Of a stretch of 64,000 bases of DNA, positions 1 to 64,000 are shown piece by piece. How positions within the stretch are numbered: the stretch's first letter is position 1; each line of letters starts with the position of its first letter. The notes under the pieces are model-generated. The model was not told the origin of the DNA and did no database searches. It saw only the letters and a list, made by a program, of their open reading frames with translations. Source of the stretch: an uncultured Planctomycetota bacterium (GTDB lineage Bacteria > Planctomycetota > Planctomycetia > Isosphaerales > Isosphaeraceae); contig CAWJTV010000029.1 in the NCBI GenBank assembly GCA_963845755.1, positions 288,001-352,000 on the forward strand, given 5' to 3'. The position numbers and the translations under genes were made by a program.

Positions 1-140
1 TGCACGCAAGTGCCAGGTAGTCTACCGAATTCGTGACCTAAGATTAACGCTGTCGTCAGAGCACTCAAGTAGTTTAAATCATAACATTTATGGCGAATAG
101 CGTCATGTAATAGACGCATTTCCCCGGGGGAAGTCAACCC

Positions 141-1259
141 ATGCCGGCGCTGCGCGACTATGCACGCGAGCAGCTCGCCCTGGCGTCGGAGAAATCGCTC
201 AACCGCCGCATCGTGGAGACCGAGCGGCTGGGAGGCACGCGCGTGCGCCGGGGTGGGAAGGAATTCGTCTCGTTCAGTTGCAACGATTATCTCGGGCTGA
301 CGCATCATCCGAGGGTGATCGCCGCGGCCAGGGAGGCACTCGAGCGCTACGGCACCGGCGCGGCCGCTTCTCGACTGGTGACCGGGAGCCACCCGGTGTA
401 CGCCGAGCTCGAACGATCGCTCGCCGAGCTGAAGGGGACCGAGGCCGCGCTCGTCTTCGGTAGCGGCTACCTGGCGAATGTCGGCGTCATCCCGGCCCTG
501 GTCGGTCAGGACGACCTCATCGTCGCAGATCGCCTGTGCCACGCATGCATGTGGGACGGCGCACGCCTCTCGGGGGCATTGGTGATACGGTTCGAGCACA
601 ACGATCTCGGAGCGTGCCGGGACATCCTCGAAGCGCACCGGACGAAGTACGGGAGATGCCTGATCCTCACCGAGACGGTCTTCAGCATGGACGGGGACCG
701 CGCGCCGGTCGAGGAACTGGCTGGGCTCGCTGGTAGATACGATGCCTGGCTCATGACGGACGACGCGCACGGGCTGGGGATCTGCTCGTCAGAGGCCGCC
801 GACGTGCAGATGGGGACGCTCTCCAAGTCGGTCGGAAGTTGTGGCGGTTACGTCTGCGGCCCGGCCGAGCTGATCTCCTGGCTGGCAAACCGATCGCGGA
901 GCCTGTTGTTTTCCACCGGGCTGCCGCCGGCGTCGGTCGCCGCGGCCGTGGCCGCGCTTCGGATCATCCGGGACGATGAGGACCTGCGCGCGCGGCCGAT
1001 GGCGAATGCCAGGCGGTTCACGGACGCGCTCGGTCGCCCCGAGGCGGCCAGTCAAATCGTGCCCGTGATCGTCGGCGAGCCGAAGCGCGCGCTGGCGGCC
1101 TCGTCGATGCTGCAAGAGCATGGCCTGCTGGTCGTCGCGATCCGCCCGCCATCGGTCCCGGCCGGTACAGCACGACTCCGGTTCGCCTTCTCGGCGTTGC
1201 ACGAGGCCGAGCCTATCGAGCGGGCTGCGGCTCTGCTGAAGGAATATGGGTATGCTTGA
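141..1259 (+). CDS. bioF: 8-amino-7-oxononanoate synthase
   Basis: FSCNDYLGL, SRLVTG, VFSMDGD, DDAHG and GTLSK (PLP lysine) motifs; next to bioD/bioA. Confidence 0.95.
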   Translation: MPALRDYAREQLALASEKSLNRRIVETERLGGTRVRRGGKEFVSFSCNDYLGLTHHPRVIAAAREALERYGTGAAASRLVTGSHPVYAELERSLAELKGTEAALVFGSGYLANVGVIPALVGQDDLIVADRLCHACMWDGARLSGALVIRFEHNDLGACRDILEAHRTKYGRCLILTETVFSMDGDRAPVEELAGLAGRYDAWLMTDDAHGLGICSSEAADVQMGTLSKSVGSCGGYVCGPAELISWLANRSRSLLFSTGLPPASVAAAVAALRIIRDDEDLRARPMANARRFTDALGRPEAASQIVPVIVGEPKRALAASSMLQEHGLLVVAIRPPSVPAGTARLRFAFSALHEAEPIERAAALLKEYGYA

Positions 1260-1293
1260 GTGTTCTGCGCTCGGTATTAGCGGATAAACGCAG

Positions 1294-1364
1294 GGGATTC
1301 GAGATTCAAGATTCCGGATTCGAGATTCAAGATTCCGGATTCGAGATTCAAGATTCCAGAATTC
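1294..1364. repeat. Heptamer-based tandem repeat (GGATTCGAGATTCAAGATTCC x3)
   Basis: Directly visible 21-bp unit built from GATTC-core 7-mers, intergenic between bioF and bioD. Confidence 0.9.
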
Positions 1365-1435
1365 ATTATAAATTTAAGTATTAGAATTCGAACAATGTGA
1401 GACCCGAGGAAGCTTCCTCGAGTGGTGTGACTCGA

Positions 1436-3412
1436 ATGGAGCGTTATTTCATCACCGGCGTCGGCACGGGGGTCGGCAAGACGCTCGTCACCACGATCCT
1501 GTGCCATCAGCTCACGGCCGAGGGACGGAAGGTCACGGCCCTCAAGCCGGTGGTCTCGGGTTTTTCCGAAGCGGACCCGGCTAGTGACCCGGCGCTGATC
1601 CTTCGCAGCCTGGGACGATCGCCCACTCCCGAGGCGGTCGCGGGCATGGCGCCGTGGCGGTTCGCGGCACCCCTGTCCCCCCATCTCGCCGCGCGGCGCG
1701 AAAGTCGCTCGATCGATCTGGACGAGCTGGTCGCCTTCTGCCGCCGGCATGAGGACCATGGGCTCCTGCTGGTCGAAGGCGCGGGGGGCATCATGACGCC
1801 GATCGCCCCGAGCCAGACCGTCATCGACCTGATCCTCGCCCTCGATTATCCGGTGATCCTGGTCACCGGTACCTATCTGGGAGCCCTCAGCCACACGCTC
1901 ACGGCTTTGTCAGCCCTCCGGCATACCGGCACGCGAGTTCAGGCACTCGTCGTCTCCGAGTCGGAGGAGTGCGTTGGGCTCGCCGAGACGGTGGAGTCTC
2001 TCGGACCCTTTGCGGAGGACGACGTCCGGCTGATCGCCCTGCCGAGGCTCTCGGGCAGCCACGAAGCCAAGCTGCGTCAAGCGCCCCGCTTGAAGGGGGT
2101 CTGCGAACGTCCCATGACCGTCCCAACGACGTCATCCCGACCAACGTGGTATGAGGAGGGCTTGCCGCACGTCTGGCTGCCCTATTGCCAGATGAAGGTG
2201 GCGCCGCCGCCGCTGCCGGTCGCGCGGACCGAGGGCTGCCGCATCATCCTGGCCGACGGTCGCGAGTTGGTCGACGGCATCGCGTCGTGGTGGAGCGCCT
2301 GTCATGGGTATAACCCTCCCGAGATACGCGCGGCCGTGTCGCGTCAGCTCGCGATGATGCCACACGTGATGTTCGGCGGCCTGGCACATGAGCCGGCGTT
2401 CGTGCTGGCCCGGCGACTCACCGCGATGACTCCGCCGGGGCTGACGCGGGTTTTCTTCACGGATTCCGGGTCGATCGCCGTCGAAGTCGCGCTGAAGATC
2501 GCGCTGCAATACTGGCTCAATCGCGGCCGGTCCGAGAAGTGCCGATTCCTTTGCTTCGCGGACGGCTACCATGGCGACACCCTCGGCGCGATGGCCGTAT
2601 CCGATCCCGAGCGGTCGATGCACAAAGCGTTTCGCCAGGTGTTGGCCCGGCACCATGTCGTCGATGTCCCGACCGATGCGGATGCACTGGGACGACTCAA
2701 TGAGTTCCTCGAGGACAGGGCGCACGAAATCGCGGCGATGATCATCGAACCGCTGGTCCAGGGGGCGGGCGGGATGCGATTCCATCCACCGGAGATCCTC
2801 GCATCGCTGCACGCGATGGCCCTCGATCACGAGGTCCTGTTCATCGCCGACGAGATCGCCACGGGATTCTGGCGCACCGGCCATCGCTTCGCCTGCGACG
2901 CGGCCGACATCCGTCCCGATTTGCTCTGCCTGGGCAAGGCGCTCACAGGCGGCACGCTCCCTATGGGCGCGACCCTGGCTCGTGAAGAGGTATTCGAGGC
3001 GTTCCTGAGCGACGACTGGGACGCGGCCTTGATGCACGGACCCACATTCATGGCCAATCCGTTGGCCTGCGCGGCGGCCAACGCCTCGCTCGACCTCTTC
3101 GAGCGGGAGCCGAGAGAATCACAGATGCAAGCGATCGAGGCCGGCCTGCGCCGCGGACTGGAGCCGTGCCGGACGCTCCCCGAGGTCGTCGACGTGCGCG
3201 TGCGGGGGGCCGTCGGTGTCGTGCAGCTCGACCCTGGTGTGGACGTCTACGCGCTACGGACCCGGTTCGTCGAGCAGGGCGTCTGGGTGCGGCCGTTCAA
3301 GGACGTGGTTTATTTGATGCCTCCTCTGGTGATCGGCACCGAGGAATTAGAGACGCTCACCCGGGCGGTCCGGGGAGTCCTGGGCTGCGAGTCGCGACTG
3401 GCGAGTACGTAA
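1436..3412 (+). CDS. bioD/bioA: Dethiobiotin synthase (BioD, ~1436-2113) read in frame with DAPA aminotransferase (BioA, from ATG 2114)
   Basis: FITGVGTGVGKT, LKPV and VEGAGG (BioD); DGIASWW, SGSIAVEVALK, YHGDT, DEIATG and LGKALTGG (BioA). The fusion may be an indel artefact. Confidence 0.9.
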   Translation: MERYFITGVGTGVGKTLVTTILCHQLTAEGRKVTALKPVVSGFSEADPASDPALILRSLGRSPTPEAVAGMAPWRFAAPLSPHLAARRESRSIDLDELVAFCRRHEDHGLLLVEGAGGIMTPIAPSQTVIDLILALDYPVILVTGTYLGALSHTLTALSALRHTGTRVQALVVSESEECVGLAETVESLGPFAEDDVRLIALPRLSGSHEAKLRQAPRLKGVCERPMTVPTTSSRPTWYEEGLPHVWLPYCQMKVAPPPLPVARTEGCRIILADGRELVDGIASWWSACHGYNPPEIRAAVSRQLAMMPHVMFGGLAHEPAFVLARRLTAMTPPGLTRVFFTDSGSIAVEVALKIALQYWLNRGRSEKCRFLCFADGYHGDTLGAMAVSDPERSMHKAFRQVLARHHVVDVPTDADALGRLNEFLEDRAHEIAAMIIEPLVQGAGGMRFHPPEILASLHAMALDHEVLFIADEIATGFWRTGHRFACDAADIRPDLLCLGKALTGGTLPMGATLAREEVFEAFLSDDWDAALMHGPTFMANPLACAAANASLDLFEREPRESQMQAIEAGLRRGLEPCRTLPEVVDVRVRGAVGVVQLDPGVDVYALRTRFVEQGVWVRPFKDVVYLMPPLVIGTEELETLTRAVRGVLGCESRLAST

Positions 3413-3481
3413 ACCGATTCTCCTCGCCACTCGCCACTGATGAAGCGGACAGACCGAGCTCGCACCGCCATCCATCGCGCG

Positions 3482-4612
3482 CTACAACCGCCAAGCCACG
3501 CCCCACCGCGGATGGGCGCGATGCCAGCGGAGGTCGTCTTTGTGGTGGAAGTAATAGGTCCCGAGGAGGCGCATGACCACGACGGCGGTCCAGTGGACGA
3601 TGATCCAGCATCCGAGACTGAGGGGGACATAGAGCCAGAAGAGGTATCCCCGGACCACGACGATCAGGGCGAAGAGCCCGAGCGCCAGGGCGATGGTCAT
3701 TGCGATGAAGGCACTGAGCACCCAGAAGGACGGTCCCAATCGGAAAAGGCCCAGGATCACATTCCACGGCTTGGGGGCCAGCGCGTCGTCGTGCAGGAAG
3801 CTGATCATCAAGGCCGCGAGGATGTAGGGGATTCCGGCCAGCCCCAGAATCACGGCGATCCACGGATTGACGGACTCATTGTCTCTCAACAAGGCATACC
3901 ACCAGGCCGGGAACAGGCCGACGCCCAGCCCGAGGACGAACCACACAAACCACGGACTCAGCCCGTTGAAGAATCCGTCGAAGTTGCGCTGGGGCGATTG
4001 CGGGGGCGTGGTTTCACCCATTGCGCTCGAGACCAGGACGCGGCCCAGATACTGGAGCGCATAAGAGAACACGAACGGACTGAGGAGGACGACCGGCGTT
4101 CCCGTGATCATGATGAAGAGCTGGCCGAGCAGCCCGCCGCCCATGGAGGCGGCATCCTGCATGAGCTGGATGCAATACTCCGGCACCAGGCCGTAGAAGA
4201 ACCATGAGATGGCCGCCAGGGCTCCGATCACACCCAGGCTCTCGGCCCCGCGCAGCGGATAAAGGAAGCTGACGAACCACGATCGCTCCGGCCGGCTCAG
4301 GGGCGGGAGAGGTCCATCGGCCATCGGGCCCCGGTTCCTCGGCGGTCCGGGAGCCTCGCGTTGTCGTCGCTTTCGCTTCGGCTTCGGGCTGTCTGGCCGA
4401 GCGGCGACCTCCTCGACGTTCCGCGTCAAGCCGTAGCCGCCGGCCATCGGCTCGTCCGCGTCGGGACGTCGCGGTCGCGACGACTCCACGGGCGGATTCA
4501 CGGGCATTTCGAGCCGACCCCCACAACTGGGGCACCGACCCACCCGGCCCGGCTTGGCGCCGGGTGCCCTCACCCGCATCCCGCACCCACAGACCAAGAC
4601 CGGTACGTCCAT
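3482..4612 (-). CDS. Membrane protein with N-terminal Zn-ribbon (CxC...CPxC) and multi-TM C-terminus
   Basis: Distal part of ORF 3482..7879 from MDVPVLVCGCG; several hydrophobic segments. Confidence 0.75.
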   Translation of the reverse strand: MDVPVLVCGCGMRVRAPGAKPGRVGRCPSCGGRLEMPVNPPVESSRPRRPDADEPMAGGYGLTRNVEEVAARPDSPKPKRKRRQREAPGPPRNRGPMADGPLPPLSRPERSWFVSFLYPLRGAESLGVIGALAAISWFFYGLVPEYCIQLMQDAASMGGGLLGQLFIMITGTPVVLLSPFVFSYALQYLGRVLVSSAMGETTPPQSPQRNFDGFFNGLSPWFVWFVLGLGVGLFPAWWYALLRDNESVNPWIAVILGLAGIPYILAALMISFLHDDALAPKPWNVILGLFRLGPSFWVLSAFIAMTIALALGLFALIVVVRGYLFWLYVPLSLGCWIIVHWTAVVVMRLLGTYYFHHKDDLRWHRAHPRWGVAWRL

Positions 4613-4700
4613 CGAATCTCCCGGCACACCCCATCTATCAGGCCACACCGCCAAGGCGTCTCGCGAGCAACGACAATTGTAAATGGGAGGAATCGGGTCG

Positions 4701-6577
4701 TCAATACGGGGCCGTAGGTGTCCGGGGCTGGGCCGGGCCGAGGAGTCGATGGAGTTCGGCGAGGCCGTTACGGGCGCCGGGGTGGTCCGGTTCGAGCCGT
4801 AGTGCCGCTGCGAAGTGGGCGGCGGCCTCATCGTGTCGTTTTTGCGCGGCCAGCACGTCGCCGAGGGAAACGTGGACCTGCGCCCGGTCAGGGGCGAGCC
4901 GGGCGGCCTCGTTGAGCTGTTCGGCGGCTTCCGCGAGCCGTCCTTCCCAGAAGAGCCCAGGCCGAGATGATGGCGGAGGTCGAATCGATCGGGGGCCAAC
5001 CGCACGGCCTCGGCGAGTTGGGCAAACGCTCCCTGGGCGTCGCCGCGAGTGCTCAGGGCGATGCCGAGGTTTTCTCGGGCGTCGGGGTTGACCGGGTCGA
5101 TGAGGATCGCCTTGCGGAGTTGGGACATCCCGGCCGCACCCCGGCCCGTGGCGATCAGGTCCAGGCCGAAGTTGCTCACGAGGAGCCCGTCGCGGCCGGA
5201 GCCGACCCGCAGAGCGTGGGCCACGAGCGTCTCCGAATCCCGCCAGGTCCGGCACTGGGCTCGACTCATCACGCTCAGGACCACGATCAAGCCGAACCCC
5301 GCGGCGACGATCGCGATGGCGAGCGACCGGGGCCATCGCGACACCGTGACCCAACGGACCAGCCCTCCGGCCAGGAGCACGAACATCGGCATCGTCGCGA
5401 GGTAACTGGCGCGATCGGACGCGAGCATCACGTCGTACGAGACCAGGCCGAGGGTTGGAGCCAGCAGCGTCGCGTAAGCGAGCAATGCGGCGGGAATCAC
5501 CGGCCAACGCCGGCCCAGGACCACGGCGGCGACCCCGATCGTCGCGACGACCGCGAGACTCCCCGCGAACCGGCCCTCGGTCAGTTCCATCCGAGCAGGC
5601 CGATAGTGGTACGCCGACAGGTTTGCCGGCCAGACTGTCTTGCAAAGGTGATAGTCCAGCCCGTAAGCGGCAACCGCCGTGCGCCGGACGAACATCGGCG
5701 CGCCATTCGCGTCCGGGTCGAGGAGACGCTCCGGCCCTCCCTTCGCCTGGATCGCGACCAACGCCGCGGCGACCGCCAGGGCCAGGAAGGGAAGTTTCTC
5801 GAGCCAGAGACCCGCCGTCGAACGCCCTTCGCCGAAGCGGTGTAGGACGACCACGTCCAGGATCAATAGCACCACGGGCAAGCCGATCGCGATGGTCTTG
5901 CAACCCAGGGCCGCCGCATACAAACCGCACGAGGCCAGGAGCCAGCCGAGATGTCGCCGGCCCTGACCCCACGTGCGCAGATAGGCGAGCACCGACAGAA
6001 TCGCAAACCCTGCACTGGGGAGGTAGGGCTGGCAAGATGCCCAGGCTACGACCTCGACACGGAGGGGATGCACCGCGAACACTCCGGCCACCAACCCCGA
6101 CATCACGGGGATCGCCCACCGACGCTCTGGCTCGATCTCGGGGAGGGCTCGCGACACCAGGACGCGGATCAGGATATAAAGCAGAACCGCGTTGGCCGCG
6201 TGCAGGAGGAGGCTCCCCAGGTGGTAGCCCGCCGGCTCCAGCCCCACGACGCAGTACTCCGCCTCCAGGAGCATCCAGCCAATCGGCTGATACACGCCCA
6301 GTAACAGGGTCGTCCAGGCCCAGCGCACCTGGACCCAGCCCAGACCGCGGAAGCCCGGGTTGTTCAGGAAGTTGACCCCATCATCCCACTGGACCACGAA
6401 CTGATTGTTCAGCGCTGGCAGAAATGCCCAGACGGCCGCCAGGATGACCGCGACGGCGATCCCCCGGGTCAGGAGTTTCTGACACCATGGGCCGATCGAC
6501 GATCTGGAATCCACGCGCACGCCTAATGGACTGGATCGAGATCCTGTCATCATCTGATTAGCGACGAGACTCCTCAT
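4701..6577 (-). CDS. TMTC-like multi-TM glycosyltransferase-family protein with C-terminal TPRs (frameshift ~4960)
   Basis: WDD...YQP...YHL...LH...HPLRVEVVAW motifs, DRASY, WRDSETL, then TPR repeats continuing in ORF 4701..6119; start overlaps selB stop (ATGA). Confidence 0.8.
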
Positions 6578-8513
6578 TGTGGGGGGTTCGATTCCGCCAG
6601 GCGGCGAACGTCGCCCTGGCGCCGGGTCAGGCCGATGCGGTCGAGGTATTCGCCGATCGGGACGGCGTAGCGGCGGGTGGTGCCGAGGAGATCGCGGAGC
6701 TCGGCCATGGTCAGGGAGGAGCCGTCGGCGAGCCGGTCGCGGACGCGGCGACGGAGCTCGATGTCCGTATCGGCGTCGAGATACAGTCCGGTGTTGATCT
6801 CGGCGATCCGTTGCTCGTCCCGGAGCAGGGCGAGCAGATCGGGGACGACCGCACCGCGAGGACCGGCGGAGGCGGCGAGCTCGGCGGCGTCGGGGGGGCT
6901 CATCCCGCCGGCGCGGATCGCTTCCGCCAGCTCCTGCTTGAGCCGGCGCTCGGCCTGGCTGAGCCGCGGCTCGTGGCCGGAAAGCGCCACGGTGCGCGCG
7001 TCGGCGATGATCTTGCCCTGGTGTTTCAGCCGGTCGAGCAGCCCAGCCACGAGGGCGTCGCTCGCCAGGTCGGGGAGCGACGCCGCCAGGTGGGTGCGCG
7101 GGATCGCCGTCTGTCGCGGGTGGGCCGCATGCAGCCGGGCTAACGCGCGCAACACGCGGTCCTCGAGGTCGGCTACGAATTCGCGGAGTACGCGGCACGG
7201 TGCGCCGGGGGCCAAGGGGTAGCTCGACGAGTGCGCCCGAGTCCGCCAGCGCCGCCAGGCCGGCTTCGACTCGGTCGACGGCCAGCCCCGTGAGTGCGGA
7301 CAGGCGGCGCTCGGTCCAGTGAGCGAGGCCCAGGAAGGTCAGGGCGGTCGCCAGGCGAACGAGCGGGTCGCTCGAATCTAATCGCCAGAGCCGCTCGATC
7401 GCCGTGAGGTCGCGGCGCCGGTAGCGGCGCGAGACCGGCTGGACGACGCGCCCGCCACCGAGCGTGGCCGGCGGACTCTCCTCGCGGAGCACGAACGGCT
7501 CTCCGTGGACTGCGACGATCGGCTCGGCCGCGAAGAGTTGGGCGAGCCGCGGCCGGTCCAGATTCGCCTCGTCGGGCTCCAGGAGCGAGAGCACCACGGG
7601 AACCTCGGCGGTACCCAGGTGCAGCTTGTAGCGGCCGCGGTGCCGCAGCCGGTGGACCGACTCGCTGGACGCGACCAGGTCAACCGAGAGGATTCGCGTC
7701 GGTTCGAGGTATCCCGGCGCGGCCAGTTCCTGGCCCCGGCGGATCTCCGTATGATGGACGCCGGCCAAATTGATGGCGGCCCGCGAGCCGCGGCCGATCC
7801 AGTTCGACCGGCTGGTCGTGGCGATGGAGCCCCCGGACGCGGACCGGCCGGCCGGTCGGAAGCCATTCGAGCTCGTCACCTACTGTGACCCGGCCCGAGG
7901 CGACCGTCCCCGTCACCACGGTCCCGTGTCCGGCCACCGTGAACGAGCGGTCGATCGCCAGCCGGAAGACGCCCGTGTCGTGGCCGGGCTCGACCGTGTC
8001 GCAGAGCGCCTCCAGCTCCTGCCTGAGCACGTCGATTCCCTGGCCGGTTAGCGCGGAGGTCCGCACGATCGCGGCGCCCTCCAGGAAGGTCCCCTGCACC
8101 AGCGATCGAACCTCCTCCTCCACCATGTCGAGCCAGCCCGGCTCGGCCAGGTCGCACTTCGTCAGGACCACGACCCCGCCCGACAACCTCAAGAGGCGGA
8201 GGATCTCCAGGTGCTCCCGGGTCTGGGGCATCACCGAGTCGTCGGCGGCGACGATCAGCATGGCGAGGTCGAGCCCCGATGCCCCCGCCAGCATGTTCCG
8301 GATGAATCGCTCGTGACCGGGCACGTCTACGAGCGCGAGCCGGTAGTCGCCCAGTGGGAGCGACGTAAAGCCCAGGTCGATGGTGATCCCGCGCCGTTTC
8401 TCCTCGGGGAGCCGGTCGGTGTCGACGCCCGTCAGGGCGCGGACCAGCGCCGTCTTGCCGTGGTCGATATGCCCGGCCGTGCCCAGCACGAAGTCGCGGA
8501 TTCGTTCGTTCAT
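6574..8513 (-). CDS. selB: Selenocysteine-specific elongation factor (frameshifts ~7800 and ~7200)
   Basis: [46 protein letters not shown]-terminal winged-helix [19 protein letters not shown]; split over three frames. Confidence 0.92.
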
Positions 8514-8548
8514 CGCATGGCGATCCGGCCGGAGGGTTTCGGCCGAGC

Positions 8549-10484
8549 CTATTTGGCGGCGGGTGCCGTTGATCTCGACGCCGCGTCTTTCTCCCGGGCT
8601 TCCTTCATCGCCTTCTCATGCTTCTCGCGGAATTCCTGCATCTGCTTGTGGAAAATCTCCATGAGATCGTCCTTCTCGCCGGACTTGGTGAGGTCCTGTC
8701 CCTTCTTGGTCACGGCGATGAAGCCGACGATCATCTCGTCGGTGGTCGCCTCACCCCACTTGACCAGCTTCGGCGGCTTGTTCGGATTATGTGGGTTGGA
8801 TGCGGAATTGTCATAGTGGGAGACGACGTTGAGCACGGAGCCCTTGGGGATCTCCAGCGGCTTCTCGAAGAAGTAGGAATACTGCCAGTTGAAGTCCCAG
8901 GCATCGATCTTGATCAGGTCCTGCTCGCGGCCGTCGGGGTACTTGATCGACATGGCGATGTCGCGCCCCAGGAGGTGCATGTGGGGCGTCACGGCATACG
9001 CGACCACGTCAACCGGGATCGGCCAGGCGGCCCTGGCCTCGATGTGGGAGTTTCCCGGCGGCAGCTCGAGTCCCGGGTTGGCCGCGGCGGCCCAATGAAG
9101 GGTCTGCCGGATCGGCTTGCGCGAAATGGAGGCCGATCCGTGTGCGGTCGGTCTCGGCCTTGCCGTTGGGATGGTAATGGACCTGGACGATGATATCGGA
9201 CGCGCGAGGCAGCGACCGGCCGATGCCGTCGGGCAACGGGCTGGGCTGAATGCCGGGTGCCCAGCCGCCTAGGTCACCGTGGACCGGCTCACCCGGTCCG
9301 CTGAAGCAGGAGTAACCGGGACCCGGATCGGCCGCATCCCGCTCCCGAGCCTTGCCCGAGATGTCCACGTAAGCCAGGAGGTGATGGACGACCCGGCGAT
9401 TGCCGGGCCGATACTCGATCGCCGTGACGTATTGATCCTTCTCCAGCTTGGTCGGGATCACGAAGCAGCGGTAGATGTCGTCCCCCGAGGCGGGGATCGT
9501 GAAGTCCGCCCCCATATCGACGATCAGGTCGGGCGTGCCGAGCTGCCAGTCGTCGGCAAATTTGGGCGGCGGCGGGAGGTCCCGTGGATCGCCTTCCGGA
9601 GCACCGGCCTCGGACCATGCGGTGATGGTGACGATCTCCTTGTCCGAGAGGAGCCGCTCGTCCTTGAACTTGACCCCGATATGCGGCGATGCCTTCCAGG
9701 GGGGCATCAGGCGATCCTCGATGACGGTCACGAGGTCTTTCGCCCGCTTCCGCGCCTGCTCGTAAGTTTCGAGGGAAAAGGGCCCGACCTGGCCCTGGCG
9801 GTGGCATTCCTGGCAGTTCTTCTGGAGGATCGGCGCGACGTCCTTGGTGTACGTCGGTCGGGCCGTGACCTCGGGAGCCTCGGGGATCGGGCAGCCGATG
9901 GCGGCGACGTGCGGCGCGGCGACCTCTTTCCCGCCCAAAACCGCCGCGATCGCGTCCTTCAGCTCGCTGCCACTCGGCGCAGCGTTCCTCACGCGGCGGG
10001 CGACGTACTGGTCGTCGATCCGACCGTGGTAGCGGACCTGTCCCTTGTCGTCCAGGACGAACGCCTCGGGCGTCATGGTCGCACCGATCTTGCGGGCGAA
10101 CCAGCCGTAGCGATCGCGCGCGACCCGGAGCTTCAGCCGGAAGTCCTGCGAGTGGGTGCGTACTTCGGAATCGCTCAGGTCCGGGTCGACGCAAACCCCG
10201 ACCCACTGCACCGACGGTTTCCCGAACCTGGCGACGAGCTCATCGAGGGTGGGACTGTAGGCGTTGGAGATGGGACATTCCGTGGAGTAGAAGATCAACA
10301 CCGTGGCCCCGCCCGCCGGCGCGGCGAGCGGGATTCGCTCATGATCCAGACCGGGGAGTGTGGTTTGCTTCAGCACCGCAGGGGAGCTGCCCTGCACGGA
10401 CCCACTGAATCCGATCAGAGACATCAGACAGCCCGCAATCACGAGCCCGCGGACGATCGAGGCAGTGACGGTCTTCACTGGCAT
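8549..10484 (-). CDS. Redoxin + CxxCH + copper type II ascorbate-dependent monooxygenase-like protein (frameshift ~9120)
   Basis: STECP redoxin region, CQECH, VVHH, QVHYH, PHMHLLG, WDFNWQ, DEM. Confidence 0.85.
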
Positions 10485-10835
10485 GATGTTGGATCCTTCG
10501 TTCATTCGACTGATCTGCGTCGATGTTCGTGCTTGCATCGAATCGCGGCGTCCCGAACCGAGTTCGATGCGAGGGGACACCGCCCAGGATTCCCGGGGCG
10601 TCCTCCGCGGCGGTGCAACTCCGACGCGCGATATCCGGATGCGCGAGGAGTTCCACCTTGATCCATTTTACAGGAACCCGGTGGTCAAGACCAGACCGAT
10701 GGAGGGCCGATCGCGTCGGTTGACATGAAGAATCCCCGTAAGATGTTGAGGGGATCGGGCGATCTTACGGTCGTTAATCTCAGGCGGAGTGAGGCGAGAT
10801 TTGTTGACCTGCCCACGGTGATCTTTCCCCGCTCT

Positions 10836-11906
10836 TCAACCGATCGTGGCGGCGGGTAGAGCCTGGGAGGCGCCGAAGACCTTCAAGTCGCGGGGAACGA
10901 CGAAGATGTCGTCTCCGGGCTGCAAGTCCAGCTCGGCTCGGCGCTCGCGGGAGACCTGGGCGCGGACCTCCGTACCGTCCTTGAGGAGGAGCTCCAGACG
11001 AACGAGCCCGCCCAGCGGGACCACCTGGCAGACCCGCCCGGGCCAGGAGGGATGGCCGTTGAGCTGGCGGGTCACGTCGATGTCGTGGGGTCGGACGTAG
11101 ATGGTTACCGGTCCGTCGGGTGCGGAGTGTCCCATCGGCGCGAGGATCCCGTCTCCCAGGACCGCCTGACCATCGCGGCAACGGCCGCGCAGGACGTTGA
11201 CCGAGCCGAGGAACTCGGCCACGAACGGCGTCGCCGGATGCTCGTACAACTGCTGGGGCGGACCCATCTGCTCGACGCGGCCCTTGTTCAAGACGATCAC
11301 CTGGCCCGCGACCTCGAATGCCTCCTGCTGGTCGTGCGTGACGAACAGGCTGGTGACATGGACCTCGTCGTGCAGCCGGCGGAGCCAGGTGCGCAACTCG
11401 TCGCGCACGCGGGCATCGAGGGCGCCGAAGGGCTCGTCGAGGAGCAGGACCCGGGGCCGCGGGGCCAGTGCCCGCGCCAGGGCCACGCGCTGCCGCTGGC
11501 CACCCGAGAGCTGCGACGGATATCGATCCGCGTAGCCGCTCATCTGGATCAGCTCGAGCAATTCCTCGACCCGTGCGCGGATCTCCGCCCGGGGAAGCTT
11601 CTGGACCTCCAGGCCGAAGGCGATGTTCCGGCGGACTGTCATGTGGCGGAACAGGGCATAGTGCTGGAAGACGAACCCGACCCCGCGGCGCTGCACGGGC
11701 AAATCGGTCGCGTCTTCGCCGGTCAGTTCCACGGTCCCGGAGTCGGCCGGCTCCAGGCCGGCGATGATCCGGAGCAGCGTGCTCTTACCCGAGCCCGACG
11801 GGCCGAGCAGGGCCACAAGCTCCCCCGCCGGGACCGCGAACGTCACATTGTCGACGGCCTGGAACGACCCGAACCGCCTGGCGAGGTTCTCAACGCGGAT
11901 AGCCAT
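10836..11906 (-). CDS. cysA: Sulfate/thiosulfate ABC transporter ATP-binding protein
   Basis: [36 protein letters not shown]-terminal TOBE; downstream of cysTW. Confidence 0.95.
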
Positions 11907-11954
11907 GTCGGCGCCCTCTCCCTCACGCGGCCTTCGGCCGCGACTGAATAAGGT

Positions 11955-12045
11955 TTGAGATTCAGGATTCAAGATTTAAATATCAAAACTCCAGAATCAC
12001 TCCATTGGGAATCTCGGATCTCGAATTCTGAATCTTGAATCTGGT
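11955..12045. repeat. Heptamer GATTC/GAATC repeats in inverted arrangement
   Basis: gagattcaggattcaagatt ... gaatctcggatctcgaattctgaatcttgaatc between cysW and cysA. Confidence 0.7.
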
Positions 12046-12114
12046 GAATGCGATGATTGCGTGCCGGCCACCCGGCCTGAGCGCCAGGTCGAAGGCAAGA
12101 ATTCGGAAATCCCT

Positions 12115-12999
12115 CTAGTGCTTTTGCGTTCCCTCTCGGATCGCCAATCGCCGGCGGATCCGATCCATGCCCACGAGCAATGCAAACGAGATCCCCGCCA
12201 GCAGCAGGCTGGCGGCGTACGCCCCTTCCGGTCGGAAACTTTCGATCCCGTCGTGGATGTAGAGCGTGGCTGTCTGGGTGTGGCCGATGAGGTTGCCCGA
12301 GACGACGAGCAGGGCCCCGAACTCGCCGAGCGATCGGGCGATCGTCAGCGTCACGCCGTAGCAGAGACCCCAGCGGATCAGGGGCAGCGTCACGCGCCAG
12401 AACGTCTGCATGCGGCCTGCCCCCAACGTGTAGGCCGCTTCCACCTGATCGGTGCCGAACTCGCGGAGCACGGGGACGACTTCGCGGACCACGAACGGGA
12501 GGGTCACGAACATCGTGGCCAGGACCATGCCCGGCACCGCATAGACCACCCGGTAGCCCGCGGCTTCGATCCCGCGCCCCAGCCATCCCTCCGGCCCGTA
12601 GAGGATGACCAGCATCAGGCCGGCGATCACCGGCGAGACGGCGAAGGGCAGATCCACCAGGCCATCGGCCAGCGATCGGCCCCAGAAGCGTTGCCTGACC
12701 AGGACCAGGGCGAAGGCCACGCCGAAGATCGTGTTGATCGCGGTCGCCACGGCCGTGATCCCCAGCGACAAGCCGAAGGCACGCTGGAACTCCGGCGCGG
12801 CCAGCGCCTGGGCGAACGGCCGCCAGCCTCCCGCCAGCACCTGGCGGGCCAGCGCACCCGCCGGCACCAGGATCAACAGGGCGAACCAGCCCAGGACGAC
12901 GATATTCAGCAACCAGCGGCCCAGCGGGAGACTCCGAGGGCGCGCGGGCGTTGCCGGCTCGATCGGGCGAGCGATGGGACGGAGGACCTCAGTGGCCAT
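12115..12999 (-). CDS. cysW: Sulfate ABC transporter permease
   Basis: DLPFAVSPVIAGL, EAAYTLGA, ARSLGEFGA. Confidence 0.93.
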   Translation of the reverse strand: MATEVLRPIARPIEPATPARPRSLPLGRWLLNIVVLGWFALLILVPAGALARQVLAGGWRPFAQALAAPEFQRAFGLSLGITAVATAINTIFGVAFALVLVRQRFWGRSLADGLVDLPFAVSPVIAGLMLVILYGPEGWLGRGIEAAGYRVVYAVPGMVLATMFVTLPFVVREVVPVLREFGTDQVEAAYTLGAGRMQTFWRVTLPLIRWGLCYGVTLTIARSLGEFGALLVVSGNLIGHTQTATLYIHDGIESFRPEGAYAASLLLAGISFALLVGMDRIRRRLAIREGTQKH

Positions 13000-13819
13000 C
13001 GAACCCTCCTTGCCGGCGCTGGAGAAGGTTCAGGGCGATCAAGATCGCCAGCGAAGAGGCCAGCAGGACGACCGAGACGACCATCGCCCCGTGGCGATTG
13101 CCCCCCTCGATCTCGCCGAAGATGTACAGCGGGGCTGTCGCCGTCTCCATGGGCCGGTTACCGGCGACCAGCACGACGCTGCCGAACTCGCCGAGGGCGC
13201 GGCTGAACGCCAGCGCCGAGCCGGTCAGGACCGCGGGCCGGAGGGCCGGCAACGTCACACGAAGAAAGGTCCTCCACGGTCCGGCGCCGAGCGTCGAGGC
13301 GGCTTCCTCCTCGGCCCGGTCCAGTTCCAGGAGCACCGGCTGAACGCTGCGGATGACGAACGGATACGTGACCAGCAGCAGCGCCAGGATAATGCCCGGC
13401 TGGTGGTAGACGACGCCCCAGCCGAACTTGCCCAGGATGGTCCCGGCCACGCTCGCCGGACCATATAAGGCGACCAGCATCACGCCGGTGACGATGGTCG
13501 GCACGGCGAACGGCAGGTCGATCAGGGCGTTGACCAGCCCCTTGCCGGGGAAGTCGTGACGCACCAGGACCCAGGCCGTAGCGGTTCCGAGGACGACATC
13601 GACGACCACCATGATCAGGGCCGTGGTGAACGTGAGCTTCAGGGCATGCCAGGCGAAGGGGTCACTCAGGGCCGACCAGAAGGCGGCGAGTCCCGGTCGC
13701 GCGGCGTCGAGGCCGATCGCCAGCATCGGCAGCACGACCATCACGCCGAGGTAGGACAAGGTGGCCCCGCGAAGCAGCAGGTCCGCGGGAGCCGTGGCGA
13801 TCGCGGTTCGGGACATCAT
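12989..13819 (-). CDS. cysT: Sulfate ABC transporter permease
   Basis: DLPFAVPT, EEAASTLGA, RALGEFGSVV. Confidence 0.93.
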   Translation of the reverse strand: MMSRTAIATAPADLLLRGATLSYLGVMVVLPMLAIGLDAARPGLAAFWSALSDPFAWHALKLTFTTALIMVVVDVVLGTATAWVLVRHDFPGKGLVNALIDLPFAVPTIVTGVMLVALYGPASVAGTILGKFGWGVVYHQPGIILALLLVTYPFVIRSVQPVLLELDRAEEEAASTLGAGPWRTFLRVTLPALRPAVLTGSALAFSRALGEFGSVVLVAGNRPMETATAPLYIFGEIEGGNRHGAMVVSVVLLASSLAILIALNLLQRRQGGFDGH

Positions 13820-13820
13820 C

Positions 13821-14873
13821 TCACCTCCCTTTCGCCTGCGAGGTGAAGATCGATGTCCAGGTCCCCGCGGGTCCGTAGACCTCGTCCTGCAATGCGCCCC
13901 AGCCGCCGAGATCGGCCATGGTGAACAGGCTCGATGGCATCGGCGGCTTATCGGAAGTCTCGACAGCGGCCGGATCGGGTTTGACAGGGCGGAAGCCGTA
14001 ATCGGCCAGGATCCCCTGCCCCTCGGGCGAACGCAGAAATGCCAGGAATGACGCGGCCAACTCCCGGTTACCGTGCTTCGCGAGGGAGGTCTCGACGACG
14101 GCCGCCGGGCTCTCGATCACGAGGGTTGCGGGCGGGATCACGTAGGGGATCTCCTGGCCCGCCTTGCGCCGCAGGAGCAGCTCGTTCTCGTAGGTGACGA
14201 GCGCGTCGCCCGTACCACGTTCGAAGTTGGCCACGCTCTGGCGGCCGGAGGGGTCCATATTGACGACGTTGGCCTGGATCCGAGACATCAGGTCACGGAC
14301 GGCGGCACGATCGGGTTTCCCGTCGTGGGCGCGCTTCGATTCCAGCAAGGCGGCGCCGTAGATCGCGTTGATGTTCCAGCGGGCTCCGCCGGAGGTCTTC
14401 GGGTCGGGGTAGAGGACGCCCACCCCCGGACGGGCCAGGTCGGCCCAGTCCTTGATGCCTTTCGGATTACCGGGCCTGTGGCCGATGACGACGAGGCTGT
14501 GGCTGATGATGCCCTTGTCGGGGCCGTCATCCCAGTCGGCATTGACTCGCCCGGCCTTCACGAGGAGCTCCATGTCGCCGGAATGGGAGAGCACCACAAC
14601 GTCGGCATCGAACCCCGTGGCGACCGAACGGGCCTGGGCTCCCGAGGCGTTGTACGATTCTTCGAACCGCACCTTGCGGCCGGTCTTGCGCTTCCACTCG
14701 GCTTCGAATGCGGGCAGGAGGCCATCATGGAACGCCTCCTTCACCACCGAATAGGCGCCGAGCTCCAATACGTCGGTATCGGGGTCGGCCGCTGGGGAAC
14801 ACCCGGCCGTGAGCCCGCACAGGGCCAGGGCCGCCGTCCCCAGGAAAATCCAGGCATTCCGCCGCATCACCAT
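13821..14873 (-). CDS. sbp: Sulfate/thiosulfate-binding lipoprotein
   Basis: Lipobox LTAGC, SGAQARSV, GNPKGIKDWADL, PDPKTSGGARWN, YENE. Confidence 0.93.
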   Translation of the reverse strand: MVMRRNAWIFLGTAALALCGLTAGCSPAADPDTDVLELGAYSVVKEAFHDGLLPAFEAEWKRKTGRKVRFEESYNASGAQARSVATGFDADVVVLSHSGDMELLVKAGRVNADWDDGPDKGIISHSLVVIGHRPGNPKGIKDWADLARPGVGVLYPDPKTSGGARWNINAIYGAALLESKRAHDGKPDRAAVRDLMSRIQANVVNMDPSGRQSVANFERGTGDALVTYENELLLRRKAGQEIPYVIPPATLVIESPAAVVETSLAKHGNRELAASFLAFLRSPEGQGILADYGFRPVKPDPAAVETSDKPPMPSSLFTMADLGGWGALQDEVYGPAGTWTSIFTSQAKGR

Positions 14874-14906
14874 CTCCTTCTGATCCGGGATCTCCGGGGA
14901 GGATGC

Positions 14907-15110
14907 TCAATCGCTCCCGGAGGCTTCCGCGCCGCCCGGATTGCCGTCGTCCGGGAGGAGTGAAGAGTCCGGTTTCACGTGGGGTAAGAGGGTCGGGTCG
15001 GTGTCCGGACGCATCGGCCGGGGTGCGCCGGTCTCGATCGACCTCGCCTGGAGCCGCGCGGCGAAGAATTCGGCGAGCAGTCGTCTGGTAAAGTCGCTGG
15101 ACGGATTCAT
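14907..15110 (-). CDS. Small hypothetical protein
   Basis: Co-oriented, fills the gap between lipoprotein gene and sbp; amphipathic FTRRLLAEFFAARL. Confidence 0.45.
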   Translation of the reverse strand: MNPSSDFTRRLLAEFFAARLQARSIETGAPRPMRPDTDPTLLPHVKPDSSLLPDDGNPGGAEASGSD

Positions 15111-15207
15111 GAACCGAGATCCTCGGGACAGGGACATGGGCGGCCGGGCATTCGACGCACGGCACCACCTTGGATTCCCACCGCTCGATGAAAGGGGCTC
15201 CGCGGCC

Positions 15208-15669
15208 TCACCTCAAACGAATCGGCTCGAGTTGATTGCTCTCGGCTCGCACGGTGACGACCAGGCCGGAGCTGTCCTCGTCGCCGTACTTGCCCGGAAA
15301 GGGCGGCTTCTTCCTGGATGTCGCGGCCGCCTGCTGCAACCGGGGTGACTCGACGCGGAGCTTGTAGTCCCCGGCCGGCGCGCCGTCTCCCGATCCACCC
15401 GTAACCAGGGAAAACGTCCCGTCCGAACTGATGACACCGCTGGGGGTCAAGGGCAGGTCGCCCTTCGGCACGAAGTAGATCCATCCCTCGCTCAACGGCT
15501 TACCATCGGCGAGCAGGACCTTGCCCTTGACCTCGTAGACGTGGAGGGACGGTAGCGAATCCGAGTTGTGACAGCCGCCCAGCCCCGCCAGCAGGGCCAC
15601 GACCGGGCCGGCCAGCCACCGAGAGCCGTAATGCCTCCGGTCCGCATGAACTATGGTCGATGCAGTCAT
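15208..15669 (-). CDS. Planctomycete lipoprotein (carboxypeptidase-regulatory-like fold), typical DUF1559 partner
   Basis: Lipobox LGGC; VKGKV...DGKPL, DGTFSL, GAPAGDYK, PGKY..SGL. Confidence 0.85.
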   Translation of the reverse strand: MTASTIVHADRRHYGSRWLAGPVVALLAGLGGCHNSDSLPSLHVYEVKGKVLLADGKPLSEGWIYFVPKGDLPLTPSGVISSDGTFSLVTGGSGDGAPAGDYKLRVESPRLQQAAATSRKKPPFPGKYGDEDSSGLVVTVRAESNQLEPIRLR

Positions 15670-15813
15670 TTCAGAATCTCCCCAGAGATAGATGAGCAAC
15701 CAATCAAACCGGTCGAGAGGGCTCACCAATCCTTGAGCCGAGCGGCCTCGGAGGCCGATCCGAAGTGACGGCCCGAAGTCCTCCGACCCCGGGCCGCGCG
15801 AGACGCGCCTCAC

Positions 15814-16893
15814 TCAGTACTGATCGGAAGAGATGGTCTCGTTGCCCGACAGGGTGAGGAGCGACCGGAACGCCACCAGGTTGATGCTGTCCTTGATGAA
15901 GTGGACGGAACCGTCGCCGAACAGGGCGTTGATGCCACCAGGGTGGAAGGAGTACGGCTCCTCATTCGGGCCCGCCTGGTTGCCGGCCGTCACGATGGTC
16001 GAGGGCCAGGCCACTCCCTCATTGGTCGGAATTCCCTTGTTGTTGGGCTGGCCCGACGTGCCGAACGCACAGCCCGGGTCGGCCCACCTCCAGTATCGGT
16101 GTCGTGCTGTTGGCCCACCCGCGGGCCCCTGTCCCCGAACGACGGGATACTGACCTTCGAAGTACTGGCTGACGAACCGCTCGTCGCGGCCGGCGCACTC
16201 GATAATCGCGATCGTGTTGCTCAACCCGTCGGTGTCCTCGCTGATGAGGGTCTTACCGTCCTTGAGTAGACCCTTGGCGGCCACATTCTTGTTACGGTAG
16301 GGAACGATCGTCGTCGCACCGAGGCCGCCGGTGACCAGAGTGCCACCGACCACATTGATATCGGTATACACCGACGGCGCGTAATCCATGTAGCCGTAAC
16401 CGGCTGTCTGGGTCTTCTCGAAGGGCGAGGCGTTGGGGTCATTCTGGGCGGTGTCACGTCCCGCGGGACGGGGGTCGGACGGGCAGATAAATACCGTCAT
16501 CACTGGCGAGGCACCCGTGAAGTTGCCGCCGCTGGCGTCGTTATACTCGTACGCGAAATTCAGCGCGTTGTACTGCGAACCCCCTTCGATGTAGCTAAGC
16601 ACCCGGGCCTGGACGCTGAAGCCGGTGTCGGGGAACATCACCGATGGGGGCGAGGTCGTCAGATTGATCGACTTGCAGGCTGGTGGGAACACGCCGTTGC
16701 TATTCTCATAGTTATGCAACGCCAGGCCCATCTGCTTGAGGTTATTGGTGCACTGCGCCCGCCGGGCCGCCTCGCGTGCCGACTGGACAGCCGGCAGCAA
16801 TAGCGCGATCAGGACCGCGATGATCGCGATCACCACCAGGAGCTCGATCAGCGTGAAGCCGGGTCTTTGCGGCCGAATCCTCGGGGAAACCAT
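15814..16893 (-). CDS. DUF1559 prepilin-like protein (N-methylation site, H-X9-DG motif)
   Basis: [50 protein letters not shown]. Confidence 0.95.
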
Positions 16894-17157
16894 GCTCAAT
16901 CTCCTTTCAAATCTGTAAACGGTCATCAGAAAATGTGATCACTTTAGTAAAAGACAGCCCTCGGCAGCACCGGGCATGCGGACGATCGACTGGATCGTCA
17001 TCGCGCACCCCTCCCGTGCCGCATCGCCAGGCATGCGGTGATCCTCGGCTCTTCAACATCTCACGTTCCAGGGCGCGGAATGCTCCGAACCCCGACGTAT
17101 GGGGTCTGCTCCGGGACCGATGCGGGCGCCTCCGCCCGCCAACGACATCACCCCTAG

Positions 17158-17173
17158 TGCACGTGGCGTGCCA
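17158..17173 (-). promoter_or_regulatory. Sigma-54 (-24/-12) promoter for the DUF1559-lipoprotein-sbp-cysTWA unit
   Basis: Minus strand TGGCACGCCACGTGCA = GG-N10-GC, close to the TGGCACG-N4-TTGCW consensus. Confidence 0.8.
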
Positions 17174-17245
17174 CCGCGCGAATGCTGCGACAACGCAACA
17201 ATTCCCGCCCTCCGAGGCGGTCAAATCCCTGGCAACCCACCCTGG

Positions 17246-17304
17246 CCGTGATATTTCCCGGGTAAACCGTGATATGTGCTAGGACAAACCGTCATATTTG
17301 ACGG
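17246..17304. promoter_or_regulatory. Triple upstream activator site array
   Basis: CCGTGATATTTCCCGG (17246), CCGTGATATGTGCTAG (17267), CCGTCATATTTGACGG (17289, inverted-repeat arms). Confidence 0.8.
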
Positions 17305-17377
17305 TTACTGGATTCGCGACGTCGATTCTGCCCATGCGGCCTCGACGCATGGAAGAGGGAAGCGATCGTGGACAGTC

Positions 17378-17644
17378 TCACGATCGGAACGACTCGAGAC
17401 CGGCCCTGCTCCGCGGATGACACGCTTCCGAGACCACGATGCTCGAGAGGATCCCTGTGGCAGCGAGGATCACTATGCCGATCGTACCGACGACGAGCAC
17501 GATCATCAGGACGGGCAATATACAGAGGACGAAGGCGACTCGAAAGAGTCGATCCAACAGAAACGTAACCATCGATGGGGTTTCCGTCGATCGAGACGCC
17601 TTGACGGCTGCGTGCGATGGTATCGATTGCAGTTGGGAAATCAT
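17378..17644 (-). CDS. Small membrane protein
   Basis: Long hydrophobic stretch VAFVLCILPVLMIVLVVGTIGIVILAATGIL; co-oriented with neighbours. Confidence 0.65.
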   Translation of the reverse strand: MISQLQSIPSHAAVKASRSTETPSMVTFLLDRLFRVAFVLCILPVLMIVLVVGTIGIVILAATGILSSIVVSEACHPRSRAGLESFRS

Positions 17645-17720
17645 GGCCAGCTCCTTTACGTGTTTTAACAAGAACTGTAGTGGTTCAAGCTATCGCGTCC
17701 GGGGCCCATCCCACTCGCGC

Positions 17721-18206
17721 CTACATGGCCAGGGACGCCCGAGACTGAGCTTTCGATCGTCGTGGTTGCTGATCGGCTGGGACATTGGCTGCAGGTCCGC
17801 GATAGGACCCTCGACGGAGGTACGTGTCGAGGACACGACCGATTTGGTGCTCATGATGGGTGCGACTGATATACTCGGTCACGCCCATGCGATAGAGTCG
17901 CGTTGCCTGCTCGACGCGATACGATTCGGAGACGACCAGTACGGGGACGCGATGCGCCAGTACGGTCGTCGTCCAGAGGAGCCGATTCAACCCCTCGTAA
18001 CGGGCCCCGCGGCCCCAGTGAAGGACGATCAACCGCGGCGGATCGGCCTTTTCCAGCGAGAGACAGGCGTCCTCGATCGTGGCCGCCACGGCCATCCGGG
18101 ACGGCCCGGCCTCGCAATGCCCGAGGTGCCATTGGAGTAGCCGGAGTAGCTGATCGTCCGACGAGATCGTCAGGAGAGTAAGGTCGAGCATGCCTGTCGG
18201 CTCCAT
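17721..18206 (-). CDS. Atypical stand-alone receiver-like domain protein
   Basis: CheY-like pattern (LLTISSDD, LIVLHW, VPVLVVS, GVTEYI) lacking the phosphoacceptor Asp and conserved Lys. Confidence 0.65.
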   Translation of the reverse strand: MEPTGMLDLTLLTISSDDQLLRLLQWHLGHCEAGPSRMAVAATIEDACLSLEKADPPRLIVLHWGRGARYEGLNRLLWTTTVLAHRVPVLVVSESYRVEQATRLYRMGVTEYISRTHHEHQIGRVLDTYLRRGSYRGPAANVPADQQPRRSKAQSRASLAM

Positions 18207-18281
18207 GAGCATTTGCGGTCTGTCCTGCCATCGACATCTCGCGGGGCCATCCCATCGCGCGATTCCTCTATCTAGCACCTC

Positions 18282-19662
18282 TCATGCCAGGATCTCTTTG
18301 ACGACTCGCCCGGCCACGTCGGTCAGGCGGAAGTCCCGCCCGGCATAGGGGTAGGTCAACCGGCGATGGTCGAGGCCCACGAGGTCCAGAAGCGTGGCAT
18401 GAAGGTCGTTAGTGTGCATGCGTCCCTCAACGGCGCGGATGCCGTATTCGTCGGTCGCTCCGTATGAGAACCCTGGTTTGACGCCGGCACCGGCAAGCCA
18501 CATTGGGTAGCCGGTGATGTTGTGGTCGCGGCCGTTTTCGCCCTGGGCGGTCGGCTGGCGTCCGAACTCGCTGCCGAACAGGACCAGAGTCTCATCCAGC
18601 AACCCGCGCTGGTCGAGGTCGGCCAGGAGGGCAGCGGTCGGCTGATCGACGGACGCGCAGCGGTCGATCAATCCCTGGTGCAGGTTGGTGTGGTGATCCC
18701 AGCCAGGCTGGCAGATCTCGACGAACCGCACACCGGCCTCGCAGAGCCGTCGAGCCATGAGGCACTGGCGTGCAAAGGCTCCGGCCGGGCCGGGCTTCAC
18801 GCCGTAGGCGTCGAGCACGGGCTGGGGTTCTCGGGAAATGTCGAGCAGTTCGGGTACCTTCCCCTGCATGCGAAACGCCAGCTCGTACGATTGGATGATG
18901 CCGTCGACCTCGTCCGGCGCACTCGGGTTCGCCGCAAGGGTGCGGTTCATGGCCTGGATCAAGTCCAGTTGCCGGCGCTGCTGCCGGGTTGTGACCTGGG
19001 GTTTCAGGTTCGGGAAGTATCCCTGATCGTTGATGCGTGTGCCCTGGTACTGGGCGGGGAGGAAGCGCGCTGCCGTAGTTCACGGCCCCGCCAAAGTTGG
19101 GCGGCGGATTGATGGTGACGTACCCGGGCAAGTCCTGGTTCTCGGTGCCGAGCCCGTAGAGGAGCCAGGCCCCCATGCTCGGCCGGGTGAGAGCGGCGTT
19201 GGCGCTGCCGGTGTGCAACTGGACCACCGCCTGGGGGTGTGCCGGCGTATCGGTGTATAGTCCGCGGAGCCAGCAGAGCTTATCGGCGTGGGCCGCCATG
19301 TGCGGGAGCAACTCGGAGAACCAGGCCCCCGAATGGCCGTGCTGGCGGAACTTGAACTTCGAGGCGGTCAAGGTGCCGCCGCCCGGGCCGGGCTTGCCCC
19401 CGTCCTTCTGGAGCTGCGGCCGATACTCGAAGGTATCCACTTGCGAGATCGCCCCCTGCATGAACAGGAAGATGATCCGCGTCGCTTTCGGCTTGAAGTG
19501 CGGCCGCCTCGGTGCCAGAGGATGCGGCGCGCCTCCGCCGGAGGCTCGAGCGGCGGCCTGTCCGAGCAGGCCGGCGAACGCCAGGTAACCAAACCCCGCG
19601 CCCGCCAATTGGAGGACCTGGCGTCGCGAAAGCGGGGAAAAATGGAAATTTTTAACGAACAT
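18282..19662 (-). CDS. DUF1501 family Tat-exported protein (frameshift ~19065)
   Basis: SRRQVL Tat motif, IIFLFMQGAISQVDTF, RPSMGAW, CLMARRL, WDHH, EFGR, GRDHN. Confidence 0.92.
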
Positions 19663-19702
19663 ATCAGTACTCCTTAAATTAAAGGGGTCGGGTGATTGGG
19701 GG

Positions 19703-22312
19703 TCACTGGATGTAACGGAACTCGGCGGAGCCGAACAGCACTTGACCGAGGGCGAGCCAGGCCGCAGTGCGGGCATCGCGCGCCCGGATCACGGGCTCGA
19801 CGATTGGCTCATCGGTCTGGTCGATCTCGTCCGGGTTCTCGGGCTGTGGTTTCGGCTTCGCCGGCGTGGTTGGGTCGTCGGCGCTCGCGACTTGCGGTTC
19901 GAAGGAGGCCGCGGTGCCCAGCTCGGCCTGATCGGTCTCGTACTCCGCGAGGAAGGCACGGCTCCTCTCGATCTCGCCCTCCTTCGGTGAACGTCCCAGA
20001 ACCAGGCGGAACATCGCCCGAATCCGATCTTCGTCGGCGCCTTCCAGATCGAGGAGGCGCCTGGCCATCGCGAGCGATTGCCGACGTACGAATGGGGAGT
20101 TCAGGAGGTAGAGTGATTGGCCCGGGACCGTGGTAATCTGGCGTCGCCCCGTGACCAGCGTCTGCTCGACCGGGTCGAAGGCCTCCAACGGCCGGGGCGT
20201 GATCCCCCGCATCAACGGCAGATAGACACTGCGATGCGTGCTCGCATCTGCCTTCTCCAGGAGGGCGCGGGCCTCCGGACCGTTGTCGCGGACCTCGACC
20301 ATCTTCAGTTCCTGAACTGGTGAGCTGCCCTGTTGCTGGGGCGTCAGGCTGCCGGCCGAGGCGAGCATCGCGTCGCGGACCTCCTCGGCATCCAGGCGAC
20401 GAGGGCTGTGCCGCCAGATCAGTGCGTTCGCCGGATCGGCAACGAGGTGCTCCGGGACCGCCCGGGAGCCGAGCTGATACGACCGGCTGAGGACGATCGT
20501 ACGCACGAGCCGCTTGATCGACCGCCCGTCCTGGAGGAAGCGGGTTGCGAGGTGGTCGAGCAGCTCGGGGTTCGAGGGCGGGTCTCCCGTGGCGCCGAAG
20601 TTGTCCACGGTCGAGACGATCCCACGGCCAAACAGGTGATACCAGATGCGGTTGACGATCACCCTCGAGGTGAGAGGATTGCCGGCGCCTGTGAGCCAAC
20701 GGGCCAGTTCCAGGCGCCCGCTGTGCTTCGGATCGACCTTCGGGGCACCAGGGACCTCGAAGGCCGTCAGGAACCCGCGAGGGACCGCCGGCCCGAGCCG
20801 CTCCGCCTGACCGCGGATGCGGACCTCGGTATCGCCAACCTGCCCGGCATCCCGGACGCCGTGGACCGCATGGCCGCGAGCGGCCGGATCGGTGAAGGCG
20901 AGCAGCTCGCCATAGAGTCGGTCGTACTTGCGGCGATACTCCCGCTGCTTCGGAAGGCCGTTCGGCCCCTTGGCCAGACCTTCCCGGGTACCGCGGATCT
21001 CGTCCCAGGCTTTCTTCGCCTCGGCGACCTTGGCTGTCAGCTCCCGCACCTCCTTCTCGGGGGGCGGCGGCAGGTCTCCCGAGAGCTTCACAAGTAGCGA
21101 GGGATCGTAATATGCGAGCCCACCTCCGCCCATCTTGCTGCGTAGCCCCGCGCAGTTGTCGGTGCTGGTGAAGATCCCGGCCAGAGCGTAGTAGTCGGTG
21201 GTCGGGATCGGGTCGAACTTGTGGTCGTGGCAGCGGGCGCAGCTCACCGTCAGGGCGAGGATTGACCGGCTCACGGCGTCGATCTGATCGTCCACGTTGT
21301 CCATCAGGAACCGGACCTTGAACCGCTGGTTCACGTCCTTGACCCCGAGGGCAAGGAAACCCGTGGCGGTCAGCAGTCGGTCTCGCTCCGCGGTCGACGC
21401 GGCGGGAAGGAGATCGCCGGCAATCTGCTCGGTGACGAACCGATCGAACGGCACGTCGGCGTTCACCGCGTCGATGACATAGTCGCGGTACTTCCAGGCG
21501 TGCGGGTAGGGAATGTTCCGAGACGGGCCGGTGGACTCAGCGTATCGGGCCACGTCGAGCCAGTGCCGCCCCCAGCGCTCGCCGAAGTGCGGCGAGGCGA
21601 GCAGCCCATCAACAACCCGGCCGAAGGGATTCGGGGAGGCATCTTCCAGAAATCTATCGATCTCATCCGGGGTCGGCGGCAGGCCGATCAGGTCGAACGT
21701 GACCCGGCGAAGGACGGTGATCTTGTCGGCGTCCTCGACCGGCTTCAGTCCCGCCTCCTCGAGCCCGGCCAGGACGAAACGATCGAGTTCATCCCTCGGC
21801 CACGACGTTTCACGCACGGCCGGCAACTCGGGATTGGTGAGCGGTTGCCAGGCCCAGTGCTCCTTCCGGAGCGGCTCATACCAATCTTTCGGCCGACCCA
21901 GCGACGTGGGAACCTTCACCGACGGCCATTGAGCTCCCTCGCGGACCCATCGAGTCAGGGCGGCGATCTGCTCCTTGTTCAGCGGTTGGCCTTCCTTGGG
22001 CATCCGCCGTTTCGGGTTCGCGTGGGTCACCCTCCGGAGCAACAAGCTAGACTCCGGGTCCCCAGGCACCACGGCTGCTCCGTTGTCCCCGCCGACGAGC
22101 AGCCCGTTGCGATCGTCCACCCGGAGTCCACCCGCCGGTTTGGTGTCGGCCGAGTGACACGCATAGCAGTGGTCCACCAGGATCGGCCGGACATTCTCCT
22201 CGAAGAACTCCACCGACGCATTGTCGCGTGGCGCCTGTCCCCAGGCCGCGGACGGCACCGCGGCGAGGATCGCGAACCCGAGTGAGCCAATGAATCGAGA
22301 TCGATAAACCAT
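19703..22312 (-). CDS. Planctomycete cytochrome c / DUF1549 / DUF1553 (PSD1) protein
   Basis: CYACH, HWAWQP, GERWGRHWLDVARYA, CARCHDHKFDP, NRIW, PELLDHLA. Confidence 0.95.
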   Translation of the reverse strand: MVYRSRFIGSLGFAILAAVPSAAWGQAPRDNASVEFFEENVRPILVDHCYACHSADTKPAGGLRVDDRNGLLVGGDNGAAVVPGDPESSLLLRRVTHANPKRRMPKEGQPLNKEQIAALTRWVREGAQWPSVKVPTSLGRPKDWYEPLRKEHWAWQPLTNPELPAVRETSWPRDELDRFVLAGLEEAGLKPVEDADKITVLRRVTFDLIGLPPTPDEIDRFLEDASPNPFGRVVDGLLASPHFGERWGRHWLDVARYAESTGPSRNIPYPHAWKYRDYVIDAVNADVPFDRFVTEQIAGDLLPAASTAERDRLLTATGFLALGVKDVNQRFKVRFLMDNVDDQIDAVSRSILALTVSCARCHDHKFDPIPTTDYYALAGIFTSTDNCAGLRSKMGGGGLAYYDPSLLVKLSGDLPPPPEKEVRELTAKVAEAKKAWDEIRGTREGLAKGPNGLPKQREYRRKYDRLYGELLAFTDPAARGHAVHGVRDAGQVGDTEVRIRGQAERLGPAVPRGFLTAFEVPGAPKVDPKHSGRLELARWLTGAGNPLTSRVIVNRIWYHLFGRGIVSTVDNFGATGDPPSNPELLDHLATRFLQDGRSIKRLVRTIVLSRSYQLGSRAVPEHLVADPANALIWRHSPRRLDAEEVRDAMLASAGSLTPQQQGSSPVQELKMVEVRDNGPEARALLEKADASTHRSVYLPLMRGITPRPLEAFDPVEQTLVTGRRQITTVPGQSLYLLNSPFVRRQSLAMARRLLDLEGADEDRIRAMFRLVLGRSPKEGEIERSRAFLAEYETDQAELGTAASFEPQVASADDPTTPAKPKPQPENPDEIDQTDEPIVEPVIRARDARTAAWLALGQVLFGSAEFRYIQ

Positions 22313-22368
22313 GAAAATGTCCGCCTTGCTTTGGGTATGGTGTGGGTCGGTGTTCCGCCGGCCGGGCG

Positions 22369-22868
22369 TCAGTAGGAGTCCGCGGAGACCACCTCGCCCT
22401 GCCTGACCGAGCCGAGCGCCCAGACGGTTGGACCGCTGGTGCTATCCTTGAGGAACCGGACGGATCCGTCGAGGATCAGGACATGTTGATCACGTCCCCG
22501 CCCCCAGCCGCGTCATTGAAGATGCCGACTTGGAAATTCAGGGCGTTGTAGAGCGACGCTTGCTCGAGGTAATTCAGCATGCGGGCGTGCACACTAGGGC
22601 CGTGATTATTATAAATAGTTGTCGAATTGATGTCCCCGTTCGGGAAATACGCCAGCGCCTCCGGCGGGAAGCAATCATTGACCTGGTGGTAGTTGTGCAG
22701 GCCCAGACCGATCTGCTTGAGGTTGTTGACACACTGGATCCGCCGCGCCGCCTCGCGTGCCGCCTGCACAGCCGGTAACAGCAGGGCGATCAAGACCGCG
22801 AGGATCGCGATCGCCACCAGTAGTTCGATCAGAGTGAACCCGAATCGCGTGCGCCGTCTTCGGGTCAT
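22369..22868 (-). pseudogene. DUF1559 gene with a large internal deletion
   Basis: N-terminal half ends ...GDVINMS*; the adjacent frame immediately gives the family C-terminus [37 protein letters not shown]; the central region and the His of H-X9-DG are missing. Confidence 0.85.
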
Positions 22869-23182
22869 CCCGGATCGCCCGACGGCTCGCGACTCCTCGC
22901 GATCTACTCGGCCGGGGCGATGAAAGGATCCAGAGCTCAGACGATAAGTCGTCGACATGCCAGACTTCCCTGGTCTGCGCCTGCCTCTGGTTTCTCCAGT
23001 CAGCGGTCCGCGGGGATCGGTATGGGACCTCTCGATGACGAGTCGGTGACTTGTGGGATCGGAGTCTCGGTGGTGACTGTGGTTCGCGGCGTGTCGGGGT
23101 GTCCCATCAACGGGGAGACAAGGGATCGCAGATGGCTTTCAAGGTGTCGGGCCGGCCAGAAACCTGCTCAATCAGAGCATAT

Positions 23183-23374
23183 TCACTTGAGCCGTTGTTT
23201 TTCCATGCGATCAATCTGAATCACGACGCCGTTCTGGATGACGATTCTCACCTCGCCGAACCGGATTCCGTTGATCGCCGCCCGGATCGGCTCGAGATCG
23301 ATCGCCACACCAGTCGGAGTCCGCCGGTTAACCCCCGAGTCCTGTGAATCATTCTCGATGGATAAAGACGGCAT
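23183..23374 (-). CDS. YezD / DUF2292 family small protein (OscA-like)
   Basis: IRAAINGIRFGEVRIVIQNGVVIQIDRMEKQRL; RBS GGGGAGAGG upstream. Confidence 0.88.
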   Translation of the reverse strand: MPSLSIENDSQDSGVNRRTPTGVAIDLEPIRAAINGIRFGEVRIVIQNGVVIQIDRMEKQRLK

Positions 23375-23514
23375 TGGTACCTCTCCCCGACCACGAACGT
23401 CCTACCGGGCTGTTGACTCGGCACAATCAGAACGCCGACATCCCGACTTCTCGGCATCCAGACCGAGCCCCTTCCCTTGCGGGGCCACTTCGGCGCGAAT
23501 CGTGCTCACCGATT

Positions 23515-23530
23515 TGCAGGTGCCGTGCCG
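23515..23530 (-). promoter_or_regulatory. Sigma-54 (-24/-12) promoter upstream of yezD
   Basis: Minus strand CGGCACGGCACCTGCA = GG-N10-GC. Confidence 0.75.
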
Positions 23531-23602
23531 AACCGAGAAGAATCCGGCATCGCTGCGAAATCCGGCTCGATTCTCGATGAGACGGTCGGAGCTTGCCGAG
23601 GA

Positions 23603-23660
23603 CCGTGACATTTGCCAGGATATCCGTGATATTTGCTCGGATAACCATCATATTTGACGG
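23603..23660. promoter_or_regulatory. Triple upstream activator site array
   Basis: CCGTGACATTTGCCAG (23603), CCGTGATATTTGCTCG (23624), CCATCATATTTGACGG (23645); same motif as 17246-17304. Confidence 0.8.
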
Positions 23661-23669
23661 GAGAGTCGG

Positions 23670-25286
23670 ATGGAGCGCCATGCCAGCCTGCTTCTTGATG
23701 TCTGGAGGGAGGTCTGCCGCCACATCGAGATCGGCGAATCGATCGAGCGGCTTGCCCCGATCCTGATGCGTCGCTTGCCGATCGAGTTGATCCTGATCCG
23801 GAGGCTCGACCCGGCGCGATCTTGCATCGAGACGGTGGCCACGGGCCACTGTCGTCCGGCGCCGGAGGGGTCGCCTTCGTCCGGACCGGTCCGGAGCAAC
23901 GTGGCCGCGGCCGAGTTGGAGCAACTGGCCGCATGGTGCGGCCGGGGCAAGGTGCTTCGCGGCACAGACCGGAACCTCCGGCGACGACTACCCGAACTGT
24001 TGCCGGAAGGGATCGAGGGGCAGGTCCTGGCCGGCCCGCTCATCGTACCGGATGCGCCGCCGGGGATCCTGATCCTGATCGGTTCATCCCGGCAGGAGCC
24101 GCGCGATGATCACCTCGAGCTCGTGCAGGCGCTGCTCGAGCCGTTTGCGGTGGCACTGGAGAACGATCACCGGCTGCGCGAGCTGGTCTCACTCCGCGAG
24201 GCGCTCGAGGCGGACAAGATGTCGCTGCTCTCCCGATTGGGCCGGCATGACATCAGCGACTCGATCGTCGGGGCGGACACCGGCCTGAAACCGGTGATGG
24301 ATCAGATCGAGCTGGTCGCACGATCGGATACGCCCGTCCTGATCCTCGGTGAGACGGGTGCGGGCAAGGAGGTCGTGGCGCGGGCGATCCATGAGCGATC
24401 CCGGCGGGCCGTGGGTCCGTTCCTGAGGGTCAATTGCGGTGCCATCCCGCCTGACCTGGTGGACTCGGAGTTGTTCGGCCACGAGAAGGGGAGCTTTACC
24501 GGGGCGGTCGGGACGCGAAAGGGGTGGTTCGAGCGGGCAGACGGGGGCACGCTCTTCCTCGATGAGTGCGGTGAGCTGACGCCGGCCGCCCAGGTGAGGC
24601 TGCTCCGGATCCTCCAGGATGGCACGTTCGAGCGGGTCGGCGGCGAGCGGCAGTTGCATGTCGACGTCCGGATCGTGGCCGCAACCCACCGTGAACTGGC
24701 GGAGATGACCGGCGACGGGCGGTTCCGCCAGGACCTGTGGTATCGCCTGGCGGTCTTTCCGATCCGCCTGCCGCCCCTGCGCGACCGACCGGCCGACATC
24801 CCGCCCTTGGCGGCCCACTTCGCCGTGAGGGCCGCCAAGCGGTTGGGGCTGCCGATGATGGCACCCTCCGCGGAAGATGTCAATTTGCTGGTCGCCTATT
24901 CCTGGCCCGGCAACGTGCGCGAACTCGCAGCCGTGATCGAACGCGCGGCGATCCTCGGCGGCGGGGTCCGGCTCGACGTGGCCCGAGCCCTGGGGCATCG
25001 GCCTCCAACCGCTTCGTCGGCGCCTTCGAATGCCGAGGCGTCCATCCCACCAGCGGACACGACGGAGCCGCTGGCCCCCCTGGGGATCGCCATGGCCCGG
25101 CACATCGAGGCGGCCCTGACACGGACCGGGGGACGCGTCGAAGGGCCTTCGGGAGCCGCCGCCCTCCTGGAGATCAATCCACACACGCTCCGCGCTCGCA
25201 TGCGTAAGCTCGGCGTCGCCTGGCAGGGCTTCCGATCCTCCGCACCGGCGTGGAGGCAGGGGCCGGAGCCCGACGGTCAGAAGTAG
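23670..25286 (+). CDS. Sigma-54 enhancer-binding protein (FhlA/HyfR-like; GAF-like N-terminus, AAA+, HTH)
   Basis: GETGAGKE, SELFGHEKGSFTGA, LFLDE, WPGNVREL, GAAALLEINPHTLRARMRKLG. Confidence 0.95.
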   Translation: MERHASLLLDVWREVCRHIEIGESIERLAPILMRRLPIELILIRRLDPARSCIETVATGHCRPAPEGSPSSGPVRSNVAAAELEQLAAWCGRGKVLRGTDRNLRRRLPELLPEGIEGQVLAGPLIVPDAPPGILILIGSSRQEPRDDHLELVQALLEPFAVALENDHRLRELVSLREALEADKMSLLSRLGRHDISDSIVGADTGLKPVMDQIELVARSDTPVLILGETGAGKEVVARAIHERSRRAVGPFLRVNCGAIPPDLVDSELFGHEKGSFTGAVGTRKGWFERADGGTLFLDECGELTPAAQVRLLRILQDGTFERVGGERQLHVDVRIVAATHRELAEMTGDGRFRQDLWYRLAVFPIRLPPLRDRPADIPPLAAHFAVRAAKRLGLPMMAPSAEDVNLLVAYSWPGNVRELAAVIERAAILGGGVRLDVARALGHRPPTASSAPSNAEASIPPADTTEPLAPLGIAMARHIEAALTRTGGRVEGPSGAAALLEINPHTLRARMRKLGVAWQGFRSSAPAWRQGPEPDGQK

Positions 25287-25586
25287 AGCTGGACGCGCCA
25301 CCAGAAGACATTGGCCGTCGGCTGGTATCTCCCTTTTGCAAAAGTGATAGGATTGTTGAACTCCTGGTGGTTCCAGTCCAAGTCCATCTTGAGATATTGA
25401 GTCATCCACCAGTTGATGCCGATGTCGGTCTGCCAGACGCGGTTGGCATTGCCCGTCGTGCTCGCCAGCCCGTAGCTGGAGACCGAAGCCCCGATATCCA
25501 GGTAACCGTAACGTCCGAAGACCTCCCACGCTCCCCAGCCCCGTTCTCCGGCCCTCAGGGTGAACGGGTTCTTCGGCTTGTCGACG
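25277..25586 (-). pseudogene. C-terminal remnant of an OprO/OprP-type anion-selective porin (not in ORF track)
   Basis: Manual translation: KPKNPF...GWGAWEVFGRYGYLDIG...DIGINWWMTQYLKMDLDWNHQEF...FWWRVQLYF*; terminal Phe beta-barrel signature; no start codon. Confidence 0.8.
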
Positions 25587-25612
25587 TGACTCGCCCGCGC
25601 AATCCGGCCGAT

Positions 25613-26527
25613 TCATATCTTGGGTGTGCGAATGGGAGAGTGGACAGGAGGACGATCGGGATGGTCGTTCACGTCCGGCTCCAGCAGGGCCGTTCCTGCC
25701 ATCAATGCGAACCCGGCCAGGAGGGCGGCGGAGAGTTTGAATCGGTCGTGCGAGTGGAATTGAAGCTCTGGCAAGAGGTCACTCAACGCGATGCACAGGA
25801 ATGTTCCGGCCGAGAAGGCCAGCGCGCCGGCGGTCCATGACTCGGGAGAGAACCACGCCGAAGCCTGCGTGCCGATCCAGAAGAGGGCCACTCCCGCCGG
25901 GATCATCAGGGCGAAGCCGAGATTGACGAGATGGGTGGATCGCCGCTCGGCGCCCGCGCGGAGCATCAGTGTGGTGATCGTCAGGGCGTCGGCCGGCTTG
26001 TGGACGAGGGTTGCCAGGAAGACGCCCAACCCGGCCCCCATCATGCCGTTGCCGACCCGAAAATCGGCGGCGACCGCGCTGGCCAGGGCGATGCCGCCCG
26101 CCAGGGAATGCACCGCCAACCCGAATGCCGCCGAGCCCCACGAGAGCACGACGAAGGGATTCGATCCCTTCGCGCCCGACCCGCAGTGATCGTGCGTGCC
26201 TGCATGAGCGGGATGCGCCACCCTCGAGACTCTCTCGCCGGCCGGTTCTTCCGTTTCGTGGTGATGGAACGAGAAGAACCGCTCCAGAAAAAACAGGGCG
26301 AGCAAGCCGAGAGCCGTCCAGCGGACCGTCTCGGCCGATCCGACCCGCACTGCCTCCGGAATCATGTGGAAGAACGCGGCGCCCAGCATCGCACCGGCCG
26401 AAAAGCTCAGGTACACTTGCAGACGGGTGTGATTCAAGGCCGTCGCCAGCGGCAGGATCCCTCCCAGGACGCTAACGATCACGATGGCCGTGCAGAACGC
26501 GCTAATCGTGATCGTCATCGGGCTCAC
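25613..26527 (-). CDS. ZIP family metal transporter
   Basis: SAGAMLGAAFFHMIPE, His-rich loop, VHS...G, HKPAD, SDLLPE. Confidence 0.92.
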   Translation of the reverse strand: MSPMTITISAFCTAIVIVSVLGGILPLATALNHTRLQVYLSFSAGAMLGAAFFHMIPEAVRVGSAETVRWTALGLLALFFLERFFSFHHHETEEPAGERVSRVAHPAHAGTHDHCGSGAKGSNPFVVLSWGSAAFGLAVHSLAGGIALASAVAADFRVGNGMMGAGLGVFLATLVHKPADALTITTLMLRAGAERRSTHLVNLGFALMIPAGVALFWIGTQASAWFSPESWTAGALAFSAGTFLCIALSDLLPELQFHSHDRFKLSAALLAGFALMAGTALLEPDVNDHPDRPPVHSPIRTPKI

Positions 26528-26676
26528 CCCCGTTGCCGCGTGGTGCTCAACCCTTGTGGATGACTTTCCCCGACGAAATAATAATTGTTTGAAGTTGCAT
26601 TGTCAGGCCGCCCCTCCCAGGAATGACGCGAACAGCGCCCGGCCCGCCATTTCGAGCCTTTCAGCGAGGTGATGTC

Positions 26677-26964
26677 ATGTCCAAACTCAGCGAAGCCGAT
26701 ATCGTTGCGAGGCTGCCGGACGCCAAGGGTTGGGAACGTCATGGCGATATGCTGGTACGGACGTGGCAATTCCCCTCGTTCCGGCGTGCCCTGGAATTCG
26801 TGAATCAGGTCGCCGCCTTGATCGAGAAAACCGACCACCACCCGGATCTCATCGTGCAGTATCGCAACGTTCGGATCGAGATGTTGACTCACGACGTGGG
26901 TGGTTTGACCGAGCGCGATTTCGCGCTCATCGCCGAGATCAACGAACTTCCCACCGATCGCTGA
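26677..26964 (+). CDS. Pterin-4a-carbinolamine dehydratase
   Basis: DHHPD, THDVGGLTERDF. Confidence 0.92.
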   Translation: MSKLSEADIVARLPDAKGWERHGDMLVRTWQFPSFRRALEFVNQVAALIEKTDHHPDLIVQYRNVRIEMLTHDVGGLTERDFALIAEINELPTDR

Positions 26965-27051
26965 GCGCGCCGCAGCGAAGCTCGGCCCGCGCACTGATCC
27001 GGCGCGTTGGCGGGTTATCCAGGCGTCGCGGCGTTGCGCGCTGGGGATCGC

Positions 27052-27258
27052 TCAGCCGTCGCTCTGACTCTCAGGCCGCTTCGGACCGGACTGACCGGCA
27101 GCCAGCCGTCGATACTTGGTCTTGGGGAGATTGTAGACCCCGACATCGGGTCGCCAGCGTTCGTCTTCTTGCAGGACCGCCAACCGTTCCGCGCGCGTCA
27201 GTACGTTGCGAGCACGAGCCAGACTTCCCGCCTTCTTCAAGCTCTTATCCAGCGACAT
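27052..27258 (-). CDS. PVC small basic signature protein (TIGR04137-like)
   Basis: MSLDKSLK...RNVLTRAERL...W...LPK. Confidence 0.85.
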   Translation of the reverse strand: MSLDKSLKKAGSLARARNVLTRAERLAVLQEDERWRPDVGVYNLPKTKYRRLAAGQSGPKRPESQSDG

Positions 27259-27547
27259 CGTTCCCTCAAAGCGTGATTGATCCGGCCAAAACCGGGTGCG
27301 TATCGGCGAAGTTACCGATCCGGAAAGGCCGGGGACGGTCGCGGCAACCCTGGGACCGAAGGCCCTGCTCCGCCTCGCCTGGTCGGTTCCTTCGAAAATA
27401 AGGATCTTAGGATGTTACTCTCCGCGCGGCGGCGACGCAAGCGCGGTACGCAGATTCTCCATGCAAAAAGGGGCTACAAGAGTCAAGCAGCAAGGGATTT
27501 GTGTCCAGCCGCGAGTCCCTGGCTGGGAGTGGTTCCTCTCCCGCGGC

Positions 27548-30090
27548 TCAGCGATCGCGCCCGAGTTGATCGCGGAGGCGGCGCGCGTCGTGGTCGCCGA
27601 TCGTGACAGCCTGTTCAACGCTCTTACGCGCCGACGTGCGATCGCCCTGGGCCAGATAGGCCAGCGCCAGATTGTAATGGACACGACCCAGGGTCGTTGG
27701 GTCGGACGCCGTGCCGAGGGCACGTCGAAAGTCCGCAATGGCATCGGGAAAACGGCCCGATTTGTAGGAGAGGATCCCCCGGTTCAGGAGGGCCTTGGTC
27801 AATCGAGGGTCGAGACTCAGGGCATGAGTGTAGTCGGACAATGCCCGGTTGGTGCGTCCGGATGCCTCGGCCGCCAGGGCTCGATTGAAGTAGCTCGGGG
27901 CGAATTGTGGGTCCAGTGCAATGCAGACGCTGAACGAGGCGAAGGCGTCCTCGTAGCGCCCCAATCGGTAGGAGCACTGGCCCGCGTAGAAGTTGGGCCA
28001 GAAGTCCTGAGGCCGGCGGTCGAGGGCGAGACGGAATTCCTCGGACGCCCGGTCGAACTGCCTCGCGCGGAGTTCGGACCGCCCCAGGTCATAATGCTCC
28101 GCTGCGGACTGAGGGGCCGGACCGTCTTCCCCGGGGGGGTTGGCCCGGGGGGGTTCGTCGACCAGCGTTTGGCGTAGGCGGTCGATGGTGAAGCTCGGTC
28201 CGCAACGGGATCGAGCGTCATCGAGAAGGCGGATGATCTCGTCCCGCGAAGTCCGTAATTCCTCCTTGGGCGTCAGACGGATTTGCAGGTCTGCCCAGAC
28301 ACCGACCAACTCGAGCAGATCGGTTCGAATCTGTTGATCGAGCGTGGAATCGTAGTCACCGGCCGCTGTCGAGAGTAGCTGCGCGCGCCGGCCCCAGATC
28401 GCCCGAATGTCACGGGCGAGGCCAGCAGCCTCGGAGGGCGGGGGCGGGTCGATGCCGTACTCGAACCGGACGCGCTCCGCCAGATGGTGCAACGTCTCGG
28501 CATCGGCGCCGCGCGTGGCCTCACGGAGTTGATCCGTCAAGGCCCGAGCCAGGCCCTCGAGGCCGGGGACAGCCCGGCGCGTTCCAGTCCGCGGCCCAAC
28601 GTTTGGACGGCAACCCGGTACCGGCCGCTGCCGCATAAGGCTCGACCGTCGTCAAGGGCCGTCTGGAGCTCGTGAACGCGCTGGAAGTAAAAGAGGCCGA
28701 CAGCCCCGACGACGATGAGGATGAGGAGACCGGCCACTCCCAGGGGATTGGCCGGGTGCCGTTTCCCCCACTTGTGCAATCGCTCAGTAAGGCGATTGCG
28801 GACGCCCCGGAGCGGCCGGTCATTGATCTGGCGTCTCAGGTCGTCGGCGAGGGCGGCGGAACTCCCGTAGCGGCCCGAAGGCCGTTCGGCCAGACACTTC
28901 GCGACGATATCCTCTAAGCCGGCACCGACCGCCGGATTTCGCCGACGCAATCGCGGGGTGTCCTCTTGCGGATGCCCGGGGCTCCTGCCGCCAAGGGCCT
29001 CCCGAAGCAGGAGCCCCAGCGCATAGAGGTCGGCGCGGGAGTCGACCAGGGCGGGAATGGGTTGTCCCAGGCCGACCGCCTCGAGCGCGGCTCGGTGCTC
29101 GGGCGCCATCCAGCCCGGCGTTCCACCGATCTGGTCGGGGAACCGCTCATTCGCCTGGATCGGCTTCCGGGCCAGGTGGAAGTCCAGCAGCATCGGCGTT
29201 CCGTCGGCGGCGATCAGCACGTTCGAGGGCTTGACGTCCATGTGAACCAGACCGCGGGCGTGCGCATCGTCCAGCGCATCGGCCAGGCAGGCCCCAATCC
29301 AGCAGATCGCCTCAACGTAAGAGGCCTGCTGGAGGTATCGACGATAGGGGCCATCGGGCTGGATCGGTTCCGGTCGGCTCGCCTCGACGCGATCCAGGAC
29401 ATCGAGGATGTCCTGGCCGCGGCGATCCGCGGGCGGGATCGATGCCAGGGCTTCCAGGACCCGAGCCAGGCTCGTCCCGCCCAGATAGGGCATGCAGAGC
29501 GCCCGGAGGCCCCGTTCCGGGAACGCGTGCTCCGAGAACAGCGGGATGATGTGCGTGTGCTGCAAGCGGGCCAGCGAGAGGTGTTCTTCCTGGTCGTCGG
29601 AGATGACCTTCAGGACGACCTGCCGGTTTGCGAGTGCCGGTTCCGCGGCAACGTACGTCTTTCCCGAAGCACCACGGCCGAGCTCGGCCAGCAACCGGAA
29701 AGGGCCCAGGTCCTCGCCGGCTTCGGGGAGCACCGCCGCGTGGGACATCGGCCGCAACAGCCGATCGCAACCCAGCAGGACCTCGAGCTGGCCCTTCCAG
29801 CGCGGGAACCGGTTCAGGACCTCGGTGGTGGGGACCTCCTGCCCCGCCTCGCGCCGCAAGCAGGTCTCCTCGTAGATCAGGCGGATGGCGGACTCCTCGC
29901 CAAGTCCTGGGTTGCCGGCCAGGATCTCTTCCGCGCCGATGGGCTCGCCGCGTGCCCAGGCGGCCGCCATGCCGTCGATCAGCCGCGAGATCGCGGAGCC
30001 GTCCGGCGGTTCCGGGACGCCCGGATCCGGCCCCTCGGAGGGGTGCGACCGCCCGCCCCCGTCCGCGGGACCGGCGGAACACAATGGCAT
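27548..30090 (-). CDS. Ser/Thr protein kinase with TM segment and C-terminal TPRs (frameshift ~28555)
   Basis: LGRGASG, VVLK, HMDVKPSN, LDFHLA, GTPGWMAPE, DLYALG; TPRs in ORF 27548..28636. Confidence 0.92.
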
Positions 30091-30093
30091 GGG

Positions 30094-30696
30094 TCAATCC
30101 CCTTCCGAGTCCGAGCCCGGTGTTGCGGACGCGTTGCGAGGAGGGATGGCGAGTCGGCGGGCTAGCTCGTAGAGGATCCGGCGAATGCTCCCTTCGTGCA
30201 ATCCAGTCCGGCGCGCGATCTCGGCATTGGGCAGCCCCTGGCGCTTGAGGACCAGGATTTCGCGATGCGCCGGCGAGCACTCTTCCAGCATGCGTTTCCA
30301 CAGCTCGCGCTCCTGGGCGATCTCGCTGGGGCGCGGCTGGTTGGCCTGCGTCAGGTCCTCGGCCGCGGCCAGCTCCAGCGGCCGCTCTTGTTCCAGGGCG
30401 CGATGATGCTGCCGACGACGGTCGATGAGCCGATTTCGAGCCACTTTCATGAGGAAGGCGCGGAGGTGGGATCGGTCGGTGAACCGCCAGCCCGCCTGAC
30501 GAAAGCCGCCCAGGACGTCCGCCCAGACCGATTGGACGATATCCATCGAGTCGAGCTTGGCCCGTAAGGGCCCCGTCAATTGCCGGCGGACTGCCATTCG
30601 CAAGTAGGGCTCGTAGGCGAGGAAGGCCCGTTCCGCAGCCGCCAGGTCGCCGCCGTTCAGCTTCTCGATCAGCTCGTCGAGGTGCTCGATGCTCAT
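30094..30696 (-). CDS. ECF sigma factor (kinase-associated type)
   Basis: YEPYL, KLDSMDIVQSVW, ARNRLID, EIARRTG; 3 bp from kinase start. Confidence 0.92.
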   Translation of the reverse strand: MSIEHLDELIEKLNGGDLAAAERAFLAYEPYLRMAVRRQLTGPLRAKLDSMDIVQSVWADVLGGFRQAGWRFTDRSHLRAFLMKVARNRLIDRRRQHHRALEQERPLELAAAEDLTQANQPRPSEIAQERELWKRMLEECSPAHREILVLKRQGLPNAEIARRTGLHEGSIRRILYELARRLAIPPRNASATPGSDSEGD

Positions 30697-32045
30697 GCCC
30701 GTCTCTCGGACCAACTTCCCGGCAGCTCAGGGAATCCGAGGGTAAGCTGGCGCCCGGCTGGGTCGACTGCCAGCATTCCTCGTTTCAGGCTCGTCTTGCG
30801 ACGCACGTACCGCCGGGCCATCTCCGCCGACGCCGCGGCGCTGAGCAAACTCAGGGAGAATATCACGATCGGCGCCGGTCCCCGCACATCGAGCAATCCG
30901 GCATCCAACTCGTCAAGCTGACGGACGAACCGGTCGAGGGCCGCTTCCAACGAGTCGCGGCCCATGGGGAGCCCTTCGACGATCAGGTCGGCGCCCTGCG
31001 GCAACGGGAGCGACTCCCTCGGACCATCGGAGGCGCGGTCGTCGGGACCCAAGGTCGGCCGGAGGGCCGCGTGATCGACGGGCACCGGGTTCGTGGAAGG
31101 CCCGCGCGGCCGGGAGGCACGGCCGGATTGGCTATTGGCCACACCGATCATGCCTTCTGCTGCCGAACTGCTCGATGTCGAACGATCGGCATTGAGATTA
31201 CTTGCATCGAGGAGTGAATTGGCCTGCAAAGGAACGTTGCCGACGGATGAGATGGGGGCACCGAGACCAACGTTAGCCGGAGCAGTTCCCGGAGCGGGCG
31301 TCATCTGCGGACCCGTGGGGTTGTTCGTGACAAGGACACCGACGGTAGCCGATTGCGACGACGTCGGCTCGTTCAACTCCGGACGGCCTCTCTCGGGCGT
31401 GAGACTCGATGGGGATGGCGGCGGTGCGTCGTTGAAGGAAGGCGCAGGATCGTCGTTGTTGTAGTCGATCTTGAAGACAAACGTCGAGGCGCCGGTGCCA
31501 GGGACGCTCACCAACGGCTGGACGCCCGAATTCGGACCATTCCCGTAACTCCCGTAACTCGCCATCGGACCACCGGGCCCGGATGGATCCATCCCTGATT
31601 CGGGGTCGTGAGGCGGGAAAACGCCCGTCGGGGCAGGCGAGCTCGCCGACGGTGGAGCACCCGAACCGTCCATGGTGGTCGACGGCGGATTCTCAACCAG
31701 TGCGAAGACCTCGTGGACCGTCATCCACCCCGGGCCATCGAACGGCGCGAAGACGGGCCCTTCCCATCCGGGGTTCATGGGCCTTGCCCATTCTTCGCTC
31801 CGGCCGGACAGACCCCCGAAGACCGGCGATTCCCCGGTGAACCCGCTCATGGCACCATAGGAGGGGCCTGGATTGTCAACGGGAGCTAACGGGTAGACGA
31901 CCATTTCCTCGACTCGGGGAGCGCCGAAAGATCCCGCGCTGAGCAACTGGCGGTCTTCCAACGCGTCGAAGGCCGGCCGACGATGGGGCCTGGTTGATCG
32001 TGGTTTCCGCATGGATGGGTTCACATTATCGGGTCGAAGCGGCAT
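30693..32045 (-). CDS. Secreted/membrane-anchored low-complexity protein with LEDRQLLS motif
   Basis: Planctomycete extracellular (LEPR-XLL-like) motif, Pro/Ser-rich middle, C-terminal hydrophobic and basic segment; stop overlaps ECF ATG. Confidence 0.75.
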   Translation of the reverse strand: MPLRPDNVNPSMRKPRSTRPHRRPAFDALEDRQLLSAGSFGAPRVEEMVVYPLAPVDNPGPSYGAMSGFTGESPVFGGLSGRSEEWARPMNPGWEGPVFAPFDGPGWMTVHEVFALVENPPSTTMDGSGAPPSASSPAPTGVFPPHDPESGMDPSGPGGPMASYGSYGNGPNSGVQPLVSVPGTGASTFVFKIDYNNDDPAPSFNDAPPPSPSSLTPERGRPELNEPTSSQSATVGVLVTNNPTGPQMTPAPGTAPANVGLGAPISSVGNVPLQANSLLDASNLNADRSTSSSSAAEGMIGVANSQSGRASRPRGPSTNPVPVDHAALRPTLGPDDRASDGPRESLPLPQGADLIVEGLPMGRDSLEAALDRFVRQLDELDAGLLDVRGPAPIVIFSLSLLSAAASAEMARRYVRRKTSLKRGMLAVDPAGRQLTLGFPELPGSWSERRA

Positions 32046-32486
32046 CCTCTCCGTCGCTGGTCGAGGATGGTCCAGAAAAGTAATAGGATTCTAGCTTCGA
32101 TCCGAGCGATTATCCAGCAGATTCTTGGCGACATCGCGTGCATTCAATCCGCGTAATCCTTCATGAGAATCAGGCCGCCGGCGATCCTCGCGACGGACCG
32201 AGTCGATGGATGGAGAGCACTCGAAGAGGCCGTTCCCGACATCCTGTTCGTCAACTCGACTCCCCCCCGTCCTGGTGTCTTCGCGTGCTCTCCTTTTACG
32301 CCCATCTCCGGAGCCGGCCGCAGGACCGCGGATCGTTGCGAGCAATCGGATCTCGGAGTGTCTGAAAGCCTGGGGTCGAACATCCCCGATTCACCGCCGA
32401 ATGATCGGGAAAGTTACCCGGAAAAAGAATTGATACCTGTCCACAATATTGAAGTTATGATTCGGCCTAGAATCGTTCTCAGCCGC

Positions 32487-34478
32487 TCAGAACCCCGAGA
32501 GAGTCGATGCAGTCTTTCGCCTCCGCTTCCGGGCCGAAGGCGTTGAGAGGAACCGATATCCGCTAATCGCGATTGCGGCCGCGCCGAGGACCCGGGGAAC
32601 CTCGCCTCCGGGGCGTTCGGATCGGTCCTCGGGGATCGGATCGATCGAGCTCGAGGGGGGAACCGTGGCCGGCTGCGCGGGTCTCGCCTCCAGACCGTCA
32701 CTCGTTGGAAGGTCCGATAACGGATCGGGTGCGATCGATGGCGGAGCCGGCGTTTCCCAGGGGCCCGGTGCGGCCTTGGCCGGGGAAACCTCGGAGGTTG
32801 CCGACGGGCCCTGCTGCTCGACCTCAACGGTGTCCACGAGCGAATCCACGGGAGTGTCGGATCCTGTTGACCACCGGATCGCCTCCGACGGTCCCGAGCG
32901 GCCTTGCCCCAGCGCGTTCGCCGGGACGGCGATCGTCGCGGCCGAAGTCGTGAGCGAGGACGTCGGCTGTGATGGCGAGGAAAGACTCGCGGTGACCTGC
33001 GAGCCGGTGCCCTGTACCGGCAGGGCGGTGAGTGATTGAACCGTTGACGCGGAAGCTGTCGCCGAGGCGACGGTTGTTCCCGTCAAGAGCGCCGAACTGG
33101 AAGTCGTCGAAGACCCGTTCGCGCCGTTCGATGATGAGGTGACGACGACGAAGTGTTGATTCGAGCCCGAATGTGGCGAGGCCGAGGTCGAAGCCGAGGC
33201 AGCCGGTGAGGTGGCCGTTACGCCGCTGGCCGAGAGCAGGTCGGGCACGAGGACGTTGGCCACGGGAGTGCCCAGACCGGTGACCAGGTCGTACCCCGGA
33301 CTCGCGGAATAGCCGTTGAAACCGCTCGTGATGTCGTGGAAGGCATTACTGGGTACGGAGTAGAGCTGGGTCTGCAACTGGTTGGTGCTGAGCGGACCCT
33401 TACCGGCAAGGGCGAGTCCCTGGTCCGTGACGGCCACCAGTCCAGCCCAGGCCGGAGCCGCCGCGCTGGTGCCGCCGACCTCGAACCAGCCCGATTGTCC
33501 GGAGTCGCCGACGGAATCATACACCGCGACGCCGGTGCCCGCGTTGAACGAGACGTCGGGGGTCGTGCGGATGCCGAAGTTCAAGCCGGCCGCGGTCAAT
33601 GTGGCGGCCTGATAGGACGGCATGGCGAGGCTATACCAGTATCCATTATCGAGGCCGCTGAAGCCGCCGGTACTGTCGGTCCAGCCCGTCTCCGAGCTGT
33701 AGGTGTTCCCCGAGCCGACGGTCAAGTCCGTGCCGCCAACCGCCAGGACGTTGGGCGAGACCGAGGGGAACGTCGGACCGGACCAGGCCCCCTGGTCGCC
33801 GGACGCGGCGACGAACGTCTCGTTGGTATGACCCGCCGGAGTCGTGAAAACGTTTTCATTCTCCCACTCGCCGTAATACTCGCTGGTCCCCCAGCTCATC
33901 GAGACCACGCTGACGCCGGGGAGTTTGCTCGCGGCCGTGACGGCACTGTAGAGCGAGTTCAGGCTGGCGCTCGGGGCCTCGACCAGGACGATGTTGGCCC
34001 CGGGCGCCATGGCGTGGGCCCACTCGACGTCCAGTGAGGTCTCAAGGGCCCATCCCGGGTCGGTCGTCGTGGCACCCAGGTTGTCCACCTTGAAGGAGGG
34101 AGGGGCCGAAAGATTGTAGGTCTTGTCGAAGGCGGCGAGGTCCGCCGTGATGTTGGGATCGTTGTAGGCGTCGACGATCGCGATCGTCTGACCTGCCCCA
34201 TTGCCCTTGATGCCGCCGGAGAACGAGATTTGATTGATCCCGTAGGCGCCCTGGACCTCCTGAGGCGTCAAGGCCGAAGATCCGCCGACGGCCATCGACG
34301 TCATGTCGATAGCCGGCTGAGCGGCGATCTGACCCAGATCCGGCACGGTCGTCCCGGTGGAGAGGAGTTGTCGAGTCTCCAGCGACTCGCAGAGGAAGCT
34401 GTATCGCCTGGGCCGACGTGAAGAAAACGAGGCGGGGACATGCCGGTAAACCGTGCGGACCGGGTTGAGCAAGCGCAT
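32487..34478 (-). CDS. S53 (sedolisin-like) peptidase with LETRQLLS motif and Ser/Thr-rich tail
   Basis: ETSLDVE, AASGD, PDVS, GGTSAAAP, GYDLVTGLGTP. Confidence 0.9.
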   Translation of the reverse strand: MRLLNPVRTVYRHVPASFSSRRPRRYSFLCESLETRQLLSTGTTVPDLGQIAAQPAIDMTSMAVGGSSALTPQEVQGAYGINQISFSGGIKGNGAGQTIAIVDAYNDPNITADLAAFDKTYNLSAPPSFKVDNLGATTTDPGWALETSLDVEWAHAMAPGANIVLVEAPSASLNSLYSAVTAASKLPGVSVVSMSWGTSEYYGEWENENVFTTPAGHTNETFVAASGDQGAWSGPTFPSVSPNVLAVGGTDLTVGSGNTYSSETGWTDSTGGFSGLDNGYWYSLAMPSYQAATLTAAGLNFGIRTTPDVSFNAGTGVAVYDSVGDSGQSGWFEVGGTSAAAPAWAGLVAVTDQGLALAGKGPLSTNQLQTQLYSVPSNAFHDITSGFNGYSASPGYDLVTGLGTPVANVLVPDLLSASGVTATSPAASASTSASPHSGSNQHFVVVTSSSNGANGSSTTSSSALLTGTTVASATASASTVQSLTALPVQGTGSQVTASLSSPSQPTSSLTTSAATIAVPANALGQGRSGPSEAIRWSTGSDTPVDSLVDTVEVEQQGPSATSEVSPAKAAPGPWETPAPPSIAPDPLSDLPTSDGLEARPAQPATVPPSSSIDPIPEDRSERPGGEVPRVLGAAAIAISGYRFLSTPSARKRRRKTASTLSGF

Positions 34479-35649
34479 GGTGATCGACCTCACCCTGATG
34501 TCGGTTTCGTGGTTGCAGGTATCGAACTCGATCTCTACCAAGGACGTTGGGCTGATCCTGGGGTGACGACGTCCCGGGTGCTCTCCGCCTCCGACCTGGG
34601 GGGGCTCGTGCCCAGCCAGTTCATTGCAACGCCGCGCGACCCGAGGGCCACGGCATCTCGATCCGAGGTGGAGGCGAGGACCGATCGTCCCGCCCGACGG
34701 TTGGCCAGCCCTATCCAGCGACGGGGATGATTCGGTGCCATCGGGAGGACTATGAAGGAATACGGAAACCATCGGACGAAGCGCGCAAAAAAACTTTCGA
34801 CAAGACTCGGCGATCGGCGATCCGCGATAGGAGTGGTGTGGTGACCGGCCCCGAGAACCCGAGTGAGCATCGGCGATGATCGGGGGCCACACCCGCTCGG
34901 CTCGTTCGTCGCCGACACGGCAGTGCCGACCGCGAATCGTGTCACGGGTTGGCACAAATGGGCAGTGATTTGCCGGGCCGCCCTCGCCGATCTCGCTGGT
35001 CCGAAACGAGTTCGGGATGAGTGCGTCCCGGCGCGGATCGGTCCGGTTGTTGACCCGCGCATTCGGAGGGCGGAAGGCTCCAGTTTGTCCACTAGATCGG
35101 TCTCGGAAGGCCCATGACAGCGCTGGGAGGTGGTACAGCATCGTGCCCTATTTAATAGGATGCCTCAGCTTTGGAAAACCGTTAATGCACCTAGTCCCGA
35201 AATCGGGGATTTGCACTTCCGAACTCTCAATCACGTCAGGGATTACGAAAATCGAAAAAATATTTTTCATGGTGGATTAGGGCCTGGTTCAAGTCGCTCG
35301 GAGCCAGGGTAACACTTTTCGCGATGGACGGCGGCGTTGTTCCGGCCGTAAACTGTGGTCGAGCAAAACTTTCCCGCCAAGCTGGCCTTAGGCTTTACGC
35401 CGCAAAGTGTTACTCGGGTCTGAACCGAGCCCGATTCTCTGTTCCGCTAGCCACCCCGGTCTCCACCTGACGATTCCGGTTGTGCTCCGGATCGCCAACC
35501 TCCGGGCCGCCGCTCTCCGGCCCGCGCCCAGTCATGGGCCTCGGCATGTGCCACGCCGAGCTTCCGATAGCAACGGAGAAGAGTGTGTTTCACCGCCGCT
35601 GCACACCATTCGGCCAAGGGGGTTCCGGCGGGTCGGGCGCGATGAACAA

Positions 35650-35958
35650 CTAAGGGCGATCGGCGGCTTGCTCGTACTTCACCCGCAGCGCGTCGTAGTG
35701 CTCGACCAATTGATCGTACGCCGCGCTGGTCCGGTTGTCGTAGTAAAACGATGAACTCCGCCGATTACTCCGCCGACTCGTCCGGTAATCCTGCTCGTCC
35801 ATGATTGCGGCACTCACCTTTTGTGCGAACATCTCGGCACGTCGCTGGAACGACCCGCGGCGGCGTCGCAGCCCCTCGACGGTCCCCATCACCACGGCCA
35901 GGACCGCCATCGCGACCATCATCCGCCGCACCCTAAACCGCACGCGAGGTAGTGGCAT
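35650..35958 (-). CDS. Small hypothetical protein (planctomycete RF-x-x-R-x-x-M signal-like N-terminus)
   Basis: RFRVRRMMVAMAVLAV, C-terminal KYEQAADRP; RBS GGAGGAGG. Confidence 0.7.
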   Translation of the reverse strand: MPLPRVRFRVRRMMVAMAVLAVVMGTVEGLRRRRGSFQRRAEMFAQKVSAAIMDEQDYRTSRRSNRRSSSFYYDNRTSAAYDQLVEHYDALRVKYEQAADRP

Positions 35959-36451
35959 GGCTGGTGCCTCCTCCCCTACTCAACTCATGGAAGATGCCGC
36001 GTCCTCGGGATCCGAATGAAGTTCGTTGTTTTGGATCTTCTGGAAATCGTGTGGGTAGTTCTCATGGTCTGGAGCTCAGATCCGGCTCGGGTTGCGAGCG
36101 CCAAGGGTCAACCCGTTGAGGGGAAAAACGGGGACATAGCGATTTCATAGATGCTCATTCATTTCTAAAACATCTAAACTAAATCACTCTGTTCTAGTTT
36201 TGCCCGCTGGATCAACGGACGACGAATGAAGCCACGGCCACGATCGCCGCCGCAATCCCGCACGCCGACACCTTCCGCCAGATTCCAAGGCCGATATGCA
36301 TATCCGTTATTCCAAGACTTGTCTCGCCGGACGAATCACTCAGCCTCAACTCGAATTCCTGTCTCTGTCGGTCCTGAAGCCCTCTCGTTACACTAACGCA
36401 AATGCCTTCGATTCTCCACATTTCGGCCTCAAACCGACAAGGAGCCCTTTT

Positions 36452-37774
36452 ATGCGACTCGTCGCGCTATCTGGCTTGCTGATTTGCTCATTGGCTGCCA
36501 CTCTCCGCGCCGCCGGCAACGACGCCGACCGCTTCCTCGAAACCGCGAAGAAATTGATCCAAGCCATCAACAGCGATGACTCGCCCGCCATCCAGGCAAG
36601 CTTCGACGCTCAGATGCAGCAGGCCTTGCCGCCCGACAAGGCCACTCCCTTTTTCCGCGGACTTGTGTCCGCCAAAGGCAAGTTAAAGGAAGCCGGCGTG
36701 CCACAAGTCACCGGTCCCACCGCCATCGTGCGAGTGACGGCCGAGCGCGGAGCCTGGGACTTCAAAATCAGCCTGAATCCCTCGGGCAAGATCGCCGGAC
36801 TGCTCATCACCGAGGCCGCTGCTGAAGCGTCCGCGCCCGCTTCCGCCCAGCGCTTCACCAAGGTGGCCAACAAACTCATTCGGGCGATCAATAGCGACGA
36901 TTCGGCGGCCATCCAGGCAAGCTTCGACGCTCAGATGCAGCAGGCCTTGCCGCCCGACAAGGCCGCTCCCTTTTTCCGCGGACTTGTGTCCGCCAAAGGC
37001 AAGTTAAAAGACGCCGGCGTCCCTCAAGTCACCGGCCCCACCGCCATCGTGCGAGTGACGGCCGAGCGCGGAGCCTGGGATTTCAAAATCACCCTCGACG
37101 CGTCCGACAAGATTTCCGGTCTATCCGTGACCCCGCCCGGTTCCGGTCCGGCGGCCGACTCGACGGCCGTCCCGCGCAGCCGCACCCCCATGCAGCTTCC
37201 GTTTCGAGGCGAGTGGTACGTCTTTGGGGGCGGCGACAACGAAAAGGTCAACAACCATGTCTCCGCGCGTGGCCAGCGCCGCGCCGCCGATATCATTATC
37301 AAAGGTGCCGACGACCTCTCTCACAAAGGTACCGGTCGCCGCAACGAAGATTACTTTGTTTACGGGAAGCAAATCCTGGCCGCAGCCCCCGGCACCGTCG
37401 TCACCGCGATCGACGGCGTCCCCGATAACGAGCCAGGCTCCATGAACCCTTTGTGCGCCGTCGGAAACTGCCTGATCATTGACCAGGGCTCCAACGAGTA
37501 CGCCGTCTACGCGCATCTCAAGCCCGGCTCCCTGCGCGTCCACCGCGGCGACAAGGTCCGCAAGGGCCAGGTGCTCGCCCTCTGCGGCAACAGCGGCAAT
37601 TCCAGCGAGCCCCACCTCCATTTTCATCTGCAGGATAACGCCATCCTTCAGGACGGCGCCGGCATCACTCCCTATTTCACCAACGTCAAGTGCCGCCGCG
37701 GCGATGCCACCCTAACTGATGCCGAATACACCTTCCTCCAAGGCGACCACATTCAGTCCGCAACCAAGAAGTAA
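36452..37774 (+). CDS. M23 peptidase with two duplicated DUF3887-like N-terminal domains
   Basis: Signal peptide; H...AAD, YAHL, GNSGNSSEPHLHF. Confidence 0.88.
   Translation: MRLVALSGLLICSLAATLRAAGNDADRFLETAKKLIQAINSDDSPAIQASFDAQMQQALPPDKATPFFRGLVSAKGKLKEAGVPQVTGPTAIVRVTAERGAWDFKISLNPSGKIAGLLITEAAAEASAPASAQRFTKVANKLIRAINSDDSAAIQASFDAQMQQALPPDKAAPFFRGLVSAKGKLKDAGVPQVTGPTAIVRVTAERGAWDFKITLDASDKISGLSVTPPGSGPAADSTAVPRSRTPMQLPFRGEWYVFGGGDNEKVNNHVSARGQRRAADIIIKGADDLSHKGTGRRNEDYFVYGKQILAAAPGTVVTAIDGVPDNEPGSMNPLCAVGNCLIIDQGSNEYAVYAHLKPGSLRVHRGDKVRKGQVLALCGNSGNSSEPHLHFHLQDNAILQDGAGITPYFTNVKCRRGDATLTDAEYTFLQGDHIQSATKK
36587..37091 (+). repeat. Intragenic near-identical ~184-bp direct repeat (36587-36770 / 36908-37091)
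   Basis: Offset 321 bp with only a handful of mismatches. Confidence 0.92.
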
Positions 37775-37966
37775 CCCAGTCCTGATCACCCTGACCTCTC
37801 GCTCGTGGGTGGCTGGGGACGTATTGCCGTCCTCCGTGGTGAGCCCCATAGGCGTTAACTTAAGGGCCTGATCCGTAAAGGCCGACCGTCGTTTTCCTGG
37901 GGGAATGCCGGCACTCCGCAGGCGATCCCGTTTTGGAGGTGTGATGCCCCGATCGTTGGGAGGGAT

Positions 37967-38105
37967 CTCGTTCCCACGGTCTCCTTGGGAATGCCGCCTG
38001 GGATGCTCTGCGTCCCTCCCACCTGAGTCCTTCCCGCCTCCGCCGGTCGGGTCGGACGACGCGGAGCGTCGAGGACGGCATTCCCACGGGGACCGTGGGA
38101 ACGAG
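37967..38105. repeat. REP-like inverted pair (CTCGTTCCCACG...GGGAATGCCG / CGGCATTCCCACG...GGGAACGAG)
   Basis: Palindromic units in inverted orientation; a related unit lies at 55638-55666. Confidence 0.8.
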
Positions 38106-38327
38106 GGACTCCGGACCCGGGGTGGTCTTGCACGCGACGCCTCGAGAGGCCCAGGCCGGCGATCCGGCCGCCGCGCGGGCCACCTTGCAGCGAGCCAGGC
38201 AATTCATCGTCCGAGGTCATGAGCCGGCGGGCCACCGCCTCGTCGACGAACCTCACCCTCTTGACCGTGTCGAGAAGTGGAGGCGAAATCCCGTCGAGGA
38301 ACCGCAACCGTGTTGAGGTCATGAGCG

Positions 38328-39197
38328 ATGGCAAGCCGCACGCAGCGCGTCGCAATCGCCCGCGAGACGTTGGCGATCCTGGAAGCCGGCGGCTACCGGG
38401 CCCCGACCGGCCGCCAGGTCTCGATCGGCGACCAGCTCGCGTCGGCGCGGGACCGGTCGGTCCTGTACACGCCCGACGGGCACGACGAGGTCGCTCGACG
38501 TTGTACGGCGATCCTCGGCCAGTGCCCCGACCGCCCTCGGGTCGGCTTCGAAACGATCAACGCAACCACGCTGCACGCGATGCGTCGTCTGGTCGCTGAC
38601 GACCCGGGCGCTCGCGTATTGGCCCTGAACTTCGCATCGGCCAGGAACCCGGGTGGAGGATTCCTCAATGGGAGCCAGGCACAGGAGGAGAGCCTGGCGC
38701 GGGCGTCTGGTCTGTACGCCTGCATCAACCCGCTCCAGGCGATGTACGAGGCCAACCGCCGATGCGCCTCCTGCTTCTACACCGATCACATGATCTACTC
38801 GCCCGACGTGCCGGTGTTCCGGGACCATGACGATGTCCTCCTGGACGAGCCCTATCCGGTCTCATTCGTCACCGCACCGGCCGTGAACGCCGGAGTGGTC
38901 CGCATCAAGGAACCGCGGGACGTGGTCCGGATCGAACCGGTGATGCTCGCCCGCATCGAGAAGGTCCTATCTCTTGCGGTCGTGAACGGTCACGACATGC
39001 TGGTGCTGGGGGCCTGGGGATGCGGCGTCTTCGGCAACGACCCGAGGCAAGTCGCCGGCGGCTTCGCGCGGCACCTCACCGGCGAGGGGGGGTTCCGCTC
39101 GGCATTCCGCAGGGTCATCTTCGCCGTGCTTGATCGGACACCCGAACGGTCAACGATCGCGCCATTCGAGCATCACTTCGGCTCGGCGAACTCTTGA
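38328..39197 (+). CDS. TIGR02452 / microbial PARG-like protein
   Basis: LNFASARNPGGGFLNGSQAQEESL, IYSPDVPVFR, LGAWGCGVFGN. Confidence 0.92.
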   Translation: MASRTQRVAIARETLAILEAGGYRAPTGRQVSIGDQLASARDRSVLYTPDGHDEVARRCTAILGQCPDRPRVGFETINATTLHAMRRLVADDPGARVLALNFASARNPGGGFLNGSQAQEESLARASGLYACINPLQAMYEANRRCASCFYTDHMIYSPDVPVFRDHDDVLLDEPYPVSFVTAPAVNAGVVRIKEPRDVVRIEPVMLARIEKVLSLAVVNGHDMLVLGAWGCGVFGNDPRQVAGGFARHLTGEGGFRSAFRRVIFAVLDRTPERSTIAPFEHHFGSANS

Positions 39198-39299
39198 CGG
39201 TGAGCCGCCCTCGACGCCCGACTCGCGGCAGCGCCCGGGGAGCCCGATCGGGAATCCGGAGTCTTGAATCGCTCCCGGTCAACTCTCGACTCTCGACAA

Positions 39300-39690
39300 T
39301 GTCCCGATCCACGCACCGCCATCGCCGAGGAACGCGCGGGCCTGCGCCGCGAAGAAGTTCCGCCGCTGCGCCTCGGCTGCCACCATCGGGCCGAACGCCT
39401 CGCTCGAAGCCAGCGTGGCCTGGCACGTCCGCACCAGCGGCTCGGGCGGCCACGCGGTCCCTCCTCGTCCGCCGCCGGCTCGAAGACGGTCAAAGCCGGC
39501 GGCGCTTCATCGCCGGGATCGGTCACGTCGTCCAGCGCCCCTTGACCGCTGACCCCTTGGACCAGTTCGACGACCTCGCGCTTCCGGGTGAAGCACCGCG
39601 GCAGCTCGGGATGGGGGTCCTGCTCATGGACCTCGGTGTGCATCGTCAAGAGGTTCGCGACCTTGTCCTCGCGCCACGCCGGGTCGGCCG
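39300..39690 (-). mobile_element. Degenerate ISKra4-like transposase fragment
   Basis: WREDKVANLLTM...DPHPELPRCF and, in the next frame, WPPEPLVRTCQATL...FGPMVAAEAQRRNFF...AFLGDGGAW align with the intact transposase at 51179-52321. Confidence 0.85.
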
Positions 39691-39963
39691 GCGGGCTGAT
39701 CGCAACTGGGTGTTGACGGAACCGCTGGGCAGCCCTATGATCAACGACGGCCTGGGAGGATAGGGCTTCATGGCGATACGCCTCGAGCGCACGACCCATG
39801 GTCAAGACCGAAGGGGGGCAGCACGATGCGGTCCGGTCTTTCCCCTTCGGGATTGGAACCCAGGCGGCAAATCGACCCCATCTGTTCCCAAGTGCACTCT
39901 GCCTTATCTCCCAACCCCGGTTTCTCCATCTCACGCTGAACCACGACACGGGCACGGGGAATT

Positions 39964-39979
39964 CGGCACAAGACTTGCT
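39964..39979 (+). promoter_or_regulatory. Sigma-54 promoter upstream of the PEP-CTERM gene
   Basis: CGGCACAAGACTTGCT = GG-N10-GC with TTGC. Confidence 0.7.
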
Positions 39980-40153
39980 AATTTTTTCGTCGGCGGGCGT
40001 CGTGTCTGGCAGCCCGCGGCGACCCCGAGTTGACGACCACCGCGACATCTCCAGTTTTCCGGCGAGAAGAGGCACCTCCAGGTTTCGGCGGACGCTCGGG
40101 TCGGACCTCGGCACGGGACTCCCGAATCATCCGGATTGGGAAGGATCGCTCTG

Positions 40154-41038
40154 ATGCCTCGGCAGATAAACGCCTTCGCGCTCTCGTTCCTGGCCGTCTG
40201 CTGGCTTTGCCATCACCCCGCGGCCGGGGGTCAGGTCAGTACTCCGCTCCAGACCCGGTCCATCCCGATGACGCCGACCGATTGGGGCGCGGGAACGATC
40301 GGCGTCCCGGATCCCCTCAACTTTCAGCGGTTCGACCCCAGCCTGGGCACCTTGACCGACGTCGAGATCACGCTGAGCCTGACTATTCGCAATGATTACA
40401 TGTTGGTCTTCCCCTCAACGCCCACTCCCACGACGCTCTACCTCGCGACGTCTCAGACCACAGACCCCAGCGTACTGGCCAACCCAAGCCTGGTCCGGCA
40501 ACTTACGGATGGTCCGAGGGAGACGTTGATGGCTCCCGACGGCATCACAACGATCTTCGGCGGCTCGGCAACGACGCTGCCGGTCGATGTCGTGTCCCTG
40601 ACCGAGCCAGGCGGCACCTGGTCGTCGATGCTGCCAGTCACCGACCCGCATTTCATCGCTCCTTCGATCGTCAACCTCACGCTCACGCGCACGCTCGATG
40701 CTTCCACGGCTTCGCTGCTAGCGGAATTCATCGGGAGCGGCGGGGGCGGGATCGATCTGAGCGACACGGCGGTCGCCAACTCGAGCTTCTACTCCAACAG
40801 CGGCAATGGCGGCGGTATGGTCCTGACCAGCGCCAGCGCGACCGTCACGATCCAGTACTCGTACATCCCCAGTGTGGCCTCGATCCCCGAACCCTCGAGT
40901 CTCGTCCTGCTGGGTCTGGGAGCGGGTATCACCCTCCTCGCCGCCGGGCGTCGTCTGCCGCACTGCGGGCCCCGCCCGGAGCGATCGCGCGTGAACGGAT
41001 CGCGGTCGGCCCGGTCTGCGGTCCTCTCATCGGGATGA
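40154..41038 (+). CDS. PEP-CTERM protein with choice-of-anchor-E-like domain
   Basis: Signal peptide; FQRFDPSLGTLTDV; VTIQYSY; IPEPSSLVLLGLGAG...GRR. Confidence 0.88.
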   Translation: MPRQINAFALSFLAVCWLCHHPAAGGQVSTPLQTRSIPMTPTDWGAGTIGVPDPLNFQRFDPSLGTLTDVEITLSLTIRNDYMLVFPSTPTPTTLYLATSQTTDPSVLANPSLVRQLTDGPRETLMAPDGITTIFGGSATTLPVDVVSLTEPGGTWSSMLPVTDPHFIAPSIVNLTLTRTLDASTASLLAEFIGSGGGGIDLSDTAVANSSFYSNSGNGGGMVLTSASATVTIQYSYIPSVASIPEPSSLVLLGLGAGITLLAAGRRLPHCGPRPERSRVNGSRSARSAVLSSG

Positions 41039-41543
41039 CGGCCGCCGCGACCGGGCCGACCGGATCCGGATGCCGGCCGCGATCGGCTGGCCCGAGATTT
41101 CCGCATCATGCGGCATCGACGCGGCCGTCTTTTCGGGTCGGACGAGACGGTGCGGCGGACGCCGACTCGATTCCGGAGTTCGACTGATGCACCACGTCTC
41201 CCCGGACCGACTTAGTGAGCCGGAGGAGCAACCGACAGCGCTCCTCGGTCCGTCCGCCCTCGGTGGCGGGCCCTGCTTGATGAATTGAGGACGGGACCGG
41301 CGTCGAAGGTCCGTTTCGACATTGGTCACGGGATAGAGACGGGTCCCCGCCCAGGGAGGGGAGATCGACCCGTCATCGACCTCGGCCCGACGGGGCCAGG
41401 GCCGTTCTAGCGGCACCGGTGCGCCGGGGACGTGTCGGGAGAGCCGAGCGTCCTGCGCCCGACGGAGGCGACTTCGAGGTGCCGGCCGGCTCATTCCTCA
41501 ATCACGTGGACCGCCCGATCGGTCCATCGCAGGGGCCATCACC

Positions 41544-42779
41544 ATGCGCGCGGCGGGTTGGATATGGTTGGTGCAGCTCTTTCGACGCCTCTGCGTACCG
41601 GCCAAGGGGTCGCGCGTCCGCGCCGCGAAACTGCGGAAGACGACGCCGGTTATCGAGTCCCTGGAGCTGATCTCCCTGCTGAGCGCGGGCGGCTCGCCGA
41701 TCCGCGCTGCCGCGGCGCGACTGCATGACTCCAGGCACGTCCAGATCGCCGCGCCAGTCGCCGGCACGCACGGCACCGAACGGAACGGCATGGCGGTCGG
41801 CGCGACGCTCCAGACCCTGCCGGCGCAGACGGCGTCGCTCGGCAATACCCAGACCAACTTCACCAATCAGCCGCTCTCGCCGGCCTTGAATCTGTTCAAT
41901 CCCTCGCTGGGGACGCTGGCCTCCGTGGCGGTGGTCCAGTCGGCGACCCTCCAGAGCAACATCACGTCGCAGAACCTCAGCACCACGTCGCCGACGGTCA
42001 TCACCGCCAGCCTCTCCGGCAGCTACCAGCTCAACGGCCTCAACCAGCCGATCGTGCAGCCGACCGAGACGACGTCCAGCCCGCCCATGGCCGCGGGGGT
42101 GCTCGGATCGGGAAGCAATACCGTCACGTTCCCCGCCCTCCAGCTTACCGGCTCCTCGACGACGGTGTTCTCCGACCCCGCCAGCCTGGCGTTCTTCACC
42201 GCCTCGTCCGGCCGGACGACCATCACCCCGACGATGACGGCGACCGCTTCCGCCTCCGCGAGCGCCCCCAATGGCAACCTGTTCACGACCACCCAGTCCT
42301 CGGCGTCGTCAACGGTGACCGTCAGCTACACGTACCTCCCCCCCTCCTGTCCGACCATCGGGACGATCGGCCGGATCGGCGTGCACCACCAGCGGACGCT
42401 GCTCGTCGTCCCGTTCCACGGCACCGTCAACCCGACCCTCGCCGGGACTCCCGGCGACTACAAGGTGATCACGCGGACGGGCAAGAAGATCCCCATCATC
42501 TCGGCCGACTACAACCCCGCCACCAATTCGGTTACCCTGAGGCCCGCGGTGAGGCTCAACGTGCATTATCGCTTCAAGCTCTCGGCAAGGGTCCCGTGCC
42601 CCGTTAATGCCGGCAGCGAGGTCGTGACCATCCCCTTCGGCACGAAGTATTCCCTCATCGGATTCCACAACCACCGGGGCCAGTTCGTCCCTGTGCACAA
42701 CGGCAAGATCGAGAGGCCCGACCCCCGCCGCCGGTTGCATCGGCCGGGCTCGGTCCGATCGACCTCGTCTCGACCGTGA
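41544..42779 (+). CDS. Secreted protein with ESLELISLLS motif, choice-of-anchor-E-like domain and C-terminal extra domain
   Basis: LFNPSLGTLASV, LAFFT, VTVSYTY shared with neighbours; ADYNPATNSVTLRP. Confidence 0.78.
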   Translation: MRAAGWIWLVQLFRRLCVPAKGSRVRAAKLRKTTPVIESLELISLLSAGGSPIRAAAARLHDSRHVQIAAPVAGTHGTERNGMAVGATLQTLPAQTASLGNTQTNFTNQPLSPALNLFNPSLGTLASVAVVQSATLQSNITSQNLSTTSPTVITASLSGSYQLNGLNQPIVQPTETTSSPPMAAGVLGSGSNTVTFPALQLTGSSTTVFSDPASLAFFTASSGRTTITPTMTATASASASAPNGNLFTTTQSSASSTVTVSYTYLPPSCPTIGTIGRIGVHHQRTLLVVPFHGTVNPTLAGTPGDYKVITRTGKKIPIISADYNPATNSVTLRPAVRLNVHYRFKLSARVPCPVNAGSEVVTIPFGTKYSLIGFHNHRGQFVPVHNGKIERPDPRRRLHRPGSVRSTSSRP

Positions 42780-43281
42780 GCCAGATTCCTTCGAGCGCCT
42801 TTCGATTTTTCGCCGGGAGTCGGGTTGACGCGCTGCCGCGTTCCGGCTATTCATGCCGCCGGTGACGATCCACGACCCGACATGGAGGTCGCGGGGATCG
42901 GGGCGCCCGGGGATCTCCGAGGTTTTTTTGACGTCTCCCCGGTGGCGTCCTAGGTTGTCTCATAGAGGGATTGCACACGCGCCCAAGAATCGAGACCGCT
43001 CCCATTCCGCGGCTTGTGCTCCGTCATGCGTGGACCACTGGAGATGGTTGAACACTGATCGATGGCGATCCTCGGGCCGTCGATTCGCTCAGCCCGGATG
43101 ACGATTGCTTCCTTGCGGGCGATCCCCAGGGTCTGCTTCGGGGTGGGCTGACCAGGACGTTGACCTCGTGCTCACAGACTGAACTCGCTTGCCAGGCGTG
43201 GCTCCCCGCGGACCATCCCCGGATCGCACTCCGCGCGATGCTCGAACTGGAGGGGGAGCCTCCGTAGCCAAGGACTCCAAG

Positions 43282-44212
43282 ATGGACCGACCAACGATCC
43301 TCCTGCGCCGTTTCTTCCCCCCGGCCGACTGCCGCCCTCGTCGCGGGTTCGCGCGCCGCGGTCCGGCCACTGGAAGGCCGGCGACTCCTGACGGCGACCC
43401 CCGCGGTTTCGGCCACGATGACCCAGACCGCGACATTCCCGGACCTCGAGTCGTATCCCACCGTGAGTGACCAGGCGCTCCTGTACTTCGCCGCGACGAT
43501 GGGGACTTTGACCGAAGTGGACCTGGTGACGTCGGGGTCGTTCCAATCCCAGTTCTCGGCCGAGAACCTCGGGTCCTCGAGCCGCACGATCGCGGGGACG
43601 ACCACCGGGAACCTGGCGATCAACGTCCCGACGGGGGCGGTGCCGGTGGCCATCCCCTCGGTCACCCAGACGTTCAACGCCACGGCGTTCGACGGCAAGC
43701 TCGACGACGACGGGAGCAGCGGCAAGACGTTCGCACCGGTCACGAGCGGCGCCACGCCCCAGAGGATGGTGTTGACCTCGCCCGCGGACCTGGCCGCATT
43801 CACCGGCCATTTCCGGATCCCAATCAGCGTCTCCGGCCACGCGACCGGGAGCGTCGTCCCGAATAATGGTGACGTCTCCAGCGCCTTCCGGACCGATACC
43901 TCCGCGACCATCACCGTCACCTACCATTACATCCCGAACCTTCCCAGCCTCGATCCGCCGGCTGGAAGCCCGCCGACATCCGCCGGCGGCGGTGCGACTG
44001 CAGCACCGATCTCCTCGACGGCGGCCACACCGGGCACAGTCGGCATCCTGACCACATCCCCCCTGCCGGTTGTCTCTTCGACCCAAGTCAGGAAACACAG
44101 CTCCTCCCGGACTCGGCTCTCCTTCCGCCACAACCCGAGACCGCTCGACCTGGCCCGCCACCGCCCGACTCGGTTCGCCCTCGCGCATCACCATGGCCCG
44201 GGCCCGAATTAA
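43282..44212 (+). CDS. Secreted protein with PLEGRRLLT motif and choice-of-anchor-E-like domain (probable frameshift ~43350)
   Basis: MGTLTEV, FDGKLDDDGSSG, DLAAFTG, ITVTYHY; the frame of ORF 43418 reads AVRPLEGRRLLT upstream; ATG 43282 is one base out of frame. Confidence 0.75.
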
Positions 44213-44503
44213 CGCTAACCTTCCCCGACCTTGCCGATGGCTGCGAGATCGCCGAGGATTCGTCCCGCGTCATCGAGGAATCGCTCGCGGAGATCGAAGG
44301 TGACGGCCTGGCCTTGCGAAGGGGGGTTCGGGGGGGTGAATTCGCCGCGACTCAGGGCGTGCGCAATGCAAAAGTTAAGCGCTCTCGGAAGGGAGCAACT
44401 CCCTCGACGACTTCGGCCGGGGGCCGGGGGCCCACCTGCATCATTTCGGTCTTTCTTAACTTGACGGACCGATACTCATGTGTCACGCTAAGAGTTTGCT
44501 CCG

Positions 44504-44730
44504 AAAGCCCGCGTAGCGGGCGGTGTTGCCGCAGCCTGGGGCGTCAGCCCCAGAACCGAGGTGCCCCCACCATCTCCTCCCGCATAATCTCCCACAGTCC
44601 CGCCGCAACCCCTGGCGCTGCCCGGGGTTGCGGCGGGACTGGTGCGACAGAGGAAGTTTGATTCTGGCATGCACACATCCTGGGTTGACGCCCCAGGCTA
44701 CGGCAAGGCCGTCCCCATCCGGGGGCTCAG
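44504..44730. repeat. REP/BIME-like palindromic cluster
   Basis: AGCCTGGGGCGTCAGCCCCAG vs CTGGGTTGACGCCCCAGGCT, with a central CCCGCCGCAACCCC...GGGGTTGCGGCGGG hairpin. Confidence 0.8.
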
Positions 44731-44823
44731 ATAAGGTTTTATGATACAATTGATATATCGCACATCGTCGTTGTCAAGTTCCGCGACGACCGGACCTTGA
44801 TTTGCACCGAAAGGTCAACACCG

Positions 44824-46650
44824 ATGTCTCATTCAACGGGTCCGATCCAACCGCACAATGTCGGCGGCCCGTCGCGCGTGATTCAGGGCTACTTCCCCGG
44901 CGGACGTCCATCGATTCTTCAGGGGGCTCTCGCGCCCGCGAGTCCGGTTCGCCCGCAAGCACCGGTGGCGCCCCCGATCCAGGCCCAGCCGGCTTTTCCC
45001 GCGGCGCCTCGATTGCCCGCCCGTCCCGCCGCGGGTGCTGTTCAGCCGTCGTTACGTCCCGGTCATCCCTTACAACCGATCCTGCCGAACAAGTTCCAGC
45101 CCGGTGGCGGCGCCCTTCAGCCCGCGACTCCGCGGCGACCGCCAGTTCCCCAGCCGATCCCGCCGCAGGCCGTGCAAACGCGGAGCCACCTCCCCCAGGG
45201 GCCGGTGGTGCAGCGCATGGGCAACGGCGAGGCGTTTCCGTTGCCCGCGAATCTGGCGAACTTCGGCGGCGGCTCGGGTGGTCAGCCGTTGCCCGATCCC
45301 GTGCGGCGGAAAATGGAATCGTTCTTCAACACCAGCTTCGGGGATGTCCGCGTGCACGTGGGGCCGCAGGCATCGACGATCGGCGCGTTGGCGTTCACGC
45401 ACGGTTCGAATCTGTATTTCGCCCGGGTCAGTACAACCCGAACACGGCTCAAGGCCAGCAGCTTCTCGGCCATGAACTGACCCATGTCGTGCAACAGCGC
45501 ACCCGGGCGCATGCGCAATCCGTTTGGATCCGGCCTCGCTGTGGTGCAGGACCGCGGCTTGGAGGCCGAAGCCGAGCGGATGGGCCTGCACGCCGCCGCG
45601 CACGTCGTTCCCTCGACCGCCGCGGTGATCACGGCGAAAAAGGCCTCGTCCCCGCTCGGCATCACCCAGCGACCCGCCCAGTCGTTCGCGGGCACGCCGC
45701 GATTACAACCACGCTCCGTGACGATTCAGCCGTGGATGCCTGTTTTGGACTTCCTTCATCACAACCGACCTCTGGCAGGTGAGGATCGTATCGCTTACAA
45801 AAGGCGCGTGGAGAGGGTGTATAGGGAACGTAATTACCTTGTCACACGGCAAGAGATCAAGGACTTGCGCTCACGGATTTGGCAAAATGACGTGAGCTGG
45901 GCGCCTCTGGATGTCAATATCTCTCACGGTGAGTCGAAACACGGTAATTATTCATTCACGTTCGGCGAGGACACTGCGGCGAGTGCTTTCACGCTCGACG
46001 ACTGGAGCAAGGCCACGCAGAGGCCGGGCGGTGCTCGATTATTCGATCCAAGCATTATCTACGCGGATGTTTATTCCGCAATTCGCGGCTGGAACTGCAA
46101 GAAATCGATCCTTATCGACGTGGCGAAAAAGGTAATGGTGACGGCCAATGGGGATGCCTTGGTCGGTGCCGATACCTGGACGATCTCGCCCTTTTTTGCC
46201 TCCGCGAACCGACGCCGCGTGGTGCAGGTCGCAATGACGGCGGTTCAAGTTTTGACGATGAGGGAAAGCGAATTGCCCACTATGCCGGACAGCCTGGTTG
46301 AGACGGCTGGAGAGAAACGTCTTGCCGTGACTCCCTGGAACACGATCCTGCTGGAGTCGCGTAAGAAACTCAGGGAAAAACTCCTCGCTCGCACACCACC
46401 CCCGGCCAAAAGCGAAGATATCACATTCGTGGACGAGGTGGCCATCGCAGCTTCTGTGAACGCGAAACTGATCGAGGGTGGATATCTGACTGTCGATGAG
46501 GGTCAAATTAAACAGAATGCCAAAAAGACTAAGATACCGAAAGGTGGGGCTAAGACGTTCAATTTCACGGTCAATCATATTCGGGCTATAATCTTTTTTG
46601 ATTGGCTGTTCGTCGATGATTTGCTGGCTGGTGATCTCAGGAAGAAGTAG
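44824..46650 (+). CDS. DUF4157 (eCIS-core) protein with Pro/Gln-rich N-terminus and unknown C-terminal domain (frameshifts ~45421, ~45500)
   Basis: GQPLPDPVRRKMESFF...DVRVH...ALAFT / PGQY...LLGHELTHVVQQR / LEAEAERMG across three frames. Confidence 0.85.
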
Positions 46651-46767
46651 GTCGTAAACCTGGTGAGGGGAGCCAAAGCGGGATATTCTGGGTACATCCG
46701 GATCTGGCGCGCGCCCGGTCTTGAAAACGGTGGAGTTGTGATCTGGCCTCGCCCACGGCGAATCCTT

Positions 46768-46961
46768 GGCCCGAAGGGGCCGCAACATAACAGCCCGGGG
46801 CAACGCCCCGGGAACGGAGCCCCCAACGGGAAAATGCCCTGAAAGGGCGACACAGGTGCAGGCCGCCGGCCCGGTTTGTCTGGCCCTTTCAGGGCAGGGA
46901 TTGGGGTGGGCGACGCGTCCCCGGGGCGTTGCCCCGGGCTGGTTTGTCGGGGCCCCTTCGG
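46768..46961. repeat. REP/BIME-like palindromic cluster
   Basis: CAGCCCGGGGCAACGCCCCGGG, GCCCTGAAAGGGC and their inverted copies. Confidence 0.85.
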
Positions 46962-47321
46962 GGCGATTCGTGGCGGCTTCGTGGTCACCAATTCGCGGCT
47001 TCCTGATCGGTCGGCGCGCCGAAAGCCGGATGGACCGGAAATCGGAGGGTCCGAATCAGGGCCGGAATCCAGTCTCCCTCATTCTGGCGTCCCTCGTTGA
47101 ACCCTATCCTGTCGGGCCGCAGCGGTCATGGGTGACCCGGCGGATCGCCCCCTCATCCGCCCTTCGGGTACCTTCTCGCTCGGCGGGTAGAAGCGGACGG
47201 CGTGCGCCTCCGCCGAAGGAGACGAGTTCGCGGCGAGTCCCCGTTCTGTTGGGGCCTGTCGGCGCAAACCCCGCTTCGAGATCCTCGATCCCCGCAGCTC
47301 TCGATTCGGGACGAGGGTCCG

Positions 47322-50300
47322 TCAACGTTGTGGTCGTCGTCCGTCGCCGGGCCGGGTGGCGGACTGGACCGGGACTCGCGGGTCGGGGAGGCCGGGTCCG
47401 GAGTTGGGGCGACGTGGCTCGTCAACGAGGTTGGGGTCGGGCGCCACGAAGCGTGGGTCTTCTTCCATCACCTGGATGCGGAAGTCGTCGAAGAACACCT
47501 CACCATAACCGGCCAGTCCCAGCGTCACGGAAAACATCATGTCGGCCGGAGCCTTGCGATAGAGGACCACTCGCGCGTAGCCGGCGATGGGATCGCTGGA
47601 GCGGTACTGGAACTGCTCGCCGCCGATCGAGTCGCGGACGATGACGCCGCCGACGCCCGTCGTGGTCGCGTTGGGCCGCTTGACCAGGACCGAGACCCGG
47701 ATCAGGTTATTCGCTTGCACGCGGATCGACGGCGAACGGATCGCGGCCATGGGGAAGTCCAGGAACGGCGTCCGGAGCGTGTCGAGCTCCTGGCGTTCCT
47801 TCCAGGTGACGGTCAGCTTGATCGAGCGATCCGAGTCGGCGATGACCTCATCTTCGAATCGGTCGTCATTCTTGCCCTTGGCCCGCTTGGCTTTCTCCTC
47901 CTTCTTCGCCAGCGGCGGCTCCTTGCGCGTGGCGAGCCCGACGGTGTGGACGACCTTCTCGCTCTGGAAGCTGACGTCCATCCAGCCCTCATCGGTGAGC
48001 GCCGCCTTTTCGTCGAAACTGCCGGAGGGGACGCGATTGGCCCCGAATCGGAATCCGGGTCGCCCCTCCACCCAGTCTTTCCAGATATGGAGCTGGGGCA
48101 GCGTGAAGTAAGAGATCCCCGGTGGGCACGAGATCGCCGTGACGATCACGGGGGGCCGCGGGAATGGCTTGGGGACGCCCCGCGGCAGCTCGGGAAGCTT
48201 GGGGTTGAAGCTCAACGTGGCCGCCTTGCTGAACTCGGCCATGGCCTGCTGCCAGTAACCGGACATCACCAGACGGAGCGGCCGGCTGGCCCGTCGTGCC
48301 TCGGACCAGGCCTGGGAGTAATCCTCGCTATCCCGGGCGGCCCGCGCGAGTTCTTGAGGAACTTCTCCGACTCCGCGAGGAGATCAATGGCATCCGGCGG
48401 CCGGACCGTGATTCCCGCCAGCTCGCGCCCCTGGATGTCCTTCTCGGAGCGGAAGAGGTGGCCGTCGGCCTTGAGCCGCTCGTGGACGTCCTTGACCGCC
48501 TGGTACTGGATCTCGGCTTGCCGGATGGCCAGCGCCACGGCTTGCGGCCGGATCCTCTGGACGGCGGCCTGGATCTGTTGACACAGCGCCATGTCGTTGG
48601 TGCAGAGCAGGAGCGTCGTGACGCCGAAATCGGGGAGGGTGATCCGCGTACCGCCGGGTAGGCGGTCATCGGGCTTGCGCTCCAGGAACCGGGCATCGCC
48701 GGGGCTGATCTGCAAGGCCTGGACGCCCGCGGGCAGGACGGGGTAGATCGTCAGATTATTGTAGGCCATCTGGGGCGGGACCCACTGGGATCCCCCGCGA
48801 ACTCGGAGATGAGCAGGAGCATGCCCCGGTTCTCATCGAGGAGGATCGGCGTGGCAACCAGTCCGTACTTTCCCGCGAATTCCTTGACCTGCGGCATGCG
48901 CCGCTGCATCACGTTGGCCGTCGTCGGCCGGGTCAGCGGCTCCGGGTCGAAGACTTCGTAGGGTTTGAGTCGCTTGACATTGCGGGCGAGGATGGGCTCG
49001 CAGAGATTGATCTCGGCGTTCAACAAGGTCAGCTCGATCAGGAGCGCCTCGCCCGCCGGCCGCGTCAGGTCGGTATCGCCGAGGAACGAGAGGCCTCGGT
49101 ATCCGGCCGCCAGCGCCATGTAGGTCATGAGCCGGACCTGCTCGGGCTGGACCTGCGGAATGCCCCATTCCGGCGGCGTGTCTTTGCCCCAGATGTTCCG
49201 TGCCACTCCCGGCGGCGCCGTCGTCGGGATCCACGCCCAGAACAGGGCCTCCGGGTTGGATCGCACCGTCAAGTCCCGGCGCTGGTTCAGATACGCGAGG
49301 CCGTCCAGGAACGATTGGGACGTGCCCCAGACCGGCGGCTCGATCCCGATGACGTCGAGGTTCGAAGGGGAGCGGGCATACAGCCGGTATTCGCCGTCGA
49401 TCGTCGCCGTGGCCAGGTGCGAATCCTCGCCCTCCAGGCCCCGCATTTCCGACAGGATCTCCCGGACCCGGTCGAGCTCCTGCTTGCGCACGGCCTCCTC
49501 GCGCTGGCCGCCCAGATGTTCGGCGATCTGCCAGAGCAATACATTCTTGCGCGGGGAATGCCGTAATCTGGTCGAGCACGGCCTTCGTCCCGTCCGCCTC
49601 GTCCAGGCGGGGCATGAGGAGGAAATCCTGGGCGACGGCCGCGCGAAGCTTCTGCGGATCGGCCTTCGCGCCGGTGACCAGGATGTCGAAGCCGGCTCGG
49701 CGGAGCTGGACGAGGTCTGCATCGGGAGCCTCGATGGCCGTGGGGAGCCAGCCGACATACCGTCGGTCCTTGGTGAGCCGCTCGAGCAAGTTCCGGGAGA
49801 GCCGGAAGGGGGGCAGGTTGGGCCCGCTACCCGTTGCGTCGGCCTGCGCCTTGCGACCGGCCTCGGCGGATCGGGCAGCGGAATTACGATCCGACCGGGC
49901 CGCCGCGAGATCGTGGGGCACGGGGGCGACCGTAAGATCGTCGAGGAAGACCTCGGAATCGCCGGCTCCGCCCATCAGGTTCACGACGACCTGCTCGAGA
50001 TACGCCCCCTCCAGGGGGACGGGCCTGCGGGTCGACGCGCGAAGCACCCGCACCTGCCGCTCGATGGCCGGAACCATGTCGCTGAGCTCGAGCATCTCCC
50101 AGCGATCGACCCGTCGGAAGGCCGTGCCGCTCAAGAGCACATAGGACGGCGCCTTCGTGTCCGGATCGACATCGGCGGGTAGCACGACCTTTCCGAACAG
50201 CCGAACCCCTTGCTTGTTCGCTCGGACATGCAGGCCCACCCTCGACTCGGCCGTGACCGGGACTTTCGGCAGGGCATAACTCACGAAGAACTGGCTGCCA

Positions 50301-50557
50301 TTGCCGGCCTCGAAGCGGAAATGCTCGGATTGACGCCCGCCGTGCGCCGCCCGATTCGACCGGTCGTGGACCAGCAGACGAATCGTGGTGTCGGTGTACT
50401 CCCGCACCCAGCTCGTTTCCGGGGTCTCGAATCCGTCGCGCAGGGTCTCGACGGCGGCCGGCTTCGGGTCTGGCGGCTGTCCCTGGGATACAGCCCAGCC
50501 CAGCGCCAGCAAGCTCGCCGCACCCGCCAACGTCACGAAACGACGTGTGAAGACCAT
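47322..50557 (-). CDS. Large secreted hypothetical protein (~1070 aa; frameshifts ~49555, ~48790, ~48345)
   Basis: Signal peptide; coherent protein across ORFs 48833..50776, 48751..49758, 48266..48769 and 47322..48269; CBM-like FLDD/FFDD ends. Confidence 0.75.
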
Positions 50558-50666
50558 GGCTCGAGACCTCCCTGCCCGCGAGCCGAGGGGAAAGACGAGA
50601 AACCGGGCCGATCCTAGCCCGATCGCCAGACCTCGGGAAGACCAAATCCTGTCGGTGCTGAACCGC

Positions 50667-52345
50667 GGGAGCAGGAACGCTAATGTCGCCACATCCGGGT
50701 GTAGCCAAACGTCAATAGGAGAACTCGACGAATTTTGATAGGGTGGAAGGACGTTGGGGCAAGATAGCTTGATCATGGAGGATCGTCATGTTTCGCGGCT
50801 CGCCTACCGATTCGGCCCAGGATGCCCGTCTTCAGCGACTTCTCGGGATGGTCAAGGAAGAATTCTTCGCGGTTGATCAGACGGGTGCGGGGCTCGACTT
50901 CGCCACCATCGAGCAACGCGCTCACGAAGCCGGTCGCAAGGTGGCACGCCTGCTCTGCGAGCAAACCGCGTCTCAATGCGCCGAGTCCGCCGAGCACGAG
51001 CAACCCTGTCCCGGTTGCGGCCAGGCTTGCGCCGGAACCATCCAAGAGCGACCGCTGGAGACCCGCGACGGGCCGATCTCCCTCAAAGAGGCACGGCACT
51101 CTTGCCCGCGATGCCGGCGGGTCTTTTTCCCCCAATAGACCGCGCCAGGGCTTGGATCACCGCGGCTATAGCCCGACGATGCGGGCAATCCTGGTCGCGA
51201 TGGCCATCGCCGCCCGCTCGTTCGCCGAGGCCGCGAAATTGGCCGGCATCGCTGCGGAACTGAAGATCTCACCCCGCCACCTCCAGACGCTCTGCCAGGA
51301 ACAGGGAGGCATCGGAGTCGATGAGCAAACCGAGCGGACGACGGCCTATAAAGATCGCCCGTTGATGACGCCGACGACGGCCGCGAATCCGCCGATCGAG
51401 TTGGCCGCCGTCATGATCGATGGCGGTCGTATTCAGGTGCGCCAACCCGACCACGGGCCGGGGGTCCACGAGCCGGCTTGGAGGGAGACCAAGACGGCCG
51501 TCCTGCTGCGGATGAAGCGTCAGGTATCCGACGTCGATCCACAGCCGAACCTCCCCACGTGCTTTGCTGGACCTCTGGGATCGGCTGTCGAGCTGCCACC
51601 GGCGAGTGAATCGGCGACCCCGGCCGAGAAACCGGACTGGAGACCGGTCCCGGTGGTCCGCTCCGGGCTGGCCACCTTGAATGACAGCGAGACGTTCGGT
51701 TGGATGGCGGCTGCCGCCGCGGACCGGCGCGGCTTCTTCACCGCCACGGCCAAGGCCTTCGTCAGCGACGGCCTGCCGTATAACTGGTCGATCCAGCGTC
51801 GTCACTTCGCCGACTTCGAGCCGATCCTGGATTTCGTCCACGCCGCGGAACACGTGCACGCCGCGGCCAAGGCCACTGGCCAAGGCGTTGAGTTGGGCCG
51901 GCACTGGGCGGAGTCGTGCTGGGAAGGTCGCGTCGGGGACGTCCTGGGCGAGATCGCCGATCACCAAAGCCGGATCGATCCACCGACGAATCCCAAAGAC
52001 GACCCCGACCATCCCTGGTGCGTGCTCGATCGCGAGCGCGGCTACTTGGAGAATAATCAGTCGCGCATGGACTACCCGCGCTACCGCCGGGTCGGATTAC
52101 CCATCACCAGCAGCCCGGTGGAATCGTGGGTCAAGCAGCTCAACCAGCGCACCAAAGGGAGCGAGAAATTCTGGAACAACAACGCCAACCCCGAGGCCGT
52201 GCTCAACCTCCGCGCGGCTTGGCTCAACGACGACGAGGAATTCATCGACCAGATTCGCAACCGGCCAGGTCATCCCTACGCGCGGCCAGGTCGCGACACG
52301 CAAGCACCCATCGCTGCGTGAAAAATCATTAGCGTTCCTGCACCC
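50667..52345 (+). mobile_element. Complete ISKra4-family-like insertion sequence (1679 bp)
   Basis: IRL GGGAGCAGGAACGCTAATG (50667-50685); IRR reverse complement GGGTGCAGGAACGCTAATG (52327-52345); 9-bp direct repeat CTGAACCGC at 50658-50666 and 52346-52354. Confidence 0.93.
50788..52321 (+). CDS. DDE transposase split into orfA (50788-51138) and orfB (to 52321) at TTTTTCCCCC
   Basis: CPGC...CPRCRRVFFP zinc ribbon; IDGG, SDG, LDFVH, RMDYPRYR, SSPVES. Confidence 0.88.
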
Positions 52346-52389
52346 CTGAACCGCTCTCTCGGATCGATGGTCGCCTGCCGATCTCCCTG

Positions 52390-52667
52390 ACGCGGCCTTC
52401 GGCTGCAACCGAGAGAGGGATTCCGGATTCGCGATTCCGGATTCCGGATGACGAACGTATCCGGAATCTCGAATCCGGAATCCGGAATCCACGATCCCTC
52501 ACATGCGCGCACGGCGCAGGGATCAGATTCCAACGCGGCCTTCGGACGCAACCAACACGAGGGATTCCCGATTCGAGATTCCGGATTCCGGATGACGAAC
52601 GTATCCGGAATCTCGAATCCGGAATCCGGAATCCACGATCCCCCGATGCGCGTACGGCGCAGGGATC
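52390..52667. repeat. Tandem 2 x ~143-bp repeat, each copy with a GGATTCC/GGAATCC heptamer hairpin
   Basis: Copies start at 52390 and 52533; identical GGATTCCGGATGACGAACGTATCCGGAATCTCGAATCC core. Confidence 0.9.
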
Positions 52668-52885
52668 CTCCGGAGGAAGACTCCAAAAAAAGCGACTGGC
52701 TCAGGACTTGCTCTGGGAGGATCGTATGTGAGGGATCCCGATGAGAACCCTCTTCCAGATAATCCCTATAATCCCCGTAATTATCACAATACCCCGACTT
52801 TACCCAGTAAGATTAGTTTTGGTGATCCCACTCCCTTCTCCATTTTGTGATAGACTGGAGCAACTCCCAACGAAGAGGTGCATCC

Positions 52886-53152
52886 ATGAGTTGGACAACG
52901 AGAGAGACACGCACGACGAACCCGACGGAGCAGGTTCCCAGCGAGCTGGTGGTGTTGAAGGAGCGGATTCAGGGGCAGCCGCCGCGGGTTCGCGCCGAGC
53001 TCGAGCCACTCATCGACGAGGTGATGGAACATGCGATGTTCCGGAACCGGGTCATGCTCATCGCGCGGGATGCGCTCCAGCAGTTCCGGCTCGACCTGAA
53101 TTCGCTCCGCTTCGACCTCGAGGTCACGCGGAGGGAACGGCGGTCAGACTGA
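52886..53152 (+). CDS. Small helical hypothetical protein
   Basis: DALQQFRLDL...FDLEVTRRER; GAGG RBS upstream. Confidence 0.7.
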   Translation: MSWTTRETRTTNPTEQVPSELVVLKERIQGQPPRVRAELEPLIDEVMEHAMFRNRVMLIARDALQQFRLDLNSLRFDLEVTRRERRSD

Positions 53153-53312
53153 GCGTGCATGAGATGACGTTCTGTTGTAAAGTGCTCCGTGAGCACCGAT
53201 GGTTTCGACGTGGGCGTTCGTTGCTCCCAGAGTACCCTTCATCGCACGATGTCGGCGTCGCGGTGGGTCTCCATCCCACTTAGAAATTGTCCGAGACGCG
53301 GATCCGGGGTTT

Positions 53313-53372
53313 GTCGGGTGGGTGAAACCCACCAGAATCGGGACACGTCCTGGTGGGTTTCACCCACCCTAC
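53313..53372. repeat. REP pair GT(A/C)GGGTGGGTGAAACCCACCA / TGGTGGGTTTCACCCACCCTAC
   Basis: Inverted pair; same family at 54468-54608. Confidence 0.88.
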
Positions 53373-53390
53373 AAGATTCTCGGATGGTTT

Positions 53391-54422
53391 CTAACGCCCC
53401 GTGCGGCGCGGTAGCGCCAGCCAGGCCGTGATCACCCGGCCGACTTCGGCCAGGCTCTCGGCCGAGCAGTTCTCGGGGAGGTCATCCGCCTTGTGCCAGA
53501 AGGGGTAGTCGAAGTCGATGAGGTCGATCGTCGGAATGCCCGCGTCGTTGAGCGGGAGATGGTCGTCGAGCACTTCGCGACCGGCATCGTCGTGGAACGA
53601 CCGGGCATTGATCTGGTGCGCGACGGTCCAGACTTCGCGAACTAACCTGGGTGCCAGGAGCACACTGTTGGGCTCGCGCTTGATCGCGAGGTCCCGGCCG
53701 CCGACCATGTCCAGGACCATGCCGGCGGCGTATTTCGTCTTGTTCCCCCTCCGCTCGCGCTGCCGGGCATAGGCCCGTGCGAACGCCTTGGAGCCGAGGA
53801 AATACTCGCCCTGGCGGGGCCTGTCGCCAAAGACCAGTTCCTCGCCATCGAGGAGGACGAGGTCAACGCCCCAGGGCGTTTCTAGCTTGTCCAGATGATG
53901 GGCGAGTTCCATCATCAGGGCGACGCCCGAACCCCCATCGTTGGCGCCCAGGAACGGCTGATTCATCTTTTTGGGGTCGTTTTCCTGATCGGCCTGGGGC
54001 CGCGTATCATAGTGGGCGGCGATGATCACGCGCTGTGGCCGATCGGGATGCCAGGCGCCGATGAGGTTGACCATGTCCACGCGCTTGCCGGTCAGGGGAT
54101 GGATCGCCTGGAACGGCTGCTCCCGGACCTCTCCCCCCATCTTCTTGAAGTGTTCGGCGACCAGCTTACGCTGGCGGGTGTTGGCCTCCGATCCCGCGAT
54201 CCGCGGCCCGATCTCGCAGATCTTCTTCAAGTAGTCGTAGGCGCGCTTGCCATCGATGGGAGCTGGTGGCGGTGCAAACATGGCTGCGCTGGCCTCCGAG
54301 GAGCGGAATCGCTGGATCGCCATCCAGATCGAACCGGTCAAGACCGAGGCGAGGATGGGTGCGAGGCCCAGCCCGATGATCATCTTCCAGTCGTTCCAAT
54401 GCGGGATGACACGCCTTCCCAT
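53391..54422 (-). CDS. M28 family peptidase (glutaminyl cyclase-like)
   Basis: AHYDTR, GANDGGSG, DGEE, LDMVG, DDH, WH..DD. Confidence 0.92.
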   Translation of the reverse strand: MGRRVIPHWNDWKMIIGLGLAPILASVLTGSIWMAIQRFRSSEASAAMFAPPPAPIDGKRAYDYLKKICEIGPRIAGSEANTRQRKLVAEHFKKMGGEVREQPFQAIHPLTGKRVDMVNLIGAWHPDRPQRVIIAAHYDTRPQADQENDPKKMNQPFLGANDGGSGVALMMELAHHLDKLETPWGVDLVLLDGEELVFGDRPRQGEYFLGSKAFARAYARQRERRGNKTKYAAGMVLDMVGGRDLAIKREPNSVLLAPRLVREVWTVAHQINARSFHDDAGREVLDDHLPLNDAGIPTIDLIDFDYPFWHKADDLPENCSAESLAEVGRVITAWLALPRRTGR

Positions 54423-54467
54423 GAGTTCGACTCCGTGAAGATGACGCGCTCGCGAAATCCAGAATTT

Positions 54468-54608
54468 GTAGGGTGGGTGAAACCCACCAGGATCGGGGGT
54501 ACTTCTATTGGTGGGTGAAACCACCCTTACAGGGGTCTCGGATCGTGTCTTAGTGGGTGGAACCCACCGGGATCGGGCCACTTCATTGGTGGGTTTCACC
54601 CACCCTAC
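54468..54608. repeat. REP cluster (four GTGGGTGAAACCCACC-type units)
   Basis: Direct and inverted copies between maf and M28. Confidence 0.88.
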
Positions 54609-54614
54609 AGTATC

Positions 54615-55198
54615 TCAATTCAACAATCGGGGATAGGTCCGCAGCAACGTGACGAGTCGTTCCAGTGGCAGGCCCACCACGTTCGAGAAGCTTCCGTTGA
54701 CGACGGAGACGAACGGGTCCCGATCCTGCACGCCGTAGCCGCCCGACTTCCCTTCCCAACGGCACGAGTCGAGATAGGCGTCGCGTTCGCGATCGGTCAG
54801 CGGCTTGAAGCGAACGACGCTGATCTCGACGGCGCCGACCCATTCCTCCCGGGCCGCCCGGTAGAGACAGAGCCCGGTGATCACCTCGGTGTCGCGCCCT
54901 TCCTGGAGCCGGATCATCCGCTCGGCGTCGGCGCGATCGAGGGGCTTATTGAGGATCTCGCCGGCCACGGAACAGACCGTATCGGCCCCGAGGATCAGGC
55001 CCTCTCCGCGCCGTCGTGCCACCGCGGCCGCTTTTCGCCAGGCGAGCTGTGCGGCGTGTTCGGACGCGGATTCTCCCGGCTGCGGAGGCGGCTCCGCGAC
55101 ATTCGACGCCTCGATCTCGAAGAGATAACCGGCCTCTTCGAGCAACTGACGACGCCTCGGCGACGCGCTGGCCAGGATCAGAGACGGTTTCCGGTCAT
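54615..55198 (-). CDS. maf: Maf family nucleoside triphosphate pyrophosphatase (frameshift near start)
   Basis: LILASASPRRRQLL upstream of the track ORF, GADT, KP, GKSGGY, NVVGLP. Confidence 0.92.
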
Positions 55199-55433
55199 GA
55201 TTGGTTTCGATGAGCCGACGCCCTCAACACCTCCTGGTCGGATCCTCGGAATCCTGATGGTATCGTCACTAGACCCTTGCCAACAAGCCGGAAAGCCGCC
55301 AGCCTGAGAATCACTTGCGGTGTCCGCACTCAGTCGATCGATCGCGCCGGAAGGAGCTTCCCCATGCCGCGTCTCCCCGCATTCCTCGTTGGCTGCCGCG
55401 AGCACCTCACCCATGGGTTGCAGACGACCTCCC

Positions 55434-55666
55434 GCGGCCCAGCGGGCCGCCGGAGCCCAGCGCGGGGTGAAACCCCGGGCGCGATCGCCCCACCCTTTCG
55501 CTGCACCCTGAAGGGGTGCGGGAGGGCGCTCCTGCGGCCCTTCAGGCCGCTGGACGGGATGGCGTCCGCCGGGTTCCCGGGGTTTCACCCCGGGCTGGGC
55601 TCCTGCGGCCCTTCGGGCCACCGCAATCGCCTCCTAACTCGTTCCCACGCCCCGCGTGGGAACGAG
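55434..55666. repeat. REP/BIME-like cluster
   Basis: CCCAGCGCGGGGTGAAACCCCGGG ... GCACCCTGAAGGGGTGC ... CCCGGGGTTTCACCCCGGGCTGGG, then CTCGTTCCCACGCCCCGCGTGGGAACGAG. Confidence 0.85.
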
Positions 55667-55715
55667 GGGAAAACAGACACCTCGGGCTGGTATCGGGGCG
55701 GTTCGAGCGTGTCCT

Positions 55716-58700
55716 GTGGGTAACCCGAACGTTAGGCGTTCTTGGACTGCTGCTCGCCCTGGTGCTGGGCTCGCCCGCCATCGCCGCCCCACCCGACGGC
55801 AACCGCCTCGCCTATCTCGACGAGGTGAATCCCTATTACCCACACCGCGACTTCCCCAAGCTGATCACCCCCCAGTGGGCGGGCGAGCCGGGGGTCGAGG
55901 CGGTCGTGGTGCTGGCGATCGACGACATGCGCGACCCCGCGCGCTATCGAGCGCGTTCTGCGGCCGATCCTCGACCGGCTCAAAAAGATCGACGGGCGAG
56001 CGCCGGTGAGCATCATGACGAACCAGGTCAAGCCGGACGATCCGAAGCTCCAGGCGTGGCTCAAGGAAGGGTTGTCGATCGAGTGTCATACGTTGACACA
56101 CCCCTGCCCTCTGCTGGCGAAGGGAGACTTCGCCGAGGCGGCCCGTACCTACCATGAGTGCGTCAACTTGATGAGCAAGATCCCCGGCAACATGCCGGTC
56201 GCTTTTCGGATGCCGTGCTGCGACTCGATCAACAGCGTGAGCCCCCGCTTCTTCGCCGAGATCTTCAACAAGACCAGTCCCGGCGGGAAGTTCCTCTCGA
56301 TCGATTCGTCGGTCTTCACGGTGCTCACGCCGGATGATCCCAGCCTGCCTCGCGAGCTGGTCTTCGACAAGGATGGCAAGGAGCGGTTCCGCAAGTACAT
56401 CCCGTTCCCGTCGTTCGTCAACACGATCGAGAACTACCCATATCCCTACGTCATCGGCCGGATGTGCTGGGAGTTCCCCTGCATCGTCCCCGACGACTGG
56501 GTCGGGCAGAACCTCAACAAGCCGAACAATCCCCAGACGCTCGAGGACATGAAGGCCGCGCTCGACTGCGTCGTCCTCAAGCGGGGGGTCTTCAACCTCG
56601 TCTTCCACCCGCATGGCTGGATCAAGCCTGACCAAGTGGTTGAGCTGATCGATCATGCCGTGGCGAAGCACGGTAAGAAGGTGAAGTTCCTGACGTTCAA
56701 AGAGGCGATTGAGCGGCTGAACAAGAACCTGCTGCTCAATCAGCCTCTGCGTGCCGAAAACGGTAAGGACCAAGGCGGCGCGACGTTGCTCGATACAAAC
56801 GGCGATGGTTATCTCGACATCGTCAATAATGACAATCAGGGCGTTCACACCCGGAACTGGGTGCGGGCTGAAGGTGTCTGGAAGGAAACCTCCACGATCC
56901 CGGGATTGCCGGGACGTGGCGAGAAGAATGCCATTCTCTTTCTGCCGATGGACAATGGGACCGTCAACGTCACCTATCTGAGGGCCCACCCGCTCCTCGT
57001 AAGAACACGCCTGATCGACATCGACGGTGATGGCTTCGCCGAACTCATCACGCCTGGATTCGAGTCCAGCATCACACCAGGAGTGGCGCTGAGCCCGGTG
57101 CCTGCATTGCTTCATGAGCCTCCCCGTCCTGTTACCTTCGCACCACCATTCGGACTACCATCGGGCGCCCGGCTCCTCGACGACAAGGCCCGTGACGCCG
57201 GTCTCCGATTCGTCAACCTGGATGAAGACGGCCAACTGGACGTTGTGTTTTCGAACGATCGGGAATACGGCGTCTACCTCTTCGAATCGAAGAAAACAGG
57301 CTGGACTCGGAAAGTCATGGCCGGCAAGGCCGGCGAGTCTGGCGCCTTGCCGAAGATCGCCCGCGACGGCACCAACAACGGCTTCTTCGTCCATTCGCGA
57401 CACCTCTGGTGGCAGAACGAAGACACCGCCAAGCTGCCGGATCTCGTCGATCGCCGCTCATTCAACGACCTACTGAAAAACGTCGAGCCTCGGGGCAAGA
57501 ATCCCGCGGCGGCCCTCAAGTCGATTCGGGTCGAACCTGGATTCCAGGTTGAGCCGGTCGCGATCGAGCCATTAGTCAAGGACCCGATCGCCTTCGAATG
57601 GGGCGCCGACGGCAAGCTCTGGGTCGTCGAGATGGGGGATTACCCGCTCGGTATCGATGGCAAGGGGAAACACGGCGGAGTGGTCCGATATCTGGAAGAC
57701 ACCAATGGCGACGGCCGGTACGACAAGCAGACGACCTTCCTGGAAGGACTCGGTTTTCCGACCGGCGTGATGCCCTGGCGAAAGGGAATCCTCGTCTCCT
57801 GTGCCCCCGAGATCTTCTATGCCGAGGACCGCGACGGTGACGGCAAGGCCGATCATAAGGAAGTGCTCTTCACGGGGTTCGTTGAAGGGAATCAGCAGCA
57901 TCGGCTCAACGGCTTCGAGCTGGGCCTGGACGGCTGGATCTACGGGGCCAATGGCGACAGCGGCGGCACGGTCCGGTCGCACAAGACCGGCAAGGTGACG
58001 CGGATCAGCGGGCGCGACTTTCGCTTCCGGCCGGATACCGGGGAGTTCGAGGCCGAGAGCGGCCAGACGCAGTACGGCCGACATCGTGACGACTGGGGCC
58101 GCTGGTTCGGCAACAACAATCCCAACTGGGGATGGCATTTCGTTCTCTCCGACCAGGACCTCAGGCGTAACCCGCATTATGCCGCCCCCGACCCGAAGCA
58201 CACGCTCGAGGCCCAGACCCGCTGCTATCCCGTCAGCCGCACGGTCGCCCGGTTCAACGACCTGTATGCGGCCAACCACGTGACCTCGGCCAATAGCCCG
58301 ACTCCTTATCGCGACGAGCTGTTCGGCCCGTGGTTTGCCACGAGCCTGTTCGTCAGCGAGCCCGTCCATAACCTGGTGCACCGGATGGTGCTCGAACCGG
58401 ATGGTGTGACCTTCCGCGGGCGTCGTGGCCCCAACGAGTCTGGCCGCGAGTTCCTGGCCTCCAGCGACAACTGGTTCCGTCCGACGATGCTCAAGACCGG
58501 CCCGGACGGTGCGCTCTGGGTCGCCGATATGTATCGCCAGACCATCGAACATCCCGAGTGGATTCCCGACGACTGGGAGAAGCGCCTGGACCTTCGCGCC
58601 GGTAGCGAAGAAGGGCGGATCTATCGCGTCTACCCCGTGGACACGAAGCCTCGCCCCATCCCCCGCCTGGATGGCCTCGATACATCGGGCCTGGTCGCCG

Positions 58701-60311
58701 CGATGGACAGCCCCAGCGGCTGGCAGCGCGATACGGCCCAGCGATTGCTCCTGCATCGTGGTGGCTCGGAAGCATTCGCGATGCTTCGTGCCCTGGTGAA
58801 GAACACGACTCGCCCCAAGACGCGGGTCCAGGCGATCTGGACGCTCGCCGATCTGGGCGGGCTCGATGAACCCACCGCACTGGCCGGCCTGACGGATCCC
58901 GAGCCCCTGGTCCGGGAGAGCGTGATCGCGACGGTCAAGCCGCTGATGAAGCGCTCGGAGAAGGTGGCGGAGGGTGTTGTGCGACTTATCGGCGATCCCC
59001 AACCGCGCGTCCGGTTCCAGGTCGCACTGGCGATGGGCGAGTGGGACGACCATCGCGCGGGTGAGGCGCTCGCCCGGCTGGCGCGACGGGACGGGAACGA
59101 CTCGTGGATGTGCGCGGCGATCCTGAGCTCGTCGGTACCGCACGTGCCGACGCTCCTGGCCGAGTTGCTGGGCCGCGACGAGGCCGGAACACCGCCGCCC
59201 GAGGCGATAGTCGAACCGTTACTGGAAGTCGCCGGCGCCATGCCGGGCAGCGGCTTGAACGAGGCCGTCGCCCGTACGATTGGCAAGCCCGCCGGGACGG
59301 CGGAGCGGTATGCGCCCTGGCAGTTCGCCGCGATGGCGGGCCTGCTCGGGGCTCGCGAGCGGTCGAAGAGGCCGTTGTCGCTCGATCTGGACAAGCCGTT
59401 CGCAGGGTTGTGGGCGGCTGCACGCGGGCTCGTCAAGGACGATCAGGCCCCCGCGGCTGAGCGACTCGCCGCCGTGGGCCTGCTGGGCCATGCCGCCGCG
59501 CGGAATCCCGACGATCGCGACCTGCTCGTCCGGACCCTCCGGCCTCAAGTGCCGCTCGAGCTCCAGCAAGCGGCCGTGACCGCCCTGGGTCGGACCACGG
59601 ACGCGAAGGTGCCCGACCTCCTGGTCCACGACTGGAAGAAGCATTCCCCGCAGGTTCGCGGTGCGATCCTCGATGCCCTGATCAGTCGTCGGGCCTGGAC
59701 CGGTCCTCTCCTCTCGTCGCTCGAGGACGGCTGCGTGCCGCCGGCCGAGATCGATTCGGCCCGCCGTCAGCGGCTCCTCACCGTCCGCGATCGCGAGCTG
59801 CGCGCCTGCGCCGAGGCGGTCTTCGCCCACCAGGCCAGGCCTGCGCGAAGCGGTCGTCAACGCCTACCGATCGGCCCTCGGCATGAAGGGCAATCGAGCG
59901 GCGGGCGCGACGGTCTTCCAGAAGGTGTGCGCGTCGTGCCACCGGATGAACGGTACGGGGGTCGAGGTCGGCGCGGATCTGAATACGCTCAACGACAAGG
60001 CGCCCGAGTCGCTGCTCATCGCCATCCTCGATCCCAACCGCGCGTTCGAAGCCAAGTACGCGGCATTCACCGTCGCGACGACCGACGGCCGCGTCTCCAA
60101 CGGCTTGATCGCCAGCGAATCGGCCACGGCTGTGACCCTCCGACGTCAGGACGGCAAGGTTGATGTGATCCTCCGCTCCGACATCGATGAAATGGTCGCC
60201 TCAGGCCAGTCCTTGATGCCCGAAGGGCTCGAGAAAGACCTGACACCCCGTGACCTGGCCGACCTGATCGCGTATCTCGTGTCGAGTCCGGCGGAGCGTC
60301 ATGCCGAGTAA
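55716..60311 (+). CDS. PVC-type heme-binding membrane dehydrogenase with N-terminal polysaccharide-deacetylase-like and FG-GAP-like regions (start approximate; frameshifts ~55950, ~59845)
   Basis: IDD, HTLTHP, FRMP (NodB-like); DxDGDG repeats; EPLVKDP, VVEMGDYP, WFRP, GPDGALWVADMYR; HEAT repeats; CASCH, SLMPEGLE. Confidence 0.85.
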
Positions 60312-60357
60312 TTCCGCCGGCTTGCCGGACCAACCGTTTTCTTTCGAGTCATCGTCC

Positions 60358-61770
60358 ATGCCCAAATCCACTGATATCCTGCCCGTCGCCGTCGAGCTGT
60401 ATTTCCTGCCGATCAAGACCCGGATGCCGCTGAAGTTCGGTCCGGAGATCACCACGGAGGTCACGTGTGCGCGCGTCAAGATGACGGTCGAGGACCGATC
60501 GGGCCGCCGCGCCGAGGGTTGGGGTGAGACGCCGCTATCGGTCCAGTGGGTCTGGCCGAGTCCGCTGAGCTACGACGAACGGCATGAGGCGTTGAAAAAG
60601 TTGTCTCTCGAGATCGCGGAAGCCTGGGTCTCATTGCCGGGTTCGCCCGGGCACCCCATGGAAGTCGGGAATCAATTCCTCGAGATGGAGCTGCCCCACC
60701 TGGCGAGCACGTTCAATCGATCCCGGCGGGGGGGGGTGGAAGCGGTCCCCTGGCTGGCCGCCCTCGTCTGCAACTCGCCCTTCGACCTGGCGTTTCACGA
60801 CGCGTATGGCGTGCTCCACGACGTGCCGACTTATGAGACGTACAACGCTCAGTATATGAACCTCGACCTCTCCCATTTCCTCCGGCCCGCACCAGGAAAG
60901 GCTGTCACCTTCGATGGTCGATATCCGGAGGAATTCCTGGTCCGTCCCCGCCAGGAGTCGATCCCGGCCTGGCACCTGATCGGCGGCAAGGACCCGGTCG
61001 ACGCGGGGGACCTGACCGGATCGGAACCCGACGACGGCTATCCGGTGTTAGTGCGCGACTGGATCCGCCGCGACGGCCTGAAGTGCCTCAAGGTGAAGCT
61101 TCGCGGCGACGACGACGACTGGGACTACGACCGCCTGCTCAAGGTCGGCCGGATTGCCGTCGAAGAACGTGTGGACTGGCTCACGGCCGATTTCAATTGC
61201 ACGGTCAACGAGCCTGCTTATGTCAATGCGATCCTCGATCGGCTGATCGCCGAACATCCCCGGCTCTACGGGATGCTGCTCTACGTGGAACAACCGTTCC
61301 CGTACGACCTCGAAGAGCATCGGATCGACGTGCACAGCGTCTCGGCGCGGAAGCCCCTGTTCATGGACGAGAGCGCCCACGACTGGCGATTCATCCGGCT
61401 CGGCCGCGAGCTGGGCTGGTCCGGCGTGGCCCTCAAGACCTGCAAGACCCAGACCGGCGCGCTGCTGAGCCTCTGCTGGGCCAAGGCCCATGGCATGACG
61501 CTCATGGTCCAGGACCTGTCCAATCCCATGCTCGCCCAGGTCTCGCACGTCCTCCTGGCGGCTCACGCCGGAACCATCATGGGCGTCGAATCCAACGGCA
61601 TGCAGTTCTACCCGGCGGCTTCGCTCCCCGAAGAAGCCGTTCATCCTGGCCTCTTCCGCCGACGGGACGGGAAACTCGATCTATCTTCGGTCCGAGGACC
61701 CGGGTTTGGGTATCGGGTCGATGAGATCGAACGGGCCTTGCCGGCGCCCGCGTTTTCCAGGTCCCTGTAG
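60358..61770 (+). CDS. Enolase superfamily (mandelate racemase / muconate lactonizing) enzyme
   Basis: LKVKLRG, DFNC, YVEQP, MDES, LKTCK, GPGFGY. Confidence 0.88.
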   Translation: MPKSTDILPVAVELYFLPIKTRMPLKFGPEITTEVTCARVKMTVEDRSGRRAEGWGETPLSVQWVWPSPLSYDERHEALKKLSLEIAEAWVSLPGSPGHPMEVGNQFLEMELPHLASTFNRSRRGGVEAVPWLAALVCNSPFDLAFHDAYGVLHDVPTYETYNAQYMNLDLSHFLRPAPGKAVTFDGRYPEEFLVRPRQESIPAWHLIGGKDPVDAGDLTGSEPDDGYPVLVRDWIRRDGLKCLKVKLRGDDDDWDYDRLLKVGRIAVEERVDWLTADFNCTVNEPAYVNAILDRLIAEHPRLYGMLLYVEQPFPYDLEEHRIDVHSVSARKPLFMDESAHDWRFIRLGRELGWSGVALKTCKTQTGALLSLCWAKAHGMTLMVQDLSNPMLAQVSHVLLAAHAGTIMGVESNGMQFYPAASLPEEAVHPGLFRRRDGKLDLSSVRGPGFGYRVDEIERALPAPAFSRSL

Positions 61771-61824
61771 ATTAGCCTTTCCAGCGTCACTGTCTTCCTC
61801 CACGAAAAACGGCTCCGCCTCCTC

Positions 61825-61873
61825 TTGACTCCTCAGACGCGTTGTCTTAGACTGTCATCAGACAGGTTGTCTT
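61825..61873 (+). promoter_or_regulatory. Sigma-70 promoter with two operator-like repeats
   Basis: TTGACT-17bp-TAGACT; TCAGACGCGTTGTCTT (61833) and TCAGACAGGTTGTCTT (61858). Confidence 0.8.
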
Positions 61874-61888
61874 GGAGAGAGGATTGAC

Positions 61889-62280
61889 ATGAGCCAGCGC
61901 AATCAGGACGTGACCGAGGCTGAGCTGGCGCTGTTGCAGCGCTCTGGGATTCGGGTCCGGCGACGATCCGGCAACTGGTCGAGCGGGTGTACCAGCAAGG
62001 CGGCACATCGGTCTATGCCACGGTCCAGAAGCTGCTCGATCGCCTCGAATCGAAGGGGTGTGTGAGCCGCGACCGGACCGCCACGGTGCACGTCTTCCAG
62101 GCGTCGATCGACCGCGACGAGCTGATCGGCCGGCGCCTGCGGGCGGTCGCCGACTCGCTCTGCGGCGGCTCGCTCTCTCCGCTGTTGACCCATTTGGTGC
62201 AGGGGAAGGAACTCTCCGAAGAGGAGCGCCGCGAGCTCCGTACGCTCATCGATCAGCTCGATCGCAAGGGACGAAGGTAA
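61889..62280 (+). CDS. BlaI/MecI/CopY family repressor (frameshift ~61940)
   Basis: DVTEAELALL..LWDSGPATIRQL, YATVQKLLDRLESKG, LRTLID. Confidence 0.9.
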
Positions 62281-62332
62281 GGCACACAGGTCCATCGGAA
62301 CGACTTCGCGTCAGAACGAAAGGGGTGCGGTC

Positions 62333-64000
62333 GTGGAGACGCTCTTCCATGCCGGGTTGAGCAACGCGGTGTCGGCGACCGTACTCGCGGTGGTGGTGGC
62401 CTGCCTGGCTCGTCCACTGGCGCGGCGGCCCGCGGTCTTGCACTGGCTCTGGTTGCTGGTGCTGCTGAAACTCGTCACGCCGCCCTTGTACGAAGTGGCG
62501 CTGCCGCGTCCCGCCTCCTGGATGGCGGATCGGGAGCCTGCCCCGGCCGTCGCGCTTTCGCTGGCCGAGGTCGAGGCTCCCGTGGAGGAGTGGGTCATCG
62601 AGTCGGATCCGGATACCGCTTTCGAGCGATCCCGAGTGGTTCTGGCCCCGGACGACACATCCGCGAAGGATGTGCCTGCGATCGATTGGCTCCGGCTGGT
62701 GATGATGATCTGGCTTGGCGGAACCTCGGTGGTGTTGCTGGTCTCATTCCGGCGCGTTCGCCGGTTCCAGCGTCTGCTCGGCGAGGCTCGACTGGTCTCG
62801 GAGGACCTCCAGGGCTGGGTGAGCGAGCTGGCGAGCCGGATCGGACTGCGGCAGGGGCCGGTCGTCGAATGGATCCGTGCCAAGCTCTCGCCGATGATCT
62901 GGTCGCTGGGCCGGCGTCCCCGACTGATCCTGCCGCGAGACCTCTGGAAGACGCTCGATGAACCCCAGCGGTTGACCCTGGTCGTCCACGAGCTGGCCCA
63001 CCTGCGGCGCGGCGATCATTTCGTCCGGTTCTTCGAGCTGTTCGTGACGGCGCTCTTCTGGTGGCATCCCGTGGTCTGGTGGGTGCGACATGCGCTTCGG
63101 GACGCGGAGGAACAATGTTGCGATGCCTGGGTGGTCTGGGCGTTCCCCGACGCCGCCCGATCCTACGCCGAGACGCTGCTGGAAACGATCGACTTTCTCA
63201 ACCATTCCCAAGGGACCGAGCCGCTGCTCGCCAGCGAGTTCGGCAAGGTTCATCATTTGCGAAGGAGATTGACCATGATCCTGAGTGGAACGACGCCCCG
63301 GTTGCTGGGCGTCCGAAGTGGGCTGGGATTGCTTGGCCTGGCCGTGATGCTGTTGCCCGTCAATGCGACGTGGGCGCAGAAGTCCGATAAGCCAGAACGA
63401 GTCGAAGTGGTGGTGAAGACCATCACTGACGCCCCAGGCGAGGGCGACGTCGCCTCGGGAAGGGTCGTCCTGGATACCGACGACTCGAGCGATGTCGTCG
63501 TGACCGGCTCGACGGAGGAGGCGGTCGCCCAACTCAAGAAACAGATCGCGGAGATCGTGCATAAATCCCCGCCTCTGAACAGGACGAGAAGCGAGTGAAA
63601 GCCCTGGAGGAAGCGATCCAGGAGATCGCCAAGCTCACCGCCCAGTTCAAGATCGAGACGCGTCTGGCCAGGCCCCAAGAGGACAAAGCCGAGAAGAAAT
63701 TCATGATCGTGCGGGACTCCGAGGATTCCCCGAGGAAGCCCTTGAGCGACGAGCAGAAAGCGGCGGCCGAGAAGCTGCGGGCCAGGGTCAAGAAACTGGC
63801 TGCCGAGCTCGAGGCAAAATCCAAGGAGCTGGCGGAAACCAAGGCCAAACTGGCCAAGATCGAGGGTACCCACCATGGTACTGCGATGGTTATCCTTCGA
63901 TCCGGACAACCCGATATCGTCAAGCATGTCGTCAACGCGGATGTCCAGTTTGTTGATCTGCATCGCGAACCGATCAAGACCATGGTGACGACGCTCCATC
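62333..64000 (+). CDS. M56 (BlaR1/MecR1-like) metallopeptidase, runs off window (frameshift ~63575)
   Basis: LWLLVLLKLVTPP, HELAH, WWHP, EQCCD, LRRRL; coiled-coil tail continues in the next frame. Confidence 0.9.

Follow-up and report, generated by a model that had tools for sequence, protein, structure and literature searches.

The window analysed here is a 64,000-nt stretch from an uncultured Planctomycetota bacterium (Isosphaeraceae; GCA_963845755.1, contig CAWJTV010000029.1, positions 288,001–352,000, forward strand), and coordinates are positions within it (Table 1). The host is a soil planctomycete with a 14.3 Mb genome (88% complete). As the sequence-only reading had proposed in describing eleven or twelve co-oriented genes opposite a divergent sigma-54 activator, 12 minus-strand genes face the activator gene, in the order yezD/DUF2292, DUF1559 #1, PSCyt1-DUF1549-DUF1553, DUF1501, a receiver-like ORF, a small membrane ORF, DUF1559 #2, a lipoprotein gene, sbp, cysT, cysW and cysA. 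The last four encode an Sbp-CysTWA importer, with its components in order and above family cut-offs (CysW by the subfamily model only). An ORF at 14907–15110 was dropped as a gene, the corresponding gap being 56 nt in the related locus L011, and a scan of 10500–25700 for sigma-70 promoters and terminators gave chance-level results. DUF1559 #1 lacks ~215 residues relative to the intact copy at L021, and its deletion junction was read straight through by one 151-nt contig from run X1 (depth 2; perhaps from the same population). Since this gene is broken here, promoter 1 would yield no intact pilin-like protein. The DUF1501 frameshift lies near 19060–19150; the gene is intact in L011 and L021, and no contig spanning the frameshift was found among those of three or four DNA runs.

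Table 1 Features of the activator–sulfate uptake locus (positions within the window).
Feature	Position	Strand	Description
CysA ATPase	10836–11906	-	TIGR00968 395.9 (cut-off 342.75); PF17850
CysW permease	12115–12999	-	TIGR00969 294.6 (cut-off 240); TIGR02140 274.4, below 329.1
CysT permease	12989–13819	-	TIGR02139 279.2 (cut-off 246.1)
Sbp sulfate-binding protein	13821–14873	-	Single copy; TIGR00971 194.5 (cut-off 155.5)
Partner lipoprotein	15208–15669	-	Lipobox GGC; no Pfam match; family recurs next to DUF1559
DUF1559 #2	15814–16893	-	Intact prepilin-like H-X9-DG protein; model pLDDT 87
Promoter 2, sigma-54 -24/-12 box	17158–17173	-	73 nt from array 2
Array 2	17246–17304		Palindromes at 17246, 17267, 17289; predicted activator sites
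Small hydrophobic ORF	17378–17572	-	Kept in L011 and L021, 55% identity
Receiver-domain-like ORF	17721–18212	-	NtrX model E 5e-4 only; kept in L011 and L021, 57–59% identity
DUF1501	18282–19662	-	Twin-arginine leader; frameshifted in this assembly
PSCyt1-DUF1549-DUF1553 protein	19703–22312	-	869 aa; two CxxCH motifs
DUF1559 #1	22369–22958	-	Prepilin-like; internal deletion, with a stop at 22476 and the C-terminal remnant in a different frame
RNA hairpin 2	22983–23004	-	Same build as hairpin 1; ~25 nt upstream of DUF1559 #1 start
RNA hairpin 1	23027–23047	-	3-bp stem, GA/A internal loop, 4-bp stem
yezD/DUF2292 small protein	23183–23374	-	Single copy in genome; PF10055 56.2 bits
Promoter 1, sigma-54 -24/-12 box	23515–23530	-	73 nt from array 1; same geometry in relatives
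Array 1	23603–23660		16-bp palindromes at 23603, 23624, 23645; 21-nt period; predicted activator sites
Sigma-54 enhancer-binding protein	23670–25286	+	538 aa; GAF-AAA+-HTH; GSFTGA loop; PF00158, PF02954
OprO/P-type porin C-terminal remnant	25277–25555	-	Convergent with activator; PF07396 E 8e-4 at 25367–25555

The activator carries an AAA+ domain (PF00158, 225 bits) with the motifs GETGAGKE at 227, GSFTGA at 274 and LFLDE at 295, and a C-terminal HTH; together with -24/-12 promoters bearing upstream sites and an rpoN gene in the genome, these features identify a sigma-54 enhancer-binding protein. Residues 1–176 matched the GAF domain 3k2n_B (Z 14.9, rmsd 3.5, 166 aligned), and C16 and H18 are conserved in this region. 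The domain order, GSFTGA loop, divergent gene and several upstream sites are shared with FhlA-, NifA- and NorR-type activators; unlike them, this protein has three copies of a palindrome of its own, at 21-nt intervals, and sulfur-uptake targets, and it scored below the curated NCBIfam cut-offs (NifA 331 against 529, NorR 319 against 476, FhlA 314 against 830; best 25 of 27 families, including NtrC). DVU2956 of Desulfovibrio vulgaris is likewise described as a one-component activator of the sigma-54 class whose gene diverges from that of a transport operon, but it is without an N-terminal domain (PMC4641369; compared by description only). SfnR of Pseudomonas, according to titles cited in PMC8234197, is a sigma-54 activator of sulfate-starvation genes that is CysB-regulated and drives dimethyl-sulfone genes; it resembles the present activator as an enhancer-binding protein tied to sulfur limitation. 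The present protein differs in having an N-terminal GAF domain and in its targets, which are a sulfate ABC importer, TauE, porins, sulfatases and DUF modules. A CysB above the activator, as in the SfnR regulon, was not recognised in this 88% complete genome, where the best match to PRK12681, which we take to be the CysB model, reached 44.6 bits against a cut-off of 436. The neighbouring activator is apparently undescribed: in the openly accessible articles searched, no account of it, or of a link between DUF1559 and sulfate, was found.

The suggestion that two promoters of the gene run share one activator-site array was borne out, each having three palindromes 73 nt from its -24/-12 box; array 1 ends 9 nt ahead of the activator start, and array 2 lies at the same place in L011 (score 51.5) and L021 (62.0). 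With a matrix trained on 83 other loci (the window, L011 and L021 held out), a scan of all 14.3 Mb scored the window arrays 59.9 and 55.2, one further array (C5:657621) 43.7 and the next best site 17.1; the window arrays are not chance matches. The C5 array, the sole other one in the genome, heads a DUF1559-arylsulfatase unit, one of only two DUF1559 genes out of 124 with a sulfatase next, and all three arrays have sigma-54 boxes. In this arylsulfatase, CSPTR fits C-x-P-x-R and PF00884 matches both frameshifted halves, as in a formylglycine sulfatase.

Linkage was also conserved in relatives. A sulfur-uptake or scavenging gene lay on the divergent strand within 10 kb of the activator orthologue at 65 of 80 loci (sbp at 48, TauE at 14), these being the best 80 of 434 and including kin that are not independent. 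Among 150 evenly sampled Planctomycetia genomes, the activator occurs in 33, in 26 of them within 10 kb of sbp. The array outscored all 100 shuffles at 79 of 86 loci (83 of the 86 being training loci), with a spacing mode of 21 nt; the three held-out loci scored 51–55 against shuffle maxima of 1–6. A sigma-54 box lay within 130 nt of the array at 52 of 66 loci versus 311 of 2000 random windows. Arrays were present at 17 of 20 activator loci; among 20 sbp loci taken from genomes that gave no activator match there were none, and Rrf2 heads seven of these 20. In 56 other genomes, ten arrays lay at a distance from the activator: five precede sulfur genes (sulfatases, sbp-cysTWA, cysteine synthase, CBS-type synthase, cysteine dioxygenase), two prepilin-like genes, and three are without a sulfur link. 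The linkage of sulfate uptake to activator, array and sigma-54 box thus holds across phyla, and the absence of conserved linkage, which the sequence-only reading had named as part of its refutation, was not what the comparison showed.

CymR/Rrf2 and CysB control sbp-cysTWA elsewhere, and oscA accompanies sbp in Pseudomonas. Both the transporter and the DUF2292 small gene recur in the present system, but at the uptake operon sigma-54 activation would replace sigma-70 repression. The yezD product matched DUF2292 and fell below the model for OscA (NF033785, 37 bits, cut-off 85), which in NCBIfam is a sulfur starvation response protein. Of 34 yezD genes, 27 lie at sbp/activator (16) or a DUF1553-DUF1501 cassette (11). 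A tandem hairpin follows 14 of 28 yezD genes, versus 0 of 28 upstream controls and 8 of 5000 random windows; its pairing covaries, with two-sided changes in 6 of 14 pairs. Rfam covariance models found no match in 10000–27000 at E up to 1, a search that can miss short elements.

DUF1559 #2 has a prepilin cleavage motif (PF07963, TIGR02532) and, in its model, a long N-terminal helix (residues 3–54). All 24 structure matches listed were pilins or pseudopilins, the best at only Z 4.6 (rmsd 3.6, 116 aligned); Foldseek gave nothing at E 0.001, and the two-lobed solute-binding fold (Pfam SBP_bac_10) was absent among the matches listed, which does not exclude that fold. Among loci titled Planctomycetia whose sbp operon had at least 4 kb available, 20 of 21 contain DUF1559 and none a porin; in other phyla, under the same limit, nine of ten contain a porin and none DUF1559. 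The two occur together at 0 of 80 loci, and the split tracks taxonomy. L142 has a porin after cysA, with the hairpin before the porin, plus DUF1559 genes under a second array; L129 is a planctomycete sbp operon with a porin, and several other OprO/P porins are present in this genome. DUF1559 #2 was ruled out as one class-wide sulfate orthologue: it derives from a dnaE-linked subfamily, and this genome is without a member of the separate class-wide clade. In the 150-genome sample its matches lay at a sulfate locus in 2 of 36 cases and beside dnaE in 9 of 20 fetched. Of the 39 class-wide clade copies examined, 25 adjoin an array or genes for sulfate uptake and 14 are without a sulfur neighbour. 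An Rrf2 box scored 18.9, 17.6, 17.0 and 12.0 at the four closest stand-alone relatives of DUF1559 #2 (background at least 13 in 3 of 253), a result on its sister branch noticed post hoc in the control set.

The proposed linkage of the DUF families to uptake is supported with a qualification: DUF1559 is regular in Planctomycetia, whereas DUF1553/DUF1501 next to the importer is lineage-specific, being found in only three related genomes. The DUF1553 orthologue is single-copy in 40 of 150 genomes and lies within 20 kb of sbp or the activator in none of the 40. At cassette orthologues, yezD stands at the head in 6 of 20 and a sulfatase inside in 3 of 20, and an Rrf2 (CymR-like) box, the same as at sulfate operons, scores at least 11 in 12 of 15 versus 14 of 253 background sequences (the box overlaps the -35 hexamer, and the first Rrf2 matrix gave 443 matches above 12 in this genome). 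Five loci, the low-GC L182, L183 and L185 together with L221 and L222, were excluded from promoter scoring. DUF1553 orthologues in activator-bearing genomes are mostly without an array (those in L216, L217 and L222 are not at the cassette head and were uncounted). Two different regulators thus mark the same cassette, which appears to be mostly under an Rrf2/sigma-70 promoter in the Isosphaeraceae examined and to have moved under the activator in this lineage. The genome keeps a CymR-like Rrf2 inside cysH-rrf2-sat, where there is no activator array, so the activator would replace Rrf2 only for uptake and scavenging; the notion of a sigma-54 activator in place of CysB/CymR holds for the uptake operon and fails for cysH-rrf2-sat. 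DUF1501 is without a C/S-x-P-x-R sulfatase motif and has an invariant His in H-P-Q/E-A-V-x-Q-L-H-T-G at matching spacing (by eye). Its likeness to the alkaline-phosphatase/sulfatase core is weak (HHalign probability 82% over 110 columns; best solved-structure match E 0.015, with 25 of 26 matches sulfatase-type), and an Atlas search excluding its own family scored at most 0.80 throughout.

Taken together, these data make it likely that the locus belongs to a sulfur-limitation regulon, in which a GAF sigma-54 activator acts on three-palindrome arrays to switch on sulfate uptake with exported scavenging proteins. The inclusion of exported DUF proteins, as first suggested, is supported by the cross-phylum linkage, the regular DUF1559 and the independent sulfur markers on the cassette; it is only particular subfamilies of DUF1559, DUF1553 and DUF1501 that are implicated. 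Cys+Met content speaks for it where low, in the sulfur-linked DUF1559 clades (1.7% and 1.6% versus 3.6% in 83 paralogues) and in DUF1553 orthologues (1.5% versus 2.1%), and against it in DUF1501, which is barely sulfur-poor (2.9% versus 3.2%), and in the C5 DUF1559, which is not (3.9%). The inducing signal and the biochemical roles of the proteins we infer as follows. The activator very probably acts from the arrays, binding them and opening promoter 1 (yezD, DUF1559 #1, DUF1553, DUF1501), promoter 2 (DUF1559 #2 and the lipoprotein, with sbp-cysTWA) and the promoter at C5 (DUF1559 with the arylsulfatase). As array 1 directly adjoins the start of the activator gene, the protein probably also dampens its own expression. 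The signal is likely to be low sulfur, read by the GAF domain through a ligand. Through the tandem hairpins, YezD may control expression of the gene that follows, acting in cis at promoter 1 but in trans at C5, a step on which we are evenly divided. It is possible, if slightly less assured, that prepilin-like DUF1559 and the lipoprotein trap sulfate or its esters at the envelope and hand them to Sbp or a sulfatase, the role of the OprO/P porin in other phyla. More tentatively, the di-haem DUF1553 protein and Tat-exported DUF1501 might free sulfur from an organic substrate in the periplasm.

Alternatively, the DUF genes could sit within the sulfur regulon as sulfur-poor replacements or envelope-remodelling parts rather than as capture and release machinery, which we regard as unlikely. 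The low Cys+Met content of the regulated DUF1559 and DUF1553 proteins, the dnaE-side home of the DUF1559 #2 subfamily and the failure to recognise a ligand-binding fold point this way. Against this stand the exchange of position with porins, including the hairpins at L142, the pairing with sulfatases and FGE, and the arginines conserved in the class-wide DUF1559 clade. That the activator runs sulfate uptake while the DUF genes are passengers, abundant paralogues without a sulfur role, seems improbable. Such genes are numerous here (~124 DUF1559, 64 DUF1553 and 81 DUF1501 matches), different DUF1559 lineages fill the sulfate-operon slot, DUF1559 #1 is deleted and DUF1553/DUF1501 adjoin the activator at 1 of 80 loci; however, DUF1559 genes have arrays of their own, DUF1559 #2 is 81–89% identical to copies in the sbp operons of L011, L021, L065, L038 and L052, Cys+Met content is low, and Rrf2 box, yezD, hairpins and sulfatases accompany orthologues located elsewhere. 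For DUF1553/DUF1501, a passenger role was set aside on the yezD, sulfatase and Rrf2-box results at cassette orthologues. There is similarly little probability that the inducer is a sulfur compound (thiosulfate, sulfite, sulfide or a sulfate ester) that the regulon handles: TauE opposite the activator at 14 of 80 loci and SBP-DsrE, NrfD, ferredoxin or Hdr-like genes at a few would fit compound handling as well as starvation, as might the cysteine dioxygenase and C16/H18, but the activator swaps with CymR-like Rrf2 at sbp operons, and Rrf2/CymR-type control, sulfatase targets, yezD and sulfur-poor proteins are hallmarks of sulfur starvation.

Under the sulfur-limitation reading, the locus adds a sulfur-uptake regulator that 33 of the 150 Planctomycetia genomes sampled carry and that also occurs in records from Myxococcota, deltaproteobacteria, spirochaetes and gammaproteobacteria. 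The available parts of earlier accounts of PSCyt/PSD1 + DUF1501 modules (PMC3542564) and N_methyl + SBP_bac_10 proteins (PMC8567305, PMC2754498) assign no substrate; domain content, gene pairing, export signals and DUF1559 genes flanked by signal-peptide genes are shared with them. Unlike those accounts, as far as their available parts extend, single orthologous lineages are here tied to sulfur by regulators, neighbours and composition. More doubtfully than any step above, the DUF1559 pseudopilin and lipoprotein could form a substrate-specific, pilus-based import route across the planctomycete envelope replacing outer-membrane porins and receptors, and the regulon, controlled by a YezD-RNA switch and by a GAF sigma-54 activator that is new and spans phyla, could provide DUF1559, and a DUF1553-DUF1501 redox enzyme pair freeing organic sulfur, with their first defined class of substrate. 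Few families of Planctomycetota are as expanded as DUF1559, DUF1553 and DUF1501, to which the literature examined assigns no substrate. The locus singles out orthologous lineages among them and names sulfate withdrawal as the condition expected to induce them, with two regulators and an RNA element as handles, and it bears on how planctomycetes move solutes across their envelope.

We consider it most likely that the activator runs a regulon for sulfate uptake and scavenging, with low sulfur sensed through its GAF domain; membership of the regulon rests on several computed results, and the low-sulfur signal and the biochemical roles are what we infer. The genome that holds the window (contig C29) is 14.3 Mb in size and 88% complete. 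On the minus strand, 12 genes were counted from yezD to cysA opposite the 538-residue sigma-54 activator, bearing out the sequence-only reading of a co-oriented run facing a divergent regulator. Sbp, CysT, the second permease and CysA all pass the sulfate-ABC family cut-offs. Two promoters had been proposed to share one site array, and each was indeed found to have three palindromes with a -24/-12 box at 73 nt. DUF1559 #1, in the yezD unit, is short by ~215 residues relative to the intact copy of a relative (L021), a deletion that is probably real because one short contig of sequencing run X1 spans the junction without a gap. DUF1501 is frameshifted in the window and whole in two relatives (L011 and L021); since other genes of the window and a sulfatase on a second contig, C5, are also split, an assembly error is plausible here. 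The AhpC/TSA-copper monooxygenase-like gene that follows cysA is also present in L011.

Coordinates of the activator and of other features in the window, elsewhere in its genome (C, contig) and in related genomes (L, locus)
Feature	Location	Strand	Content
selB region	window 3482-8513		selB broken by frameshifts, leading into a long frame with TPR
Gene after cysA	window 8549-10505	as cysA	AhpC/TSA and copper monooxygenase-like protein in two frames, 3' of cysA
cysW/cysA gap	window 11945-12050		imperfect heptamer repeats, AT-rich
Activator	window 23670-25286	+	sigma-54 enhancer-binding protein
Transporter and porin remnant	window 25277-26518		ZIP zinc transporter, then C-terminal remnant of OprO/P porin
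cysH-rrf2-sat operon	C5:240107-243199		Rrf2 with one Cys and C-terminal Ile
Third array unit	C5:654699-657680 (L101:9700-12680)		third array, sigma-54 box, tandem hairpins, DUF1559, frameshifted arylsulfatase
DUF1559-lipoprotein pair	C33:81282-87163; L154-L168		kept directly 3' of dnaE in Isosphaeraceae
Second activator copy	L104:6202-9487		broken; its array faces cysteine dioxygenase and FAD/NAD-binding protein

The activator combines an AAA+ domain bearing a GSFTGA loop with an HTH, and scored below every cut-off against the named activator models shown. Residues 1-176 are predicted by modelling to adopt a GAF domain fold, and W12, H18 and R44 never vary across 52 aligned relatives, while C16 rarely does. 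Neighbourhoods were counted at the best 80 of 434 confirmed activator loci, 59 of which have at least 4 kb present upstream. Within 10 kb on the divergent strand, 65 of these 80 carry a gene for sulfur uptake or scavenging, with sbp opposite the activator in 48 and TauE in 14. A rival to sensing of low sulfur is induction by a sulfur compound. By record title, activator loci include Planctomycetia, Phycisphaerae, Myxococcota, deltaproteobacteria, Spirochaetales, Gammaproteobacteria and Hydrogenedentota. Among 150 evenly sampled Planctomycetia genomes, 33 have the activator: sbp lies within 10 kb of it in 26 and on another contig in three, and four gave no sbp match. Conversely, 54 of the 83 sbp-bearing genomes in the sample gave no activator match (nine candidates scored per genome). 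In Phycisphaerae (L064, L072, L075, L089), genes close to the activator encode SBP-DsrE fusions, a ferredoxin and an NrfD-cytochrome c3 fusion.

A palindromic matrix was built from 212 sites at 83 loci, with four duplicate loci left out (consensus CCGTGATATATCACGG). At 79 of 86 loci the triple array, whose spacing has its mode at 21 nt, scored above all of 100 pairwise shuffles, and three held-out loci scored 51-55. A sigma-54 box was found within 130 nt of the array in 52 of 66 scorable loci versus 311 of 2000 random windows, most commonly at a distance of 68-74 nt. Of 20 further activator loci, 17 carry an array scoring at least 20, and none of 20 sbp loci does where the genome gave no activator match; this ties the array to the activator. 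An Rrf2 gene heads seven of those 20 sbp loci. The window's genome has only three arrays, the third being on C5, where the DUF1559-arylsulfatase pair that it heads is one of two such pairs among the genome's 124 DUF1559 genes. The counterpart of this unit in L105, a related genome, holds FGE and two sulfatases. Record L025, titled Tautonia sp. JC769, combines activator, array, DUF1559, lipoprotein and sulfatase. When 56 other genomes were searched with the profile, 10 arrays turned up apart from the activator, facing sulfur genes (5), prepilin-like genes (2) or nothing sulfur-related (3). No array was present at cysH-rrf2-sat or cysK of the window's genome, and its cysH has an Rrf2-type box.

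The leaders of DUF1559 #1 and of the C5 gene are 82% identical and share two hairpins of common build, the only such tandem pairs in the genome. Across 14 leaders, two-sided changes occur in 6 of 14 pairs, in a set partly collected by pairing pattern and hence biased toward such changes. A hairpin lies 3' of 14 of 28 yezD genes in the examined loci, where upstream controls gave 0 of 28 and random windows 8 of 5000; at L142 it precedes a porin. No Rfam match was obtained for window 10000-27000 at E up to 1.

Among sbp-bearing activator loci with at least 4 kb present, DUF1559 occurs in 20 of 21 Planctomycetia-titled records and a porin in none, whereas in other phyla a porin is found in 9 of 10 and DUF1559 in 0 of 10; Phycisphaerae have a porin in two of four. 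The two never co-occur in the best 80 of 434 activator loci. This split tracks taxonomy, with exceptions beyond the 80-locus set at L142 and L129. At L084 and L100, a short prepilin-type gene without a DUF1559 match follows cysA and may be a third filler of the slot. Two DUF1559 lineages fill it in a midpoint-rooted FastTree tree of 169 proteins. One, a class-wide clade marked by conserved arginine motifs, gave 44 strong matches in the 150-genome sample, 19 of them adjoining sbp; of 20 examined among the other 25, five lie by cysTWA or a cysA-like gene, one is preceded by an array, and 14 have no sulfur gene nearby. DUF1559 #2 falls in the other lineage, a subfamily found mostly away from sulfate loci (2 of 36 sample matches at one; 9 of 20 examined adjoin dnaE). 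With a first Rrf2 matrix, built from six rrf2-sbp promoters, the four closest stand-alone DUF1559 #2 relatives scored 18.9, 17.6, 17.0 and 12.0, a signal spotted post hoc within a control set, and stand-alone class-wide copies reached at least 13 in 4 of 11 scored, versus 3 of 253 background promoters. The structure model of DUF1559 #2 has a pilin helix, its sole structural matches being weak ones to pilins.

Starvation proteins economise on sulfur. Cys+Met content is 1.7% (n=14) and 1.6% (n=26) in the sulfur-linked DUF1559 groups versus 3.6% in 83 paralogues, with dnaE-type sisters at 2.4%, a composition in keeping with membership of the sulfur regulon and also with the rival reading that the DUF proteins are sulfur-poor replacements.

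A further rival is that the DUF genes are passengers. The linkage that the sequence-only reading proposed to check in relatives is conserved for the activator and sulfate uptake and, in Planctomycetia, for DUF1559; DUF1553-DUF1501 adjoins the activator only in the window, L011 and L021. A single-copy DUF1553 orthologue occurs in 40 of the 150 genomes, in none within 20 kb of sbp or the activator on the same contig (coordinates compared by eye). At 20 examined orthologous cassette loci, DUF1501 identity is 73-82%; yezD stands first in the unit, the window's order, in six and last in one, a sulfatase lies within the unit in three, and Rrf2 heads one. Of the sample's 34 yezD matches, 16 neighbour sbp or the activator, 11 go with the cassette and seven are elsewhere. 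A refined Rrf2 matrix (17 sites, none from cassettes) scored at least 11 at 12 of the 15 cassette heads that could be scored among these 20 loci, versus 14 of 253 background promoters; the window's own promoters scored 8.0 and 9.3. The box is only a moderate marker because it overlaps the -35 hexamer. Most simply, the cassette can be read as sulfur-regulated and as having switched from Rrf2 to activator control in the window's lineage. CymR is a repressor of cysteine-synthesis genes. At loci L113-L118, a palindromic box lies across the -35 hexamer 5' of rrf2-sbp and probably serves a planctomycete CymR-like Rrf2 as its operator; the Rrf2 proteins there have a three-Cys cluster. DUF1553 has two haem motifs, and DUF1501 a twin-arginine leader and weak resemblance to a sulfatase core, with no CxPxR motif.

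In the activator-run regulon, low sulfur sensed by the GAF domain would switch on the three sigma-54 promoters that serve uptake and scavenging, with YezD and the hairpins as a possible second gate on expression. At the envelope, DUF1559 and its partner lipoprotein may catch sulfate or sulfate esters, and DUF1553-DUF1501 may release sulfur from an organic source. SfnR, by titles cited in PMC8234197, likewise places sulfur-starvation genes under sigma-54 control. In the portions available, the accounts of DUF1501-PSCyt modules (PMC3542564) and of prepilin-SBP_bac_10 proteins (PMC8567305, PMC2754498) name no substrate, PMC4641369 concerns Desulfovibrio activators, and PMC11685898 mentions neither pilin nor DUF proteins. 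The activator family, its sites and a DUF1559-sulfate link were not found in the literature outside subscription journals, regulon databases and supplements. This is a real, apparently undescribed variant of a sulfur regulon, through which the function of three large uncharacterised families, DUF1559, DUF1553 and DUF1501, becomes testable.
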